A DNA stretch of 64,000 nucleotides from Oscillospiraceae bacterium (lineage in GTDB: Bacteria; Bacillota; Clostridia; Saccharofermentanales; Saccharofermentanaceae). The stretch lies in the NCBI GenBank assembly GCA_902775565.1, contig CACYMP010000005.1, forward strand, positions 17,911-81,910, read 5' to 3'. Within the stretch, counting starts at the first letter, position 1, and each line of letters opens with the position of its first letter. The notes under the pieces are model-generated. The model was not told where the DNA came from. It worked only from the letters and a program-made list of their open reading frames with translations, and did not search any database. A program made the position numbers and the translations under genes. Shown here one piece after another: positions 1 through 64,000 of the stretch.

Positions 1-338
1 ATCCCCAAAGCAGGGAAGAACTTTTCGAGTGTATTTAAGGAGAACTCTGCGATATAACCTATCAGGAAAAGGTTGATGAAGGTCGCAAGACCTATATAGT
101 GTCTGTCGAAGATGAGGCTGAACAGCAGCATTACCACGTTGACTATGACGTAGAGCGTGCCGAAGTCAATCGGGATGATGGAATCTAATCCTGACATCAG
201 TGACTGGAATGGATCGACTCCGAACATCGCGCGCTTGAAAAAGCCTACGGCGACACCGCAGATGAGCACTCCGAATATGCTCATCAGGATACGTTTGACC
301 ATGTGGTCCTTATTGAAGAATGACTTTAATTTTTCCAT
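1..338 (-). CDS. Partial polytopic membrane protein, YczE/YyaS/YitT-like (C-terminus lies outside the window)
   Basis: Absent from the ORF track because it runs off the window edge. Hand translation of the minus strand from ATG (338-336) gives MEKLKSFFNKDHMVKRILMSIFGVLICGVAVGFFKRAMFGVDPFQSLMSGLD... and stays open to position 1, with several hydrophobic helices. The listed 157..351 + ORF is its antisense shadow. Confidence 0.5.
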   Translation of the reverse strand, partial: MEKLKSFFNKDHMVKRILMSIFGVLICGVAVGFFKRAMFGVDPFQSLMSGLDSIIPIDFGTLYVIVNVVMLLFSLIFDRHYIGLATFINLFLIGYIAEFSLNTLEKFFPALG

Positions 339-496
339 GGGGAAATATTAGAACAAATGCCCTGATACACCAAGCCAGAATCATTGTTTTTTTTATCAAT
401 AAACGGTAACTAATCGGTAACTTAATAGGCATTGCTGTCGCGCGGTGTTATCTTTTTTTGTATAATCGTTATAACAGTTCTTCAGAGGGTGGATTA

Positions 497-2170
497 ATGT
501 CTGGAACGCGGGGCAAAGGGCTTAGCATTAAGATCAAGGTAGCTATGGCTGCCGTTTTGTCCATATCCATTCTTACGATCGTTCTCGTTGCGTTCGGCTA
601 TCAGCTTTTCGAGTCGAACGTAATGGACAAATACGGGAAATACGCCACCACAGTCCTCGAATATGCTTATCAGGTCACTGAAGACTATAAATTCGGCGAC
701 ATGATAAAAAACCGTGAAATGCCCAAAGCCTACGAGGAAATGCGCACGGGATTGAACAGGGTCAAGGACTGCTCGGATATCGAGTACCTTTATGCCATAT
801 ATTTTGATGATGTTGACGACCTCTACAGCCTGACTTATGCGATCAATGCGAAGTCTAAGGAAGAGATAGAGAAGGGCGGCAAGTACACGTATCTCGGAAC
901 ACCCTGCGAAGTGGACGGATTTGAATCCGATACCCGCATGATCTTCCAGAAGGCCGTTAAGGAGAAGAATAAGGAGAGCAACCTTCTTGTCGGCTTTTCA
1001 CCTGATTACGGAAACATGCTCAACGGTTATAAGGTCATTTTCGACAGTGAAGGTAATTCTGCAGGCCTGCTCTGTGTTGAGATCTCCATCAAGGACATCG
1101 CGAGCGACCTTAGTCTTTATGTCCGTACTATAACGATCATCGCATCCATCGTTACTCTTATTGTTATCGCGGTTTACGTAAGCACGGCTGAGCGCAATGT
1201 GCTCAGGCCTCTTATGAGCATTACCGAGAGCACGGACTCGTTCGTTAAGATGATGAAGGCGAATACCCGTCCCGAAGAACTTGAGTACAAGGAAGTCGTT
1301 GTTGATACCCGTGACGAGATATCAGACCTGGCGAATAACATCAAGAGCCTGGCCGGCAACGTTAAGGATTACATGATCAACATCAGGGATATCACTACTG
1401 AGAAGGAAAGGCTCGGCGCAGAACTCGATGTAGCGACAAAGATCCAGGAGGGCATACTTCCCGGTACATTCCCGCCTTATCCGCACCGTAAGGAGTTTGA
1501 GCTCTTTGCTTCGATGGATCCCGCCAGGGAAGTCGGAGGCGACCTGTACGATTTCTATCTTCTTGATGAAGACCATTTGGCGCTCGTGATCGGTGACGTT
1601 ACCGGAAAGGGAATCCCTGCAGCGCTTTACATGGTTATCGCGAAATGCCTTATCAAGAACCGCGCTATGATGGACTGGAGCTCCACATCTGCAATCCTCT
1701 CCGATGTCAACAAGCAGTTGTGCGAAGGCAATGAGATGGAAATGTTCGTTACGGTATGGCTCGCCATTATCGATCTGAGGACAGGCAAGGGAATTGCATC
1801 CAACTGCGGACATGAGCATCCTGCAATGACCGGCGGTGACAAAGCATTTGAATTTAAGAAGTACCGCCATTCTCCGGCGCTCGGCATTACCGCCGAACTG
1901 AACATAGAAGAGCATGAGTTTGTTATGAAGCCCGGCGACTGCCTTTTCGTTTACACTGACGGCGTACCTGAGGCCACCAACGTCAAAAAGGATTTCTTCG
2001 GGACCGACAAGCTCCTTGATGCTCTGAATGAGGAGCTCGGCAATCCGCCTTATGAGCTCATTAAGAGTGTTTCAGACAAATTGAAAAAGTTCGTCGCAGG
2101 CTCTGAGCAGTTCGACGATATTACGATGCTCTGCTTCAAATACTTAGGCGGGGAAAACAAGACTCTTTAA
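497..2170 (+). CDS. Membrane-anchored PP2C/SpoIIE-family serine phosphatase (RsbU-like) with an extracytoplasmic sensor region
   Basis: Two TM helices flank a ~190-aa loop. The C-terminal SpoIIE/PPM domain has REVGGDLYDF, GDVTGKGIPAALYM, YTDGVPEA and DDITML. I prefer the ATG at 497, preceded by GAGGGTGG. The track start at 458 lies in a TATAAT box (461-466). Confidence 0.85.
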   Translation: MSGTRGKGLSIKIKVAMAAVLSISILTIVLVAFGYQLFESNVMDKYGKYATTVLEYAYQVTEDYKFGDMIKNREMPKAYEEMRTGLNRVKDCSDIEYLYAIYFDDVDDLYSLTYAINAKSKEEIEKGGKYTYLGTPCEVDGFESDTRMIFQKAVKEKNKESNLLVGFSPDYGNMLNGYKVIFDSEGNSAGLLCVEISIKDIASDLSLYVRTITIIASIVTLIVIAVYVSTAERNVLRPLMSITESTDSFVKMMKANTRPEELEYKEVVVDTRDEISDLANNIKSLAGNVKDYMINIRDITTEKERLGAELDVATKIQEGILPGTFPPYPHRKEFELFASMDPAREVGGDLYDFYLLDEDHLALVIGDVTGKGIPAALYMVIAKCLIKNRAMMDWSSTSAILSDVNKQLCEGNEMEMFVTVWLAIIDLRTGKGIASNCGHEHPAMTGGDKAFEFKKYRHSPALGITAELNIEEHEFVMKPGDCLFVYTDGVPEATNVKKDFFGTDKLLDALNEELGNPPYELIKSVSDKLKKFVAGSEQFDDITMLCFKYLGGENKTL

Positions 2171-3576
2171 ACGATCTTGTTGTGCCACTGAAGCTCAGGA
2201 TGCTTGAAATAATACTTCGCCTTAACTTCGTACATTCTCGCGTCAGCTTTCTGCATGGCTTTTCTTATGTCTTCGCCCTCAGCCTCGCTGCTGTGGCATG
2301 AGCCTACTGCAAAATGAGCCCTGTTCGGACGCTCTGAATTAGCAAGCAGCACTTCAACAAATCTGTCAAAATCTTCCTTCCCGGTCTTTGTGCTGATGAT
2401 CATGAACTCATCACCGCCGACACGGTAGATCTCGGAAGTATCAGTCTTGAATTCGTTTAAAGTCGAAGCGACGTCTTTAAGAAGAGTGTCGCCCGAAAGG
2501 TGGCCTTGTGTATCGTTGACCGCTTTGAGGCCGTTTACGTCGATGAAGCATACACCGAACGGCTTCTCGATCGGCTTTACGCCGGTGGTATCCTCGGTGA
2601 TCCTGTTGTTCATGGCGTTACGGTTATAAACTCCGGTCAGAAGGTCGGTCGAGCTCATTATCTTCATCTTGCGGATGTTCTGCTCGTTTGCGATCTCCGC
2701 TGAGAGGATGAAAGAGGTGATACCGAGAGTCTCCTTGATCATAAGGGTCTTGGACGGATCGAAATTGCCTGCCCAGATATAACCGATAGTCTTGTTATTC
2801 GATCTGAGAGGGTAAATGACGATGGTCCTGACGTTGTCGCTCTTCAGTGAATCGATCCATTCGGGAGCGGTCTCGTGAGCGGCAGCCATGTCGCTGTCAT
2901 TTACCATGGCAAAGCAGTTGCTCTTATTGATGAGCCTCGGCCATGTATCTATGACTTTGTAGAATTCTTCCGTGAGAAAAGCGGATAACGGAACCTGTTC
3001 AGGATCGTTTCCGTAGTCTTCGCAGAGGAGGCTGTATTCTCTCTTCTCGTGATCGGCAAGAAGGATGCTGCATCTTTTGGCGCCGCACTGCTCGCGGATG
3101 TCCGCGATAACTGAGTTCATTGATTCCTGGAAATCAGTTGTTTCGCGGAGCTTTAAGCAGGTCCTTAAGACGTTTGCGGCTGTCTGCGAAGAGAGATCCG
3201 TCAGCTTGTCTATATCGGCCTTGGGATTCATTTCGTAAGAGAAAAGGATAGTCTTCTTATCGGGATCGCCTGAATCAAGAGGCATAAAGTAGACTTCCAT
3301 CCATGCGTTGTACAATTCGACATCGAAATACGAATGTACAGGCCTGTCGGCAGTCGCACACAAATCACAGAGATTCTCGAAATTTTCGGCCTTGGGAATG
3401 TACCTCGTATAAGGAACGTTTGTTACAAAGTCTTCAAGCTTTTTAACTACAGTGTGCTTGTAAGCGTCGTTAGCGTCTACGACAAGATATCTTTTATTGC
3501 TGTCCGTCTCCTTAAGATCTACGGACAGGACGCAGGCAACTCTGCTGAAATTTGCGACAAAACTCTTGTAATCCAT
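2167..3576 (-). CDS. Diguanylate cyclase (GGDEF) with N-terminal sensory region
   Basis: C-terminal LLTGVYNRNAM...FIDVNGLKAVNDTQGHLSGD...YRVGGDEFMII is a canonical GGDEF domain. The N-terminal ~300 aa looks like a GAF/PAS-type sensor. Confidence 0.85.
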   Translation of the reverse strand: MDYKSFVANFSRVACVLSVDLKETDSNKRYLVVDANDAYKHTVVKKLEDFVTNVPYTRYIPKAENFENLCDLCATADRPVHSYFDVELYNAWMEVYFMPLDSGDPDKKTILFSYEMNPKADIDKLTDLSSQTAANVLRTCLKLRETTDFQESMNSVIADIREQCGAKRCSILLADHEKREYSLLCEDYGNDPEQVPLSAFLTEEFYKVIDTWPRLINKSNCFAMVNDSDMAAAHETAPEWIDSLKSDNVRTIVIYPLRSNNKTIGYIWAGNFDPSKTLMIKETLGITSFILSAEIANEQNIRKMKIMSSTDLLTGVYNRNAMNNRITEDTTGVKPIEKPFGVCFIDVNGLKAVNDTQGHLSGDTLLKDVASTLNEFKTDTSEIYRVGGDEFMIISTKTGKEDFDRFVEVLLANSERPNRAHFAVGSCHSSEAEGEDIRKAMQKADARMYEVKAKYYFKHPELQWHNKIV

Positions 3577-3711
3577 ACCTTCTCACCAAATGATTTTTGA
3601 CATCTAATTATATACCCGCCACCGCGCATTTTAAAGAAGAGGGCGTTTGCTTAATTATTTGTTACTATATAAGCGGAAATTTGCAAACGTTCAAAAACCG
3701 GAAAAGAGGTT

Positions 3712-4563
3712 ATGCATATGAAGGTTGTTCTTGCGGGAGCCTATGGCAATCTGGGCGCGGATGTGTTCAGGGAACTGGTCAAAAACGGTCATGAAGTAAT
3801 TGCGCTTGATATTGCGCAAAGAGATATCGGAATAGAATCAGGCTTTGATTTTAAAAAGATAGACGTAACTGATCCCAAGACCCTTGAGGGTGTATGCGAT
3901 GGCGCGGATGCCGTTATTACTACCGTGGGACTTACCAAGGGTTCTGCAACGGTAAGCAATTACGATATCGACTATCAGGGCAATCTGAATCTTCTGAATG
4001 AAGCGAAGAAAGCCGGAATAAAGAACTTCGTATATATCTCCGTCGTCAAGGCCGACACGGCTCCGGATGTTCCTATGGTACATTCGAAATATCTTTTCGA
4101 GCAGGAACTGAAGAAGAGCGGAATAACTTATGTCATCCACCGTCCGACAGGCTATTTCTACGACATAATAAAAGTATTCAAGCCCATGATTGAGAAGGGG
4201 AAAGTTACTCTTCTCGGCAAAGAGCCTGTTTATGCGAACATCGTTTCCACAGAGGATTTCGCTCGCTTTATCGTAGAACACATGAACGATGAGAACGTGA
4301 CTTATTCGGTCGGAGGCAAAGAGAAATATTCCTACGAAGAGATCGCGAAAATGTGTTTTGAAGCATCAGGCAAAGAGCCTATGATCAAGAGGGCTTCGCC
4401 TGTTATATTTGATATCCTTGCATGGGTCAACAAATGCAAGAAGAACGGCAAGGACGCGATAATCAAATTCTCGAAATGGACGCTTACTCACGATATGGTC
4501 GGCGATACGATCGCAGGCGATATGAGCTTTGCAGAATACATTAAGAAGAGCTTTGAGAAATGA
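3712..4563 (+). CDS. NAD(P)-binding atypical SDR / NmrA-like protein
   Basis: N-terminal Rossmann motif VVLAGAYGNLGADVFRELVKNGHEVIAL. Length and layout are typical of NAD(P)H-binding SDR-a proteins. An alternative ATG lies at 3718. Confidence 0.8.
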   Translation: MHMKVVLAGAYGNLGADVFRELVKNGHEVIALDIAQRDIGIESGFDFKKIDVTDPKTLEGVCDGADAVITTVGLTKGSATVSNYDIDYQGNLNLLNEAKKAGIKNFVYISVVKADTAPDVPMVHSKYLFEQELKKSGITYVIHRPTGYFYDIIKVFKPMIEKGKVTLLGKEPVYANIVSTEDFARFIVEHMNDENVTYSVGGKEKYSYEEIAKMCFEASGKEPMIKRASPVIFDILAWVNKCKKNGKDAIIKFSKWTLTHDMVGDTIAGDMSFAEYIKKSFEK

Positions 4564-5219
4564 TAGAAGGCATTAAACAGAAGGCTGCCACGCTCATAAA
4601 AAACAGCGGCGGGATCCTTGTGCCTGAGGACCGGTATACAAACATGAAGTATCCAAAACTTCTTCCGCTGATGCGTTTCCGAGTGGACAGATACATAGTC
4701 CCGGGATTCGGTCATATCATGCTCATGCATACGACGACCAAGATGGGGATGGAGCTTATCACGATGTCTTTTATGCCTTCTGAATGCATAACGGTTCCTT
4801 ATCTTCTGGTCGATGCGATGAGCATGAAGAAAAAGCGTTGCGTGTTTGTGGAATATTACGGATGCGGCATGGAAGACCTGGAAGATGAGGCGCTTCATGA
4901 TGTCTATGAAGACTACCGTGACCTTCCCGATTACGATGAGAAGGAGAACTGGTACATCAAAGAGAGGATGCCTTATTCGCTCATCAAGACGGGCGAGCCT
5001 GATCAGCTCGTGAACATGGCATATGATTCGGTCAGGGCATATTTGGGATCTGTCGGCGGTGCCCGGTTTATTCCGGAATATAATGACAAGCTCAAAACTT
5101 TCAGGGAGCGCATGATAACAGAAGGTAATCCTTCGAGCAAAACGCTCAACATGCTGCTCAAAGAGGACGGGGCAAGAACGTTCATGGAAACCGTTATAAT
5201 GCCTCTTAAGGAGAACTGA
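4560..5219 (+). CDS. Hypothetical protein with possible remote resemblance to the ferredoxin-dependent bilin-reductase fold
   Basis: The ORF is translationally coupled to the upstream gene by an ATGA overlap at 4560-4563. I recognise no strong motif. See the findings for the weak FDBR-like pattern. Confidence 0.6.
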   Translation: MIEGIKQKAATLIKNSGGILVPEDRYTNMKYPKLLPLMRFRVDRYIVPGFGHIMLMHTTTKMGMELITMSFMPSECITVPYLLVDAMSMKKKRCVFVEYYGCGMEDLEDEALHDVYEDYRDLPDYDEKENWYIKERMPYSLIKTGEPDQLVNMAYDSVRAYLGSVGGARFIPEYNDKLKTFRERMITEGNPSSKTLNMLLKEDGARTFMETVIMPLKEN

Positions 5220-5220
5220 C

Positions 5221-5988
5221 ATGGTCTTTTATTTTTCCGGCACCGGAAACAGCAGATTTGTTGCAAAAGGGATCGCGAGGGCGATCGGGCAGGAGGCTGC
5301 CGACATAACGACATATACCAAGAACGCTGAGCGGCCGGAGTTCACTGAGAGTGGTATTTATGTCTTTGTCTGTCCGTCTTATATGTCCGCGCCTGCAAGG
5401 GCAATGACTGATTTTATCGAATGGGCGGAATTCCCTTCAGGCATTAAGGCATACTTCATCGTTACCTGTGCAGCTTCCATGGGCATCACTCCCAAAGTGG
5501 CAAGCGAGCTTTGCGAAAAGAAAGGTTTTGAGTTCATGGGTGCCGCCCAGATCGAAATGCCTCAAAACTATATTGCTTTATTTACTACCAAAAAGGTCGA
5601 GGAAAACATTGATATCATCGAGAAGGCCGAGAACGAGATAGAACGGCTGTCTCCGCTGATTGCTGACGGCGAAAAGATAGAATGTAAAAAGATAGGTTCT
5701 GTCGAATACTCTGTCACCAGATGGGTCAGAGATGTATACTACAAGAACTTCATGAAGACAAAGAAGTTCCGGGTGACAGAGACTTGCATCTCCTGCGGAA
5801 AGTGCGTTAAAGTCTGCCCGCTTTCGAATATCTCCATGAAGGACGGCAAGCCTTCCTGGGGAACCAATTGCACGCACTGCATGGCATGCATCAACCAGTG
5901 CCCGAAGGATGCGATCGAATACGGGAAAGGCTCTGTCGGCAAACCGCGCTATAAGGGTCCTGAGACAAATAATTCAGTAAAAGAGTAA
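5221..5988 (+). CDS. EFR1-type protein: flavodoxin-like domain fused to a 2x[4Fe-4S] ferredoxin domain
   Basis: N-terminus MVFYFSGTGNSRFVA is a flavodoxin-like phosphate loop. The C-terminus has CISCGKCVKVCP and CTHCMACINQCP cluster motifs. It starts 1 nt after the previous stop. Confidence 0.8.
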   Translation: MVFYFSGTGNSRFVAKGIARAIGQEAADITTYTKNAERPEFTESGIYVFVCPSYMSAPARAMTDFIEWAEFPSGIKAYFIVTCAASMGITPKVASELCEKKGFEFMGAAQIEMPQNYIALFTTKKVEENIDIIEKAENEIERLSPLIADGEKIECKKIGSVEYSVTRWVRDVYYKNFMKTKKFRVTETCISCGKCVKVCPLSNISMKDGKPSWGTNCTHCMACINQCPKDAIEYGKGSVGKPRYKGPETNNSVKE

Positions 5989-6002
5989 GAAAGGAACATA
6001 TC

Positions 6003-6314
6003 ATGGTAAGACACGTAATCGTATGGACGATCAAAGATGAGTACAGTGACAGCGAAAAAGCCGAAATAAAAGCCGGCATCAAGAAAGGCTTAGAGGGTCT
6101 TTCGGGAAAGATCCCCGGATTAGTTGAGATAAAGGTTATCACCGAAGGACTTGAGAGCTCGAGCGGTGATGCCATGCTCGATTCTCTTTTCGAGAGTGAA
6201 GAGGCGCTGAAAGGATACTCTTCCAATCCTCTTCACGTTGAGGTCGCAACCACAAAGGTCAGGCCTTTCATGAAGGTAAGAAGCAGCTTTGACTACAAGG
6301 AGGGAGCATTATGA
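6003..6314 (+). CDS. Dabb (stress-responsive alpha/beta-barrel) family protein
   Basis: ~100 aa. MVRHVIVWTIKDE...GLEGL.GKIPGLVEIKV matches the pattern typical of Dabb domains. Confidence 0.75.
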   Translation: MVRHVIVWTIKDEYSDSEKAEIKAGIKKGLEGLSGKIPGLVEIKVITEGLESSSGDAMLDSLFESEEALKGYSSNPLHVEVATTKVRPFMKVRSSFDYKEGAL

Positions 6315-6838
6315 ACAGGCGGCTGATCTCGGCAGCTATGGCTGCATTGGTCTTAATGTCATTTACATCCTGCGGTTTTATCGGAAGGATGCGTCCGGAA
6401 AACACAACTGTTTCCGTGACTACAGAAGAAACTGCAAAAGAGACTGCCTCTGAGACGGCAGCGACCACAGAAGAGACTACGACAGAGCAAACAACTTCAA
6501 AAGAGGCAACTGCAGCAACCGAAGAGCCATCGTCAGAGACAACAACAGTAACAGCAACTTCTGCGCCGGTACGTTCGATCGATCCCGCCGAGACTGTCGT
6601 TGAAAAATCTACAGTTCCGAGCATTCCGAAAGGCTATAAGAAGGTAAAGATCGGATGGGGTCTTAAGTATAACGGCCATGTGGTCTACATAGTCAGGAGC
6701 AAGAAGAATGACTTTGAATTCAAGGGCTGGTGGAAGAATAAGTGGATCCCGCTCGAATATGATGTCTTGGGCGATCAGGACGGCGAAGCCTGGTATAACG
6801 ACAAGTACTGCGACGATTACTATCAGTATATGAAGTAA
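6311..6838 (+). CDS. Lipoprotein with a Thr/Glu-rich linker
   Basis: Signal peptide plus lipobox (LMSFTSC). A T/E/A low-complexity linker is followed by a small Trp/Tyr-rich globular domain. ATGA overlap with the Dabb gene. Confidence 0.7.
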   Translation: MNRRLISAAMAALVLMSFTSCGFIGRMRPENTTVSVTTEETAKETASETAATTEETTTEQTTSKEATAATEEPSSETTTVTATSAPVRSIDPAETVVEKSTVPSIPKGYKKVKIGWGLKYNGHVVYIVRSKKNDFEFKGWWKNKWIPLEYDVLGDQDGEAWYNDKYCDDYYQYMK

Positions 6839-6852
6839 AGCCGGCAGGCCTG

Positions 6853-7833
6853 TTAAGAAGTATATGCCTCTAAAGCTCTGGAATAGTAATTCCGGAGCTT
6901 TGTTCTTAATGACTTGGGTTCTATCACCACGGCATCTTTTCCGAAGCGTCTGAAGTAATCCTCAAGCTGCATCTCGGGCCAGTCGAAATGATACTCGTCA
7001 CCGTCGATGTAGGTGACATACGGCCTGTTCTTGACGATCATGGTGTACATTTGCCTGCCGCGATCTGTCATCTTCACGACTGCGTGAATATCTTCAGACA
7101 TTGAGTGAGGGCTTCTGAGTCCCTTTCGTACCAGCTCGTCTTCGATCTTCTGATCCTTTGTGAAAGTGTTCGACGTGATGAAAACATTGCTGAGCCTTGA
7201 GATCCTGAACGAACGGTTCTTCTTAGCTCTCCGGTCGTGGCAGAGAAGATAGCTGAACTGCTCTTCTTTGGATGTCGCTATGAGGTAAGGCTCAACTATA
7301 ACTTTGCGGTCATGCCCTTTTGATGAGAAAGAAAGCTGTCTGCCTTCTGAAATGGCTTTGTTTATAGATTCGTATGTATCTTTGAATATGATCTCTTCGC
7401 GCTTGCTCCTTGGTATCGACAGGTAAGACAGGAACATATCCTTAATGTAGCCGGAGAGCGAATTCTCCTTAAGAAGATTATTCTCGATTATCTGAATTAT
7501 CTCGCAGGATGCGCCGCTGACCGTAAGCGTAATGACAGCGCTCTTGCCGGTACCCGAATCCTTGTTGTTTATATATGTCCTGATTATCTTATCGGCGAGG
7601 GCTGAAGCTGTTCTCGGCTTGAGTTCCTTAGCGGATGACAGTTCACCAAGAACGCTCTTAAGCAATTCCTCATTGTCGTTCCGGTATTGGTCGAAATAAT
7701 TGACGATGAGTTCTTTAAGAAAACCGTTGAGATTGACGGTCCCGTTCTCTCTTGTGAATTCGAAAAGCTCAGCATCGGTGGCAAGCCTCGTTTTGATGTC
7801 TTCTGAAAGGTATATCTTGTATTTCTCGGTCAT
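6853..7833 (-). CDS. WYL + WCX domain regulator with a non-canonical (possibly ribbon-helix-helix-like) N-terminus
   Basis: WYL-type core: KVIVEPYLIATSKEEQFSYLLCHDRRAKKNRSFRISRLSNV, with FSYLL in the WYL position and an RSFRISRL motif. The C-terminal extension (GKDAVVIEPKSLRTKLRNYYSRALEAY) is WCX-like. AGGAG RBS lies 7 nt upstream of the ATG. Confidence 0.75.
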   Translation of the reverse strand: MTEKYKIYLSEDIKTRLATDAELFEFTRENGTVNLNGFLKELIVNYFDQYRNDNEELLKSVLGELSSAKELKPRTASALADKIIRTYINNKDSGTGKSAVITLTVSGASCEIIQIIENNLLKENSLSGYIKDMFLSYLSIPRSKREEIIFKDTYESINKAISEGRQLSFSSKGHDRKVIVEPYLIATSKEEQFSYLLCHDRRAKKNRSFRISRLSNVFITSNTFTKDQKIEDELVRKGLRSPHSMSEDIHAVVKMTDRGRQMYTMIVKNRPYVTYIDGDEYHFDWPEMQLEDYFRRFGKDAVVIEPKSLRTKLRNYYSRALEAYTS

Positions 7834-7846
7834 TTTTAACTCCTGT

Positions 7847-7946
7847 TTGGGGTTGCATAAATAATAGAAAAGTCTGTAAATGCCTTAATAATCTAATTAT
7901 ATTGGGGTTGTATATTAAAGTCAATCTGCATCTGTTAAAACCCCAT
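7847..7946. promoter_or_regulatory. Three copies of an ACCCCA-core motif bracketing the WYL promoter (candidate operator set)
   Basis: CAACCCCAA occurs on the minus strand at 7855-7847 (5' UTR) and 7910-7902 (promoter spacer). An inverted copy, AAAACCCCAT, occurs on the plus strand at 7937-7946. Confidence 0.45.
7896..7924 (-). promoter_or_regulatory. Sigma-70-type promoter for the WYL gene
   Basis: On the minus strand: TTGACT (7924-7919), a 17-nt spacer, then TATAAT (7901-7896). It sits about 60 nt upstream of the WYL start codon. Confidence 0.55.
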
Positions 7947-7980
7947 AATCCGGGGTACCATACAATTGCAACGAGCGAAA

Positions 7981-8045
7981 GACACTCACAGCGATCAAGT
8001 ATCAGGCGGTCTTCGCAGGTTCGAATCCTGCATTCATGATGTGTC
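7981..8045 (+). ncRNA. tRNA-like element (candidate module of a YrlA-type Y RNA); true transcript ends unknown
   Basis: Perfect T-arm GCAGG-TTCGAAT-CCTGC at 8015-8031. It is closed by GACACTCA (7981-7988) pairing with TGA(T)GTGTC (8037-8045). There is no anticodon arm and no CCA. It sits in a 308-nt spacer upstream of the DUF2828 gene. Confidence 0.45.
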
Positions 8046-8141
8046 TTGTTATGCGTGTTGACTAAAGGTGCACACAGCAATTTAGGATCATGAACTGTTA
8101 ATTCATCGAAAAGCGCACCTTGTTATAAAGGAGAAAAGGAA

Positions 8142-16187: not shown

Positions 16188-17810
16188 CTAATTGGCAACA
16201 GCCTTGTGAAGTACGTTTCTTACGGCTCCGGGGCCTTTAAGCAACGCATCGAGACAGCCTTCTATCACGGGTGTCAGACCGGTCTTGTTGATGTCCGTTC
16301 CGAAGACCGTCTCATTGGAAAGAATGCCAGACAATCTGCCTGAGACGCTTTCCTTCATGCCGTATTTTATGCCTTGTGCTTTAAGTTCATTTCTGAAAAA
16401 ATCCGCGAGAGGATCAGAACTTAATTCAAATGCATTTCCATTGTCATCGACTGCAAGAAGATACCTGAGCCACCCTGCGATCACGAGCGGGATGAGCTTA
16501 AGCTCGGGGAGCCTTTCAGGGTAATCGTTAAGATAAGTGCTCAGCGTGATGCCGAATCTTATAGGAAGTTTTTGGCTCGTGTCCGTTGCTATCCTCTGAG
16601 GCGTGTCGGGAAGGAACGGATTCGGGAATCTGTCCTCCAACACCTGCCTGAGAAATGCTTCCGGGTTAAGGATCTTCGGATCGCATACGACCGGCAGACA
16701 TTCGTTATATCCCATTTTTGTAACGAGCGTTCTTAAGTCGTCGTCTTTCATTTCGTCTGATATCTTCGTAAAGCCTAAAAGACATCCGAATATAGCAAGA
16801 GCAGTGTGGAGAGGATTGAGACAAGCGGTGACTTTCATCCTTTCACACTTGTCGACCGTATCCCTGTCGGTAAGGATCGCACCGCCTTTTTCGAGAGCGG
16901 GTCTTCCGTTAGGGAAAAGATCTTCTATTACAAGATATTCAGGCACTTCTGCATTTACGAACGGAGCTGCGAAAACGCCGTTCGTTGTCTTTACGCTCTT
17001 TAAGTTGCTGATACCCAATTCCGTAAGTTTGTTGAGAATATCGTCTGACGGCCTGGGCGTTATCTTGTCTATCATGCTCCAGGGGAAAGCAATCTGCTTC
17101 GGGTCGTTAACATATGAGATAAATCCCTCATCGACAAACCCTTTTTCTTTCCATGCATTGATTATCTCGAGTACTGACGACTTGAGCTTATCGCCGTTGT
17201 GACTGCAGTTGTCCATGCTTACAAGTGCCAGGGGATACCTGCCCGCCTGATATCTCTGATAGAGCAGGGAAGAGATGAATCCCATACATGTTACAGGGTG
17301 CGAAGGACCTTTCTCCATATCGGCCTTTGCGCTTTCGAAAAGATTGCCGTCCGCATCTCTTAATGCGTATCCTTTTTCCGTGATGGTAAATGATATTATC
17401 TGCAAAGAAGGGTTGGCAGCGATTTCATTGAGTCTTTCGATGTTCTCTTTGATATCATAATTGGCTGCGATCGCTTCGGTGATGTTGCCTATGATCTCGT
17501 ATCCGGTATTTCCGTCGCTCTTGAGATCGCAGATGACAGTCAGATTATCGAACGGCTTATATACTCTCTCGAAATTCTCATAATCCATCGTTCCGCAGAC
17601 TATGATGCCCGTGTCAGTCAGTCCCTGATTCAAAAGGCGCTGGTTGATCCTTGCGATGAATGCCCTGAAGATATTGCCGCCGCCGACGTGAAGCCAGGAA
17701 GGCGAAACGGTTGTCTTTAAGATCACTTTGTCTATGTCGTATTCAGGCAAAGCAACGTTTATGCCGTTCCAGAATTCTTTGTTCTTAAGGTTTTCTTTGG
17801 ACAGATCCAT
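16188..17810 (-). CDS. uxuB: Mannitol-dehydrogenase-family oxidoreductase, probably fructuronate reductase (D-mannonate oxidoreductase)
   Basis: N-terminal WLHVGGGNIFRAF dinucleotide motif of the long-chain mannitol dehydrogenase family. Sits next to uxuA. I prefer the start MDLSKENL... at 17810 (AAAGGA RBS). The track start is 17828. Confidence 0.75.
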   Translation of the reverse strand: MDLSKENLKNKEFWNGINVALPEYDIDKVILKTTVSPSWLHVGGGNIFRAFIARINQRLLNQGLTDTGIIVCGTMDYENFERVYKPFDNLTVICDLKSDGNTGYEIIGNITEAIAANYDIKENIERLNEIAANPSLQIISFTITEKGYALRDADGNLFESAKADMEKGPSHPVTCMGFISSLLYQRYQAGRYPLALVSMDNCSHNGDKLKSSVLEIINAWKEKGFVDEGFISYVNDPKQIAFPWSMIDKITPRPSDDILNKLTELGISNLKSVKTTNGVFAAPFVNAEVPEYLVIEDLFPNGRPALEKGGAILTDRDTVDKCERMKVTACLNPLHTALAIFGCLLGFTKISDEMKDDDLRTLVTKMGYNECLPVVCDPKILNPEAFLRQVLEDRFPNPFLPDTPQRIATDTSQKLPIRFGITLSTYLNDYPERLPELKLIPLVIAGWLRYLLAVDDNGNAFELSSDPLADFFRNELKAQGIKYGMKESVSGRLSGILSNETVFGTDINKTGLTPVIEGCLDALLKGPGAVRNVLHKAVAN

Positions 17811-17845
17811 AATTTCAGGTCCTTTCATTTACCGGTTTACCCAGC

Positions 17846-17887
17846 AAAACCGATAACCCTATATATGTTTATAAGATTATCGGTTTT
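17846..17887. other. Perfect 11-bp inverted repeat between uxuA and uxuB
   Basis: AAAACCGATAA (17846-17856), 20 nt, then TTATCGGTTTT (17877-17887). The A-tract/T-tract flanks make it terminator-like in both orientations. Confidence 0.6.
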
Positions 17888-17925
17888 GACGGACAAAATA
17901 TAGAAAGATTTCTTATGTTATTCCG

Positions 17926-18996
17926 TTAGCAGAGTTTGCTGACGGCTTCCCACAGACCATTGATGTAGGTGGCACCCAGTGCGCGGTCATAAAGACCGTA
18001 ACCGGGTCTTCCGACTTCATCCCAGATCATGCGTCCGTGGTCAGGGCGGATGTATCCGTCAAACCCGTTCTCATAAAGAGCTTTTACGATAGCGAGCATA
18101 TCGAGATCACCACAGGAGGAAAGGTGTGCTGATTCGTGGAAGTCGTTATCGGTCTCGTGTTTGACGTTCCTTAAGTGGACGAAATGGATCTTGCCCTCGG
18201 ATGCGAATGTCTTCGCGATATCCGTAACGTCGTTATGGATGCCTGCTCCGAGGCTTCCCGTGCAGAGGGTAAGTCCGTTTCTCTTTGAAGGATTAAGATT
18301 CAGATAAGTATCGATGGATTCCTTGCTGTTAACGACCTTGGGAAGGTTGAACAGAGGCATCGGAGGATCATCCGGATGCACGGCGAAATTGATGTCGCAT
18401 TCTTCTGCAACAGGAATGACCGCATCAAGGAAATACTTAATGTTCTTGAAATAATCTTCAGATGACATGCTCTGATAAAACTTAATGTCTTCAGACATCT
18501 GCGCAAATCTTTCGGGTTCCCATCCGGGAAGGCTGAAATTGTGCGAGCCGTCTATCATGGAAGAAGTGATCTTTTCCAATGTGAGCTTGACCGCATCACT
18601 GTGGCTGTATGCCATGGTGTTGCTGCCGTCGGGAAGCTCTTTTGCGAGGTTGCTCCTGTACCAGTCCATGACGGGCATGAAGTTGTAGCAGATGCATTTG
18701 ACGCCTGCCTTTGCGAGGTTCCTCATCGAGATGATGTAGTTCTCGATAAGTTTATCTCTGGAAGGGAGGCCCTTCTTGATGTCTTCGTGAATATTAAGGC
18801 TTTCGATGACTTCCATCTCAAGTCCGTATGAATTGATCTCATCTTTTACAAGATTGATCTCTTCATCAGTCCAGATCTCACCGACGGGTATCCTTGTAAG
18901 GTGTGTGGCCACACCGCTGACTCCCGGTATCTGCTTTATCTGTTTAAGTTTTACGCTGTCATCACCGTACGGAAACCACCGCAAGACCAATTTCAT
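17926..18996 (-). CDS. uxuA: Mannonate dehydratase
   Basis: N-terminus MKLVLRWFPYGDDSVKLKQIKQIPGVSGV matches the UxuA pattern. ~356 aa. Hexuronate gene context. Confidence 0.9.
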   Translation of the reverse strand: MKLVLRWFPYGDDSVKLKQIKQIPGVSGVATHLTRIPVGEIWTDEEINLVKDEINSYGLEMEVIESLNIHEDIKKGLPSRDKLIENYIISMRNLAKAGVKCICYNFMPVMDWYRSNLAKELPDGSNTMAYSHSDAVKLTLEKITSSMIDGSHNFSLPGWEPERFAQMSEDIKFYQSMSSEDYFKNIKYFLDAVIPVAEECDINFAVHPDDPPMPLFNLPKVVNSKESIDTYLNLNPSKRNGLTLCTGSLGAGIHNDVTDIAKTFASEGKIHFVHLRNVKHETDNDFHESAHLSSCGDLDMLAIVKALYENGFDGYIRPDHGRMIWDEVGRPGYGLYDRALGATYINGLWEAVSKLC

Positions 18997-19023
18997 ATCA
19001 ATAACAACCCCGAAATAGTATTC

Positions 19024-19055
19024 AAAGAGAGTTTCGCTTATGCTAAACTCTCTTT
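19024..19055 (-). terminator. Hairpin downstream of the yesL/small-membrane-protein pair (probable terminator)
   Basis: AAAGAGAGTTT-10 nt-AAACTCTCTTT is a perfect 11-bp inverted repeat. The T-run forms part of the 3' arm, so the call is marginal. Confidence 0.45.
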
Positions 19056-19067
19056 ATGCCTACTAGC

Positions 19068-19076
19068 ATACTAGCA
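19068..19076 (-). promoter_or_regulatory. Candidate extended -10 element for uxuA
   Basis: The minus strand reads TGCTAGTAT (TGn + TAGTAT) about 72 nt upstream of the uxuA ATG. It is part of a tandem TACTAGCA x2 repeat on the plus strand (19061-19076). Confidence 0.35.
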
Positions 19077-19171
19077 AGCGCGATTTATGTCAATAGAACA
19101 TGACATATGTAAATGTTAACGCAGGGCAGGGTTTTTAAAACCTGCCAAAATATAGCAAAACAGGGGATAAG

Positions 19172-19555
19172 TTATTCAGTTCCCTCGGGTATATCTTCGG
19201 AGCTGCTTTCCGGTCTTCTCGTTCTCGGCTTGAACAATTTGAAGAGAAGAGGGACAAAAATGATAAAGCCGAACATCTTGATGACTTCACCTAATGAGAC
19301 GAGATAGACTGTAGAGACATCATAATGCTCTTCGGTTACGGCCGTAAGGTTCGTGCATGTCCTTACTACTCCATATAAGAGCAGTCCTATGATTATGAGC
19401 GCGGTGCTGATGACAGTCATCTTTAAAGGCACGGTCTCATACTTCTCGGGATTGAGTTTTTTGACTGACAGAAAGATACCGAGGAAGACAAATATAACTG
19501 CCAGAACACCGCAGATTAACTGTATAAGATTATAATATTCACTCATTGCCTTCAT
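19172..19555 (-). CDS. Small integral membrane protein (3 TM), unknown function
   Basis: 127-aa ORF with three hydrophobic helices. It overlaps the stop of the upstream yesL-like gene, which suggests coupling. Confidence 0.5.
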   Translation of the reverse strand: MKAMSEYYNLIQLICGVLAVIFVFLGIFLSVKKLNPEKYETVPLKMTVISTALIIIGLLLYGVVRTCTNLTAVTEEHYDVSTVYLVSLGEVIKMFGFIIFVPLLFKLFKPRTRRPESSSEDIPEGTE

Positions 19556-20189
19556 CCTTTTCTTCCTGAGATTTGATCCTGCTGATCACAGATGAAAATG
19601 CCTTTTCAGTGATCATCCCGGTCAGATACATAGCGCCGGTCGGAACCAGAAGTAATGCCGGCGGAAAAGCAACGCATATCAGTAAGGCAGTTGCTGCTAT
19701 AAGCCATATGAGAAGGAATCTCGGGAAATTTATCATGCACATTGTAAAGCTGTTCTTGATGGTTCCTTTTACCGAGTTGGAAAACCTTGCAACGAGCGGA
19801 TATAGGAATGGCATGGTAAACACGAGCGGAAGGACAGGTATAAATGATATAACGGTATACCATTCAGGGAGCTTGATCCCGTTGAATCCGAATAATGAAA
19901 AATAGATATTGAATCCGACGACAGCCGAATAAACCGAATAGATGATATGGATGATGATGCCGTTTTTGAGATTGCATTTAAATGCATTGAAAAAATCTCT
20001 GGAAATGTCATCGCTCTTCTTAGCGTACTTGCGGTAAACGGTGTAATACAAAGCTGAGATCGAGACACCTATTGTAACAACGGGAAGACAGCCGACGACA
20101 AATAATAAAGAGATGATTACAACATCTCCTATCGCTTTTCCGGCTTTATAAAGCCAGCTGTTGGTAATGTGATCAAAAGTATTTTTCAT
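19539..20189 (-). CDS. YesL-family (DUF624) membrane protein
   Basis: N-terminus ...LYKAGKAIGDVVIISLLFVVGCLPVVTIGVSISALYYTVYRK is characteristic of DUF624/YesL proteins, which accompany sugar ABC systems. Confidence 0.75.
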   Translation of the reverse strand: MKNTFDHITNSWLYKAGKAIGDVVIISLLFVVGCLPVVTIGVSISALYYTVYRKYAKKSDDISRDFFNAFKCNLKNGIIIHIIYSVYSAVVGFNIYFSLFGFNGIKLPEWYTVISFIPVLPLVFTMPFLYPLVARFSNSVKGTIKNSFTMCMINFPRFLLIWLIAATALLICVAFPPALLLVPTGAMYLTGMITEKAFSSVISRIKSQEEKDEGNE

Positions 20190-20436
20190 AAACTCTCAGC
20201 TTTCTTGCAGTCAGTATAAAAGTGAATAAATCAAAAAGCAACGAACGTAAGATGGCGTGTCAGACCAAACAAACACAGGCAACTATTATAACGGTTGCAC
20301 AAATCATTGCATTCTAGACGGGTAACATCTTGACATATAGTCAAAGCGGTGTTAATCTCAATGCAAGTCAACTAACATGCAAGTATGCAAGAGCAGTTAA
20401 CTTGAGATTTGACTATTGTTTATCGGGTGAGTCGGG

Positions 20437-21417
20437 ATGAGTGAAAAAAAGGAATACAGACATACGGTAAGCCAGGATGAAGACTGGTCTCCGATCAAGA
20501 TTTCGATCAACAAGAGGATCATTAAGGACGTCCATGTCAACTGGCAGCTCTATTTAATGTTTCTCCTGCCTGTAATCTATTACATCATCTTCCGTTATAT
20601 TCCTATGTTCGGAAATATCCTTGCATTCAGGAAGTACACATCTGGCGGCAACATCTTCGGTGAAGGTCCCCTCACATTAAAATATTTCAAGCAGTTCATT
20701 ACCGGCAAGCCGTTCTGGCAGGCCTTTTCTAATACTCTTATCCTTAACGGACTTTATCTCCTTTTCAGATTCCCGTTAACTCTGATCTTTGCATTGTTAT
20801 TAAATGAGATAAGAAATCTTCACTGGAAAAAATTCGTTCAGACTGTTTCTTATCTTCCTCACTTTATCTCCATGGTCATCGTCTGCGGCATGATCAAGGA
20901 ACTCCTCTCGACGAGCGGTCCTATCAATGATGTTATTGCAAAGCTCGGCGGAGAGAAGATAAGCTTCATATCTCTTGCAGAATGGTTCAGAACTATTTTC
21001 GTAGCATCAGGTGTATGGCAGAGCTTAGGCTGGGGAACTATCCTTTATCTGGCTGCTATGTCAGGTATCAATCCTTCGCTTTATGAAGCTGCGACTGTTG
21101 ACGGCGCAAATCATTTCCAGCAGGTACTTCACGTTACAATACCTTGTATCTTACCTACGATCGCAACGCTCCTTATCCTTGATATCGGTGGTCTTGTAGG
21201 TTCAGGCGGAGCTTTCGAGAAAGTTTACCTTCTCTATAGCCCTCTTACATATGAGACAAGTGATATCGTTTCCACTTACGTTTTCAGAATGGGTATCGAA
21301 TCAGGAAGCATCAACTTTGCTACGGCAGTCGGCATGTTCGAAGGCGTCATAAATCTTATCCTTCTGACTATTGCAAACTTCGTTTCACGTAAAGTCGCGA
21401 ACACGAGTCTTTGGTAA
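20437..21417 (+). CDS. Carbohydrate ABC transporter permease (LplB/YtcP-like)
   Basis: 6-TM MalF-type permease with an EAA-like loop (SLYEAATVDGANHFQQVLHVTIP). Confidence 0.85.
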   Translation: MSEKKEYRHTVSQDEDWSPIKISINKRIIKDVHVNWQLYLMFLLPVIYYIIFRYIPMFGNILAFRKYTSGGNIFGEGPLTLKYFKQFITGKPFWQAFSNTLILNGLYLLFRFPLTLIFALLLNEIRNLHWKKFVQTVSYLPHFISMVIVCGMIKELLSTSGPINDVIAKLGGEKISFISLAEWFRTIFVASGVWQSLGWGTILYLAAMSGINPSLYEAATVDGANHFQQVLHVTIPCILPTIATLLILDIGGLVGSGGAFEKVYLLYSPLTYETSDIVSTYVFRMGIESGSINFATAVGMFEGVINLILLTIANFVSRKVANTSLW

Positions 21418-21428
21418 GGAGATTGGAT

Positions 21429-22352
21429 ATGAGCGATAACAATAAGACAGAACTCAGATTGGATGAGATACATATCCATAATCCTAAGAATAAGATCAAG
21501 GAATCAACCGGATACAGAGTATTTACAGTCTTCAATACTATCATCATGATACTTGTTGCAGTAGCGACGCTCTATCCGTTCCTTTATCTGGTATCACAGT
21601 CGTTTACATCCACACAGGCTATCATCGAAGGATACACCGGACTTGTTCCCAAGGGTTTTAACGTAGATACATATGCTTATGTTCTCACGCGCAACGATTA
21701 CGAGTTCTTAAGATACTACCTTAATACGATTATCTATACGGTAATAGGAACGGTACTTTCGCTGTTCTTCTCATCGATCCTTGCATATCCGCTTTCAAAG
21801 CCGAATCTGCGGATCAACAAGATCCTTTCGCCTTTCATCATCTTCACGATGTATTTCGGCGGCGGACTGATGGCAAACTACGTCCTCATGCTCAAGCTCG
21901 GACTTAAGAACTCCATGTGGGGTTTTATCCTCCCGATGCTCATCAGCACATATTACGTAATCCTCATGAGATCGTTCTTCATGAGCATCCCCAAAGATCT
22001 TGAAGAAGCAGGCGAGATCGACGGACTCAACAAGTGGGGAGTCTTCTGGTTTATCGCAAGGCCTCTTTCAACACCAATCATTGCAACGATGACACTGTTC
22101 TATGCAGTCATGTACTGGAACAACTGGTTCAATGCAAAGCTCTATCTCCAGGATAAGACAAAGTGGCCGGTAGCATACTTCCTGCAGACCATCATAAGAG
22201 GCGCGGGTTCATCGGAGCCTGATGCACAGTCCATGACCGCAAACATAAAATCATGCGCAATGGTGCTTACTGTTCTGCCTATCATCTGCATTTATCCGGC
22301 AATTCAAAAATACTACGTTCAGGGCATGATGCTCGGCGGCGTAAAAGAGTGA
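21429..22352 (+). CDS. Carbohydrate ABC transporter permease (LplC-like)
   Basis: MalG-type permease with the loop LEEAGEIDGLNKWGVFWFIARP. ATG at 21429 preceded by AGGAG. Confidence 0.85.
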   Translation: MSDNNKTELRLDEIHIHNPKNKIKESTGYRVFTVFNTIIMILVAVATLYPFLYLVSQSFTSTQAIIEGYTGLVPKGFNVDTYAYVLTRNDYEFLRYYLNTIIYTVIGTVLSLFFSSILAYPLSKPNLRINKILSPFIIFTMYFGGGLMANYVLMLKLGLKNSMWGFILPMLISTYYVILMRSFFMSIPKDLEEAGEIDGLNKWGVFWFIARPLSTPIIATMTLFYAVMYWNNWFNAKLYLQDKTKWPVAYFLQTIIRGAGSSEPDAQSMTANIKSCAMVLTVLPIICIYPAIQKYYVQGMMLGGVKE

Positions 22353-22409
22353 TCTTGTGCTAAATGGGTTAAGCCCAGAGCAATATAAAAGAAAAGAAAG
22401 GAAGCAATT

Positions 22410-24149
22410 ATGAAGACAACAAAACTTACTAAAAAAGTTGCATCTGTCGGTCTTGCTATCACTATGCTTTCCGGCCTGGCAGCATGTAACGGCGGTGCAG
22501 CACAGACTTCAGAGATCACGACTCTTCCGAGCCAGATCGAGACAAGTGAGACTGAAGAAAAGGTGCCTTACGAGTTCGGTCTTGGAAAAACATTCAAGGC
22601 TGAGAAGCCCGTCACCTACACCATGTTCTTCAGTGATGCATCTTGGTATCCCTACGTTGAGACATGGAAGACAGAGGGTGTTTTCAAGGAAATCGAGAAG
22701 AGAACAAACGTTACTCTTGACCTCAAGTCTTACGACAGCAACGACTACATGGATCAGATCACACTCGATATCCAGGCAGGCAACGCTGCTTACATCATCC
22801 CTAAGATCTACGATGATTCCAAGTTCGTTGACGGCGGCGCTATCGTACCTATTTCCGACTATGTAAAGTACATGCCTTACTACACGGATTTCTACAACAA
22901 GTACGATCTTTCAAAGGACATCCAGACCATCACAAGATCCAACGGTAAGTACTATAAGCTTCCCGGTATGAAGGAAAAGAACCTCATCAACTATTCTTTC
23001 GTTATCAGAAAGGATATCTGGGATGCAGCAGGCGTTGACGTTGTTGCACTTCAGAAGACATGGACATGGGCAGATTTCCGTGAAGCTCTCAAGAAGGTAA
23101 AGGCTTACATGGTCTCCCAGAAGATGTGCAAAGAGAAGGATTACATCTGGTCCGATCTCTGGTGCGGAAATGAATCAGGTAAGAACAGTGGCGGTAACCT
23201 CTTAGGCGTTATGGCAGCTACATATGATTGCAATGCCGGATGGAATATCGGCAACGGCATGAGATACAACAAGGATCAGGACAAGTTCTTGTTCTCACCT
23301 ACAACAGACGGATACAAGGAATTCCTCACGGTAGCTAACAGCTTCATCAAGGAAGGCCTCCTCGATCCCGAGACATTTACACAGGACGATGCTACTGCAA
23401 CAGCTAAGTACTACAACGGCAAGACAGCTATCATGTCCATCAACCAGGGCCAGTATGCCAACTACGAAGAGAACATGACAAAGCAGCTTGGCGCAGGCAA
23501 GTATGAGAACTATGTAATCACGATCCCTGTAGGCGTTAACAACTATTCTTCTGTTGACCCTGCAAGACTTGAGAACGGTGTCATGATCTCCAAGAAGGCA
23601 CTCGACGAACTCGGAGAAAAGGACTTCATCCAGATGCTCAGATTCGTTGACTGGCTCTTCTATTCTCACGAAGCATACGATCTCACAAAGTGGGGCATTA
23701 AGGACGTTCACTATACAGAGGACGCTGATGGCAGAAAGACACTTAAGGAAGGCTTCTGCTGCTCAGGTCTCGGTTACGGAAACAACGCTGAAAAGACTCT
23801 GACAGACATCAGACTTAAGTGGGGTTATGCAGGCGGTAACTTCTGGTATGGCGGAACAGTTGCAGAGATGTCTGACAACCTCATTCCTCCCGTTCAGGAT
23901 TACATCAACCGTGATCTTTCTGACAGAACAGGACTCCCTCTGCCTCCGGCAATCTTCCCTACACCTGATCAGAATGAGCAGATCAACAACATCGCTACAC
24001 CTTTGATCAGTAACGTAAATGCTTGGACGCTCAAGTTCGTTACAGGTCAGGCTGATATCGAGAAGCAGTGGGACGAGTACAAGAAGTCCTGCGAAGGTCT
24101 CAACCAGAAGGGTCTTGAAGATCTCTACGCTGAACTCTACAAGAAGTAA
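22410..24149 (+). CDS. Large extracellular solute-binding lipoprotein (LplA-like)
   Basis: Signal peptide with lipobox LSGLAACNG. ~580 aa, typical of family-1 SBPs that pair with LplBC permeases. Confidence 0.85.
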   Translation: MKTTKLTKKVASVGLAITMLSGLAACNGGAAQTSEITTLPSQIETSETEEKVPYEFGLGKTFKAEKPVTYTMFFSDASWYPYVETWKTEGVFKEIEKRTNVTLDLKSYDSNDYMDQITLDIQAGNAAYIIPKIYDDSKFVDGGAIVPISDYVKYMPYYTDFYNKYDLSKDIQTITRSNGKYYKLPGMKEKNLINYSFVIRKDIWDAAGVDVVALQKTWTWADFREALKKVKAYMVSQKMCKEKDYIWSDLWCGNESGKNSGGNLLGVMAATYDCNAGWNIGNGMRYNKDQDKFLFSPTTDGYKEFLTVANSFIKEGLLDPETFTQDDATATAKYYNGKTAIMSINQGQYANYEENMTKQLGAGKYENYVITIPVGVNNYSSVDPARLENGVMISKKALDELGEKDFIQMLRFVDWLFYSHEAYDLTKWGIKDVHYTEDADGRKTLKEGFCCSGLGYGNNAEKTLTDIRLKWGYAGGNFWYGGTVAEMSDNLIPPVQDYINRDLSDRTGLPLPPAIFPTPDQNEQINNIATPLISNVNAWTLKFVTGQADIEKQWDEYKKSCEGLNQKGLEDLYAELYKK

Positions 24150-24180
24150 TAAGGTTTTCCCCTAAACTTTTATAGCAAAG

Positions 24181-24210
24181 AAATGCCGTCCCGCCCGGGG
24201 CGGCATTTTT
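24181..24210 (+). terminator. Rho-independent terminator after the SBP gene
   Basis: AAATGCCGTCCC-GCCC-GGGGCGGCATTTTT: a ~12-bp stem followed by a T-run. Confidence 0.75.
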
Positions 24211-24222
24211 GCATATAAAAAA

Positions 24223-24248
24223 CTCTCATGAAAAAGGATTCATGAGAG
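24223..24248 (-). terminator. Rho-independent terminator after uxaC
   Basis: CTCTCATGAA-AAAGGA-TTCATGAGAG. On the minus strand it is followed by TTTTTAT. Confidence 0.7.
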
Positions 24249-24275
24249 CTTTCTATTTATCCAACAACAGATAAG

Positions 24276-25685
24276 TTAGTTTCCAAATAACAGATCACTT
24301 GAGTTCTTATAACATACACGCTCAATAAGATCCTTGAGGATACGCTTGTCGTAAGGGAATCTTCCGCGCTCGATCTCAGTGCCCAGGAAATTGCAGAAGA
24401 TCCTTCTGAAGTATTCATGCCTTGTGTAGGACAGGAAGCACCTTGAATCAGTAAGCATTCCGACAAAGCAGGGAAGAAGACTCTGTGCGCAAAGTGACCT
24501 TAAGTGATCTTCTATTCCAACCAGGTTGTCATTGAACCACCATGCCGCACCGTGCTGGATCTTGCCGGGTATGCTGCCGTCGTTAAAGCATCCGCAGAGG
24601 GTATCGATCACTGTGTTGTCAGTGGGGTTCAGAGAATAGATTATCATGCGCGGCAAAAGACCTTCGCTGTTTAACTGATCCATGAATCCTGAAAGAGGAT
24701 TCAGGAAATCATTTGCACCTGTGATCGTGTCACATCCGCAGTTGATCCCTGCCTTGCTTAACATGACCGAATTAACGTTTCTCTTGCATCCGAAATGAAG
24801 CTGCATAGTCCATTTACGCTTAGCGTATTCACGCGCGAAAAACAGCATAAGATCTGTTTTGTAAGCAGTGATCTCTTCAGCAGTTAAAGATGCATCCTTT
24901 GATATGGTCTTCTTTTTGAAAACCTCATCGGAAGAGATCTTAACATCCTTTGAATATCTGATGTATTCGGTTCCGTGATCGGCAATGACGCAGCCGTGTG
25001 AAGCGAAATGATCAAGCCTTGAAATAAGTGCTTTTTTAAGTGAAGCAATCGAGTCGATCCTGATGCCTGATACAGCTTCGAGCTTTTCAACGTAAGAGTT
25101 AAAGCTGTCCTTCTCGATGTCTACTATGTTGTCAGGTCTGAATGCCGGTAAGACCTTGGGACCGAATCCGGACTCTCTGATCTGTTCATGATAGATAAGT
25201 GAATCACAAGGATCATCGGTCGTGCATATTGCCTCGACATTTGAAGATAGCATGATGCTCCTTGCAGAGAGCTTTCCTGATGCGAGGATCTCATTTGTTT
25301 TATTCCATATCTCTTCCGCGTTTTCAACGGTAAGAGGTTCATCGATACCGAAGTATCTTGCAAGCTCGAGATTTGTCCAGTGGTAGAGAGGATTACCGAA
25401 TGCGGATTCAACTGCCTTGGCCCACATCATGAATTTCTCTTTGTCTGATGCATCACCGGTGATAAATCTTTCATCAATTCCGCATGCTCTCATAAGACGC
25501 CACTTATAGTGATCGCCGCTGAGCCAGAGTTCGGTCAGGTTCTTGGAATGCTTATCTTCCGCGATCTCTTTTGATTCGATGTGGCAGTGATAGTCAACGA
25601 TCGGAAGATCTTTTGCAAATGAGTTATAGAGTTCTTTCGCGGTGTTGTTTTCAAGAAGAAAATCGTCACAAATAAAGCTTTTCAT
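24276..25685 (-). CDS. uxaC: Glucuronate isomerase
   Basis: N-terminus MKSFICDDFLLENNTAKELY...LPIVDYHCHI is the UxaC signature. 469 aa. Confidence 0.9.
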   Translation of the reverse strand: MKSFICDDFLLENNTAKELYNSFAKDLPIVDYHCHIESKEIAEDKHSKNLTELWLSGDHYKWRLMRACGIDERFITGDASDKEKFMMWAKAVESAFGNPLYHWTNLELARYFGIDEPLTVENAEEIWNKTNEILASGKLSARSIMLSSNVEAICTTDDPCDSLIYHEQIRESGFGPKVLPAFRPDNIVDIEKDSFNSYVEKLEAVSGIRIDSIASLKKALISRLDHFASHGCVIADHGTEYIRYSKDVKISSDEVFKKKTISKDASLTAEEITAYKTDLMLFFAREYAKRKWTMQLHFGCKRNVNSVMLSKAGINCGCDTITGANDFLNPLSGFMDQLNSEGLLPRMIIYSLNPTDNTVIDTLCGCFNDGSIPGKIQHGAAWWFNDNLVGIEDHLRSLCAQSLLPCFVGMLTDSRCFLSYTRHEYFRRIFCNFLGTEIERGRFPYDKRILKDLIERVCYKNSSDLLFGN

Positions 25686-25753
25686 AGTCCACCTCTAAAA
25701 GTATCTGACGGATATAGATTAACTAATTTTCGCTGTCGCCGCAACTAAAAATA

Positions 25754-25762
25754 TGCTAGAAT
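25754..25762 (+). promoter_or_regulatory. Candidate extended -10 element for eda-kdgK
   Basis: TGCTAGAAT (TGn + TAGAAT) about 29 nt upstream of the eda ATG. Confidence 0.4.
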
Positions 25763-25790
25763 ACAAGTTAACAAATTCGAGGTGTTTCAC

Positions 25791-26426
25791 ATGTCTTTTT
25801 CTGAGAAAGTTTTTGAAGCGGGAATAGTCCCGGTGGTAGTCCTGAACAACGTGGAAGATGCGGTCCCGCTTGCAAGAGCGCTGCTCAAGGGCGGCATCTG
25901 TTTCATGGAGATAACGTTCAGAACGGAGTGCGCGGCTGAGTGCATTTCTGTCATCAGTAAAGAGGTTCCTGAAGTCATCGTAGGCGCGGGAACGGTTCTG
26001 AAAGTAGAACAGGCGAAGACCGCCGTTGAGTGCGGCGCAAAGTTCATCGTATCTCCCGGAATAGATGAAGAGACTGTCAGATGGGCAATCGAAAATGACA
26101 TTCCGGTGATCCCCGGCGCAGTTACACCGACTGAGATAATGAAAGCTATAAGCCTGGGACTTAAGACCGTCAAGTTTTTCCCTGCAGATGTATATGGCGG
26201 GATCAAAGCGATTAAAGCATTGTCAGCTCCTTTCGGACAGGTTAAGTTCCTTCCTACGGGCGGCGTGTCAGAAGCCAACCTTGCTGATTTCATCGGTAAT
26301 AGATCGGTATGTGCGGTTGGCGGAAGCTGGGTCTGCAAAAAAGACGACGTGTTAGACCACGACTGGGATAAGATAACCGCATTAGCTGCTAATGCCGTAA
26401 AGATAATCAAGGAGACAAGAGCATGA
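25791..26426 (+). CDS. eda: 2-dehydro-3-deoxyphosphogluconate (KDPG) aldolase
   Basis: ~210 aa. G(I/V)VPVV...E(I/V)TFRT...GAGTV...F(I/V)VSPG...KFFPA matches the KDPG/KHG aldolase pattern. ATG at 25791 follows a GAGG RBS. Confidence 0.85.
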
Positions 26427-27451
26427 GCAAGTTCCTTACTTTCGGAGAATTGATGTTAAGACTTAAGAGTCCGGGAAGGGAGCGCCTTATGCAGTCTCCT
26501 TCGCTCGAGGCGACATTCGGAGGCGGTGAGGCAAATGTTGCTGTCTCTCTTGCAAATTACGGCCTTGATGCCGAGTTCCTGTCAGTAATCCCATCGAACT
26601 CGATCGGCGATGCAGCAATAGGCGAACTCAAAAGATTCAATGTCGGAACGGATAAGATAATCAGGACTGACGGAAGGATGGGTATCTACTATCTTGAGAC
26701 GGGTGCCAACCAGCGTGCGAGCAAGGTCATCTATGACAGGGCATATTCTGCGATCTCGATGTTCGATCCCGAAAAATATGACTGGGACAGCATCTATAAC
26801 AATGTTACATGGCTCCATATCTCGGGCATTACACCCGCTATTTCGGAGCAGACAAAGGATGCTTCGATAGCATCAGTAAAGGAAGCAAAGAAGCGCGGAA
26901 TAACCGTCTCGATAGATCTCAATTACCGTAAGAATCTCTGGAAATACGGAGTGGATGCAAAAGAAGTCATGAGTGTCATGACGGAATATGCGGATGTCAT
27001 CATCGCAAATGAAGAGGACTGCCAGAAGTCTTTAGGACTTGAATGCAAGAGCAACGTTGAAGGCGGCAAGCTCGATAACGAGGATTACAGAAAGCTCAGC
27101 AACAGCCTTCTTGAGAAGTATCCGAATGTTAAGAAAGTCGCCATCACGTTAAGAGAGAGCAAGAGTGCTGACATCAATTTCTGGGCGGCCGCTCTCAATA
27201 ACGGAACGGATTTCATCGTAAGCCGCAAGTATGAGATGTATGACATCGTCGACCGTGTGGGCGGAGGAGATTCGTTCGCAGGAGGTCTTATCTACGGACT
27301 CAATGTATTGGGTGACGACAAGGAAGCCCTTGAATTCGCGGTTGCCGCAAGCTGCCTCAAGCATACGATCGACGGAGACTTCAACAGAGTGACTGTCGAT
27401 GAAGTCTTGAAGCTCGCAAAAGGCGACGGCTCTGGAAGAGTACAGCGCTGA
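26423..27451 (+). CDS. kdgK: 2-dehydro-3-deoxygluconokinase (PfkB family)
   Basis: PfkB motifs ([13 protein letters not shown]; [12 protein letters not shown]). ATGA overlap with eda. Confidence 0.85.
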
Positions 27452-28378
27452 TCAGACCGACTCCCACTTTTTCCTGTATTCGCGGGGAGAACTCTCGAAA
27501 AATTTCCTGAATGTCTCGGCCATGTAGCTGACTCCGCGGAAGCCTGTCTGCGAAGCGATCTCAGTCATCGGCATCTTGCCTGCTCTTAAGAGCTCCGCGA
27601 CTTTTCGTGACCTAAGATGCATAAGATAATTGATCGGTGATTCGCCTACATACTGATGGAATAACGTGTTGCAAAGCGACTTGCTGATATTGCCGCTTGC
27701 TGCAATGTCGCTTAATGTTATCTGATTCTGATAGTTGTTCGAGATGTAGTGCATCATTGATTTGAAAGACTGCATTCCCGGGTCTGATACGGTCTCTTCG
27801 GTTATGCCGTAGGATTCCGCCTGTCTTCTTATGATGTCCCATATCTGGTAGAACCGCATTGTCACGGCGAAAGGATCGTGTCTTACCGCAGGGAGCCCGA
27901 GTACCAGTTTCCGCATCTCTTCGGTATTCTCGTTAATGGAACGGAATCTCAGGTAAGAAAGCTCAGGGTTATCAGTAATGGGCCTTATGGCCTGCATTTC
28001 AACGGCTACCGAGTTGGAAAGTATCCTAGGATTGATGACTGCGATGACATACTTTGCGGTCTCTCCGTCAACACAGACGTTATAGTGGATCTGATTTGAA
28101 TTGACCACTATCGTATCACCCTTGTTCAAAAGGATGTTCTTGCCGTTGACGACATACATCTGACGGCCTTCCTTGATGGTCATTATCTCTATGTCTTCAT
28201 GAAAGTGCGGAACGCCTTCCCAGGTCATTTTAGGCGCAATCCAACCGTCATATATATAGGAAGGAAAGTTGGGATCATCGTAGTTAACAATCTCGGAGCC
28301 GTCATCACGTTTGACAATGAGGCCCATGACTTCTCTTTTCATAACTATTTTTCTCCAAAACTCCGAAAAGTATAACAA
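27452..28378 (-). CDS. AraC-family transcriptional regulator (cupin sensor + HTH)
   Basis: N-terminal cupin-like sugar-binding domain. C-terminal AraC HTH (LSDIAASGNISKSLCNTLFHQYVGESPINYLMHLR...). The precise start is uncertain (several Met codons). Confidence 0.8.
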   Translation of the reverse strand: MLYFSEFWRKIVMKREVMGLIVKRDDGSEIVNYDDPNFPSYIYDGWIAPKMTWEGVPHFHEDIEIMTIKEGRQMYVVNGKNILLNKGDTIVVNSNQIHYNVCVDGETAKYVIAVINPRILSNSVAVEMQAIRPITDNPELSYLRFRSINENTEEMRKLVLGLPAVRHDPFAVTMRFYQIWDIIRRQAESYGITEETVSDPGMQSFKSMMHYISNNYQNQITLSDIAASGNISKSLCNTLFHQYVGESPINYLMHLRSRKVAELLRAGKMPMTEIASQTGFRGVSYMAETFRKFFESSPREYRKKWESV

Positions 28379-28489
28379 TATTCCAAACGCGTGGAAGATA
28401 GTTATAAAAATCGGGCAGTATTCGTCTGTTATCGTGCAGATACTTACAATATACTTGCAATCGAACAGAAAAGAAAGAGGGAAAATGAC

Positions 28490-29443
28490 ATGAGTGAGTA
28501 TTCAGGCAATGAAGCAGTAGTAATGAAGAATGTCTGTAAAGATTTCAAGGTATTAAACCGCCATGAAGGACTTAAAGGCAGCATTAAGGACCTGTTTTCG
28601 AGAGACTACAAGACCGTATCCGCAGTCAAGGATGTAACCCTTACTGTTAACAGGGGCGAGATAATCGGATATCTGGGACCTAACGGAGCAGGCAAGTCGA
28701 CAACCATCAAGATGATGACCGGCGTACTAGAGCCCACGAGCGGCGAGCTTCTCGTAAACGGCAAGGTGCCATACAAGAACAGGACAGAGAACTGCGAGAA
28801 CATCGGAGTCGTTTTCGGCCAGAGAAGCCAGCTTTGGTGGTCGCTTCCGCTGATCGAATCCTTCAAGCTCTTAAGAGACCTTTATATGGTTCCCGAAAAG
28901 GATTACGAAGGCATGATCGAGCTCTACCGTTCATTAGTCGATATCGAGCCGATCCTGCATAAGCCCGTAAGAGAGATGTCTCTTGGCCAGAGGACCTTGA
29001 GCGATATCCTGGCGGCATTCCTTCATAATCCCGCGATAGTTTTCCTGGACGAGCCCACGATAGGTCTTGACGTGTCAATGAAAGCAAAGATAAGGGAACT
29101 TATCCTCGGTCTTAATAAAGAGAAGAATACGACCGTTATACTTACCACACACGACATGGGAGACGTTGACGCGCTCTGCAAGAGGATCGTCATCATCGAT
29201 AAGGGTACGAAGATCTACGATAACGACATAGAGCATCTGAAGAACTATTTCGGTTCGTACAGAACATTGAAGCTCAAGCTCTCTGACGATACATGGGAAG
29301 AATACCTGATCGATGAGAAGACGACCGATGTCATGGACGTCATCATGGAAAAGCAGAAAGAAAAGAAGATAAAGGACGTAAAGATCGATGAGATCTCTAC
29401 GGAAGAAGTCATCAAGAAGATCTACGAAGGGAGCGCAAAATGA
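28490..29443 (+). CDS. ABC transporter ATP-binding protein
   Basis: Walker A GPNGAGKST, signature MSLGQR, Walker B VFLDEPT. ATG at 28490 follows AGAGGG. Confidence 0.85.
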   Translation: MSEYSGNEAVVMKNVCKDFKVLNRHEGLKGSIKDLFSRDYKTVSAVKDVTLTVNRGEIIGYLGPNGAGKSTTIKMMTGVLEPTSGELLVNGKVPYKNRTENCENIGVVFGQRSQLWWSLPLIESFKLLRDLYMVPEKDYEGMIELYRSLVDIEPILHKPVREMSLGQRTLSDILAAFLHNPAIVFLDEPTIGLDVSMKAKIRELILGLNKEKNTTVILTTHDMGDVDALCKRIVIIDKGTKIYDNDIEHLKNYFGSYRTLKLKLSDDTWEEYLIDEKTTDVMDVIMEKQKEKKIKDVKIDEISTEEVIKKIYEGSAK

Positions 29444-30249
29444 ATCCGAAAAGACTGCTTGCGATAACGAGAGCCGGCATAATGGAATCGCTCCATTTCA
29501 GGCTCGGCATCTTCGTTACGCTTTTTGCGAACCTGATCTATCTGGTCCTTGTTTACTACCTCTGGAAGGCGATCTATGATTCGTCCGGAACAGCTGTCGT
29601 AAACGGGATGACGTTCACCGATACGATGATCTATCTGATCCTGGCCACGGCACTTTTCAACTTCCTTGAGATGTTCGTTGTGTGGGATATGAGCAGATCG
29701 ATCCAGTCCGGCAAGATCGTGCTTGATCTCCTCAAGCCCATGCGGTTCAGGAAGTATACATTCTGGAGCTACACAGGCAATCACATCGTCCAGTTCGTGC
29801 TGACGTTCATTCCGACATTCATAGTCGTAATGATAGTTACCAAGGGCGCAATTCCGATGGGATTAAACCTTGTATGGTTCCTGATCGCCACGGTACTTGC
29901 ACTGATGATCAACTACAACCTGGAGATGCTGGTCGCGCCGATCTGTTTTTATACTGAATCCACATGGGGCGTAAACATCGTAAAAGAGACTATAGTACTG
30001 CTCCTTTCCGGAGCATCTATCCCGCTCGCATTCTTTCCGGAGAAGGCGAGGATGGTGGTGCAGTATCTTCCGTTCAGAGCGGTCTACGACATACCGCTTT
30101 CGATCCTTCTTGAAAAGAACGGATCAGACACATGGCAGGGGCTCTTGAGCCTTTTCGCAATGCAGATCGTATGGCTTGCGGTGCTGACTCTGGCGGGCAA
30201 TTTATTCTGGAACAGTGCGGTTAAGAAAGTAACCGTGAACGGAGGCTGA
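29440..30249 (+). CDS. ABC-2 family permease (DUF990-like)
   Basis: 6-TM protein. ATGA overlap with the ATPase gene. Confidence 0.7.
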   Translation: MNPKRLLAITRAGIMESLHFRLGIFVTLFANLIYLVLVYYLWKAIYDSSGTAVVNGMTFTDTMIYLILATALFNFLEMFVVWDMSRSIQSGKIVLDLLKPMRFRKYTFWSYTGNHIVQFVLTFIPTFIVVMIVTKGAIPMGLNLVWFLIATVLALMINYNLEMLVAPICFYTESTWGVNIVKETIVLLLSGASIPLAFFPEKARMVVQYLPFRAVYDIPLSILLEKNGSDTWQGLLSLFAMQIVWLAVLTLAGNLFWNSAVKKVTVNGG

Positions 30250-30250
30250 C

Positions 30251-31054
30251 ATGCATAAAAGAGGATTGGCATTCTATGCGCGTATCTACAGGAAGATACT
30301 GATACAGGATCTCAAGAGCAAGATGAGCTACAGGGCAGACTTTATCATTTCGACTTTCGGAATGATAATGACCAATCTGGCGGGCTTCGTCACCTTCATG
30401 ATCCTGTTCCATAACTTCCCGACGATCAACGGATGGGACTATTATCACATGCTGTTCCTGTACGGCTTTTCGCTCGTTGCGCTGACACCCGTTCAGTGCT
30501 TCTTCGATAATAACTGGAACCTGCGCTTCATGGTGCAGAGCGGTGATTTCATAAAGTACTGTTTCAGACCCGTTAACGTGTTTTTCTACTTCATATCTGA
30601 GGTGTTTGACGTAAAGGGATTGGGACAGCTGGCTTTCGGAATCGGTACAATTGTCTTTGCGTGGATAAAGATTGGAATTCCGGTAACACCTTTGGTTATC
30701 TTAAAGCTTCTGGTGTTCCTTCTGACCGCATCGCTCTTCATGATCGCGCTCATGAATTTCGCGGCCGCGACATGCTTCTGGATAAAGGGCTCGGGATACG
30801 TAATGGTCATCATGTTCCGCTTCAAGGATTTCTCGAAATATCCTTCATCGATCTTTGAAGGGATCTTCAAGATAATCTTTACGTTCATCATCCCGATCGC
30901 CTTCATCGCGTACTATCCGAGCCTTGTGATACTGGAGCCTTCTAACGTTCCGATCCTGTCATGGATATCGCCTTTATATGGCATACTGTTCGTATATTTA
31001 AGCTACAGATTCTGGATGCTCGGCGTAAGAAAATACGATTTCACGGGTTCTTAA
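30251..31054 (+). CDS. ABC-2 family permease (DUF990-like), second subunit
   Basis: 6-TM protein that starts 1 nt after the previous stop. Confidence 0.7.
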   Translation: MHKRGLAFYARIYRKILIQDLKSKMSYRADFIISTFGMIMTNLAGFVTFMILFHNFPTINGWDYYHMLFLYGFSLVALTPVQCFFDNNWNLRFMVQSGDFIKYCFRPVNVFFYFISEVFDVKGLGQLAFGIGTIVFAWIKIGIPVTPLVILKLLVFLLTASLFMIALMNFAAATCFWIKGSGYVMVIMFRFKDFSKYPSSIFEGIFKIIFTFIIPIAFIAYYPSLVILEPSNVPILSWISPLYGILFVYLSYRFWMLGVRKYDFTGS

Positions 31055-31067
31055 AGGAGAATATAAA

Positions 31068-31592
31068 ATGAATGATCTGGTAAAGATAATCAAGAGAACT
31101 GTTGTCCCGAATTTTCTGAATATCAGGACATCAATCAAAGCGTACGACAGAGATGCTCTGTGCTGCGGCGCGCCGTGCTGGAGATGGGCTTATCACGCGC
31201 TGCATTCGGCAGATAAATGGTTCATCAATCCGAACGTTTACGAGGAACCGTCTTTTCACGAAGAAGGAATGGACAATCCCGATAATCCGACTTCAGTTGT
31301 GCTTTCGGATGAACAGCTCCTTGAATATCTGGATGCGGTCGAAAAGAAGACTTTGGATTATCTTGATACTCTGACGGATGAAATGCTTTACGAGTGTCCC
31401 GATAATTGCAGGTTCACGAGAATGGAACTTGTACTTCGCCAGTTTAGGCATCTGTCTTTCCATACGGGTATGCTCAACGGTCAGGTCGCAGTCAACACGG
31501 GCGAGTTCCCGATGTGGGTTTCCGATGCCGACAAGTTTATTGATGACGGTGTGTTTTTCGGAAGGTACAGGAAAGGTCCGACGGTTATCTGA
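31068..31592 (+). CDS. DinB-superfamily protein
   Basis: ~170 aa helical protein with spaced His residues (AYHALHSADKW...FRHLSFHTGMLNGQ), as in DinB-like metal-binding bundles. Confidence 0.55.
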   Translation: MNDLVKIIKRTVVPNFLNIRTSIKAYDRDALCCGAPCWRWAYHALHSADKWFINPNVYEEPSFHEEGMDNPDNPTSVVLSDEQLLEYLDAVEKKTLDYLDTLTDEMLYECPDNCRFTRMELVLRQFRHLSFHTGMLNGQVAVNTGEFPMWVSDADKFIDDGVFFGRYRKGPTVI

Positions 31593-31654
31593 CTTCTTGT
31601 GATAACATTGATGTGAAATGACCGGACAAAAGCCGGCAGACAGGGAGAACGATC

Positions 31655-32254
31655 ATGGACATAAAGGAAATGAAGTGGACAAGAGAACCGTCGGAATACG
31701 TTCTTAAAGAAGACCTCATAGAGATAAAGACCGAACCTCATACCGACCTGTGGCAGAGGACCTACTATCATTTCCGCAATGACAATGCTCCTGCCTTGCA
31801 GTATGAGACGGATGAAAAGTTCTTCTCTTTTGTTGTAAAAACTGATTTTGCAGACAGCAATCACCGCTTCGATCAGTGCGGCATCGTCATGTATCTTGAT
31901 TCGGATAATTGGCTCAAGGCATCGGTTGAATACGAGAATGAGACATTTCAGCATTTAGGTTCTGTCGTTACCAATTACGGGTATTCCGATTGGGCAACTA
32001 CCGCGATTCCTTCTGACGTAAAGTCGATGTGGTACAGACTGAGCCGCAGGGAAGACGATTACTGCATAGAGTGTTCTTATGACGGCATGTCTTTTTCGCA
32101 GATGAGAGTCTGCCATATGTGGGAAGGCGCTGGTAAGATAAGATTCGGTATCTACGCCTGCAGTCCGGAAGATTCAAGCTTTACGGCTGTGTTTACTGAT
32201 CTTAATGTGACTGAGTGCGCATGGAAAGCACATGACGGTCAGCAGCCTGACTGA
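31655..32254 (+). CDS. DUF1349 (concanavalin-like) family protein
   Basis: MKWTREPSEY...IKTEPHTDLWQRTYYHFRNDNAP resembles the N-terminus typical of DUF1349. Confidence 0.65.
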   Translation: MDIKEMKWTREPSEYVLKEDLIEIKTEPHTDLWQRTYYHFRNDNAPALQYETDEKFFSFVVKTDFADSNHRFDQCGIVMYLDSDNWLKASVEYENETFQHLGSVVTNYGYSDWATTAIPSDVKSMWYRLSRREDDYCIECSYDGMSFSQMRVCHMWEGAGKIRFGIYACSPEDSSFTAVFTDLNVTECAWKAHDGQQPD

Positions 32255-32282
32255 TCTTGCGGCAGGGAGGATGGATCAACTT

Positions 32283-32759
32283 ATGTTCAGAAAGATGAGA
32301 CGGTTTAAGCAGCAGGTAAGTGAAGAGGAGTGTATCCGAGTATTGAAAGAGCAGCCGCGCGGCGTTCTTTCGATGATCGGAGATGACGGTTATCCGTACG
32401 GTATCCCTCTTGATCACTGGTATTGCGAAGAGAACGGAAGACTGTATTTTCACGGTGCGAAAGAAGGCCACAAGATCGATGCGATAAGCAAATGCGATAA
32501 GGTGAGCTTCTGCGTTATGGACGAGGGTTTCCGGAAGGAAGGCGAATGGGCTCTCAATATAACCTCAGTGGTTGTTTTCGGCAGGATCAGGTTTGTAACT
32601 GATCCCGAGCTGATAACGAAGATAGGAACAAACCTGTGCCGTAAGTTCACCAATGACGAAGAATACATCAGACATGAAGTTGAATTTGCTCTCCCGAGAG
32701 CGCAGTGCCTGGAGCTTATCCCGGAACACATGACGGGAAAGCTTGTTAATGAGAGCTGA
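32283..32759 (+). CDS. Pyridoxamine 5'-phosphate oxidase-family flavoprotein
   Basis: MFRKMRRFKQQVSEEECIRVLKEQPRGVLSM.GDDGYPYGIPL...YFHGAKEGHKID matches the Pyridox_ox_2/NimA-like pattern. Confidence 0.75.
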   Translation: MFRKMRRFKQQVSEEECIRVLKEQPRGVLSMIGDDGYPYGIPLDHWYCEENGRLYFHGAKEGHKIDAISKCDKVSFCVMDEGFRKEGEWALNITSVVVFGRIRFVTDPELITKIGTNLCRKFTNDEEYIRHEVEFALPRAQCLELIPEHMTGKLVNES

Positions 32760-32776
32760 TGATATAGATCTAAAGA

Positions 32777-33130
32777 TCAGTCTTCGTTATATACTTCTTT
32801 TGCCAGATTGAATACTGCCCATGCTTTTGGCCAGCCTGCGTAAAACGCGGTATGCGTAATGACAGCTGCCATTTCCTTTTGTGAAACACCGTTTTTCCTG
32901 GCGTTCATGAGGTGGTATTTGATGGAACTGTCAGTAATGCCCTGGGACATCAAAGCAACGACTGTTATGATGATCCTGGTCTTAAGATCGATATCTTCGT
33001 TATTCCAGTTCTCACCGAAGAGAATGTCATCGTTAAAGTGCGCAAAGTCAGGCGCAAATTCTCCAAGCTGAAATCTTCCCGCAGTCTGTACTATTTTCTT
33101 GCTCATGGTATATGCCTCCTTAAAACCCAA
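32777..33130 (-). CDS. Carboxymuconolactone decarboxylase (CMD/AhpD-like) family protein
   Basis: ~117 aa with ...LDLKTR.II.V..L......S.....H...A..NG.S..E......H.A.Y.G.P.A. Confidence 0.75.
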   Translation of the reverse strand: MGFKEAYTMSKKIVQTAGRFQLGEFAPDFAHFNDDILFGENWNNEDIDLKTRIIITVVALMSQGITDSSIKYHLMNARKNGVSQKEMAAVITHTAFYAGWPKAWAVFNLAKEVYNED

Positions 33131-33364
33131 GTCCCTTCACCCATTCGTTGACTTTTGCTCTGACACTGTCCTTATTATTTTGGCAATCGTTGCCTCTTAT
33201 GGCAAGCCCAGCTGGTACGGCGTATGCCGCGTATAAGACAACCTTTTGGTGATGATCTTTAAAAGAATTCTCTGTATCACGCTCTGTTTTTATTCAAACA
33301 GAGCGCGAAACAGGTAATGATATCCGCGTGATCTTTCCCGTTTTGTTTTCAGGCAGAATATTTG

Positions 33365-33409
33365 CTTGACAACCATCCTTTTCGGAATTAAAATGACACC
33401 GTGTCATTT
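33365..33409 (+). promoter_or_regulatory. Promoter plus palindromic operator upstream of the TetR gene
   Basis: TTGACA (33365-33370), 18 nt, then TAAAAT (33389-33394). This overlaps a 9-bp perfect inverted repeat AAATGACAC-c-GTGTCATTT (33391-33409). Confidence 0.55.
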
Positions 33410-33432
33410 ATTTGTGATGAGCGGAGGTCGGT

Positions 33433-34104
33433 ATGCCGAAAGTAAGCGAAGAATACTATGAAAAGAAGCGCAAAGAGATAATCGATGCGGCTTACCGCGT
33501 ATGCGTAAGAAAACCAATAACTTCTGTTGAGATGAAAGACATAATAGCAGAGACCGGCTTTTCGCACGGTGTTATCTACAGGTACTACAAGGACTTGGAT
33601 GAAGTCTTAAAGGACCTGGTGATCACGATCAACGCAAACAATACGATAGATGAGAAGCTTGACGCGATCCTGAAGAAAGCAAAGCCGGAGCAGTGGGAGA
33701 AGACTATCCGTGCGATCTGCAGGATGCTCGCGGATCAAATGAAAGAAGTGGGAACGGATCTTCTTAAGGTCTCCATCTACAGTGACATGATGGCGATGGC
33801 AGATCCGGAAAGAGCGATGAACATTGCGCAAAGGCTCGGCAAAGACGAGCAGAGCCCGCTTCTTTACGCTACGGAAGCAACGGGCAGATTTCTGACTGAT
33901 ATAATCAAAAAGAATAAGCTTAAGCCAGTTTCTTCAGTCGATGAGATACTGCAGTTCATGATAGTCACATATCACGGAGTACAGACGGGTTATGTGCTTA
34001 CGGAATGCTTTAAGGTCCCTCATGTTGAAGGCAAGTACAAGCCCGAAGACATGTTCGACCAACTCGCAAGATCAGTGATACTAATGCTTGGAGGTAAGGT
34101 CTGA
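33433..34104 (+). CDS. TetR/AcrR-family transcriptional regulator
   Basis: N-terminal TetR HTH (ITSVEMKDIIAETGFSHGVIYRYYKDLDEV). Confidence 0.85.
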   Translation: MPKVSEEYYEKKRKEIIDAAYRVCVRKPITSVEMKDIIAETGFSHGVIYRYYKDLDEVLKDLVITINANNTIDEKLDAILKKAKPEQWEKTIRAICRMLADQMKEVGTDLLKVSIYSDMMAMADPERAMNIAQRLGKDEQSPLLYATEATGRFLTDIIKKNKLKPVSSVDEILQFMIVTYHGVQTGYVLTECFKVPHVEGKYKPEDMFDQLARSVILMLGGKV

Positions 34105-34105
34105 T

Positions 34106-34855
34106 ATGATTTTTCACACATTCGGAGATAAAGAAAACAAAGCGATCATACTCGTGCACGGAATGCTCAACCCGTGGCAGATCTGGACGGATACCATAGA
34201 AAAGTTCAAAGAAAAGTACTATGTAATAGTACCTGAACTTGACGGGCATACACAAAGTGAGAAGAGCGTGTTCATATCAGTTGATGACGAAGCAGCGAAG
34301 ATTACGGAATATATAAAGAATGAACTCGGCGGAGAAGTCTTTCTTCTCGCAGGTCTCTCGATGGGCGGAAGGATCGCTGCAACGGCTGCGAAAAGCAAAG
34401 ACATAAGGATCGAGAATCTTGTTCTTGACGGAGCGCCGCTTACTAATATCAACGGTTTGTTAAAGACTGTATTCAAGAAAAATTACAAAGTGATAATCAA
34501 AAAGTCCAAGGCACGCGATCCGAAGACCTTAGAGAGTGCGAAGAGGGATTTCCTGCCCGAGAAGATGATACCGTTCTATCTGAATGTCGCGGACAACATG
34601 GAAGATCAGTCGATCGTAAATATGATCGACACTGTATTTTCGGATTTCGATTTCAGCGGATATCGCGATGACATGCGCATACTTTACATGCACGGAACAA
34701 AAGGGAGCGAACAGGAAGCGCGCAAGTGCGCAGTTAACATGAAGAAAGCAAATCCGCAGACTGAGATCAGATGTTTTGAAGGTCTTGATCATGCGGAGCT
34801 GGCCTGCTTCAAGAACGTGCAGTGGGCTGCCGAAGTAGAGGGGTTCATTTCGTGA
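34106..34855 (+). CDS. Alpha/beta hydrolase
   Basis: ILVHGML near the N-terminus and nucleophile elbow GLSMGG. ATG at 34106 follows GGAGG. Confidence 0.75.
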   Translation: MIFHTFGDKENKAIILVHGMLNPWQIWTDTIEKFKEKYYVIVPELDGHTQSEKSVFISVDDEAAKITEYIKNELGGEVFLLAGLSMGGRIAATAAKSKDIRIENLVLDGAPLTNINGLLKTVFKKNYKVIIKKSKARDPKTLESAKRDFLPEKMIPFYLNVADNMEDQSIVNMIDTVFSDFDFSGYRDDMRILYMHGTKGSEQEARKCAVNMKKANPQTEIRCFEGLDHAELACFKNVQWAAEVEGFIS

Positions 34856-35688
34856 TCGATTACATAAGAGAGAATTTAAGCTACTACCCGATCTATTGGC
34901 GTCTTCTTTTCAAGACAAAGAAGGAGTTTACGCCTGAATATGTTTCTTATGGTGAGGATAAGGAGCAGTATTTCCTTTACTATGAACCCGCTAAATCTGT
35001 CAGTGACAAGGTAGTAGTCTGGGTACACGGCGGAGGATGGAACGCGGGCAATCCTAAGTTCTTCGATTATGTGGGACAGACAATGGCAAGAGCGGGATAC
35101 CGTTTCATTTCGATAGGGTACAGGTTATCTCCAAAAAACAAATATCCTGTGCAGCTGGAAGATGTCTGCAACGCTTATAATGCAGCCATGAAGTATCTTA
35201 AAGATAAGGGGATAGACATATCGAAAACGGTGTTGTCCGGTCCTTCTGCAGGCGCTCATCTGTCTTCTATAATGTGCTATTGCAAAGACGTTCAGGATAA
35301 GTACAAAGTGGATATTTCAAATGTAATCGGCTACGTAGGATTCGGCGGACCGTATATCTTCAGAAAGAGTCAGACAAAGACACTCGCAATGCTTATCGGA
35401 ATGCTTTTCGAAAAGGGTTATGACAGGCGTCAGGGTGAACCGTGGTCTTTGATGACGAAGAATCACGTGCCGATGCTCCTTATACAGAGCCGTCATGACG
35501 GGCTTGTCGAATTTGAGTGTGCTGAGGAATTTGCGCAGAAAGCAGAGACGGTAGGCAATAAGTGTGAGATATATGAAGTTGAAGATAAAAGAAACACTCA
35601 CTCGTGGTATACGGCCGGATTCTTCATGTTTACGCGAGAAGAGAGCAGGACGCTGGATAAGTTCCTTTCATTCATTGAATCACTCTGA
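34852..35688 (+). CDS. Alpha/beta hydrolase (esterase/lipase, HGGG type)
   Basis: VWVHGGGW oxyanion motif, GPSAGAH nucleophile elbow, later HDGLV. Probable GTG start overlapping the previous stop (GTGA). Confidence 0.7.
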   Translation: MIDYIRENLSYYPIYWRLLFKTKKEFTPEYVSYGEDKEQYFLYYEPAKSVSDKVVVWVHGGGWNAGNPKFFDYVGQTMARAGYRFISIGYRLSPKNKYPVQLEDVCNAYNAAMKYLKDKGIDISKTVLSGPSAGAHLSSIMCYCKDVQDKYKVDISNVIGYVGFGGPYIFRKSQTKTLAMLIGMLFEKGYDRRQGEPWSLMTKNHVPMLLIQSRHDGLVEFECAEEFAQKAETVGNKCEIYEVEDKRNTHSWYTAGFFMFTREESRTLDKFLSFIESL

Positions 35689-35755
35689 GCCTGGATTAGT
35701 GTTATAATGTCCGGGTTGATTTGAAGGCGCTGTTTGTGCCTGAAAGAGGTTGATC

Positions 35756-36451
35756 ATGGGTGATAAGAAGAATAAAGAGAAGATAACTACCAGTGACGGT
35801 CACGTGCTTACAGAAGCTGAGATAAAGCGTCAGGCAGCTTTTGATGAGAAGGAGAAGAAGCTCCTTGAAAAAGGCTATGAGCGTAAGGACATACAGATAT
35901 CGGTACTTACGGCGAATTTCGTCGGCATCTTACTGACACTTCCTTTTGTTGCCATCATCGTTGCCGGATACATATTAAGAAACGGCATGTTTGATTTCCA
36001 TAAAGTATTGGATGAGAATCCTGTGCTGTATTTCGCGGGGATCGGCGGGATCTTAGCCGCTTCGATCGTTCTTACCGTAGTTCACGAAAAGATACACGGA
36101 TGGTTCTGGACCATCGGTGCAGAGAATGGCAAGAAGGACATCGAATTCGGTTTTCAGAAAGAGACATTTACGCCTTACTGCACCTGCACTTCACCTCTTA
36201 CCAAATCCATGTATATCCTGGGTTCCATGATGCCTATGACGATACTTGGAGTAGTGCTCGGAATTGTCTCGATATTTGTCGGCAGTTTTATCCTGCTGGC
36301 GATCAGTGTGATCCAGATAATCGGCGGCGCAGGCGATATCCTTATCACTGCGATGCTTCTTTTCCATAAGACCAAGGGCAAGGATGTTGTACTTCTTGAT
36401 CACCCGACAAAGATCGGACTTGTAGCTTTCGAGAAAGAAAAAGAGACCTGA
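35756..36451 (+). CDS. DUF3267-like putative membrane zinc metalloprotease
   Basis: TM helices plus an HExxH motif (VHEKIHGW). Confidence 0.6.
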   Translation: MGDKKNKEKITTSDGHVLTEAEIKRQAAFDEKEKKLLEKGYERKDIQISVLTANFVGILLTLPFVAIIVAGYILRNGMFDFHKVLDENPVLYFAGIGGILAASIVLTVVHEKIHGWFWTIGAENGKKDIEFGFQKETFTPYCTCTSPLTKSMYILGSMMPMTILGVVLGIVSIFVGSFILLAISVIQIIGGAGDILITAMLLFHKTKGKDVVLLDHPTKIGLVAFEKEKET

Positions 36452-36533
36452 TCACACTAGCCAAACTCAATTTGTTAAATTGATACATGAACGATACACT
36501 GTACATGTAACATACTCTTGACGGAGGAGATTC

Positions 36534-37202
36534 ATGTACAGGGTGTTGCTGGTTGAAGATGACAGCCAGATAAGGCAGGTCATCGGGGATTATTTCGGAA
36601 GGCGCGATCAGATTGCGCTGGATTTTGCTGAGGATGGGAATATAGGCCTGTCCAAGTTCCTCAACGGATCCTACGACCTTATCGTACTCGACATCATGAT
36701 GCCCGGAATTGACGGCTTTGAACTCTGCAAGCTCATCAGGAAGAAATCGGATATACCGGTCGTATTCCTGACGGGAAAAGTGAGGGAGGAAGATGCCCTC
36801 TACGGCTATGAGATAGGCGCTGACGATTATATCGTGAAGCCTTTTTCGATAGCGGTCTTGTACAGCAAACTGCTCGCAATGCTCGAACGGACAACGACTG
36901 AACATGAATCAAGAAAGATCATTGAGAGTGGAAAGATAACTGTTGATCCCGTGAAGTTTGAAGTCACCGTCTCAGGAGAAATAGTCGATCTGCCGCCCAA
37001 AGAGTATCAGATCCTTAAGTACATGATGCAGCATCCGGGTGCCGCCATAACCAGAAAGCTTCTGCTGGCTGTTGCCTGGGGCGATGACATGTACATCACC
37101 GAGCGCGTAATAGATAACCGCGTGAAGAACCTCCGCCACAAACTTGGTAAAGAAGGAGCCCGCATCAAGACTCTCATAGGAGTAGGATACAGGTTCGACT
37201 AA
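36534..37202 (+). CDS. OmpR-family response regulator
   Basis: Receiver domain (LLVEDD...LDIMMPGIDG) plus a winged-helix output (LPPKEYQILKYM...GVGYRF). Confidence 0.9.
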   Translation: MYRVLLVEDDSQIRQVIGDYFGRRDQIALDFAEDGNIGLSKFLNGSYDLIVLDIMMPGIDGFELCKLIRKKSDIPVVFLTGKVREEDALYGYEIGADDYIVKPFSIAVLYSKLLAMLERTTTEHESRKIIESGKITVDPVKFEVTVSGEIVDLPPKEYQILKYMMQHPGAAITRKLLLAVAWGDDMYITERVIDNRVKNLRHKLGKEGARIKTLIGVGYRFD

Positions 37203-37217
37203 GGGGAGGAGTTACAA

Positions 37218-38939
37218 ATGAAAAGAAAAAGTTATTTCAGTTTCCTATTGCCGAGACTGGTTGCAGGATTACTTGTTGCAGCAGTCGTGTTTAGCATATC
37301 GCAAGGCACTATAGTGCATGCTTACAACAGCGCGATCGATTCCGGATGGAACAGACGCCGTGAAAGATATGAGAGTCTTGTCAGAAACTATGCTGAAGGT
37401 AAAACCGGTGATGTTTTTATCAGTATTCTCACGAATTTCTTCACGGCAGATTACTACAGGTTCGCAGAGGTAAGAGAAGACGGCAGCTTTAATACAATAG
37501 CTGAGAGTGATTACAAAAGTCTGCCGATGGAAGACGAGATGCGTCGCTGGTATTATGTTACCAACGACAAGGACCTTCTTGCAAAAGGCAAAAGAACTGA
37601 AATCGTCGGTAACAGCGAGTGGACGATCGAATATAAGAAATGTGACGAGGCCTGGCTTTTCAAAGACTATGCTGATACAAGTGTAGTCAACAGTTGGGAT
37701 CTTGCTGCCCAGTCCGATCTGTATTTATCAAACAGGCTTTTCACTTTGGCTCTTGATTACAGCGGGTATTCCCAGTATCGCAGTCCGGTGGCTCAAACCT
37801 TCTATGCGGAAGGAGACACGCTTCACCTCGGAAAAGTTGTCGAGTCATTTGGTATGACGTATGAAACGGATAAGGCTCCCTTCTATGCTAAGAAATGGGA
37901 TTTTACCGATGCTTCAAAAGCAGACCGGTATATTAACATAGACAGTGGCGGTTTTCAAAAAGACCTGCTTTTATTTCCCGTACGCGTTCGTCCTGATGAA
38001 TTCTTAAAATCTAACAACGGACTGTTTCTTGCAAACAGCATGAGCGAGCTTCAAAAAGCATATGAGCTCAGAGAAGAAGATTACAAAGATGAAAACTTTG
38101 AAGCTTTGTTTAAAGAGTTTGCAGAAAACAAGCGCACAGACGGAAGATATAGATATAGAGTCAATGAGCTGAGTTTGGACGGCTGCGGAGCCATTGATTT
38201 CTACAAGATCAACGGAAAACTCTATGTTGTTGAATTTATCATTAAAAATGTTCAGGCGGATTATTTCTTCCGGCCGTTCTACATCGTAATGGCTGTTTTT
38301 CTCGCGCTGGCTGCAGTTGTAATTTCGCTGCTCGTATCGATCAAGCCTTACAGCCAGTATAAGAAGGCATATGAAAACAATATCTTTAAGAATAATCTCA
38401 TCGATTCACTGGCCCACAACATGAAGACGCCTCTGCAGATCCTCGGAGGTTATGCTGAGAACCTGAAAGACGTTACAAGTGATGCCGATAAGGACCGATA
38501 TGCCGATCAGATCCTTGCGAAAACCGCTGAGATGAACAAGGACATAGAATCGATCCTTAAGACTGCTGAAAGATCTGACAGGAAGCTCTCCAAAGAGTCT
38601 GTCCGTTCATGTATCGGCGAGGTAGCGTCAAAGCTCGGCGAAGATGTTCAGATAAAGGGCGATACGCAGATAAAGATGGACAAGGAATACTTCAATACTG
38701 CGATCTATTGTCTGCTGGATAACGCAGCGAAATATAAGAGCAAAGATTCCAAGATAGAGGTTGATATTTCCGGCAAAGCGGTTACGATCAGGAACAAGAC
38801 TGATAAGGATAATTTCACTCCGGGAACCGGCATTGCCATTGCCGGAAGGATATTGGAGCAGCATAAGCTGGTGCTTGAGACTAAATTGAAGGATGGAGTT
38901 TTCGAAGCCCGGTTCGGCAAAAAGGCAGGGAAGAAATAA
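37218..38939 (+). CDS. Sensor histidine kinase with a large (~330 aa) extracytoplasmic domain
   Basis: Two TM helices flank a large loop. H-box SLAHNMKTPLQ. The C-terminal HATPase region is short and divergent (NAAKY...). Confidence 0.8.
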   Translation: MKRKSYFSFLLPRLVAGLLVAAVVFSISQGTIVHAYNSAIDSGWNRRRERYESLVRNYAEGKTGDVFISILTNFFTADYYRFAEVREDGSFNTIAESDYKSLPMEDEMRRWYYVTNDKDLLAKGKRTEIVGNSEWTIEYKKCDEAWLFKDYADTSVVNSWDLAAQSDLYLSNRLFTLALDYSGYSQYRSPVAQTFYAEGDTLHLGKVVESFGMTYETDKAPFYAKKWDFTDASKADRYINIDSGGFQKDLLLFPVRVRPDEFLKSNNGLFLANSMSELQKAYELREEDYKDENFEALFKEFAENKRTDGRYRYRVNELSLDGCGAIDFYKINGKLYVVEFIIKNVQADYFFRPFYIVMAVFLALAAVVISLLVSIKPYSQYKKAYENNIFKNNLIDSLAHNMKTPLQILGGYAENLKDVTSDADKDRYADQILAKTAEMNKDIESILKTAERSDRKLSKESVRSCIGEVASKLGEDVQIKGDTQIKMDKEYFNTAIYCLLDNAAKYKSKDSKIEVDISGKAVTIRNKTDKDNFTPGTGIAIAGRILEQHKLVLETKLKDGVFEARFGKKAGKK

Positions 38940-39013
38940 GAAATCTATGGATGGGGGCTGCTTTTTTGGAGCAGCCCTTTTCTTTTGCTATAATGAAACC
39001 ATTGAGGTGGATC

Positions 39014-39670
39014 ATGACGCGCATTCTCATAATCGAAGACGATAAAGATATTAATAAGATAGTGTCCGGTCTTTTGAAGAAGAACGGATATGAAGTTGAA
39101 TGCGCGTTTAATGGAAAAGAGGCTGAACCAAAGATAAAGACGGTTCCGGATCTAATCCTTATGGATCTCATGCTGCCTGACACGAAGGGTGAAGAACTGC
39201 TTAAGATCGTTCCGGACGGCACACCCGTGATCGCTGTAAGCGCGAGGAGCAGCGTAGACGATAAAGTAGATCTTTTATCACTTGGCTGCGTTGATTACAT
39301 AACCAAACCTTTCGACAACAAAGAGCTTCTTGCAAGGATAGAAGTTGCATTGAAATTCAAGAAGAAAACGCAGTCGTTTGAATTTGCGAATCTCACAATG
39401 GACGAAGCTTCGCACGGTGTAACAGTTGACGGAAAACCCGTAAGACTTACGCCGACTGAATACGCGATAATAAAAGTTCTGCTCGTTAACAGTGACAGGG
39501 TAATATCCAAATCCGAACTGCTTGAAGCAGCTACAAAATTCACTCCGGATCTGGTTGAAGATTCTCTTAAAGTGCATATGAGCAACCTGCGCAGAAAGCT
39601 TAAACAGGCGGGCTTTGGCGGCGAGATCGAATCGGTCTGGGGCATAGGATTCAGGTTAACTGTTTCTTAA
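39014..39670 (+). CDS. OmpR-family response regulator
   Basis: MTRILIIEDDKD...LMDLMLPDTKG receiver plus a winged-helix output (LTPTEYAIIKVL...GIGFRL). ATG at 39014 follows GAGGTGG. Confidence 0.9.
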   Translation: MTRILIIEDDKDINKIVSGLLKKNGYEVECAFNGKEAEPKIKTVPDLILMDLMLPDTKGEELLKIVPDGTPVIAVSARSSVDDKVDLLSLGCVDYITKPFDNKELLARIEVALKFKKKTQSFEFANLTMDEASHGVTVDGKPVRLTPTEYAIIKVLLVNSDRVISKSELLEAATKFTPDLVEDSLKVHMSNLRRKLKQAGFGGEIESVWGIGFRLTVS

Positions 39671-39722
39671 CTGTTTTTGAAAGATGCCATGGTATATCCT
39701 CTAGCTATGGAGGTGGAAAACC

Positions 39723-40589
39723 ATGGAATATATCCTTACAACAGATTCACTCACTAAGAAGTATAAGAAGCACGAAGCATTGAAAGATGTTTCGATCAAT
39801 GTACCCAAGGGTTCCATCTTCGGACTTATCGGCAAGAACGGTGCCGGTAAGACAACACTTATGAGGATCGTATCGGGTCTTCAGGAACAGAATAAGGGAA
39901 CATTTAAGATCGCCTGCCCCGTTATCGGAGCTCTCATCGATACTCCCGCTTATTACAGAACTCTCAATGCATATGAGAACCTGAAGATCCAGTATATGAA
40001 TCTTGGTCTTACTTCTTATGAGACTATCCCTGAGATAATCAATCTTGTAGGTCTTGAGATAGCCGGCAAAAAGCCTGTCATGTCCTATTCTTTCGGTATG
40101 CGCCAGCGATTAGGTCTTGCGATCGCACTCTGCGGTTTTCCCGATCTTGTTATCCTCGACGAACCTATCAACGGATTAGATCCCCAGGGAATAGTCGTTA
40201 TTAGGGAACTTATCCTAAAGCTCAACAAAGAGCGCGGAATGACGTTCATCATATCAAGCCATCTGCTAGATGAGCTCGCCAAGGTGGCAACTGATTTCGC
40301 GTTCATCGATGATGGAAAGATCATCAAGCAGATCAGTGCGGATGAACTGCATGTTGAATCGGGAAAGACAGTGTATGCGAAAGTATCTGATGCTACTGTT
40401 CTTTGCAGACTGCTCGATGATAAAGGTTTGGCATATGAGATTAAAGGCGATAACACTCTTACTGTCAGGGGTGATATTACATTGACCGTCATGAATGAAT
40501 TGTCGAAAGAGGCCGGCTGCGAGCTGCTCGAATTCAATTACGCTGATACGAGCCTTGAAGGCTATTTCATTAATCTTTTGGAGGGATGA
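39723..40589 (+). CDS. ABC transporter ATP-binding protein (bacitracin/lantibiotic-export type)
   Basis: Walker A GKNGAGKTT, signature-like YSFGMRQR, Walker B LVILDEP. Confidence 0.9.
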   Translation: MEYILTTDSLTKKYKKHEALKDVSINVPKGSIFGLIGKNGAGKTTLMRIVSGLQEQNKGTFKIACPVIGALIDTPAYYRTLNAYENLKIQYMNLGLTSYETIPEIINLVGLEIAGKKPVMSYSFGMRQRLGLAIALCGFPDLVILDEPINGLDPQGIVVIRELILKLNKERGMTFIISSHLLDELAKVATDFAFIDDGKIIKQISADELHVESGKTVYAKVSDATVLCRLLDDKGLAYEIKGDNTLTVRGDITLTVMNELSKEAGCELLEFNYADTSLEGYFINLLEG

Positions 40590-40590
40590 T

Positions 40591-41712
40591 ATGTCACGCG
40601 TATTTAAACCAATGACATACCGTTTGGTTCGCAGTAAGCTGGTATGGATTATTGTGGCGGCACTCGTATTGCTTGAAGTGTTAACTTTGTTTTTCGGCGG
40701 TTCGAACGGAAAATACTCTGAATGCTTTAAAAATCACGCAACATATACACACCATGACCATGAGACTGAGACTGACGTGACGGAATTTGCCAAGTTTGAA
40801 GAAGAGGATCCGCTTATCGTCAGTAAGTTTACTCAGAATGTCTACATGGGCATTTTTGATTTTCTTCAAGGCAAGACGAATGAGTACGAAGTATCCATTG
40901 CCAATTGCGGCTCGGTCAGTGAACTCCTGGCAATGGTCCTGCTCACCATATTTGCAGCTGATGCATTATTCGTAATGGTATTCTTCGGCGAGATGTTCTC
41001 AGACGGTGCGATACGCAACATGGTTACTGTTAATACAAGTAAAGTAGCAGTCTTTCTTGTATCAGTTATCTTGAACGCAATTATGTGCCTGTTCATGTAT
41101 ATCCTGGTTTTTGCTGTTCTTGCGGCCTGCACCCTTATCGCCGGATTCTATCCGATTTTTTATGCGCCTGCTCTTATTGCAGCTGTTCTTACAGGATTTC
41201 TTGTTACAGTAACGCTTACTTCGCTGTTTATCCTAATACTTTTTGTTGACCAGATTCCGATTGTTTCATTCGTATTCTGCGGTGCGATCGTAGCCTTGGC
41301 ACTTGTCAGCCTGACCGCAAATGATGCAGTCTTTGCAAGACCTTATTCGATTGACAACGAGCAGATCAAGAGCTTCGTTGAGGGCGGATATAAGGTCTCC
41401 GGTGAAGGTGAATGGTATTTCCCCGTTGATGATTTCCGTGTCGGAAGAGTTTATTATCCCGCAGACAATGAGACTGTTGAGTTTCTGTCAGACAAGCCGA
41501 ATCCGTACTATCCGGGCGATACGGCAGTCGGTGTTGCGCGTGTTTTCTACCGCGCAAACATCATGAACCTTCCGTTTGAGATTGAGCAATTTTTTATCTA
41601 TCCGATGTACCGTGACGGATTGTTTGCCAGATACGCAGTATTCTCCGCAGGGTATCTTGTGCTCATACTGACGGGCGGATGCTATATCGTCAGCAAACGT
41701 AATTTCAATTGA
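40591..41712 (+). CDS. Atypical ABC-2-like permease, paralogue A
   Basis: Multi-TM protein. It shares FGEMFSDGAIRNM and C-terminal PNPYYPGDTAVGVARVFYRANIMNLPFE motifs with the next gene. Confidence 0.65.
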   Translation: MSRVFKPMTYRLVRSKLVWIIVAALVLLEVLTLFFGGSNGKYSECFKNHATYTHHDHETETDVTEFAKFEEEDPLIVSKFTQNVYMGIFDFLQGKTNEYEVSIANCGSVSELLAMVLLTIFAADALFVMVFFGEMFSDGAIRNMVTVNTSKVAVFLVSVILNAIMCLFMYILVFAVLAACTLIAGFYPIFYAPALIAAVLTGFLVTVTLTSLFILILFVDQIPIVSFVFCGAIVALALVSLTANDAVFARPYSIDNEQIKSFVEGGYKVSGEGEWYFPVDDFRVGRVYYPADNETVEFLSDKPNPYYPGDTAVGVARVFYRANIMNLPFEIEQFFIYPMYRDGLFARYAVFSAGYLVLILTGGCYIVSKRNFN

Positions 41713-41723
41713 GAGGTGTTACC

Positions 41724-42809
41724 ATGATTAAGCTTGTCAGATCTATGCTATACAGAGCGACACACGATATCTTTTTCTACATCGCAATAGGAGCCTGCAT
41801 CATCTTCTCGCTGCTGATCATAGGTTTTTCGGGATCGAAGCTGAAGAATCATGTCCTGTCTGTATATGATGAGAACGTCACAGTCGAATATGAGAAAGAA
41901 GATGCTCTCAATGCCGGGAAGCATTATTTCGGCCCTGATGTCTATTATCACACAATTCCCGGAAAAGATGTCTTATACAGGGATTCAATGAAGAACTTGT
42001 ATATGGTGGACATGATAACAGCTGTTGCTGCGATCCTTGTATTGATAATAACTGTTTTGTATGACGTTCTCTATTTCGGTGAGATGTATTCAAAAGGCGC
42101 GATACGCAATATGATATCGGCCGGTGCAGACAAGCGTAAAGTGTTTCTGTCATCACTTATTATGAATGCGGTGTTTTTGTTTGCGTTTTCACTAGTAAGT
42201 GTTCTTGTTATCGCGGTATATACAAAAATCAACGGATTGTATGCGATCATTTATTTCCCATCATTTGCCGTTTTGTTCCTTGCTGAATTCATGGTAGGAA
42301 TTGTTTTCAGTTCTCTTGCTGTTTTAGCCGTCTTTATTGTACAGCGCCCTTTTAAAGCTCTTCTTGTCATAATAGCTTGTGTTGTTGTGTTTGGAATGCT
42401 GGGCAATGCGATGGATTTTGGTACGGCATTTGATATGAAATATGAGGTGAATAAAACAGCGTACCAGGCTTTCTTTAATAAGATCAAAGACAGCGATCTG
42501 GGCTTTGAAGTGTATTTCCCGTGTGACGGATTCACTATGTATGCAGTCCGCAAAGCTGATGGATCTTTATATTCTGATTTCTTGACTGACACTCCTAATC
42601 CCGATTATTCCGGTGATGCCAAAGTTACTCTCGCAAGGATCTTGTGGAGGATGAACATTGGAATGATACCGCTGGAATTGATCACCTGGGGACAGTATCC
42701 GCTCTTCAGAGACGGTGTCGCTTACAGGTATATCGCAGTATCAGCAGTATATCTGATCATCCTGGCAGGAGCAGGATGCGTTGCCGTTAAACGTAGGAAT
42801 ATTATATAA
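41724..42809 (+). CDS. Atypical ABC-2-like permease, paralogue B
   Basis: Collinear with the previous gene (FGEMYSKGAIRNM; PNPDYSGDAKVTLARILWRMNIGMIPLE). Confidence 0.65.
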   Translation: MIKLVRSMLYRATHDIFFYIAIGACIIFSLLIIGFSGSKLKNHVLSVYDENVTVEYEKEDALNAGKHYFGPDVYYHTIPGKDVLYRDSMKNLYMVDMITAVAAILVLIITVLYDVLYFGEMYSKGAIRNMISAGADKRKVFLSSLIMNAVFLFAFSLVSVLVIAVYTKINGLYAIIYFPSFAVLFLAEFMVGIVFSSLAVLAVFIVQRPFKALLVIIACVVVFGMLGNAMDFGTAFDMKYEVNKTAYQAFFNKIKDSDLGFEVYFPCDGFTMYAVRKADGSLYSDFLTDTPNPDYSGDAKVTLARILWRMNIGMIPLELITWGQYPLFRDGVAYRYIAVSAVYLIILAGAGCVAVKRRNII

Positions 42810-42816
42810 TCTTTGC

Positions 42817-43719
42817 ATGTTGCCTTTTATACTGATCTGTATCTGTATCGCTTTAGCGGTAACCGTAACAGCCCTTATCTTTAAGGTGCTTCTGCTCAAG
42901 CGCGCATTCGGCGAGATTGACGATCAGGTTAAGGATCACTTGGATGGCACGAATTCTTCTGTATTTCAGCTTTCGACCTCTGATAAGAATGCCCGTAAGC
43001 TCGCAAACGATCTGAACGGAGCACTCCAAGAGCTCCATGAGGAACGCGTATTCCTCAAAGACGGCGACAAGCGCATGAAGGAAAATGTTACCGCGATCTC
43101 ACACGACCTGAGGACACCGCTTACCGCCATCAATTCGTATGTCGATCTGCTCGAAAGCGAGAACGATGAGGCGAAGAGAAAAGAATACTTAGAACGTATC
43201 AAGGAAAGGACTTCTGAGCTTAAGGATCTGACCGGAGAGCTCTTCAAGTATTCCGTTTCTTCAGATGTGCAGTACGATTCCCAGCTGTCGACCGAGGAGC
43301 TTGATCTTCAGAGCATAATCGAGAACAGCCTTATCTCTTTTTATAAAGAATTCACATCGAAAGGTATCGTTCCTCAAACTGATTTTCCGTCTGAAAAGGT
43401 TACGGTCAACAGCAACCGTAAGACGCTGATGCGCATATTTGATAATGTGTTCAGCAATGCCACGAAATATGCCTCGTCGTTGTCTGTTAAGCTTACTTCT
43501 GATGGTGTTGTGACTGTTACTAACGATGCGCCCGGACTTACAGCGGTTCAGGTCTCCAAACTGTTCGATAAGTATTACACCGTTAATGACGGCAGCGATT
43601 CTACTGGTCTGGGGCTTTCGATAGCAAAAGAGTTAACCGGTAAGATGGGCGGCAGCATTTCGGCCACTCTAAATGACGGAATGCTCACGATAACGATCGA
43701 ATTTAAGAAGGTCTTATGA
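42817..43719 (+). CDS. Intramembrane-sensing-type histidine kinase (short N-terminus)
   Basis: Single N-terminal hydrophobic segment. H-box AISHDLRTPLTAI, N-box NVFSNATKY, G-box STGLGLSIAKE. Confidence 0.85.
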   Translation: MLPFILICICIALAVTVTALIFKVLLLKRAFGEIDDQVKDHLDGTNSSVFQLSTSDKNARKLANDLNGALQELHEERVFLKDGDKRMKENVTAISHDLRTPLTAINSYVDLLESENDEAKRKEYLERIKERTSELKDLTGELFKYSVSSDVQYDSQLSTEELDLQSIIENSLISFYKEFTSKGIVPQTDFPSEKVTVNSNRKTLMRIFDNVFSNATKYASSLSVKLTSDGVVTVTNDAPGLTAVQVSKLFDKYYTVNDGSDSTGLGLSIAKELTGKMGGSISATLNDGMLTITIEFKKVL

Positions 43720-44033
43720 CGGACGTAAACAGGAAAAGAATTACACCCGAGATGAGGATCTCCCGCATGGAGGAGATTTTCGATAAAGCTTTGGATATAA
43801 TAGGCAGGGCAAAAGAATGCCCGGAAGACTTCTTTGCGTTTCAGAGTGAGATAAGAAAGCTCGAAAAGTACTATACCGGCAGAAGCTGGAAGAAGGATTT
43901 CGAGCTTGATGAGCAGGGAAAACTGCCAAAAGATCTGAAACGGGGTGTTCTTTCTGAAGACGGGGTATATAATCTCCTCGAAAGAAACAAAGAACTCCTG
44001 GAGGAGTTACAAGGAGAAGATACTGATGACTAA
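43716..44033 (+). CDS. Small coiled-coil protein (DUF4298-like)
   Basis: 105 aa, charged and helical. ATGA overlap with the kinase gene. Confidence 0.5.
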   Translation: MTDVNRKRITPEMRISRMEEIFDKALDIIGRAKECPEDFFAFQSEIRKLEKYYTGRSWKKDFELDEQGKLPKDLKRGVLSEDGVYNLLERNKELLEELQGEDTDD

Positions 44034-44202
44034 CTGCGAGACTTGCGCATATGTATATTTCGATGAGATCACGGGCGAAGCCATATGTGACCTCGATCTT
44101 GATGAGGATGAGCTCTTAAGGCTTTCTCAGATCAGGAGCAAGGACTGCCCTTATTACAAGGACGGCGACGAGTATAAGAACGTAAGACATCAGGTAGAAT
44201 AA
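44026..44202 (+). CDS. Small acidic Cys-containing protein (DUF6472-like)
   Basis: MTNCETCAYVYFDEITGEAICDLDLDEDE...CPYYKDGDEY. The start overlaps the previous stop. Confidence 0.5.
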   Translation: MTNCETCAYVYFDEITGEAICDLDLDEDELLRLSQIRSKDCPYYKDGDEYKNVRHQVE

Positions 44203-44209
44203 GACCTTT

Positions 44210-45268
44210 ATGGATAATGAGTTTAAGAACATCGTAGATTCACTTAAGGCAACTAAGAGCATCACACGCGATCAGTTTGCATACCTTTTGGAAAAAGACG
44301 GCGAAGACAACAGGGAATACCTCTTTGAAGCGGCAAGAGAAGTCGCCGAGCAGGTATTCCACAAGGAAGTATATCTTCGCGGTCTGATAGAATTCACCAA
44401 CTACTGCAGGAATAACTGCTACTACTGCGGCATCCGCTGCGGCAATGCAAATGCCGACAGATACAGGCTTACTGAAGTAGAGATACTCTCATGCTGCGAC
44501 AGAGGCGAGAAGCTGGGTTTTAAGACATTCGTTTTGCAGGGCGGTGAAGACCCGTTCTATACGGATGAGAAGATCTGCAGCCTTGTAAGAAAGATCAAGG
44601 CAGCCCATCCTTCGTGCGCAGTCACGCTCTCGATCGGCGAGAAGTCTTATGACAGCTACAGGAAGTATTTCGAAGCAGGCGCCGACAGATATCTTCTGCG
44701 TCACGAGACTGCTAATGAAGAGCACTATTCAAAGCTTCATCCTGAATCGATGTCGGGAGCTTTACGCAAGCAGTGCTTGAGAAATCTCAAAGAGATTGGC
44801 TTCCAGGTTGGTTGCGGCATAATGGTGGGAACGCCTTTCCAGACGACTGACAACATCTACGAGGATATCCTCTTCATGCAGGAACTTCAGCCTCACATGA
44901 TCGGCATAGGCCCGTTCATTCCGCATAAGGACACACCGTTCAGGGACGAGCCTGAGGGAAGTGTTGAAATTACGCTCAGATTGCTTTCTATCCTCAGGTT
45001 ACTGTTCCCCAAGGTTCTTTTGCCTGCCACGACCGCTCTCGGCACTGCAGACGCTATAGGAAGGGAAAAAGGTATACTTGCGGGCGCCAATGTCATGATG
45101 CCCAATCTGTCACCGGTAAAGGTGCGCGATAAGTATCTGCTTTACGACGGCAAGATATGCACCGGCGAAGAAGCCGCGGAATGCAATCAGTGCATGAGAA
45201 GAAGAGTCGAGCATATAGGTTTCCACGTAGCTGATACGAGGGGCGACCACCCGGATTTCGTTAACTGA
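44210..45268 (+). CDS. hydE: [FeFe]-hydrogenase H-cluster radical-SAM maturase HydE
   Basis: CRNNCYYCGIR radical-SAM triad, RYRLTEVEIL, VLQGGEDP. ~350 aa with a BioB-like fold pattern typical of HydE. Confidence 0.8.
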   Translation: MDNEFKNIVDSLKATKSITRDQFAYLLEKDGEDNREYLFEAAREVAEQVFHKEVYLRGLIEFTNYCRNNCYYCGIRCGNANADRYRLTEVEILSCCDRGEKLGFKTFVLQGGEDPFYTDEKICSLVRKIKAAHPSCAVTLSIGEKSYDSYRKYFEAGADRYLLRHETANEEHYSKLHPESMSGALRKQCLRNLKEIGFQVGCGIMVGTPFQTTDNIYEDILFMQELQPHMIGIGPFIPHKDTPFRDEPEGSVEITLRLLSILRLLFPKVLLPATTALGTADAIGREKGILAGANVMMPNLSPVKVRDKYLLYDGKICTGEEAAECNQCMRRRVEHIGFHVADTRGDHPDFVN

Positions 45269-45286
45269 TCTCAGGAGATCTTGAAG

Positions 45287-48034
45287 TTACCATTCACCCT
45301 GGTATTTCCAGTTTGAAGGATCATGCGGATTGCCTTCCATAACGAACCAGGCACCGGGCATGAACTTGTTGCCGTTGTTTACTTCAACGTCGATTATCCT
45401 TGAATAGAAAACAGTCTGCGGACCTTGCTTCTCATGTGAATCTATCGCATGTCCCGTAAAAGGATTTACCGGGTTTTTGATAAGGCCCGAAGTAGCCAGG
45501 GTCGGTGTGTCGCCGTTAGTCATGAAATCCTCGTTGACGGTAAAGCCCTTTGCACCGAAATCCTTAACCATCAGCAGCGGCATGAAGCTTTCGAGGTCAG
45601 TGTTGTTGCAGTATTTCCCGAACTGCTCAAGGTCATTGCCGTGGTCAGATACGAGTATGATCCTTGTGTTGTCGTAAACGCCGTTTGCACGCAGATAATC
45701 GAACCATTCGCCAAGCCTCATGTAAGCCGCGACATTGACGTGATAGTGAGCTACCTGGTGGTCGTTGGTCATCTTCATCGTTACGCCGTTTAATGTATAA
45801 CGTGAGACCATATCCTTGTCGTATTCCGTGTTGTCGACATGAAGAGCCGGAGTATAACCGGGTTCCTGCAAGAGACATGGTGAATGCGTAGTCTCGTTGG
45901 CCATCATGAGGAATGTGTTTTCGTTACTGTCTGTGATCTGTGTGATCTTGGGGAGCTTTGTAAGAACAGTGTAGGACTCGAGGAAGACTTTGTCATAGCC
46001 TGTTCCTAACGATATACCATCCTTTTTCTGAACGATCGACGAAACATACAGACTGCCTTTATTGCTTGTTGCCTCATTATAGAGACCGCCGTTGTAGATA
46101 GTCTCCTGCAGCATGACGGGGGAGATCTTCATAAGCGAGAACATGAAGAAATTGCGGTTTCTGAGTTCGTTTACGCGGTTTGACATCTCGATCGAGCTGC
46201 TGCCCTCATCTTCAAAATAATTGAATCTGGCGTTGGTTATGTAGCATTTGAATTCCGGATGATCATTGAAAATGGAAAGGTCGGGGATCCATTTGTATCC
46301 TGCGTAGGAAGGATCGCAGATGGTTACTTTGTAGCCTTCATTCCCGAAAAGAACCGGCATGACTTTCAGTGCTTCATTATGCTTGCTTTCAAGGCTTTCA
46401 TTTTCTCTTGCGTTCATCCTTTCGGGAGTGTAATCGTAACCGCCGTAAAGGGCAGGCGCTCCGAAATTGGTCTGCGGACCGTAAGAGATTGTGTTCGGAT
46501 AGTATGTGAAACCGTCGAACTTTTCTTTTAGTTCGGGCTTCTCGTTAAAGATATACGGGACCTGCGTTCCTACTGCGCGGTCGAGCATGAGAACGATCAC
46601 GTTTTTGCCTGTTCTGCTTAAGGGGATCGAAGGCATCTCGGCAGACGGCCTGCTCAGATTCTCATACCAGGAATATGTTCCGAATATACCGAGAACAGGA
46701 AGCAGACCGGTTACAAAGATCGCGACCGCGCCTATGATCAGCGTCGGTTTTACTATCTTTGTAAACTTCGAATAGATGAGCAGGAAGATTACGGCAACGG
46801 CGATTATTACCGCCGCATTGATCAGATGATCAGATAACTTGAATGACGGCGTCAGATTGTACTGCAAGGTCGAGGACATGATCCCGAGCTTCTTTGCGAA
46901 AAAAGAATAATCGATCAGTGAGATACCGCATATGACCCAAATGGCTTTGCTGAATAGAACCTTGAACTTGTCGCTCATAAAGAAATAGAAAACGCCGCCC
47001 CACAATACCCAGCTGCCAAATGCGAGAAGAATGGAGTTAATGACATAGAATACCGGATTGGAAGGGTTAATGACATCAATGAATTCCTGCGCAGAAGAAT
47101 CAATAACGGTAGCCGGAATGAAAAGACCGGTAAACAATGCCATCAGGACAGTGCCTGCAATGAAAGCGGGGGTGTTTACGGTAACCGTTCCGGATCTGTT
47201 TTCGCGTCTGATCAAGCCCGTTACGAGAGGGAATATCAGTAATATCCCGCCCAGTACCAGAAGCACTTTCTGTCTTGCATCAAGAGCAGTGCTTATCAAA
47301 GCAGATACAATAACTGCGGCACCGGAGGCTGCAAGAACGATGTTAAGAGCTTTCTTCGGATCTTTAAGCTTATAGAAAATGTTCTTTACGAAAGCGAAAA
47401 CGTTGTTTAAGAGCCAGTAGAATACGAGTCCTGAAGGCGAACGGTAGAGCAGCACGAGGAATGCTGCCGCAAGACCGTACACCTGTATCTTGGACTTCAG
47501 AGGATGTCCTTTTGTGTAGATGATGCCCGTTATTACATTGATCAAGGTCATGAGTATGGGAAGAATGTTCACGGGGAAAGAGCCGAGCATGAAAGTTGCA
47601 TCTTCTTTTCCAAGATCAGAAATAAAACCGAACGGCGTGCCCTGAAGACTCTGCATACCGGAAAGGAGCCTGTATGCCGCAATGAAGAACGGGATCTGCA
47701 GCAGCAGTGAAGCGGAACTCTTTAACGCATATACAGGTTTGTAGCTGTTGACACGGTAATATGCCTGAAGCATGAAGAAACGTTCATCACCGGTAAATTC
47801 CTTTTTGATATGCTTGACGGTAGGAGCCATCTTAGCCTGGATATCATTCTCCTCTGCCTGAAGTTCATCTGCTCTCTTGTAGAGCGGAAGAACAAGGAAA
47901 TTGACCGCGATGCTTAAGAATACGATCGCGAGCCCGCTGTTGCCTATCAGCCTGTCAGCAACCGAAAAGATAACTTCAAAAAGAAGCTCTAAAGGTGAGA
48001 TTATCAATGTGTAAAGTGCTGACAGGAATGACAT
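45287..48034 (-). CDS. Fusion protein: YidC/Oxa1-like insertase domain + polytopic region + LtaS/sulfatase-fold phosphotransferase domain (copy 2)
   Basis: The N-terminal ~230 aa show the YidC core pattern (LPLYKRADELQAEENDIQAKMAP...LQIPFFIAAY...PILMTLINV...GLVFYWLLNNVF). More TM helices follow. The C-terminal alkaline-phosphatase-superfamily motifs are VLMLDRA, ETTHSPC and ILVSDHG. Confidence 0.8.
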   Translation of the reverse strand: MSFLSALYTLIISPLELLFEVIFSVADRLIGNSGLAIVFLSIAVNFLVLPLYKRADELQAEENDIQAKMAPTVKHIKKEFTGDERFFMLQAYYRVNSYKPVYALKSSASLLLQIPFFIAAYRLLSGMQSLQGTPFGFISDLGKEDATFMLGSFPVNILPILMTLINVITGIIYTKGHPLKSKIQVYGLAAAFLVLLYRSPSGLVFYWLLNNVFAFVKNIFYKLKDPKKALNIVLAASGAAVIVSALISTALDARQKVLLVLGGILLIFPLVTGLIRRENRSGTVTVNTPAFIAGTVLMALFTGLFIPATVIDSSAQEFIDVINPSNPVFYVINSILLAFGSWVLWGGVFYFFMSDKFKVLFSKAIWVICGISLIDYSFFAKKLGIMSSTLQYNLTPSFKLSDHLINAAVIIAVAVIFLLIYSKFTKIVKPTLIIGAVAIFVTGLLPVLGIFGTYSWYENLSRPSAEMPSIPLSRTGKNVIVLMLDRAVGTQVPYIFNEKPELKEKFDGFTYYPNTISYGPQTNFGAPALYGGYDYTPERMNARENESLESKHNEALKVMPVLFGNEGYKVTICDPSYAGYKWIPDLSIFNDHPEFKCYITNARFNYFEDEGSSSIEMSNRVNELRNRNFFMFSLMKISPVMLQETIYNGGLYNEATSNKGSLYVSSIVQKKDGISLGTGYDKVFLESYTVLTKLPKITQITDSNENTFLMMANETTHSPCLLQEPGYTPALHVDNTEYDKDMVSRYTLNGVTMKMTNDHQVAHYHVNVAAYMRLGEWFDYLRANGVYDNTRIILVSDHGNDLEQFGKYCNNTDLESFMPLLMVKDFGAKGFTVNEDFMTNGDTPTLATSGLIKNPVNPFTGHAIDSHEKQGPQTVFYSRIIDVEVNNGNKFMPGAWFVMEGNPHDPSNWKYQGEW

Positions 48035-48040
48035 AACGTT

Positions 48041-50809
48041 TTACCACTCTCCGAGATACTTCCATGCATTGGCATCGAACGGCATCTTGCCGTTGAAAGT
48101 GTAATGAGGTCCCGGCGGGAATTTATAGATATACTTATCGCTGGGATTCCACTCTTCGGTATACAAAACAGTCTGAGACCCTTTCTTTGCGTCGGATGTC
48201 AAAGGATTACCCGTAAAAGGATTTACGGGGTTGCTGATAAGTCCGGCGGTTGCAAGGACCGGTGTATCGCCGTTGGTCATGAAATCTTCTTTTACGTTGA
48301 AACCTTTTGCATTAAAGTCTTTTACCATCAGGAGCGGCATGAAGGATTCTAGATTCTGACCGTTGCAATTGATGCCGAACTGGTTAAGGTCCTTTCCGTG
48401 GTCAGATACAAGGATTATCCTGGTATTGTCATATACTCCGTTTGCACGCATATAGTCAAACCATTCTCCCAATTGAATGTAGGATGCGATATTGACATGG
48501 TAATGAGTGATCTGATCTACAGTGTTCATGCCCATCGTTTTGCCGTTTATCGTATAACGTGAATCGTTATTTGCGTTAAAAGCAGTGTTATCGACATTGG
48601 GTGAAGGAACATAGTCCGGAGTCTGAAGCAGGCAGGGAGAATGAGTGGAATCGAAGGCTATCATCGAGAACGTATTCTGATCGTTGTCATTAAGGACGGA
48701 AAGATTCCCGAGATTCTTCAGGACAGCATAATCATTCAGGAAGAAGATGCTGTATCCGGTACTCTTTGAAGTCGTTACATTTGACTGTATGATCGAAAAC
48801 CCTGAAGATTCTCCCGATGAAGAGACTGACTCATTGTATGCGCCGCCATTATAAACGGTTTCCTGAAGTACGAGAGGTGAAGTCTTCATTATAGCCAGCA
48901 TGAAGAAGTTGCGGTTGCGCAATTCTTTGATGCGCTCTAAAGGATTAACCGAAGTGCTGCTGTCGTTATCCCAATCGAGATAGTTTAAGGCGCCGACAGT
49001 AGTGTAGCAGGAGATATCCGGATAATCAGAGTAAATGGTGGTGTCAGGAAAAGACTTATAACCTGCATAAGGAGGATCGCAGACGGTAACTTTGTAACCT
49101 GCGTTTCTGAAAAGGACAGGCATGACCTTCAATGCTTCGTCATGTTTGTGTGCCATTGTTTCAGAGCTTCGTTCAGCCATCTTCTCCGGAGTGTATTCAT
49201 AACCGCCGTAAAGTGCCGGAGCGCCGACTATCGTACATGGTCCGTAAGACATCGTGTTCGGATAATATGTAAACCCATCGAACTTATCTTTGAGTTCCGG
49301 TTTCTCGCTGAATATATAAGGAACCTGTGTTCCCAAAGCACGGTCGAGCATAAGCACGAGAACGTTTTTGCCGTTCTTGCTGAGAGGGATAGAAGGCATT
49401 TCCACTGCAGGTTTGGAGTTGCTCCAGAAATCCCAGTAACCTGAATATGTTCCCATGATCCCCAAAGAGTTGATGAGACCTACGCCCAGAACCGTCATTA
49501 TACCTACAGCCGTGATCATGTTTGTTATCTTTACGTTCTTGGAATATATAAACCAAAGCACTCCGCCGGCTGCGGCTACAGCCAGGAGATTTATCAATTG
49601 TTCCGTAAAGCTGAATGAAGGTGCGGTGTCATATTGAAGGGTTGAAGACATAGTACCCAGCTTTGTGCCGAAAAACATATAGTCAACAACCGATATTCCG
49701 CAGATGATCCATATGGCCTTACTGAATAATCTCTTGATCTTGCCGCTCATGAAAAAGTAAAAAACACCGCCCCACAATACCCAGCTGCCAAAAGATAAAA
49801 GCATTGAGTTGACCACATAGAGTATCGGATTAGAGATCTGGACGCTGTCAACAAATTCGAGTGTGGAAGCGCTGATGACAGATGAAGGAATGAGAAGACC
49901 TGTAATGAGTGCCATCAGTACGGTGCCTGAGAAAAAGGCGATGTTATCGGCTTTGACTGCAGGCTTGTTATTCTCTTTTTTCTTGGAAAAACTAAGCACA
50001 AGGGGAAGTGCGAGCGAGATCCCGCCTGTTACCAGCAGGACTTTCTGTCTTGCATCAAGATCTGATCTGATGACAGAAGAAACGATAACGGCAGCACCTG
50101 CAACGGCAAGAACGATGCTGAGGGCTTTTTTCGGATCTTTGAGCTTGTAGAAGATGTTCTTAACAAGTGAGAATACGTTGTTTAAAAGCCAGTAGAATAC
50201 GAGTCCCGAAGGTGAGCGGTAGAGAAGGACAAGGAAGACTGCGGCGAGACCGTAGACCTGCACCTTCTCCTTTACCGGATGACCTTTGGTATAGATCATT
50301 CCCGAAATGACATTGATGAGTGTCATGAGTATCGGAAGGACATTTACAGGAAAGCTCCCTATCATGAACATTGCGTCTTCTTTTCCGAGATCGGATATGA
50401 ATCCGAATCTCATTCCCTGAAGACTCTGCATTCCCGATAAGAGGTTATATGCGGCAATGAAGAACGGGATCTGCAGCATTACCGATATCGAGCTCTTAAG
50501 AGCATACACAGGCTTATAGTGATTGATGCGGTAATATTCCTGGAGCATGAAGAAACGTTCGTCACCGGTAAACGTCTTTTTGATCTTCTTGATCCACGGA
50601 GCCATCTTGACCTGGATATCACGTTCCTCGGCCTGAAGTTCATCAGCTCTTTTATAAAGAGGCAATACCAGGAAATTAACGGCAAGACTCAGAAAAATAA
50701 TAGACAGTCCCTCATTGCCGATTATCCTGTCGGCAATGGTGAATATGACTTCAAACAGAAGTTCCAAAGGCGTTATTATCAATGTGTAAAGGATTGAAAG
50801 AATGGTCAT
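48041..50809 (-). CDS. Fusion protein: YidC/Oxa1-like insertase domain + polytopic region + LtaS/sulfatase-fold phosphotransferase domain (copy 1)
   Basis: Full-length collinear paralogue of 45287-48034 (same N-terminus M.ILS.LYTLII.PLELLFEVIF; VLMLDRA, DSTHSPC, ILVSDHG). Only 6 nt separate the two genes. Confidence 0.8.
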   Translation of the reverse strand: MTILSILYTLIITPLELLFEVIFTIADRIIGNEGLSIIFLSLAVNFLVLPLYKRADELQAEERDIQVKMAPWIKKIKKTFTGDERFFMLQEYYRINHYKPVYALKSSISVMLQIPFFIAAYNLLSGMQSLQGMRFGFISDLGKEDAMFMIGSFPVNVLPILMTLINVISGMIYTKGHPVKEKVQVYGLAAVFLVLLYRSPSGLVFYWLLNNVFSLVKNIFYKLKDPKKALSIVLAVAGAAVIVSSVIRSDLDARQKVLLVTGGISLALPLVLSFSKKKENNKPAVKADNIAFFSGTVLMALITGLLIPSSVISASTLEFVDSVQISNPILYVVNSMLLSFGSWVLWGGVFYFFMSGKIKRLFSKAIWIICGISVVDYMFFGTKLGTMSSTLQYDTAPSFSFTEQLINLLAVAAAGGVLWFIYSKNVKITNMITAVGIMTVLGVGLINSLGIMGTYSGYWDFWSNSKPAVEMPSIPLSKNGKNVLVLMLDRALGTQVPYIFSEKPELKDKFDGFTYYPNTMSYGPCTIVGAPALYGGYEYTPEKMAERSSETMAHKHDEALKVMPVLFRNAGYKVTVCDPPYAGYKSFPDTTIYSDYPDISCYTTVGALNYLDWDNDSSTSVNPLERIKELRNRNFFMLAIMKTSPLVLQETVYNGGAYNESVSSSGESSGFSIIQSNVTTSKSTGYSIFFLNDYAVLKNLGNLSVLNDNDQNTFSMIAFDSTHSPCLLQTPDYVPSPNVDNTAFNANNDSRYTINGKTMGMNTVDQITHYHVNIASYIQLGEWFDYMRANGVYDNTRIILVSDHGKDLNQFGINCNGQNLESFMPLLMVKDFNAKGFNVKEDFMTNGDTPVLATAGLISNPVNPFTGNPLTSDAKKGSQTVLYTEEWNPSDKYIYKFPPGPHYTFNGKMPFDANAWKYLGEW

Positions 50810-50813
50810 ATTC

Positions 50814-52286
50814 TTATGCTTTTGGACCCGGCAAAGCTAACTTCTTTTTTGACGGCTTCGCTTCTTTGTTTTTTGCAGCGGCTTCTTCAGACTTCTTTTT
50901 CGTGACCTCATTATATTTTTGCATTATAAAGTCAACGGTCAGAACGGCTCCGTTGCCCATGGGTACCCATGTCTCCGAACGTGCCTTGTCACGGCCTTTG
51001 CCAAATGACGGATCTTCAATGCACTTATCGATAAGTTCTTTTATGTTGCCGACATTTTCCTCGTTAAGTTCAAGTCCTAGTTCGGGAAGGGTCTTAAATG
51101 TCCATGGCGTCTCTTCGATCCACGAAGCATCGTAAGGTGAAATGTCATACTTTGTATCCGTATAGATAAGCGGTTTGTCGAATACCAATGTGAAATCGAA
51201 TATGATTCCCGAGAAATCTGAGATCAGGATATCAGCCTGCCTTAAGACTTCGAAGTTGTCGTTATCTCTGTTCCAGATGACTTTCGGATTGCCGTTGTAT
51301 TTAGACATGAGATTATCGAGCATTTCCTTCTCTGAGGAATAAGACTGCGGGTGCGGTCTTACAATAATCCTGTATCCCGTGTCGATAAGCGCATCTATCA
51401 GCTTCTCGCCGAATCTTGAAAGTATTCCGCTCTTGCCCCACGAAGGTGCCATAAGGACCGTTTTGTCATGTTCGGGAACAGGACCGGCTTCTTCGAGTCG
51501 TTTCTTCATGGCATCCATGTAGGGAATGCCGCATAAAGGAGCTTCACGCTCGGGAATCCCGCGCATTTTCTCTAGTTTCCTTATCTCTTCGACCTGATAT
51601 TCACCAGAGAGCGGAAGGGCGTCAAAATGGTCGGTGCCAAACATACGGTACATGCTGATGTCATTTGCGCCGTGCTGAACATGAATATAGAAATCAACAT
51701 TCTTGGAACGCTTCCACTGGAAAACGTCGAGGCTCGGTGTTGAGGATACAACGACTGATGCGTTCAGCAGATTCAATTTTGAGAAAGCTTTGTTGCCTTC
51801 ACCGATGAATTCACCGGTGATGTATTCGTATTTTTTGTCGAAAAAAGGATCATCTTTGGAACACGTAAGATACGTGACCTTCTGTTTTCTCTTCTCAAAC
51901 TCGTCGAGGAGCGGTTCAAAGACATTCCAGTATCTCTTGTGGTCGGTGAATATCGCGATCGGGATCTTCTGGTCGTTGAGCTTGGCACTCTTTCCGCCGC
52001 TTACGCGGTATTTGAGCTTCAGCATAAGTGCGCGTATGGAGAATACAGCCACACCAAAGATGCCGAAAAGAATTGTAAAGAGCATGCCGCCCGTGCCGGG
52101 GTCGATATAGAGAACCATTAAATAATCCATAAAAAACTTCTTTCCAAACAGATATGCGGGTAAAGGGCGAACGTAAGGCCCAACTATTATTTTATTACTT
52201 TTATTATTTTGCTTCAACTTAACCATTTCTCTCTGTTCAAACGATTTGCAAAACGGGTTGAGAAATTGTATTTTATATGTGTTCAC
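50814..52286 (-). CDS. CDP-glycerol glycerophosphotransferase family (TagB/TagF-like) protein with an N-terminal TM helix
   Basis: C-terminal TagF-type motifs (APSWGKSG, RPHP, LISDFSGIIFDF...PLIY). The true start is probably internal, e.g. MDYLMVLYIDPGTGGMLF near 52130. The stop lies 4 nt upstream of the next gene. Confidence 0.75.
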   Translation of the reverse strand: MNTYKIQFLNPFCKSFEQREMVKLKQNNKSNKIIVGPYVRPLPAYLFGKKFFMDYLMVLYIDPGTGGMLFTILFGIFGVAVFSIRALMLKLKYRVSGGKSAKLNDQKIPIAIFTDHKRYWNVFEPLLDEFEKRKQKVTYLTCSKDDPFFDKKYEYITGEFIGEGNKAFSKLNLLNASVVVSSTPSLDVFQWKRSKNVDFYIHVQHGANDISMYRMFGTDHFDALPLSGEYQVEEIRKLEKMRGIPEREAPLCGIPYMDAMKKRLEEAGPVPEHDKTVLMAPSWGKSGILSRFGEKLIDALIDTGYRIIVRPHPQSYSSEKEMLDNLMSKYNGNPKVIWNRDNDNFEVLRQADILISDFSGIIFDFTLVFDKPLIYTDTKYDISPYDASWIEETPWTFKTLPELGLELNEENVGNIKELIDKCIEDPSFGKGRDKARSETWVPMGNGAVLTVDFIMQKYNEVTKKKSEEAAAKNKEAKPSKKKLALPGPKA

Positions 52287-52309
52287 AAAAATACAAAACG
52301 AGAGTGTTC

Positions 52310-54094
52310 ATGAACAAGAGCAATCATCAAGACAGTGAAATTTCGAAACAGGCTTTGGATATCTTATTGAGCCTTAATCGTGAGAGATATACCAACCAGC
52401 GTGAGCTGGCCGAGAAAAGCGGCCTTTCGCTGGGCTTTGTCAATAAATCACTTAAGCTTCTTGAAGAAAAAGGGCTGATTGGCAAGACATGCGTTCCGAC
52501 TGCCAAAGCTAAGTCTCTGATCAGAAAATGCAGTCCTCAAAGGGCAGTTATCCTCGCGGCAGGTATCGGAATGCGTATGGTTCCGATCAACACGATAACC
52601 CCGAAGGCACTCCTTGATGTAAAAGGCGAAGTTCTGATCGAACGCCAGATAAGGCAGCTGCATGAGGCAGGTATTACCGATATTTCGGTTGTTGCAGGAT
52701 TCATGAAAGAAGCCTTTGAGTATCTTGTTGACAAGTTCAATATCAATCTGATCTCAAATGAGTATTATGCATCCAGGAACAATATCTATTCTGTCAGCAT
52801 TGCTTCTGACAGGCTTTCTAATTGCTATATAGTTCCATGCGACATATGGAGCAGGAACAATCCGTTCAGCAGGGATGAACTGTACAGCTGGTATATGGTA
52901 TCAGACTGTCAGGATAAGAAGTCTTCCGTCAGGATCAACAGAAAGAATGAACTTGTAAGGATCCCGGCGGATGATCCCGGCAACCGGATGATAGGCATCT
53001 CATATCTTCTGAAAGAAGATGCGGAAACAGTATCTTCGAATATCAGAAAGCTCCTTTCTGACGGACGTCATGAGGAGTCCTTCTGGGAAGAGGCTTTGTT
53101 CGATGATGACCGTATGTTCATCAACGCACGCCTGGTCTCTGATGATGATGTAAGAGAGATCAATACTTACGAGCAGCTTCGTGAGATAGATTCGGGATCT
53201 GATCATCTGAAAAATGATGCGATCAAGACCATTTCCAAGGTCTTCGGCTGTGAAGAAAGAGATATAAAAGACATATCTGTTCTCAAAAAAGGAATGACAA
53301 ACAGATCATTCCTGTTCTCGCTGGGCGGGTCAAAATACATCATGAGAATACCCGGAGAGGGCACGGATCTCCTGATCAACAGAAAGCAGGAAAAAGAAGT
53401 CTATGAGACCATCAGCGGTCTGGGCTTATGCGATGATCCCATATATATCAATCCGGATAACGGCTATAAGATCACCAAATATCTTGAAGGTGTAAGAGTC
53501 TGCGACTGCAATGATGAGCTGGATCTTACCAGATGCATGAAAAAGCTTAGAGAATTCCATGAGATGGAATTGAAGGTCGATCATGAGTTTGATATCTTCG
53601 CTCAAATTGAATTCTATGAATCCCTGTGGAACGGAATGCCCTCCGTATTCCGCGATTATGCAGATACAAAGTCAAAAGTTATGTCGCTTCAAGGCGTGAT
53701 AGCAAATATCAGTAAGAAATGCTGCTTAACACATATCGATGCAGTACCTGATAATTTTCTTTTCTATATGCCTGCAGGATCAAAGAAATATCTTTTGCAG
53801 CTTACTGACTGGGAATATTCAGGAATGCAGGATCCGCATGTGGATATAGCTATGTTCTGTATATACAGCCTGTTTGATAAGAACGGATGTGACCATCTTA
53901 TCGATATCTATTTCGACGGCAAATGCGATACGAAGACCAGGGGGAAGATCTATTGTTATATAGCTTCCTGCGGCCTTTTGTGGTCTAACTGGTGCGAATA
54001 CAAAAGAAGTCTCGGAGTCGAGTTTGGCGATTACAACATTCGTCAGTACCGTTACGCGAAAGAGTTCTACAGATACGCAATGGAGTTGTTATGA
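52310..54094 (+). CDS. Tripartite fusion: wHTH + LicC-like nucleotidyltransferase + LicA-like choline/aminoalcohol kinase
   Basis: wHTH (TNQRELAEKSGLSLGFVNKSLKLLEEKGLI). NTP-transferase loop ILAAGIGMRMVP...PKALL. Kinase Brenner motif LTHIDAVPDNFLF and DWEYSGMQDPHVDIA. Confidence 0.8.
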   Translation: MNKSNHQDSEISKQALDILLSLNRERYTNQRELAEKSGLSLGFVNKSLKLLEEKGLIGKTCVPTAKAKSLIRKCSPQRAVILAAGIGMRMVPINTITPKALLDVKGEVLIERQIRQLHEAGITDISVVAGFMKEAFEYLVDKFNINLISNEYYASRNNIYSVSIASDRLSNCYIVPCDIWSRNNPFSRDELYSWYMVSDCQDKKSSVRINRKNELVRIPADDPGNRMIGISYLLKEDAETVSSNIRKLLSDGRHEESFWEEALFDDDRMFINARLVSDDDVREINTYEQLREIDSGSDHLKNDAIKTISKVFGCEERDIKDISVLKKGMTNRSFLFSLGGSKYIMRIPGEGTDLLINRKQEKEVYETISGLGLCDDPIYINPDNGYKITKYLEGVRVCDCNDELDLTRCMKKLREFHEMELKVDHEFDIFAQIEFYESLWNGMPSVFRDYADTKSKVMSLQGVIANISKKCCLTHIDAVPDNFLFYMPAGSKKYLLQLTDWEYSGMQDPHVDIAMFCIYSLFDKNGCDHLIDIYFDGKCDTKTRGKIYCYIASCGLLWSNWCEYKRSLGVEFGDYNIRQYRYAKEFYRYAMELL

Positions 54095-54807
54095 GCGGAT
54101 ATAAGGTCAAACGTGCGATCATAATGGCTGCAGGCATAGGCAAAAGGATGCAGCCCCTTACATTCCAGACTCCCAAGCCGCTTATCGAAGTCAACGGCAA
54201 ACGGATGATAGACACCATTATAGATGCGCTTCTTGAGAACGGTATTGAAGACATCAATATCGTGACCGGTTATCTTGCTGACAGCTTTAAAGCTTTGATC
54301 TCAAAATATCCGACAGTCAGGTTCATCAACAATCCCGATTACGATAAGTACAATAATATTTCTTCGCTTTACTACGCGAGACATCTTCTTGATACTGATG
54401 TGATCATTACCGATGCGGATCAGATCGTACGCAACAAAGATATATTATCTCCTTCGTTTGAGATATCCGGATATAACGCCACGGAAGTTACGTCATATAC
54501 GGACGAATGGGTAATGAGTGTTGAAAACGGCGTTGTTACTTCATGTTCAAGAAACGGCGGTGACAGAGGATGGCAGCTGTACAGCATTTCCAGATGGTGC
54601 CGTGAAGATGCGATAAAGCTCAAAAAATACATTGAACTTGAATTTGAGAAAAATGAAAGAAGGGATATCTATTGGGACGATATTCCGATGTTCATCCATT
54701 TCAACGATTTCAAACTCGGGATCAGGGTTATGCAAAGCGGAGATATGGTTGAGATAGACAGCCTTGAAGAATTGAAAATTATAGATCCAAAGTATTTGAA
54801 TATGTGA
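54091..54807 (+). CDS. Second LicC-like nucleotidyl (cytidylyl) transferase
   Basis: AIIMAAGIGKRMQPLTFQTPKPLIEV. ATGA overlap with the previous gene. Confidence 0.8.
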   Translation: MSGYKVKRAIIMAAGIGKRMQPLTFQTPKPLIEVNGKRMIDTIIDALLENGIEDINIVTGYLADSFKALISKYPTVRFINNPDYDKYNNISSLYYARHLLDTDVIITDADQIVRNKDILSPSFEISGYNATEVTSYTDEWVMSVENGVVTSCSRNGGDRGWQLYSISRWCREDAIKLKKYIELEFEKNERRDIYWDDIPMFIHFNDFKLGIRVMQSGDMVEIDSLEELKIIDPKYLNM

Positions 54808-54816
54808 GGGGACAGT

Positions 54817-56361
54817 ATGGCAAGTGAATTGACCAAGGAAGTAAGTAAGAGAAAGATCGATCCGTTTACAACGTTTGTTCCGTTCGGATGTGTTCTTGCT
54901 TTGTGCGCATATTTTGTACTTGCGCCGGAGAATTCAACCAATGCTCTTGAAGTCATCAGGAGTTTTCTCGGTGATAAGTGCGGCGTTTACTATCTCGTGA
55001 TCGGATTGGGTTTCTTCCTCGTATCACTCTGGCTTTCGTATTCCAAGATCGGCAAGCTCACGATTGGCAAGAAGGGCGAAAAGCCGAAATACGGTTTCTT
55101 TGCATGGGGAGCAATGGTCTTCACATGCGGACTGGCATCGGACATCCTGTTCTATTCTTTCTGTGAATGGATCTACTACTATGAAGATCCTCATGTAATG
55201 GGATTCGGGAATATCAACGAATGGGCAGCGACTTTCCCTTTATATCATTGGAGTCTGATTCCTTGGAGCTTTTATGCCGTTCTTGCGGCCGCATTCGGCT
55301 TCATGCTGCACGTCAGAGGCTGTCACAAACAGAAGTACTCCGAAGCCTGCAGGCCTCTGCTCGGCAAGCATACCGACGGAGTTGCAGGTAAGGTTATCGA
55401 TATCCTTGCCGTAATAGCGCTTATAGCGGGAACTGCAACAACATTCTCCATTGCTACTCCGCTCTTGTCGATGGTCCTTACGGATCTGTTCGGTATAGCA
55501 GGATCCAAGTATGTTTCTATCTGCATCCTGCTTATTGTCTGCGGCATCTACACATGCTCCGTCATGAACGGCCTTAAGGGCGTCAACATGCTTTCTAAGA
55601 TATGCATGATCCTTTTCGGAATAATCCTTGCATATGTGTTCTTCTTCGGAGGAGAAGCAAGATTCTCAATTGAGACAGGTGTAACTTCAATCGGAAATAT
55701 GGTCCAGAATTTTATCGGATTATCCACATGGACTGATGCAACGAGAACGGAAGCGGGCTTTGCGCAGAACTGGACGATCTTCTACTGGGCTTATTGGATG
55801 GTCTGGTGTGTCGCTGCTCCTTTCTTCATGGGAATGATAAGCCGCGGAAGAACGATCAAGCAGGTAATAATGGGATCTTACGTCTTTGGTACTGCGAGCA
55901 CGCTTATCTCATTTATCGTTCTCGGAAATTTCGGCCTCGGTATGAAAGTTCACGGGAGATTTGATGCTGTTGCACAGTATCATGCCAACGGAGACGATCT
56001 CTATCAGACGATCATCGACATAATCCACGAGCTTCCTTTCCCGGCGATCTTCCTGGTAGTCCTTGCTCTTGCTATGTTTGCGTTCTATGCAACATCGTTT
56101 GACAGCATCACAATGGTTGCATCCAATTACAGCTATAAGAACATTGATAACGATGAGAGCGCAAGCAAGAAGATGAAGCTGTTCTGGGCAGTCCTGCTCA
56201 TCATGCTGCCTATCGCACTTATCTTCTCGGAAGGTACGATGGCTAATCTTCAGACCGTATCGATCATTGCCGCATTCCCAATCGGAATCGTCATGATCCT
56301 CATTATTGCAAGCTTTATCAAAGATGCAAAAAGCCATCTTGAGGAAGATAAAGCGGGATAA
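54817..56361 (+). CDS. BCCT-family (betaine/carnitine/choline) transporter
   Basis: 12-TM protein with the BCCT signature WTIFYWAYWMVWCVAAPFFMGMISRGRTIKQ. Confidence 0.85.
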   Translation: MASELTKEVSKRKIDPFTTFVPFGCVLALCAYFVLAPENSTNALEVIRSFLGDKCGVYYLVIGLGFFLVSLWLSYSKIGKLTIGKKGEKPKYGFFAWGAMVFTCGLASDILFYSFCEWIYYYEDPHVMGFGNINEWAATFPLYHWSLIPWSFYAVLAAAFGFMLHVRGCHKQKYSEACRPLLGKHTDGVAGKVIDILAVIALIAGTATTFSIATPLLSMVLTDLFGIAGSKYVSICILLIVCGIYTCSVMNGLKGVNMLSKICMILFGIILAYVFFFGGEARFSIETGVTSIGNMVQNFIGLSTWTDATRTEAGFAQNWTIFYWAYWMVWCVAAPFFMGMISRGRTIKQVIMGSYVFGTASTLISFIVLGNFGLGMKVHGRFDAVAQYHANGDDLYQTIIDIIHELPFPAIFLVVLALAMFAFYATSFDSITMVASNYSYKNIDNDESASKKMKLFWAVLLIMLPIALIFSEGTMANLQTVSIIAAFPIGIVMILIIASFIKDAKSHLEEDKAG

Positions 56362-56380
56362 TACCTAAGGTCAAAGATTC

Positions 56381-57958
56381 TTATTTGCCGGCTGCAGGCG
56401 TTATTGTGAGCGCGGTCGTTGAAATGGCAAGCCACGTCTTAAGACCTCTGGTCCTTACGTAGAGGTTGCAGATTATCACGCTGTTGGGATGTCTCGCTTC
56501 GGTCGATCCGGGCGCAGGATCGACAAATGTGCCGCAGGCACTTATAACATATGGCTTTCCGTTTACCGTTCCGAGATAGATCATCATGTGTCCGGGCATT
56601 GAGATAAGGCTGCCGGGAGTAAGCTTTTCAATGACTTCGAGCTTTTTCTTGTCGTTCATCTTGCTCATATCGGTCTTAGCTACGCCCTTTGAACCTGACT
56701 GACCGGTACGTGTCAGAAGAACACCGAAGCAGCGGTAGATCTCTCTTGTAATGCCCGTGCAGTCATTTGCCTGAAGGTCGCCGCCCCAGCCGTATCTGTC
56801 GCCCTGGAGCTTCATGGCCTGCCTTACGATATTGGCGGGCGTCAGAGGCAGGAATCCGACATTAACGTCATCGGAAACAGGTATCAGTACGTATTCATCC
56901 TTTATATTGCCGTCACTTCCTCTGGTGGGAACCTTGACCACATAATCACCGTAAGTGGTGCGTTGGCTTATGCTCCGGGGTGCTTTGCTTACGGGGACGA
57001 GCTCCATGCGTGTGCCCATGGGTAGTACGAGATTGCTTGTCTTTGAACTGTAAGGGTCGTTGCCAAGCCTGATCTCTCTGGCTGTTACGACAAGCCACTG
57101 ACCCGGTTTTTGTCTTGCCTGCCAGTCTGCTTTGTCTTTGCAGAACGCAATGGCATCTTTTCTCACCCATGCGGCAAAACTGTCGAAAACCGCATAAAGA
57201 TAATTTCCGTCCTTGCTTTCATGAAGCACCACAACAGGCATATAAGGCATACATTCGGAGAAGAGGATGGAATCATAGTAGCGGTCAGACTTGCTGTCGA
57301 AAACGCGGTCTTCTGTAGGGAACTGCCTTAATGTCATCCTTTTTGTCGTAAAACCGTATCTGACGTTTATCGTCTCCGGAACTCCGTCGATATTTGAAAG
57401 AGCGGCCAATTCCTGCCAGTACTCCGCAGTCGTCGGTTTGCCGTTCAGGAAGTACTTTGAAGGATCTTTCGGAACAGCCTTTTCGTTATCCTTGAGGAAA
57501 GATCGCAAGACCTTGCCGTCCAATGTGTCTTCGTATTCATCAGGGTGGGGAAGGATCGTCTTATCAGATGCCTTTATCACACCTTTGTTGTTTTTGTTGA
57601 ACTCTTCAATCTGCTCCGGAGTCATGAGGACCTGGTCGTGTCCCTCTTTGATCCAGTAATCCGCATACATCATCTCGGGCTTTACGCCGTCTATGGTGCG
57701 TACATATGTGGTATCAACGACCGTTTTGCCGTCGGGTGTCTTTAATATGATGCTTTCAGAAGCTGAAGGTTCTGCCGTTTTTTCTGTATTCATGGTTGTG
57801 GAAGCCTCTGTTGTGGAAATCTCAGTGCCAGGGACGGAAGAAGCGTCCGCCACAGGCTTTGTAACAATGTTACATCCGCCGAAGACGGTGGCTGACATTG
57901 AAATAGCGAGCATTAAAGATATTGTCTTTCGTGTGTTGCCTGCCATAAATAACTCCAT
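56381..57958 (-). CDS. NlpC/P60 (C40) cell-wall peptidase lipoprotein with SH3-like region
   Basis: Lipobox VFGGCN. C-terminal catalytic Cys (NDCTGITREIYRCFG) and His (PGHMMIYLG). Confidence 0.8.
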   Translation of the reverse strand: MELFMAGNTRKTISLMLAISMSATVFGGCNIVTKPVADASSVPGTEISTTEASTTMNTEKTAEPSASESIILKTPDGKTVVDTTYVRTIDGVKPEMMYADYWIKEGHDQVLMTPEQIEEFNKNNKGVIKASDKTILPHPDEYEDTLDGKVLRSFLKDNEKAVPKDPSKYFLNGKPTTAEYWQELAALSNIDGVPETINVRYGFTTKRMTLRQFPTEDRVFDSKSDRYYDSILFSECMPYMPVVVLHESKDGNYLYAVFDSFAAWVRKDAIAFCKDKADWQARQKPGQWLVVTAREIRLGNDPYSSKTSNLVLPMGTRMELVPVSKAPRSISQRTTYGDYVVKVPTRGSDGNIKDEYVLIPVSDDVNVGFLPLTPANIVRQAMKLQGDRYGWGGDLQANDCTGITREIYRCFGVLLTRTGQSGSKGVAKTDMSKMNDKKKLEVIEKLTPGSLISMPGHMMIYLGTVNGKPYVISACGTFVDPAPGSTEARHPNSVIICNLYVRTRGLKTWLAISTTALTITPAAGK

Positions 57959-58068
57959 ATCCGGTTTGGTTTTCCCGATTATAACGTAATATCGGAAACC
58001 GTTCTTTACAATGGTACAATAAACCTTAAACTGATTTTGAGTTAATTCATAAGCAAACAGAGGAAAAC

Positions 58069-59052
58069 ATGATCAGGTTTATTGAGGATAAAGAAGAGAA
58101 GAAAAGGATATCCCGTGAGGTGCTTGAGGCCTTGAAGGAATGGTTCGAGGTAGATGAGAGCCGTGAACAGTTTATAAGGGAATCCGCTGACCAGCCTTTC
58201 TGGGCGGCTTTCGAAAATGATGCTCTTGCTGGCTTTCTCTGCCTGAAAGAGACTGGAAAAGAGACCATGGAGCTTGCAGTCATGGGCGTGAAGAAGGAAT
58301 TTCACAGGCACGGAGTCGGCAGGAGTCTTTTCGCTGCCGCCAAGGACTATGCCGCAGCCAAGGGATACTCTTTTATTCAGGTCAAGACTGTCCGCTCGGG
58401 TATGTATGAGGATTACGACAGGACAAATGAATTCTATAAGAGCCTGGGCTTTAAAGAGCTTGAGGTTTTTGAGGAGTACTGGGATGCGGCAAATCCCTGC
58501 CAGGTATATGTTATGAGCCTAAAGAGCGCCATAGATACGATATCTGTCAGACACAGCTACCGCGGTAAGTTCTCATCAGAACCAGTTCCGAGGAAAGATC
58601 TGATGATCATTGCAAATGCAGGCATCAATGCGCCTTCAGGATGCAACAAGCAGACAACGGATCTGGTCGTGGTTGACGATCCTGCGACGCTTGACGCGGT
58701 CAAGGCCGTGATAGATCCGCCTGTTGCACAGACCGCGCCTGCCTTTATCGTTGTTCTCTCAAGAAAGATCAATGCATACCGTGACAGATGCTTTGCAATA
58801 CAGGATTATTCCGCGGCGATCGAGAATATGCTTCTGGCGATCGTTGAGCTCGGATATCAGAGCTGCTGGTATGAAGGCCACATCACTGATGACGACCGCA
58901 TCTGCGACAAGATAGCTTCAGTCCTCGGCGTGCCCGAAGGCTACGATGTTGTCTGTGTTCTTCCCGTAGGCAGAGCTGAAGACGATTTCCACGCTCCTTC
59001 GAAGAAACCTTTTAACGAGTGTGTTAAGTTCAACCGTTTCGGAGAAGAGTAA
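58069..59052 (+). CDS. GNAT acetyltransferase fused to a nitroreductase-family domain
   Basis: The N-terminal ~150 aa are GNAT (AVMGVKKEFHRHGVGRSLF). The C-terminus is nitroreductase-like (RHSYRGKFSSEPVP...INAPSGCNKQ...). Confidence 0.7.
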   Translation: MIRFIEDKEEKKRISREVLEALKEWFEVDESREQFIRESADQPFWAAFENDALAGFLCLKETGKETMELAVMGVKKEFHRHGVGRSLFAAAKDYAAAKGYSFIQVKTVRSGMYEDYDRTNEFYKSLGFKELEVFEEYWDAANPCQVYVMSLKSAIDTISVRHSYRGKFSSEPVPRKDLMIIANAGINAPSGCNKQTTDLVVVDDPATLDAVKAVIDPPVAQTAPAFIVVLSRKINAYRDRCFAIQDYSAAIENMLLAIVELGYQSCWYEGHITDDDRICDKIASVLGVPEGYDVVCVLPVGRAEDDFHAPSKKPFNECVKFNRFGEE

Positions 59053-59056
59053 CACC

Positions 59057-59488
59057 ATGGAAGTAATGAGAGCGGAAGCAGAATGGCAGAGGGCGGGTGC
59101 TTACTCGGTGCGTATCGAGGGCATGAACCGCCAGCACCACATATCGCTCAGGGATGAATTCGACGAGCACGACTGCGAGGGCACTAAATACATAGTCCTT
59201 TTGGATGACGGTTACCCGGTCGCCACATGCAGATTCTATGAAATAGCGGAAAATGCTGTAACATTGGGCCGTGTTGTGGTCCTTCCGGAATACAGGGACC
59301 GTAAACTCGGTACTCTTGTTGTTACAGAGGCAGAGAAATGGGCAAAAGAACTCGGTTACAGCGAGATCATTATCGACAGCAGAGTTGAAGTCGTTGAATT
59401 CTACACCAAGCTCGGCTATCTGCATCTGGACGATCACGTGGAAAGGTGCGGAAGCTTTGAGTGTATCAAGATGAAAAAGGAGCTTTGA
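59057..59488 (+). CDS. GNAT-family N-acetyltransferase
   Basis: VVVLPEYRDRKLGTLVV acetyl-CoA-binding motif. ATG at 59057. Confidence 0.8.
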   Translation: MEVMRAEAEWQRAGAYSVRIEGMNRQHHISLRDEFDEHDCEGTKYIVLLDDGYPVATCRFYEIAENAVTLGRVVVLPEYRDRKLGTLVVTEAEKWAKELGYSEIIIDSRVEVVEFYTKLGYLHLDDHVERCGSFECIKMKKEL

Positions 59489-59489
59489 T

Positions 59490-59936
59490 TTGAAAAAGAT
59501 ACTGCTTTTTATAACCATAGCATCTGTTCTTACCGCGGGTCTTTGCGGCTGTTCTTCAAATACAAACGGGCCGACGATCCCGACAATAAACCAGACGGTC
59601 AAGAGCAGAGAAGGCGATAAGGTCGTTTTCTTTGAAGGAGAGGAAGAGGAAACGATAAGTCCTGTTATGGAATCCTTCAACAACATGTATTTCAAGATCT
59701 CAAACGGCCAACTCTATGTCGCTTTGGATGACGGTGATTACTACGAGACCACGATTTCCGGAATAGACGGACTTTTTGTCGACACAAGGAGCGAGGATGA
59801 GGCAGTCGTGGGGGACCTCTATATATTCCGCGGAAACAGGATACTTTATAAGATCACCTTTTATTCAGGCGGATATGAGCCTTTCTTAAAAGAAGATCTT
59901 GAGAAAGCTTTCGGAAAGCTGACACCTGTTAAATGA
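59490..59936 (+). CDS. Small lipoprotein
   Basis: Lipobox LTAGLCGCSS. TTG start directly after the previous stop. Confidence 0.55.
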   Translation: MKKILLFITIASVLTAGLCGCSSNTNGPTIPTINQTVKSREGDKVVFFEGEEEETISPVMESFNNMYFKISNGQLYVALDDGDYYETTISGIDGLFVDTRSEDEAVVGDLYIFRGNRILYKITFYSGGYEPFLKEDLEKAFGKLTPVK

Positions 59937-60721
59937 ACGAAGTAAATAAGACACTTTATATCCCGCTGTACGGCAAATCCTTTGTCAGCAGGAAGGGGAT
60001 CATACTCCATGACGCGAAAGCCGAAGAGATATGGGCGAAAGAGGGTTTTGAACTCAAAGGGAAATCCAAATCGAAATGGCTTGCGTACAATATGGCAATG
60101 CGCGCCCGTGTTTTCGATGACTGGACCAGTCAACAACTCAAAAAGAACCCGGATGCCATAGTACTTCATATCGGATGCGGTCTGGACGGCAGGTGCCTTC
60201 GCGTAAAACAGCCTTACAGCTGCTGGTATGACTGTGATTATCCTGACGTATTGGAAGTTAGAAGGCAATACTATCAGGAGTCTTCCTCTTACCACATGAT
60301 GGAACTCGATGCGACTGATACAAAGAAGATAAACGAACTCCCCGAAGGCAATACCGTAATCGTTGTCCTTGAAGGTATCTCCATGTATCTGACCAACGAC
60401 CAGCTTAAAGCGCTTATAGCGGTGCTCCGCCAAAAGTATCTTTATGTGCATGTCCTGCTTGATGTTTACACACAGTTTGGAGCCAGAGCATCTGAAAAGA
60501 AAAATCCGATAAATGATGTGGGCGTTACCAAGGTTTACGGTGTGGATGATATTGATGCCATATGTGAAGGCACTGGCGTGATGAAGATAGCCGAGCATTC
60601 TTTCACTCCGAAGCACCTTATCGATGAACTGAAGCCTGTGGAAAGAGGCTTTTTCAAGATGCTGTTTACGGGGAAGACGTACGGCAGGATCTACAGACTC
60701 TTTGAGCTGAAAAGCATTTAA
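59933..60721 (+). CDS. Class I SAM-dependent methyltransferase (TcmP/LCMT-like)
   Basis: VLHIGCGLDGR SAM-binding motif and VVLEGISMYL. ATGA overlap with the lipoprotein gene. Confidence 0.7.
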   Translation: MNEVNKTLYIPLYGKSFVSRKGIILHDAKAEEIWAKEGFELKGKSKSKWLAYNMAMRARVFDDWTSQQLKKNPDAIVLHIGCGLDGRCLRVKQPYSCWYDCDYPDVLEVRRQYYQESSSYHMMELDATDTKKINELPEGNTVIVVLEGISMYLTNDQLKALIAVLRQKYLYVHVLLDVYTQFGARASEKKNPINDVGVTKVYGVDDIDAICEGTGVMKIAEHSFTPKHLIDELKPVERGFFKMLFTGKTYGRIYRLFELKSI

Positions 60722-60859
60722 TCTATTGCATTTGCACCAAACTCCACCATTGGTTGGGAAGCCTGAAAATGCTCTCTTGGGGGCAACTCAACCATGGGTT
60801 CGTGGTAAAATAACCGTGACTGATTTATTGTCCGTGGTGAAAGGAGGATTCCCTCAAAA

Positions 60860-61489
60860 ATGGATCAGGTCAAGATCGGAAAGTTCATAGCAGCATGCAG
60901 AAAAGAGAAAGGAATTACTCAGGCAGCCCTCGCGGAAAAGCTCGGTATTACTGACAGAGCAGTTTCCAAGTGGGAGACCGGCAAGAGCCTTCCTGATGCT
61001 TCAATAATGCTCGAACTCTGCAAACTGCTTGAAATTGACGTAAATGAACTCCTGACCGGGGAACATGTCACCATGGAAAACTATAAGAATAAGGCAGAGG
61101 CAAATCTTTTGGAGATGAGCGCAAAGGTTGAGCAGAAAGATAAGCTCCTGCTCAATGTGGAAAAGATCATGATCGCCGTCGCGATCCCTTTCTATGCCGC
61201 AATGATAATTATAGGTGCCTATGTCTGCAAAGGCGGTAATATTCCGCTCGGAATCGCCTTGATCATCATGGCAGTTGCTCTAGTAGCCGTTTTGGCCTGT
61301 ATCGGTCTTCGGATCGAACACGATGCCGGTTACTATGAGTGCCCGAATTGCGGTGAGCGCTATGTGCCGACAATGAAGGCTGTAGTCATGGCACCACACA
61401 TGGGCACTTCCAGAAAAATGGTATGCCCTCACTGCGGCAAGAAGGGATATCACAAGAAGGTTATTTCCAAGAATAAGGGAGAGAATTGA
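60860..61489 (+). CDS. Membrane-tethered XRE-family HTH protein with a C-terminal zinc ribbon
   Basis: HTH (IGKFIAACRKEKGITQAALAEKLGITDRAVSKWETGKSLPD), two TM helices, then CPNCG...CPHCG. Confidence 0.8.
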   Translation: MDQVKIGKFIAACRKEKGITQAALAEKLGITDRAVSKWETGKSLPDASIMLELCKLLEIDVNELLTGEHVTMENYKNKAEANLLEMSAKVEQKDKLLLNVEKIMIAVAIPFYAAMIIIGAYVCKGGNIPLGIALIIMAVALVAVLACIGLRIEHDAGYYECPNCGERYVPTMKAVVMAPHMGTSRKMVCPHCGKKGYHKKVISKNKGEN

Positions 61490-61495
61490 TCTAAT

Positions 61496-62362
61496 ATGGA
61501 AAGCTTTAGCTTTGGTCAAGTAAGCACTTCATCATTTGTGCTGATGGGAATAGGCGCATTTATCGCGATCGTCGTTCCGATAGTGATCGCGATAGTATGG
61601 TGCAGGAAAAAGAAGGAGCCCTTTACGACAGTCCTGATCGGTGCCGCGGCATTCATGCTGTTCGCCGTCATGATCGAAAAGATCATACAAAACGTCTTGA
61701 TAATACCGGGTCAGATGGGACTGCCCGAGACTCCTGTAAGTATGTTTATCAATGCAAGACCTTTCCTGCTCGCATTCCTGTTAGGACTGTTTCCGGGCGT
61801 TTTCGAGGAGACCGGAAGGCTTATCGCATTCAAGACCATACTCCGCAAGAGAACATGGCGGGAGACATCGATATCCTACGGCATCGGCCACGGCGGAGTG
61901 GAGGTCGTGTTCGCTGTAGGAATATCCTTGATCTCCTACATCGTGCTGGGCTTCCTGATCAACAGCGGTGAAGCAGTGAAGGAGTTTGAAGAAACATTAA
62001 AAGCGATGGATCAGCCCTGGATGATCGAGCAGGTGACCGGTCAGATGAAGACGATCACAGGCTTTGATCTGACTTCTCTTTGTACTCTTCTGATCGAGCG
62101 CGTCTTTGCCGTGTTATTCCATATTGGAGCTTCGATACTCGTTTTCTATGCCTGCAGGGATAAAAAGAAGTTCTGGCTCTATCCGCTCGCGATCGTCATA
62201 CATACGGTTATCGACGGTATTGCCGCGCTGCAGATCGTTCGAGCGGTCAAGATCCCGTCCATCGCAATTGAGATCATATTTGTTTTGGCATCTGTTGCAA
62301 CATTTCTTGGTTCTTATCTGTTGTTATATAAAAGAGATAAAGCCAAGGAGGCCGGAGCGTGA
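61496..62362 (+). CDS. YhfC-family (CPBP-related) glutamic-type intramembrane protease
   Basis: Polytopic protein with FEETGRL, a later FHIGAS and HTVIDG motifs. Confidence 0.7.
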   Translation: MESFSFGQVSTSSFVLMGIGAFIAIVVPIVIAIVWCRKKKEPFTTVLIGAAAFMLFAVMIEKIIQNVLIIPGQMGLPETPVSMFINARPFLLAFLLGLFPGVFEETGRLIAFKTILRKRTWRETSISYGIGHGGVEVVFAVGISLISYIVLGFLINSGEAVKEFEETLKAMDQPWMIEQVTGQMKTITGFDLTSLCTLLIERVFAVLFHIGASILVFYACRDKKKFWLYPLAIVIHTVIDGIAALQIVRAVKIPSIAIEIIFVLASVATFLGSYLLLYKRDKAKEAGA

Positions 62363-63081
62363 AAAAAAGAGATCACATCAGAACATCAGTCTTAATATTC
62401 TGCATCCTGTTTTCCATGCTTACAGGATGCAGTTTTAATCTGCGTTCTGCCGGTGAAGAGCCAGCCTTTATAAGCAGCGGGGAATACGAATGTGATTTCG
62501 AGATAAAACCCTTGGTATTTAAGAAATTCGGGGAACATATCTATTATCTTGAAGACAAGTTTTTCAAAGAAGAAAAGTACAACGGACAGAATGAGACAAT
62601 GAGAAAATGCTTTGAGGACAAGGATTCTGAGGAAGTGACAGATATCTGTCTGATCAATTACATAGTTGACGGCAGAGACGGAAAAGTAACTGACATACAG
62701 CTGTACGGCCGCGAATATATTGACGGGATCTTAGTGGATGACAAACCGTATTATGCCCAGAGCGCCAGCAAAGTTAAGCACTTTACCAGAATGTTTGCCA
62801 TGAAGCGTCAGCATAACCCGAACAGGTTGATTTCTGTCGATCCGGAGAAGATCTTCCCTAAAGTTGCCGAACTGGCATGTAAGAATAAATACTCAATGAT
62901 GATGAACCGCGGAAATCTTATATATGGGACATATGTGCTGAAATTCAATGATACCCAAAACTATCTGTATTATGAATTTACGCTTAACACATACAGCACC
63001 ATAAAGGTCAATGCCAAAAACGGCAAGATCGACTATTCGGAATTTAAAGACGGGTATCCCGTTGATTGGGCATATGATTAG
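62359..63081 (+). CDS. Lipoprotein of unknown function
   Basis: Lipobox MLTGCS. Start overlaps the yhfC-like stop (GTGA). Confidence 0.55.
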   Translation: MKKRDHIRTSVLIFCILFSMLTGCSFNLRSAGEEPAFISSGEYECDFEIKPLVFKKFGEHIYYLEDKFFKEEKYNGQNETMRKCFEDKDSEEVTDICLINYIVDGRDGKVTDIQLYGREYIDGILVDDKPYYAQSASKVKHFTRMFAMKRQHNPNRLISVDPEKIFPKVAELACKNKYSMMMNRGNLIYGTYVLKFNDTQNYLYYEFTLNTYSTIKVNAKNGKIDYSEFKDGYPVDWAYD

Positions 63082-63198
63082 AATATGACTTCTGCTTTCA
63101 AAATCCGAAAAAGTTTGTTTACAAAGTCATGAGTTAATCCGCTGTATAATAAAGTCAGTTTAAACGCTTACTGATTTTATCCGTACAGGCAAAGTGAC

Positions 63199-64000
63199 AT
63201 GGTAAAACGCAGAAAGATCGCTGTTTTTTCTTCTAGTATCTACGAACCTATGGTCCGCACCATGCTTAATGGCGTTATTAAGGCTGCCGAAGAGACAGGC
63301 GACAAGGTTATCTGTTTTACAAGTTTCAGCGATTCGTACAGCAGCAAAGTCTACGATAAGTTCCATCTTTACGATGAAGGTGATGTAGTTGCGATAGAAC
63401 TTCCCGATCTCAATGATTTTGACGGCATTATAAAAGTCGACCAGTCGATGAACGGCCATGCTCACAGCTGCCTTATGAAAAGGCTTCAATCGACCGACCT
63501 TCCTGTAATTAACGTCGGAAGCAAAGAGGACGGGCTTATCAATATCCTCAACGATGAAGTTGCATCGTTCAGCGATATCGTAGATCACGTTATCAAGGTT
63601 CACGGCTGCAAAGATATCTACCATCTGGCAGGCATCAAAGGCAAGTATTTCACAGATGAAAGAATAGATGCATACAAGGACATCCTTATCAGGAACGGCA
63701 TAGAATTTGATCCTGAGAAGGTCTATTACGGAACGCTTTGGAGAGACTGCGGTGAAGCGGCTCTGGATTATTTCATTGAACAGAGCAACAAGCGCGGAAG
63801 AAAGTACCCTGAAGCGATAATATGCGCAAACGACTATTCTGCAATGGGACTCATAGCTGCCTGCAAATCCAGAGGGATAAGGGTCCCCGGAGATATCATA
63901 GTCACGGGATATGACGGAATAGAGGAAGCATATCAGGGCTTACCTTCAATAACAACATCCGAACAGCCGTTCTATGAGTCGGGTTATCAGAGCGTTTATG
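63199..64000 (+). CDS. Partial protein beginning with a LacI/RbsB-type periplasmic-binding-fold sugar-sensor domain (no HTH); continues beyond the window
   Basis: Absent from the track because it has no stop in the window. Hand translation from ATG at 63199 gives MVKRRKIAVFSSSIYEPMVRTMLNGVIKAAEETG...AIICANDYSAMGLIAACKSRGIRVPGDIIVTGYDG. The 63160..63624 minus ORF is its shadow. Confidence 0.6.
   Translation, partial: MVKRRKIAVFSSSIYEPMVRTMLNGVIKAAEETGDKVICFTSFSDSYSSKVYDKFHLYDEGDVVAIELPDLNDFDGIIKVDQSMNGHAHSCLMKRLQSTDLPVINVGSKEDGLINILNDEVASFSDIVDHVIKVHGCKDIYHLAGIKGKYFTDERIDAYKDILIRNGIEFDPEKVYYGTLWRDCGEAALDYFIEQSNKRGRKYPEAIICANDYSAMGLIAACKSRGIRVPGDIIVTGYDGIEEAYQGLPSITTSEQPFYESGYQSVY

What the first reader, a model, noticed from the sequence alone, without database searches (positions are those of the whole stretch)
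7930..8075. tRNA-like element with a perfect T-arm in the spacer upstream of the DUF2828 gene: candidate YrlA-type Y RNA
SEEN: 8015-8031 is a textbook tRNA T stem-loop (GCAGG / TTCGAAT / CCTGC). GACACTCA (7981-7988) can pair with TGA-T-GTGTC (8037-8045) to form an acceptor-like closing helix with one bulge. There is no anticodon arm and no CCA, so it is not a tRNA gene. Further complementarity exists outside the module: AGTCAA..GCAT at 7919-7931 versus ATGC..TTGACT at 8051-8063. That 5' arm overlaps the -35 box of the divergent WYL promoter, so the outer helix is uncertain. ESTABLISHED: bacterial YrlA Y RNAs contain a tRNA-mimicking domain with conserved T-loop sequence and are encoded beside Ro-type genes. 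INFERENCE: this is the Y-RNA-like partner of the adjacent solenoid+vWA protein, or a tRNA-fragment decoy linked to RtcB. Transcript ends and strand are not established.
Basis: partly seen in the sequence, partly recalled or inferred. Interest (0 to 1): 0.7.

Follow-up and report, generated by a model that had tools for sequence, protein, structure and literature searches.

The report
tRNA-mimic RNA beside Ro-like gene
The tRNA-like hairpin is real: it is one of two units of a conserved structured RNA encoded just upstream of a Ro60-like protein and the RNA ligase RtcB, and the same "handle plus tRNA-mimic cargo" design recurs next to this protein family in many gut bacteria and cultured phages, apparently without having been catalogued.

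Summary
The T stem-loop (8015-8031) and a closing helix are real and covary in relatives. The helix register is AAGACAC 7979-7985 with GUGUCUU 8041-8047. The proposed outer helix is not supported.

The element is one of two tandem modules on the + strand, in the 5' leader of the DUF2828-RtcB operon. Each module has a "handle": a 7-bp stem, NNN-CAGC(A/G)A on the 5' side, and an unpaired G after the 3' strand. Module 1 (7979-8048) carries an invariant GG and a T arm. Module 2 (8065-8122) carries a hairpin whose loop CUGUUAA I recall as the tRNA-Asn anticodon loop.

Across 80 related loci plus the window, 205 modules lie upstream of the gene on its strand. 177 of 244 5' motifs have an exact cognate 3' strand, against about 4 after permutation.

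Cargos range from near-complete tRNA-likes (Rfam tRNA 36-57 bits, no acceptor ends) to YrlA-like permuted cores. Handles also flank DUF2828 genes in 8 of 10 cultured phages examined.

The DUF2828 model matches Ro60 structures first. Rfam YrlA does not hit the window.

Best reading: a Y-RNA-like partner of a Ro-like protein. It is a new variant, not YrlA. Binding and function are untested.

The parts
6853..7833 (-). Divergent WYL/WCX-domain transcription regulator gene.
   Evidence: Pfam WYL and WCX. A homolog is found divergently upstream in 58 of 80 related loci.
7846..7956 (.). Shared promoter/operator region (inferred). It holds TTGGGGTTG repeats at 7846-7857 and 7901-7912, the inverted AAACCCCA at 7937-7945 and GGGGT at 7952-7956. 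The WYL promoter on the - strand has its -35 at 7924-7919 and its -10 at 7901-7896.
   Evidence: Direct reading. The promoter scan matches 11 of 12 on the - strand. The blocks are conserved in L001-L016. The operator role is inferred.
7956..7966 (+). Candidate -10 for the RNA/operon promoter: TACCAT at 7956-7961, overlapping TACAAT at 7961-7966. This is inferred, and the transcript start is not established.
   Evidence: TAnCAT is conserved at this position in relatives. The consensus scan did not call it.
7979..8048 (+). Module 1. Handle stem 5' strand AAGACAC 7979-7985. Junction UCACAGCGA 7986-7994. Linker with invariant GG at 8008-8009. T arm 8015-8031 (GCAGG/UUCGAAU/CCUGC). AUUCAUGAU 8032-8040. 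Handle 3' strand GUGUCUU 8041-8047. Conserved unpaired G at 8048.
8049..8064 (+). Linker UUAUGCGUGUUGACUA. GUUGACUA is conserved only in the closest clade.
8065..8122 (+). Module 2. Handle stem 5' strand AAGGUGC 8065-8071. Junction ACACAGCAA 8072-8080. Anticodon-stem-loop-like hairpin AUGAA 8090-8094 / CUGUUAA 8095-8101 / UUCAU 8102-8106. Handle 3' strand GCACCUU 8115-8121. Conserved G at 8122.
8129..8144 (+). Shine-Dalgarno AGGAG (8129-8133) and the ATG (8142) of the DUF2828 gene. No terminator lies between the modules and the gene.
8142..9608 (+). DUF2828/DUF7788 protein: an N-terminal helical solenoid plus a vWA domain with a DGSGS MIDAS-type motif. By predicted fold it is Ro60-like.
   Evidence: Pfam. 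Invariant D294-G-S-G-S298. AF2 model with pLDDT 72.8. The nine best Foldseek hits are all Ro60/TROVE structures.
9723..10979 (+). RtcB RNA ligase gene.
   Evidence: Pfam RtcB, E = 6e-56. It lies directly downstream of DUF2828 in 57 of 80 loci.

Best explanation
The region 7979-8122 encodes, on the + strand, a two-module structured RNA. It is transcribed with the DUF2828-RtcB operon from a promoter shared with the divergent WYL regulator.

Each module is a "handle" holding a "cargo". The handle is a 7-bp closing stem, an unpaired NNN-CAGC(A/G)A on the 5' side, and an unpaired G after the 3' strand. The cargo is derived from tRNA. Module 1 shows a tRNA elbow (T arm plus GG). Module 2 shows a hairpin with a tRNA-Asn-like anticodon loop.

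I propose that the handle is the docking site for the Ro60-like DUF2828 protein. This would parallel the conserved stem and 5'-strand motif of Y RNAs that binds Ro60. I propose that the cargo recruits or occupies tRNA-recognising factors such as modification enzymes, anticodon nucleases or RtcB. The RNP would then act in tRNA damage control.

Shown: the structure, its conservation, its strand, and its association with the gene family. Inferred: co-transcription, protein binding, and the role in tRNA repair or decoying.
For: Structure:
- Handle stems are cognate-specific. 177 of 244 N7-N3-CAGCRA anchors have an exact complement plus G before the next anchor. After permuting stems among anchors the mean is 3.6 and the maximum 8. 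There are 14 stem variants in bacteria and about 20 more in phages.
- T arm covariation is supported.
- Covariation of the anticodon-like hairpin was tested with an alignment anchored on the loop only: 77.7% of cells pair against 46% when shuffled, with 0 of 500 shuffles as high.
- RNAalifold recovers both handle stems and the T arm.

Association:
- 205 modules lie in 132 kb upstream on the gene strand. Elsewhere, 1.34 Mb yields 78 mostly chance stems. The stricter pattern gives 159 against 5.
- Starting from the RNA motif alone, 46 of 240 viral stretches hold complete modules. 22 viral stretches encode a DUF2828 homolog, 20 of them among those 46, always on the same strand and adjacent.
- 8 of 10 cultured phages with the gene carry modules beside it.

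Protein:
- The nine best PDB fold matches are all Ro60/TROVE, with E from 7e-8 to 3e-5 over about 500 aligned columns.
- Phage homologs are annotated "Ro-like RNA binding protein" (PMC13148394).

Cargo is tRNA-like:
- The Rfam tRNA model hits inside modules at 36-57 bits, mostly covering model positions 3-7 to 64-68, i.e. without the acceptor ends.
- Permuted cargos score against YrlA at 17.6 and 39.8 bits.

Parallels from the literature:
- The Salmonella rsr-yrlBA-rtcBA operon (PMC7790460).
- Ro60 contacts mainly the 5' strand of the Y RNA stem (PMC4201824).
Against: - There is no binding or expression data.
- The RNA always lies in the same transcription unit as the gene. A purely cis-acting role is therefore not excluded for the window, where module 2 ends 7 nt before the Shine-Dalgarno.
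- The Ro60 similarity rests on a medium-confidence model (pLDDT 72.8, TM 0.4-0.5). Sequence searches against the PDB find nothing.
- The handle motif does not resemble the known Ro-binding motifs.
- YrlA is not detected in the window.
- Two of ten phages showed no clear module.
- I could not read Burroughs and Aravind 2016 (PMC5062991 is not held). Prior description there is possible.
Confidence: 0.6

Rival explanations
1. Cis-regulatory leader. The modules control translation or stability of the DUF2828-RtcB mRNA. One route is autoregulatory binding of DUF2828 next to the Shine-Dalgarno. Another is sensing of tRNA-directed nucleases.
For: In the window and its clade the last handle ends 19-35 nt before the start codon, and no terminator intervenes. 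The modules are always in the same transcription unit as the gene.
Against: In several phages the modules lie downstream of the gene: LeBron (followed by a terminator-like hairpin), Staphylococcus S-CoN_Ph3, and L146, L157, L200. In others they are scattered in tRNA arrays up to kilobases away (Tsamsa, VpaE1). That does not fit control of the ribosome-binding site. Arrays of up to 8 modules span 1.5 kb.
Confidence: 0.2
2. Decoy or sensor substrates. The cargos are cut by anticodon nucleases or other ribotoxins in place of real tRNAs. They are then resealed by RtcB, or their fragments signal to the WYL regulator.
For: Many cargos expose loops that, from my own knowledge, match authentic anticodon loops: CUGUUAA (Asn), CUGUCAC (Asp), CUGUAAA (Tyr), CUCAUAA (Met) and CUGAAAA (Phe). 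None has a free acceptor end. The UGU loops correspond to the queuosine tRNA set cut by colicin E5, which leaves RtcB-ligatable ends (own knowledge). RtcB follows the gene in 57 of 80 loci. The sponge idea has been proposed for array tRNAs (PMC8421152). A competitive-inhibitor role has been suggested for YrlA (PMC7790460).
Against: Many tRNA-like cargos have the anticodon loop replaced by a tetraloop such as UUCG (L057, L059, L054, L044, L055). Window module 1 has no anticodon arm at all. RtcB is absent from many loci. Salmonella YrlA was not cleaved by the SOS-induced nuclease.
Confidence: 0.15
3. Processing and ligation substrate. The handle marks sites where the module is excised, and RtcB joins the ends to give a circular or permuted tRNA-like RNA.
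For: The same handle holds both native-order and permuted tRNA-like cargos. RtcB joins 2',3'-cyclic phosphate and 5'-OH ends (established). The boundary nucleotides are conserved: A before the stem, G after it.
Against: No endonuclease is conserved in the loci. The viral stretches mostly lack RtcB. No ribozyme-like motif was recognised in the handle, and the Rfam searches run on module-containing sequence returned no ribozyme family.
Confidence: 0.04
4. Remnant of a tRNA gene 3' half left at an integration site, or a chance hairpin.
For: The T arm is a perfect tRNA consensus. Taken alone it is not beyond chance in 64 kb.
Against: There is no second copy of 8015-8039 within 3 mismatches. None of the neighbouring ORFs scanned against Pfam is an integrase. 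The whole arrangement is conserved and covaries across 80 loci and phages.
Confidence: 0.01

Closest known systems
YrlA (Rfam RF02553), the tRNA-like bacterial Y RNA bound by Rsr/Ro60
   Same: It is a non-coding RNA encoded beside, and on the same strand as, a Ro-type protein and often RtcB. A closing stem carries a conserved motif on its 5' strand. The core mimics tRNA with a consensus T loop and has no aminoacylatable end. Several such RNAs can occur per locus. Some phage modules share the permuted T, acceptor-like hairpin, D order and score weakly against the YrlA model (17.6 and 39.8 bits).
   Different: The window gets no YrlA hit. The flanking element is a different conserved motif (7-bp stem, NNNCAGCAA, G) rather than GNCGAAN0-1G. 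Many cargos are in native tRNA order, with the handle at the acceptor end and an exposed anticodon loop, which YrlA lacks. The protein partner is Pfam DUF2828/DUF7788, not TROVE. Arrays reach 8 modules.
Salmonella rsr-yrlBA-rtcBA RNA repair operon regulated by RtcR
   Same: A Ro-type protein, tRNA-like RNAs and RtcB sit in one transcription unit under a dedicated ligand-sensing regulator.
   Different: The regulator is a WYL/WCX protein rather than a CARF-containing sigma-54 activator. The RNAs precede the Ro-like gene. No RtcA is seen in the window.
Canonical tRNA genes and phage tRNA arrays
   Same: The T arm consensus is shared. Many cargos pass the Rfam tRNA gathering score. In phages the modules are interspersed with real tRNAs, tmRNA and ROOL RNA.
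   Different: There is no 7-bp acceptor stem and no CCA or discriminator end. ARAGORN finds nothing in the window, and elsewhere it calls odd anticodons or irregular loops. The handle encloses the cargo.
Eukaryotic and Deinococcus Y RNAs
   Same: They have a modular design: a stem that binds Ro and a variable effector module.
   Different: There is no sequence similarity. The transcription and processing context differs.

Membership tests
tRNA gene | Cloverleaf with a 7-bp acceptor stem, D, anticodon and T arms, detected by ARAGORN or the Rfam tRNA model at its gathering score | tested here: not met
   ARAGORN finds 0 genes in the window. Rfam at gathering finds nothing. Only model positions 46-63 match, at 14.5 bits against a gathering score of 29.
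YrlA (RF02553) | Score at or above the Rfam gathering threshold (69 bits) | tested here: not met
   There is no YrlA hit at E <= 10 in 7830-8145. Related phage modules reach only 17.6 and 39.8 bits.
YrlA (RF02553) | Permuted tRNA-like domain: V, then T arm, then acceptor-like hairpin, then D arm, between the 5' and 3' stem strands (PMC4201824) | tested here: not met
   In window module 1 only 9 nt separate the T arm from the closing strand. Relatives L003-L011 have a D-arm-like hairpin after the T arm, with a covarying 4-bp stem and loop RAGGYGAA. This hints at descent from the permuted type.
YrlA (RF02553) | GNCGAAN0-1G motif near the 5' end | tested here: not met
   The nearest string is AGCGAAAG at 7974-7981. 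It fails the first G and is not conserved in relatives. The conserved motif here is CAGC(A/G)A.
YrlA (RF02553) | Encoded within about 4 kb of a Ro60 ortholog, on the same strand | tested here: inconclusive
   The RNA is adjacent and on the same strand. However, the protein is DUF2828/DUF7788, not Pfam TROVE. It is Ro60-like only by predicted fold.
Y RNA (functional class) | Binds a Ro60-type protein through the stem formed by its ends | not testable with these tools
   Only co-occurrence is shown.
Y RNA (functional class) | tRNA-type modifications (pseudouridine 55, dihydrouridine) in the mimic domain | not testable with these tools
   The T loop UUCGAAU fits the consensus. No modification data are available.
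tRNA-derived attachment-site remnant | Duplicated tRNA 3' segment flanking a mobile element with an integrase | tested here: not met
   There is a single copy within 3 mismatches. The neighbouring ORFs scanned against Pfam include no integrase.
Ro60/TROVE protein (for the partner gene) | Helical-repeat ring plus a vWA domain with a MIDAS motif | tested here: inconclusive
   The top nine Foldseek hits are Ro60/Rsr/TROVE. DGSGS is invariant. However, the model pLDDT is 72.8 and TM 0.4-0.5, there is no Pfam TROVE hit, and there is no sequence-level PDB hit.

The most novel reading that the evidence does not exclude
A widespread, uncatalogued RNA class exists in which a universal handle presents interchangeable tRNA-derived cargos to DUF2828-type Ro-like proteins. 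The handle is a 7-bp stem of any sequence, NNNCAGCAA and a trailing G. Cargos include native-order and permuted tRNA-likes, bare elbows and bare anticodon hairpins. Arrays of these modules in Clostridia and in many phage lineages would act as a panel of decoys or sensors for tRNA-targeting nucleases. The lineages include FelixO1-like, Listeria P100-like, Tsamsa-like, cluster L mycobacteriophages, and Enterococcus, Staphylococcus and Campylobacter phages. Output would go to RtcB repair and, in bacteria, to a WYL regulator.
Probability: 0.25. Interest if true: 0.9.

Novelty: new variant of a known kind. Interest (0 to 1): 0.78.

Why it matters
What bacterial and phage Ro-type proteins and their tRNA-like RNAs do is still open. 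Here the RNA partner of a second, very common Ro-like family can be defined from sequence by a simple, strongly conserved handle. That family has over 700 records among cultured phages, including laboratory models for E. coli, Listeria, Mycobacterium and Staphylococcus.

This makes direct tests possible in tractable phages: binding, cleavage by anticodon nucleases, and resealing by RtcB.

It also predicts which tRNA features matter. The elbow is kept when everything else is lost. Loops of the queuosine-tRNA type are kept in another module.

If the cargos are decoys, they would be a new layer in the contest over tRNA cleavage between hosts, competitors and phages.

Tried and rejected
- Single-sequence folding of 7900-8141 on either strand is no better than shuffles.
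- ARAGORN and Rfam at gathering find nothing in the window. A permissive Rfam search gives only the T arm. No Rfam family covers the handle.
- A profile search of the PDB by sequence with the DUF2828 alignment gives no real hit. Only the fold comparison shows the Ro60 relationship.
- I considered whether the handle is a kink-turn, a small self-cleaving ribozyme, or a pseudoknot between CAGCAA and the 3' flank. No consistent complementarity or consensus was found (inspection).
- A possible 2-bp pairing between the junction GC(A/G) and (U/C)GG before the T arm (C7992-G8008, G7993-C8007) shows one compensatory lineage only, so it is too weak to claim.
- GUUGACUA in the linker resembles the 3' strand of vertebrate Y RNAs (from memory). 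It is conserved only in the closest clade, so I treat it as coincidence.
- Literature searches for DUF2828, DUF7788, WYL with RtcB, YrlA and Ro-like phage proteins found no description of this RNA.
- Burroughs and Aravind 2016 could not be read.
Full report
**1. The locus**

The finding lies in the 308-nt spacer 7834-8141. On one side is a divergent WYL/WCX regulator gene (6853-7833, - strand). On the other is a + strand pair: a DUF2828/DUF7788 protein (8142-9608) and RtcB (9723-10979). The flanking genes scanned against Pfam are ordinary metabolic or transport genes, and none is an integrase. By protein similarity the source is a rumen or gut member of the Oscillospiraceae, close to Saccharofermentans.

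**2. The observation**

The T stem-loop matches positions 46-63 of the Rfam tRNA model on the + strand. It scores only 14.5 bits. ARAGORN and Rfam at gathering thresholds find nothing in the whole window.

On its own the T-arm motif is not beyond chance: one match against 0.28 expected in 64 kb. Minimum-free-energy folding is no better than shuffled sequence. The case therefore rests on comparative evidence.

**3. Comparative evidence**

I fetched 80 loci that encode DUF2828 homologs at 59-93% identity. They come from Oscillospiraceae, Lachnospiraceae, Butyrivibrio, Oribacterium and related groups.

A GGTTCRANTCC T arm lies within 450 nt upstream, on the gene strand, in most of them, and the stem sequences differ between loci. 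ARAGORN calls odd "tRNAs" directly upstream of the gene in many loci. Their anticodon loops are irregular or their anticodons unexpected.

Reading the spacers showed a repeated frame around these elements. I call it the handle:

5' A-[7-nt strand]-NNN-CAGC(A/G)A ... cargo ... [complementary 7-nt strand]-G-U 3'

The window has exactly two handles, and the 5' pattern occurs nowhere else in the 64 kb:
- Module 2, 8065-8122: AAGGUGC / ACACAGCAA / cargo / GCACCUU / G. It ends 7 nt before the Shine-Dalgarno sequence.

**4. Is the handle real?**

- With an unconstrained stem sequence, 205 modules fall in the 132 kb of gene-strand sequence upstream of the genes. The other 1.34 Mb, both strands, yields 78 mostly random stems.
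- With the stricter pattern the counts are 159 against 5.
- A test that does not select on pairing took every N7-N3-CAGCRA anchor upstream. 177 of 244 have the exact Watson-Crick complement plus G before the next anchor. Permuting stems among anchors gives a mean of 3.6 and a maximum of 8.
- Fourteen stem variants occur in the bacterial loci.
- RNAalifold on the window plus 14 relatives independently predicts both handle stems and the T arm.
- On an alignment of module 1 homologs, the named structure pairs in 98.6% of cells. Four of the five T-stem pairs show compensatory changes. None of 500 shuffles reaches this, and slid controls give 32-56%.

**5. The cargos**

Cargo length is 26-171 nt in the 155 strict modules; longer cargos occur in modules found with looser criteria.

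*Near-complete tRNA-likes.* Many have D, anticodon and T arms but only a 3-4 bp acceptor stub. The Rfam tRNA model hits them above its gathering score, at 36-57 bits. The matches mostly cover model positions 3-7 to 64-68, so they lack the acceptor ends.

*Reduced forms.* Window module 1 keeps only an invariant GG (8008-8009) and the T arm. I read this as a tRNA elbow, which is an inference. Its relatives L003-L011 add, after the T arm, a D-arm-like hairpin. That hairpin has a covarying 4-bp stem and the loop RAGGYGAA.

*The module 2 hairpin.* Window module 2 keeps a hairpin, AUGAA/CUGUUAA/UUCAU (8090-8106). I anchored an alignment on the loop motif alone, across modules with AAGGUGC and AAAGCAC handles. 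The five flanking pairs are formed in 77.7% of cells, against 46% when shuffled. There are 44 doubly changed cells against 16 expected. No shuffle of 500 is as high, and slid controls give 25-35%.

*Loop sequences.* The loops seen are CUGUUAA, CUGUCAC, CUGUCAA, CUGUCCA and CUGUAAA. From my own knowledge, the first, second and last are the anticodon loops of tRNA-Asn, tRNA-Asp and tRNA-Tyr. Those are the queuosine family, recognised by Tgt through U33-G34-U35 and cut by colicin E5. Other cargos carry CUCAUAA (Met) or CUGAAAA (Phe) loops. Many tRNA-like cargos, however, cap the anticodon stem with a tetraloop such as UUCG.

**6. The partner protein**

Pfam sees only DUF2828 and DUF7788, with a sub-threshold VWA_2 match. 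A profile search of PDB sequences finds nothing real.

An AlphaFold2 model has mean pLDDT 72.8. It shows a helical N-terminal part and an alpha/beta C-terminal domain. Against the PDB, its nine best matches are all Ro60/TROVE structures: phage Ro60, Deinococcus Rsr, Xenopus Ro60 and human Ro60. E-values run from 7e-8 to 3e-5 over about 500 aligned columns, with TM 0.4-0.5. Isolated vWA domains follow. The MIDAS-type DGSGS is invariant.

Homologs occur in 711 cultured phage records. Many are annotated "RNA-binding protein" or "Ro-like RNA binding protein". For LeBron gp53 a 2026 paper uses that name and mentions no partner RNA (PMC13148394).

**7. Association tested from the RNA side and in cultured phages**

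I scanned IMG/VR with two 14-base handle patterns.
- 46 of 240 returned stretches hold complete modules.
- 22 stretches encode a DUF2828 homolog, and 20 of those are among the 46. The gene is always on the module's strand and adjacent, either upstream or downstream.
- No RtcB or WYL homolog was detected in those stretches.

In ten cultured phages carrying the gene, eight have handles beside it on the same strand:
- Bacillus phage Tsamsa: six, inside a 19-tRNA array.
- Mycobacterium phage LeBron: three downstream, followed by a terminator-like hairpin.
- E. coli phage VpaE1 (FelixO1-like): four, among tRNAs.
- Listeria phage LMSP-25: three upstream, with an annotated "tRNA splicing ligase" gene further downstream in the same locus.
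- Enterococcus phage EFDG1: three.
- Staphylococcus phage S-CoN_Ph3: three, downstream.
- Campylobacter phage CPX: two.
- Sinorhizobium phage phiM7: one or two.

Vibrio phage VH7D has only a degenerate copy, and Aeromonas phage Aeh1 has none.

The stem sequences differ completely between lineages, for example UGGACUC, AGACCGU, AGGAAUC and AUGGUAC. The junction CAGCAA and the trailing G stay the same.

**8. Relation to YrlA**

Chen et al. 2014 define YrlA by three features: a 5' GNCGAAN0-1G motif, a permuted tRNA-like domain (V, T, acceptor-like hairpin, D), and a position next to a TROVE protein (PMC4201824).
- Several phage cargos have exactly this permuted order inside the handle.
- The LeBron module scores 39.8 bits against Rfam YrlA, whose gathering score is 69. 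Its tRNA-like core aligns and its flanks do not. A metagenomic one scores 17.6 bits.
- The window gives no YrlA hit at E <= 10. It lacks the acceptor-like hairpin and the D arm. It also lacks the GNCGAA motif.
- The YrlA consensus printed contains no CAGCAA.

The window RNA is therefore not a YrlA member. It belongs to a sister design: the same idea (a handle for a Ro-type protein plus a tRNA mimic), a different handle, a different protein family, and cargo attached at either the acceptor end or the anticodon end.

**9. Transcription context**

The divergent WYL promoter matches the consensus at 11 of 12 positions, with its -35 at 7924-7919.

Repeats of TGGGGTT (7847-7853, 7903-7909), the inverted AACCCCA (7939-7945) and GGGGT (7952-7956) are conserved in relatives. 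They are likely the operator, which is an inference.

A TAnCAT/TACAAT element at 7956-7966 is the only plausible + strand -10. It would start the RNA about 10 nt before module 1. This is an inference, and the scan did not call it. No terminator separates the modules from the gene.

A WYL gene lies divergently upstream in 58 of 80 loci, and RtcB lies directly downstream in 57 of 80. Some loci add RlaP or an RNase III-like gene.

**10. Mechanism**

The best-supported reading is a Y-RNA-like ribonucleoprotein. The handle would dock the Ro-like protein, and the cargo would engage tRNA-recognising factors. The setting is an RNA-repair operon analogous to Salmonella rsr-yrlBA-rtcBA (PMC7790460).

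Shown: the structure, the strand, the conservation, and the association with the gene family across bacteria and phages. Inferred: binding, processing and function.

Rivals:
- A purely cis-acting leader. This is weakened by modules that lie downstream of the gene or are dispersed in phage tRNA arrays.
- Decoy or sensor substrates for anticodon nucleases. This is attractive for module 2-type loops. It is weakened by cargos capped with tetraloops.
- Excision and circularisation by RtcB. There is no direct support.
- A tRNA-gene remnant. This is refuted.

**11. Novelty**

Known already: the Ro/Y RNA concept, tRNA-like Y RNAs, RtcB operons, and the Ro-like annotation of phage DUF2828 proteins.

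Not found in Rfam 15 or in the papers I could search:
- this handle motif and its pairing with DUF2828 proteins;
- native-order tRNA mimics with exposed anticodon loops;
- arrays of up to eight modules;
- the WYL-regulated bacterial form.

One key paper, Burroughs and Aravind 2016, was not available. I therefore rate the finding as a new variant of a known kind, with that caveat.

Noticed in passing
window 7846-7857, 7901-7912, 7937-7945, 7952-7956: Four copies of a TGGGGTT/GGGGT motif (two direct, one inverted, one direct) bracket the divergent promoters. They are conserved in relatives L001-L016 and are probably the operator of the WYL regulator.
   Followed up: partly
L116 4082-4706 (-), L093 1-552 (-), L116 3098-3399 (-): Viral contigs that carry handle modules also carry ROOL RNA (341 and 254 bits) and a tmRNA. 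These lie within dense tRNA arrays.
   Followed up: no
L020, L031, L040, L023, L035, L028, L032, L058 (upstream regions): A further conserved hairpin, roughly GGCCCAUGAAAGCCACAGNAUCNUGGGCC, follows or lies near the modules in these Lachnospiraceae loci; in several it directly follows an AAGAUAC handle. It is not present in the window and is unexplained.
   Followed up: no
AAGAUAC-handle modules, e.g. L017 -154..-57, L020 -396..-295, L023 -158..-56 (relative to the gene start): A recurrent cargo holds the hairpin GCGGG-GUAAGAG-CCCGC and a long 5' part. It does not look like tRNA, and what it mimics is unknown.
   Followed up: no
L027 5517-5587, L038 5513-5606: Complete handle modules also lie about 50 nt after the end of the DUF2828 match, where RtcB usually begins (RtcB was detected in L027, not in L038). 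Position before the gene is therefore not obligatory in bacteria either.
   Followed up: no
L088 123-172, 374-424, 665-714 (- strand; contig named GVMAG, a giant-virus bin): Three short modules share the identical handle AAGACAC-UAACAGCAA and sit at 250-290 nt spacing. Their cargos are 27-28 nt.
   Followed up: no
window 7992-7993 with 8007-8008: RNAalifold pairs the junction C-G/A with the Y-G just before the invariant GG. G-C in the window, L001 and L002 is replaced by A-U in most relatives. This is one lineage only, so the evidence is weak.
   Followed up: partly
L073 and L077, -1500 to -50 relative to the gene: Seven to eight modules in a row span about 1.5 kb. Genuine tRNA genes lie between the last two modules (Rfam tRNA hits at 62.7 and 57.7 bits, L073 3771-3843 and L077 3724-3796). 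By my reading, the L073 tRNA carries a GAA (Phe) anticodon, and so does the adjacent L073 cargo.
   Followed up: partly
L052 1169-2369; L020 7800-8871: Arrays of 13 and 6 ordinary tRNA genes lie within a few kilobases of the bacterial DUF2828 locus. This echoes the phage arrangement.
   Followed up: no

What the first reader, a model, noticed from the sequence alone, without database searches (positions are those of the whole stretch)
45287..50809. Tandem paralogous ~920-aa proteins that fuse a YidC/Oxa1 insertase core to an LtaS-like polytopic sulfatase-fold transferase
SEEN: two same-strand genes lie 6 nt apart and are collinear over their full length. Their nucleotide sequences have clearly diverged, so this is not an assembly duplicate. 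Each protein starts directly with a YidC core: ...LPLYKRADELQAEE.DIQ.KMAP..K.IKK.FTGDERFFMLQ.YYR.N.YKPVYALKSS...LQIPFFIAAY...SDLGKEDA...PILMTLINV...SPSGLVFYWLLNNVF. Additional TM helices follow. The C-terminal alkaline-phosphatase-superfamily domain carries the expected metal and nucleophile motifs (VLMLDRA; [TS]THSPC; ILVSDHG). ESTABLISHED: YidC/Oxa1 proteins are stand-alone membrane insertases. LtaS/EptA/MdoB-type enzymes combine N-terminal TM helices with an extracytoplasmic sulfatase-fold domain that transfers phospho-alcohol groups from lipid donors. INFERENCE: the covalent coupling of an insertase-like module to an envelope phosphotransferase is unusual, as is its duplication. The genes are co-transcribed with a TagF-like enzyme and face choline-activation genes. 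The YidC-like part may have been re-purposed, for example as a lipid or polymer groove or scramblase-like module, rather than acting as a general insertase. I know of no characterised example.
Basis: partly seen in the sequence, partly recalled or inferred. Interest (0 to 1): 0.66.

Follow-up and report, generated by a model that had tools for sequence, protein, structure and literature searches.

The report
YidC-fused envelope phosphotransferases with TagF-like partner
Two neighbouring genes encode real, widespread but unstudied 12-helix membrane enzymes that join an altered YidC insertase-like module to an LtaS/EptA-type outward-facing phosphotransferase, always paired with a TagF-like enzyme, and probably form a new route for decorating the cell wall (here apparently with phosphocholine).

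Summary
Genes A (45287-48034, -) and B (48041-50809, -) are intact and 6 nt apart. They are 65% identical in protein, with 45% third-codon identity. Each scores above Pfam thresholds for 60KD_IMP (YidC) and Sulfatase.

The fusion is not an artefact. The part without YidC finds 879 clusters (50% identity, E<=1e-30), and 127 of the best 150 carry the YidC module.

Each protein has a 5-TM YidC module, 2 linker TMs, and an EptA/MCR-1/LtaS-like 5-TM bundle with an external catalytic domain. D489, T526, H723, D803 and H804 are essentially invariant. There is no sulfatase CxPxR motif.

The YidC groove arginine is replaced by Asn and is never Arg or Lys. This module is more conserved (81%) than the catalytic domain (56%).

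The conserved partner is a membrane-anchored TagF-like enzyme. It directly precedes 60 of 101 fusion genes, with gaps of -10 to +11 nt. Choline-activation genes adjoin the pair in 5 of 46 genomes. In one genome licC-licA-licB-T-F stands where LicD would be.

Best model, inferred not shown: T makes a lipid-linked phospho-alcohol inside, the YidC-like module moves it across, and the outer domain transfers it to wall polymers. I found no paper on this.

The parts
48041..50809 (-). Gene B: 922-aa YidC-module + polytopic alkaline-phosphatase-superfamily transferase ('F' family)
   Evidence: ORF. Pfam 60KD_IMP 75.6 bits and Sulfatase 38.3 bits. AF2 model with mean pLDDT 78, 12 TM helices plus a globular domain.
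45287..48034 (-). Gene A: 915-aa paralogue of B (65% aa identity), with its own orthologues in other genomes
   Evidence: Equivalent key residues in A: N45 (47900-47902), D485, T522, H717, D797/H798.
50135..50809 (-). B residues 1-225: YidC/Oxa1-fold module (N-terminal amphipathic helix, TM1, cytoplasmic C1 hairpin, TM2-TM5). The groove Arg is replaced by N45 (codon 50675-50677).
   Evidence: Pfam and NCBIfam. PDB profile alignments place Ec R366 and Bh R72 opposite N45. Position 45 is N 104, S 8, A 3 and never R/K among divergent representatives. Mean column identity across paralogues is 81%.
49946..50134 (-). B residues 226-288: two linker TM helices (TM6, TM7) ending in a basic cytoplasmic loop (SKKKENNKPAVKAD)
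   Evidence: AF2 helices 226-247 and 253-273. Positive-inside tally. Short forms of the family begin after this segment.
49400..49945 (-). B residues 289-470: five TM helices (TM8-12), N-in/C-out, equivalent to the EptA/MCR-1/PbgA membrane domain
   Evidence: AF2 helices. Foldseek alignments of 647-720 columns to full-length MCR-1 9nww, EptA 5fgn and PbgA 6xlp.
48044..49399 (-). B residues 471-922: extracytoplasmic alkaline-phosphatase-superfamily catalytic domain. D489 (49343-49345), T526 (49232-49234), H723 (48641-48643), D803-H804 (48398-48403).
   Evidence: pLDDT above 90. Pfam Sulfatase. D489 and D803/H804 align to the metal ligands of phosphonate monoester hydrolase and sulfatases. Residues are invariant in 148-150 of 150 divergent representatives.
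50814..52130 (-). Gene T: membrane-anchored TagF-like CDP-alcohol phosphotransferase, about 438 aa. The mechanical ORF runs to 52286, but the family alignment puts the start at M53 (nt 52130). The stop lies 4 nt before the start of B.
   Evidence: Pfam Glyphos_transf 57 bits against a gathering score of 22.1. Invariant N-terminal LYIDPGTGgMLF anchor in 59 homologues. Directly precedes 60 of 101 F genes. Start position.
52131..52309 (.). Divergent intergenic region between T and the choline-activation genes (presumed promoters)
   Evidence: Gene starts inferred. The promoter scan is not above the shuffled expectation, so this is positional inference only.
52310..54094 (+). HTH (MarR-like) + nucleotidyltransferase + choline/ethanolamine kinase fusion (LicC/LicA-like)
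   Evidence: Pfam HTH_24, NTP_transf_3 and Choline_kinase. Probable start at M12.
54091..54807 (+). Second LicC-like nucleotidyltransferase; its start overlaps the upstream stop (ATGA)
   Evidence: Pfam NTP_transferase 48 bits. Start position.
54817..56361 (+). BCCT-family (betaine/carnitine/choline) transporter
   Evidence: Pfam BCCT 419 bits; NCBIfam TIGR00842.

Best explanation
A and B are two old paralogues of a large, uncharacterised family (called 'F' here) of roughly 920-aa, 12-TM envelope enzymes of rumen and gut Clostridia.

Shown:
- Each F protein is a covalent fusion of three parts. The first is a YidC/Oxa1-fold 5-TM module whose canonical groove arginine has been replaced by Asn across the whole family. 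The second is two linker TM helices. The third is an EptA/MCR-1/LtaS-type unit: 5 TM helices plus an extracytoplasmic alkaline-phosphatase-superfamily domain with invariant metal ligands and a Thr at the nucleophile position. That pattern points to a phospho-alcohol transferase and not to a sulfatase.
- F genes are translationally coupled to a membrane-anchored, cytoplasm-facing TagF-like CDP-alcohol phosphotransferase (T). They occur as arrays T-F(n), with n = 1 to 5.

Inferred:
- T and F form a relay across the membrane. T uses a CDP-activated alcohol to build a lipid-linked phospho-alcohol on the inner leaflet. In this locus the alcohol is most likely choline, activated to CDP-choline by the adjacent LicA/LicC-like genes and imported by the BCCT transporter.
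- The YidC-like module, with an uncharged or acidic polar groove, moves that head group to the outer leaflet by a scramblase-like action. It may also dock T.
- The outer catalytic domain takes the phospho-alcohol on T526 and passes it to a wall or membrane glycopolymer.
- The conserved YidC module handles the common donor, and the diverged outer domains of the paralogues serve different acceptors.

The logic resembles the three-component GtrB/GtrA/GtrC glycosylation systems, and PptA/EptA using a lipid donor, but for a CDP-derived phospho-alcohol and without LicD.
For: Architecture.

Not an artefact, and abundant: 4222 hits, with the best 120 all about 920 aa and carrying PF02096 (81 also PF00884). 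The part without YidC finds 879 clusters at E<=1e-30, and 127 of the best 150 carry the YidC module. Independent gene calls in isolate genome GCA_000702965.1 show PF04464-F-PF04464-F-F-F.

Catalytic residues: D489 149/150, T526 148/150, H723, D803 and H804 150/150.

Topology: the positive-inside tally puts the catalytic domain outside. T has an N-terminal TM helix followed by basic residues, so its catalytic domain is inside.

T-F coupling: T is present in 56 of 70 loci and directly upstream of 60 of 101 full-length F genes, with gaps of -10 to +11 nt. No Wzx or TagGH-type exporter and no LicD is found in the window, so whatever T makes needs another route across the membrane.

The YidC module is altered and under strong constraint. 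Ec R366 / Bh R72 align to N45. That position is never R/K in about 119 divergent members, and position 113 is Q (65) or E (53). Column identity is 81% against 56% for the catalytic domain. Between A and B it is 84% against 56-62%.

Precedent: purified E. coli YidC, Oxa1 and Get1 scramble glycerophospholipids (PMC11047089).

Choline link: choline genes adjoin T-F in 5 of 46 genomes, in three different arrangements and with two unrelated transporter families. This includes the co-directional licC-licA-EamA(LicB-type)-T-F in L059.

Precedent for an EptA-type phosphocholine transferase thought to use a lipid donor: PptA (PMC10434233).

Wall-polymer context: an LCP ligase gene lies two genes downstream in 9 loci and in L070.
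Against: - No biochemical data exist for any member.
- The product of T, the lipid carrier, the donor of F and the acceptor are all unknown.
- TagF-family enzymes are known for CDP-glycerol and CDP-ribitol. Use of CDP-choline is not documented (one search found nothing).
- Choline genes adjoin only a minority of T-F modules, so the alcohol may be glycerol or something else in most cases.
- LtaS, EptA and GacH work without a dedicated flippase because their donors are bulk phospholipids.
- The AF2 model of the YidC part is only moderately confident (pLDDT 45-75). Coordinates could not be inspected, so it is not known whether the groove faces the transferase bundle.
- E. coli YidC tolerates loss of R366 (my own knowledge, not checked here), so loss of Arg does not prove loss of insertase activity.
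Confidence: 0.4

Rival explanations
1. Built-in biogenesis helper. The YidC module is a working insertase or chaperone that acts in cis to insert and fold the seven following TM helices, or more generally serves as an extra membrane insertase. It has no role in the chemistry. The transferase uses an ordinary bulk phospholipid (PG, PE or PC) as LtaS and EptA do. T only works on the same polymer from the inside.
For: The module keeps the complete YidC core above Pfam's threshold, including the C1 hairpin. Polytopic enzymes of this class are likely YidC/Sec clients; YidC was among 54 co-IP partners of over-expressed MCR-1 (PMC7868338), which is weak evidence.
Against: The thousands of LtaS/EptA/GacH-type enzymes need no fused insertase. 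A helper for self-insertion would not be expected to be the most conserved part of the protein (81% against 56%). The groove Arg, essential in B. subtilis SpoIIIJ (my own knowledge of Kumazaki et al. 2014, cited as ref. 56 in PMC11047089), is absent in every member. There are up to 7 copies per genome, and none lies in an rnpA-yidC-jag context.
Confidence: 0.2
2. Docking platform. The YidC module does not move anything. Its groove and its highly conserved cytoplasmic C1 hairpin hold the TM anchor and the catalytic domain of T. This builds a stable T-F complex in which the 5-TM bundle, or an unidentified factor, provides the transmembrane path.
For: T's N-terminal anchor (LYIDPGTGgMLF) is invariant in 59 homologues, more than a passive anchor needs. 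The C1 hairpin (LPLYKRADELQAEE...) is invariant across paralogues. One T serves arrays of several F genes whose YidC modules are nearly identical. YidC grooves naturally bind single TM segments (established knowledge of the family).
Against: No T-F fusion protein ('Rosetta stone') appears among the best 120 T hits or among the best 150 and 120 F hits. 15 of 101 F genes have no adjacent T. No complex model could be built or inspected with the tools available.
Confidence: 0.2
3. LtaS-like polymerase. F proteins are lipoteichoic-acid-type synthases that polymerise glycerol phosphate from phosphatidylglycerol on the outer face. T is a separate wall-teichoic-acid enzyme. The YidC part is a largely vestigial inherited fusion.
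For: The LtaS and LtaP ectodomains are among the best fold matches. Sources name T 'CDP-glycerol glycerophosphotransferase family protein'.
Against: A vestigial module would decay, but here it is the best conserved region. Multiple diverged paralogues per genome fit decoration enzymes better than one polymerase. The translational coupling to T and the lic-type operon in L059 are left unexplained.
Confidence: 0.1
4. Artefact: a frameshift or mis-assembly joined a yidC gene to a sulfatase-family gene.
For: None found.
Against: There are two intact copies in the window. Hundreds of independent full-length homologues of the same length come from isolates and MAGs.
Confidence: 0.005

Closest known systems
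EptA / MCR-1 / PptA (polytopic phosphoethanolamine or phosphocholine transferases, alkaline phosphatase superfamily)
   Same: Five TM helices (N-in) followed by an extracytoplasmic catalytic domain. Asp/Glu, Thr and Asp-His active-site set. Full-length MCR-1 (9nww) and EptA (5fgn) are the top Foldseek matches over about 650 columns. PptA transfers phosphocholine or phosphoethanolamine outside the cytoplasm, probably from a lipid donor (PMC10434233).
   Different: Sequence similarity is marginal (Pfam Sulfatase 27-38 bits; no EptA_B_N hit). F carries seven extra N-terminal TM helices, including a YidC module. F is coupled to a TagF-like enzyme and, in some genomes, to Lic-type CDP-choline genes. 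[quoted passage not shown]
LtaS / LtaP / GacH (glycerol-phosphate transferases of Gram-positive envelopes)
   Same: Same fold and general architecture. Gram-positive wall-polymer context. The LtaS and LtaP ectodomains are strong fold matches. GacH decorates a wall polysaccharide with glycerol phosphate (bioRxiv 10.1101/337519).
   Different: Those enzymes use bulk phosphatidylglycerol and have no YidC module and no obligatory TagF-like partner. The first metal ligand here is Asp, as in sulfatases and phosphonate monoester hydrolase, whereas LtaS and EptA have Glu (my own knowledge, not checked here).
YidC / SpoIIIJ / Oxa1 membrane insertases
   Same: The 5-TM core with cytoplasmic hairpin is recognised by Pfam 60KD_IMP, TIGR03592 and PDB profiles. 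YidC itself scrambles lipids in vitro (PMC11047089).
   Different: The groove Arg is replaced by Asn in the whole family, and Q/E sits at position 113. There is no free C-terminal tail because the module is fused. There are 1-7 copies per genome in wall-polymer contexts. No rnpA/jag neighbourhood is seen.
Lic-1 phosphorylcholine pathway (LicA, LicB, LicC, LicD)
   Same: A choline transporter, a choline kinase and a cytidylyltransferase lie next to the module. L059 has licC-licA-EamA(LicB-type) directly upstream of T-F.
   Different: There is no LicD. T-F occupies its place. The transporter in the window is BCCT rather than LicB-type. Most T-F modules have no adjacent lic genes.
Three-component extracytoplasmic glycosylation (GtrB/CsbB + GtrA/GtcA flippase + GtrC/YfhO GT-C)
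   Same: Same proposed logic: a cytoplasmic transferase loads a lipid carrier, a small membrane module flips it, and an outward-facing polytopic enzyme decorates a surface polymer. Paralogous outer enzymes provide specificity.
   Different: There is no homology to any component. Here a phospho-alcohol would be moved rather than a sugar, and flippase and outer transferase are fused. This is an analogy only.

Membership tests
YidC/Oxa1 insertase family | Five-TM core matching Pfam PF02096 above the gathering score | tested here: met
   75.3 bits (A) and 75.6 bits (B) against 35. PDB profile: E. coli YidC 3e-14, B. halodurans YidC2 1e-10.
YidC/Oxa1 insertase family | NCBIfam TIGR03592 (yidC_oxa1_cterm) at or above its cut-off of 84.3 | tested here: inconclusive
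   A scores 84.3, exactly at the cut-off. B scores 81.8, below it.
YidC/Oxa1 insertase family | Conserved arginine in the hydrophilic groove (Ec R366, Bh R72, Bs SpoIIIJ R73) | tested here: not met
   It aligns to N45 in both PDB alignments. Across divergent members the position is N 104, S 8, A 3, L 1, D 1, and never R/K.
YidC/Oxa1 insertase family | Cytoplasmic coiled-coil hairpin (C1) between TM1 and TM2 | tested here: met
   AF2 helices 33-79 and 85-95. The loop holds 10 K/R.
YidC/Oxa1 insertase family | Housekeeping genomic context (rnpA-yidC-jag) and essential single or dual copy | tested here: not met
   There are 1-7 copies per genome. The neighbours are the TagF-like gene, LCP and unrelated genes, and no such context is seen in 70 loci. 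Whether a separate housekeeping yidC exists in these genomes could not be tested, because only flanks of 10 kb or less were available.
YidC/Oxa1 insertase family | Membrane-protein insertase activity | not testable with these tools
   Needs complementation or reconstitution.
LtaS/EptA-type polytopic alkaline-phosphatase-superfamily transferases | Catalytic domain matching PF00884 above the gathering score | tested here: met
   26.7 (A) and 38.3 (B) against 25. This is weak, and many homologues fall below the score.
LtaS/EptA-type polytopic alkaline-phosphatase-superfamily transferases | Five TM helices, N-in, directly preceding an extracytoplasmic catalytic domain | tested here: met
   AF2 helices 289-463. 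Positive-inside tally. Foldseek alignments of 647-720 columns to full-length MCR-1, EptA and PbgA.
LtaS/EptA-type polytopic alkaline-phosphatase-superfamily transferases | Metal-binding acidic residue after beta-1, Thr nucleophile at a helix N-terminus, Asp-His pair | tested here: met
   D489 and D803/H804 align to the metal ligands of 2w8s. T526 lies at the start of helix 526-535. All are invariant in 148-150 of 150. The assignment of T526 as nucleophile rests on position and invariance, not on a residue-level structural superposition.
LtaS/EptA-type polytopic alkaline-phosphatase-superfamily transferases | Uses a membrane lipid head group as donor | not testable with these tools
   Biochemistry is required.
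Formylglycine-dependent sulfatases | C/S-x-P-x-R motif providing the formylglycine nucleophile about 40 residues after the first metal ligand | tested here: not met
   The consensus at that position is SYGxxTxxGxPALYGG, with invariant Thr and no CxPxR.
TagF-like CDP-alcohol phosphotransferases (neighbour T) | Match to PF04464 above the gathering score | tested here: met
   57 bits against 22.1. There is a weak local match to the TagF-like polymerase Cps3D and to TarL in the PDB. The equivalog models TarF and TarL score far below their cut-offs, so the substrate is undefined.
Lic-1 phosphorylcholine pathway | LicA kinase + LicC cytidylyltransferase + choline transporter + LicD transferase | tested here: not met
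   Kinase, nucleotidyltransferases and a BCCT transporter are present. No LicD (PF04991) was found among the 54 window ORFs scanned.

The most novel reading that the evidence does not exclude
The YidC/Oxa1 fold has been recruited as a dedicated, substrate-specific lipid head-group translocator. Its groove has changed from basic (Arg) to neutral or acidic (Asn45, Gln/Glu113). It is fused to the enzyme that consumes its cargo. Together with a TagF-like enzyme it forms a LicD-independent pathway: CDP-choline (or another CDP-alcohol) to a lipid-linked phospho-alcohol, then flipping, then extracytoplasmic transfer onto wall polymers. This pathway is expanded into paralogue arrays that diversify the surface of rumen Clostridia.
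Probability: 0.3. Interest if true: 0.8.

Novelty: new variant of a known kind. Interest (0 to 1): 0.62.

Why it matters
1. Thousands of database entries are named simply 'membrane protein insertase YidC', although two-thirds of each protein is an outward-facing phosphotransferase. That annotation is misleading.

2. A natural, strongly conserved fusion of a YidC fold that lacks its signature arginine to a lipid-dependent transferase would be physiological evidence that the recently reported scramblase activity of Oxa1-family proteins is used by cells for small-molecule or lipid transport. It would also provide a tractable system in which to study that activity.

3. The T-F module, and the lic-type operon with T-F in place of LicD, suggest an undescribed route for phosphocholine (or other phospho-alcohol) decoration of Gram-positive walls. 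Such a route would bridge the two pathways that are currently regarded as separate, Lic-1 and PptA.

4. Arrays of up to five diverged paralogues in abundant rumen fibre-degrading Clostridia point to extensive surface variation. This is relevant to phage and host interactions in the rumen.

Tried and rejected
- Artefact or frameshift: rejected.
- True sulfatase: rejected. There is no CxPxR motif and the Thr is invariant.
- Known anti-phage defence component: no PADLOC hit for A, B or T.
- Stand-alone ancestors: most short hits are fragments or truncated gene calls. For example, P0269 shares a 90% cluster with an 863-aa member named YidC. A few may be genuine: P0252 (647 aa), and the 730-aa Olsenella profusa protein with no Pfam YidC hit.
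- T-F 'Rosetta stone' fusion proteins: none among the best hits.
- Choline-binding repeat proteins as a sign of phosphocholine walls: a simple regular-expression scan found none in the window or the 69 loci. The sampled sequence is too small for this to be informative.
- Promoter and terminator scan: not above the shuffled expectation, so uninformative.
- Residue-level mapping of the nucleophile by PDB profile search: HMMER aligned only the first strand and the C-terminal metal site.
- A T+F complex model was considered and dropped. The structure tool takes single chains and returns neither coordinates nor PAE.
- Ten literature searches found no description of the fusion or of a TagF-like CDP-choline enzyme.

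Full report
**1. Observation**

A is 45287..48034 (-) and encodes 915 aa. B is 48041..50809 (-) and encodes 922 aa. The spacer is 6 nt, AACGTT.

BLASTP gives 65% identity over the full length with only 7 gap positions. In aligned codons the DNA is 67% identical, and only 45% at third positions. The duplication is therefore old and not an assembly duplicate. Each copy has its own orthologues in other assemblies: A-type P0039 at 99%, P0023 at 96% and P0041 at 83%; B-type P0001 at 97% and P0002 at 87%.

Pfam places 60KD_IMP at residues 34-221 of both proteins (75 bits; gathering score 35). It places Sulfatase at about 480-810 (26.7 and 38.3 bits; gathering score 25). NCBIfam's TIGR03592 YidC core scores 84.3 and 81.8 against a cut-off of 84.3.

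**2. Not an artefact, and not rare**

A search with B returned 4222 proteins at E<=1e-5. The best 120 are all about 920 aa apart from one 692-aa fragment, and all carry PF02096; 81 of them also carry PF00884. The only names given are 'membrane protein insertase YidC' or 'YidC/Oxa1 family membrane protein insertase'.

A full HMMER scan with residues 226-922 only, without the YidC part, found 2369 cluster representatives at 50% identity. Of these, 879 have E<=1e-30. Of the best 150, 127 match an HMM of the YidC module. Most of the rest are fragments or truncated gene calls. For example, P0269 shares a 90% cluster with an 863-aa member named YidC/Oxa1.

A few forms lack a recognisable YidC part. 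These include P0252 (647 aa), the 730-aa 'arylsulfatase domain protein' of Olsenella profusa, and P0150 (919 aa, with no Pfam YidC hit).

In reference genomes the family sits in rumen and gut Clostridia: Saccharofermentans MAGs, 'Ruminococcaceae bacterium' AB4001, YRB3002 and YAD3003, Mageeibacillus MAGs, and one Lachnospiraceae MAG. NCBI places Saccharofermentans in Oscillospiraceae. At least 1 to 7 copies were seen per genome.

**3. Anatomy**

The AlphaFold2 model of B was built from a 65-sequence alignment and has mean pLDDT 78 and pTM 0.65. The catalytic domain is above 90, the middle helices are about 80-90, and the YidC part is 45-75. It shows twelve TM helices and a globular C-terminal domain.

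Counting K+R in the loops gives a consistent positive-inside topology:
- N-terminus outside;
- C1 hairpin (10 K/R) inside;
- loop 274-288 (5 K/R) inside;
- C-terminal domain outside.

Short members of the family begin at helix 289-314. The protein therefore reads as YidC (5 TM) + 2 linker TM + [5 TM + catalytic domain].

Foldseek against the PDB agrees. The best matches are full-length MCR-1 (9nww, 647 columns), EptA (5fgn, 663 columns) and PbgA (6xlp, 717 columns). The LtaP and LtaS ectodomains and many sulfatases also match.

A profile of the catalytic domain aligns D489 with the first metal-binding Asp, and D803-H804 with the 'SDHG' metal ligands, of phosphonate monoester hydrolase and sulfatases. 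In 150 representatives down to about 36% identity, the counts are: D489 149/150, T526 148/150, H723 150/150, D803 150/150, H804 150/150 and K830 150/150.

T526 sits at the N-terminus of helix 526-535, after the second strand. In this superfamily that is the canonical nucleophile position (established knowledge of alkaline phosphatase, LtaS and EptA). No C/S-x-P-x-R motif is present. I conclude that the domain is a Thr-type phospho-alcohol transferase or phosphodiesterase and not a sulfatase. The assignment of T526 is an inference from position and invariance.

**4. The YidC module is real but altered**

Profile searches hit E. coli YidC at 3e-14 and B. halodurans YidC2 at 1e-10 over the whole module. 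In both alignments the signature groove arginine (Ec R366, Bh R72) falls on N45. Across divergent representatives this position is Asn 104, Ser 8, Ala 3, Leu 1 and Asp 1. It is never Arg or Lys.

The TM2 position 113, in the 'LLQIP' motif, is Gln in 65 representatives and Glu in 53. The groove has therefore gone from basic to neutral or acidic.

The module is also the best conserved part of the protein. Mean column identity is 81%, against 56% for the catalytic domain in the same 45 proteins. Between A and B it is 84%, against 56-62% for the other regions. That pattern argues against a vestigial domain. It argues for a function shared by all paralogues, while the outer domains diversify.

**5. 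The conserved partner is the TagF-like gene, not the choline genes**

I called ORFs in the 69 loci and the window and clustered them. The TagF-like protein (T, about 438 aa) occurs in 56 of 70 loci.

The gene immediately upstream of each of the 101 full-length F genes is:

| Upstream neighbour | F genes | Gap |
|---|---|---|
| T, same strand | 60 | -10 to +11 nt (often the 4-nt ATGA-type overlap) |
| Another F | 21 | mostly -4 nt |
| Another gene | 15 | |
| Contig edge | 5 | |

Arrays range from T-F to T-F-F-F-F-F (L065). Independent gene calls and Pfam hits in isolate genome GCA_000702965.1 give PF04464-F-PF04464-F-F-F, then an unknown membrane protein, then LytR_cpsA_psr.

T is itself highly conserved. 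It has an invariant N-terminal 'LYIDPGTGgMLF' membrane anchor followed by basic residues, so its catalytic domain faces the cytoplasm. In the window its true start is probably M53, at nt 52130. T has more than 6000 relatives, and the best 120 are all single-domain PF04464 proteins of 400-470 aa.

Choline genes (a LicA/LicC-like pair and a transporter) adjoin T-F in 5 of 46 genomes, in three arrangements. The most telling is L059: NTP_transferase - Choline_kinase - EamA (LicB-type permease) - T - F, all co-directional. That is a lic1-like operon with T-F where licD would be.

The window has the divergent version, with a BCCT transporter. No LicD, Wzx or TagGH was found in any of the 54 window ORFs scanned.

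**6. Mechanism**

What is shown:
- T acts on a CDP-activated alcohol at the cytoplasmic face. This follows from family membership and topology.
- F's catalytic domain is outside.
- The two genes are translationally coupled.
- No conventional exporter is part of the module.

What is inferred: the product of T has to cross the membrane to reach F, and the only conserved candidate for that step is F's own membrane part. Its most conserved element is a YidC fold with a re-charged hydrophilic groove. Purified E. coli YidC, Oxa1 and Get1 scramble glycerophospholipids in vitro, and other family members do so in simulations (PMC11047089).

I therefore favour a relay:
1. T loads a phospho-alcohol from CDP-X onto a membrane lipid. 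In this locus X is probably choline.
2. The YidC-like module equilibrates that lipid across the bilayer. It could also return the de-headed lipid and help to hold T.
3. T526 of the outer domain takes the phospho-alcohol and passes it to a wall or membrane glycopolymer.

LCP ligase genes nearby point to wall polymers. One T feeding several F paralogues with nearly identical YidC modules but diverged outer domains fits 'one donor, several acceptors'.

Precedents for the last step are EptA and MCR-1 (phosphoethanolamine from PE), LtaS and GacH (glycerol phosphate from PG; bioRxiv 10.1101/337519), and PptA. PptA is an EptA-type enzyme that puts phosphocholine on pilin, with a lipid suspected as donor (PMC10434233). 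[quoted passage not shown] The loci described here would be such a case.

I put about 0.4 on this relay as a whole. The architecture, the family and the T-F coupling are near-certain. The lipid intermediate, the translocating role of the YidC module and the identity of the alcohol are inferences.

**7. Rivals**

(a) The YidC module is a cis-acting insertase or chaperone for its own seven helices (0.2). It keeps the full core, and polytopic enzymes of this kind are plausible YidC clients; YidC was one of 54 co-IP partners of over-expressed MCR-1 (PMC7868338), which is weak evidence. Against this, other members of the LtaS/EptA class need no fusion, the module is more conserved than the enzyme, and the Arg is gone.

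(b) The module is a docking platform for T's invariant anchor (0.2). This is compatible with, and may be combined with, the main model.

(c) F is an LtaS-like polymerase using PG, and the YidC part is vestigial (0.1). The conservation pattern contradicts this.

(d) Artefact (below 0.01).

**8. Limits**

- I could not inspect model coordinates or PAE, so whether the groove faces the transferase bundle is unknown.
- I could not access whole genomes, so the presence of a separate housekeeping yidC is untested. None occurs in the window or in about 1.2 Mb of loci.
- The promoter and terminator scan was uninformative.
- Ten literature searches found no paper on this architecture. The library lacks most subscription journals.

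**9. Verdict**

This is a genuine, abundant and mis-annotated family. It is a new variant built from known parts: a YidC fold, an EptA/LtaS-type transferase and a TagF-like partner. It comes with a specific and testable hypothesis for a new use of the YidC fold and for a LicD-independent phosphocholine or phospho-alcohol decoration pathway. Interest is 0.62.

Noticed in passing
B residue 113 (window 50471-50473) and the family alignment: The TM2 groove position in the 'LLQIP' motif is dimorphic across the family: Gln in 65 and Glu in 53 of 150 divergent representatives. Together with Asn at the former Arg position, this makes the groove neutral or acidic. It may track the charge of the cargo head group.
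   Followed up: partly
window 50814-52286 (-), N-terminus of T: The mechanical ORF overlaps the divergent gene by 10 nt. The family alignment puts the real start at M53 (nt 52130). The N-terminal anchor motif LYIDPGTGgMLF is invariant in 59 homologues, far more conserved than a passive TM anchor needs to be.
   Followed up: partly
window 52277-54094 (+) and 54091-54807 (+): The choline-activation gene is a three-part fusion: a MarR-type HTH, a nucleotidyltransferase and a choline kinase. A second stand-alone LicC-like nucleotidyltransferase follows, overlapping the stop (ATGA). Why there are two nucleotidyltransferases, and why there is a DNA-binding domain on an enzyme, is unexplained.
   Followed up: no
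L059:335-7315: A faecal Eubacteriales MAG has licC-like, licA and an EamA (LicB-type) permease, then T and F, all co-directional. This is a lic1-like operon with T-F in place of licD.
   Followed up: yes
L070 (GCA_000702965.1, 'Butyrivibrio sp. AE2032') and L004, L005, L007, L013, L018, L025, L041: Downstream of the F arrays there is a recurrent trio: an unknown 455-480-aa membrane protein (cluster c4), an LCP (LytR_cpsA_psr) ligase, and a convergent CBS-domain protein plus SASA-family esterase. The synteny of L070 matches the Saccharofermentans-type loci, so the 'Butyrivibrio' label of this isolate may be a misclassification.
   Followed up: partly
P0230 (Olsenella profusa F0195, 730 aa): An actinobacterial (Coriobacteriia) member of the C-terminal family keeps an N-terminal helix resembling the first helix of the YidC module (MSLLDVSFAIIVEPLRMAF...) but has no Pfam YidC hit. 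It may be a decayed or partial fusion.
   Followed up: no
window 6853-10979: A WYL-domain regulator (-) lies divergent from a DUF2828/DUF7788 protein and RtcB RNA ligase. This looks like an RNA-repair operon.
   Followed up: no
window 15437-27451: Hexuronate utilisation cluster: a GntR/FCD regulator, a mannitol-dehydrogenase-family enzyme (UxuB-like), UxuA, an ABC sugar-uptake system (two permeases plus a 579-aa binding protein), UxaC, KDPG aldolase and a PfkB kinase.
   Followed up: no
window 36534-43719: Two response-regulator and histidine-kinase pairs flank an ABC ATPase and two paralogous 366-405-aa membrane proteins without Pfam hits. This looks like a Bce-like peptide-sensing and detoxification module. 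The same clusters (c9, c12, c24, c8) recur next to T-F in several other loci (L011, L013, L018, L045).
   Followed up: no
window 44210-45268 (+): The [FeFe]-hydrogenase maturase HydE (TIGR03956, 569 bits) stands alone, convergent with gene A. Only 18 nt separate the two stop codons and no terminator-like hairpin was detected.
   Followed up: no
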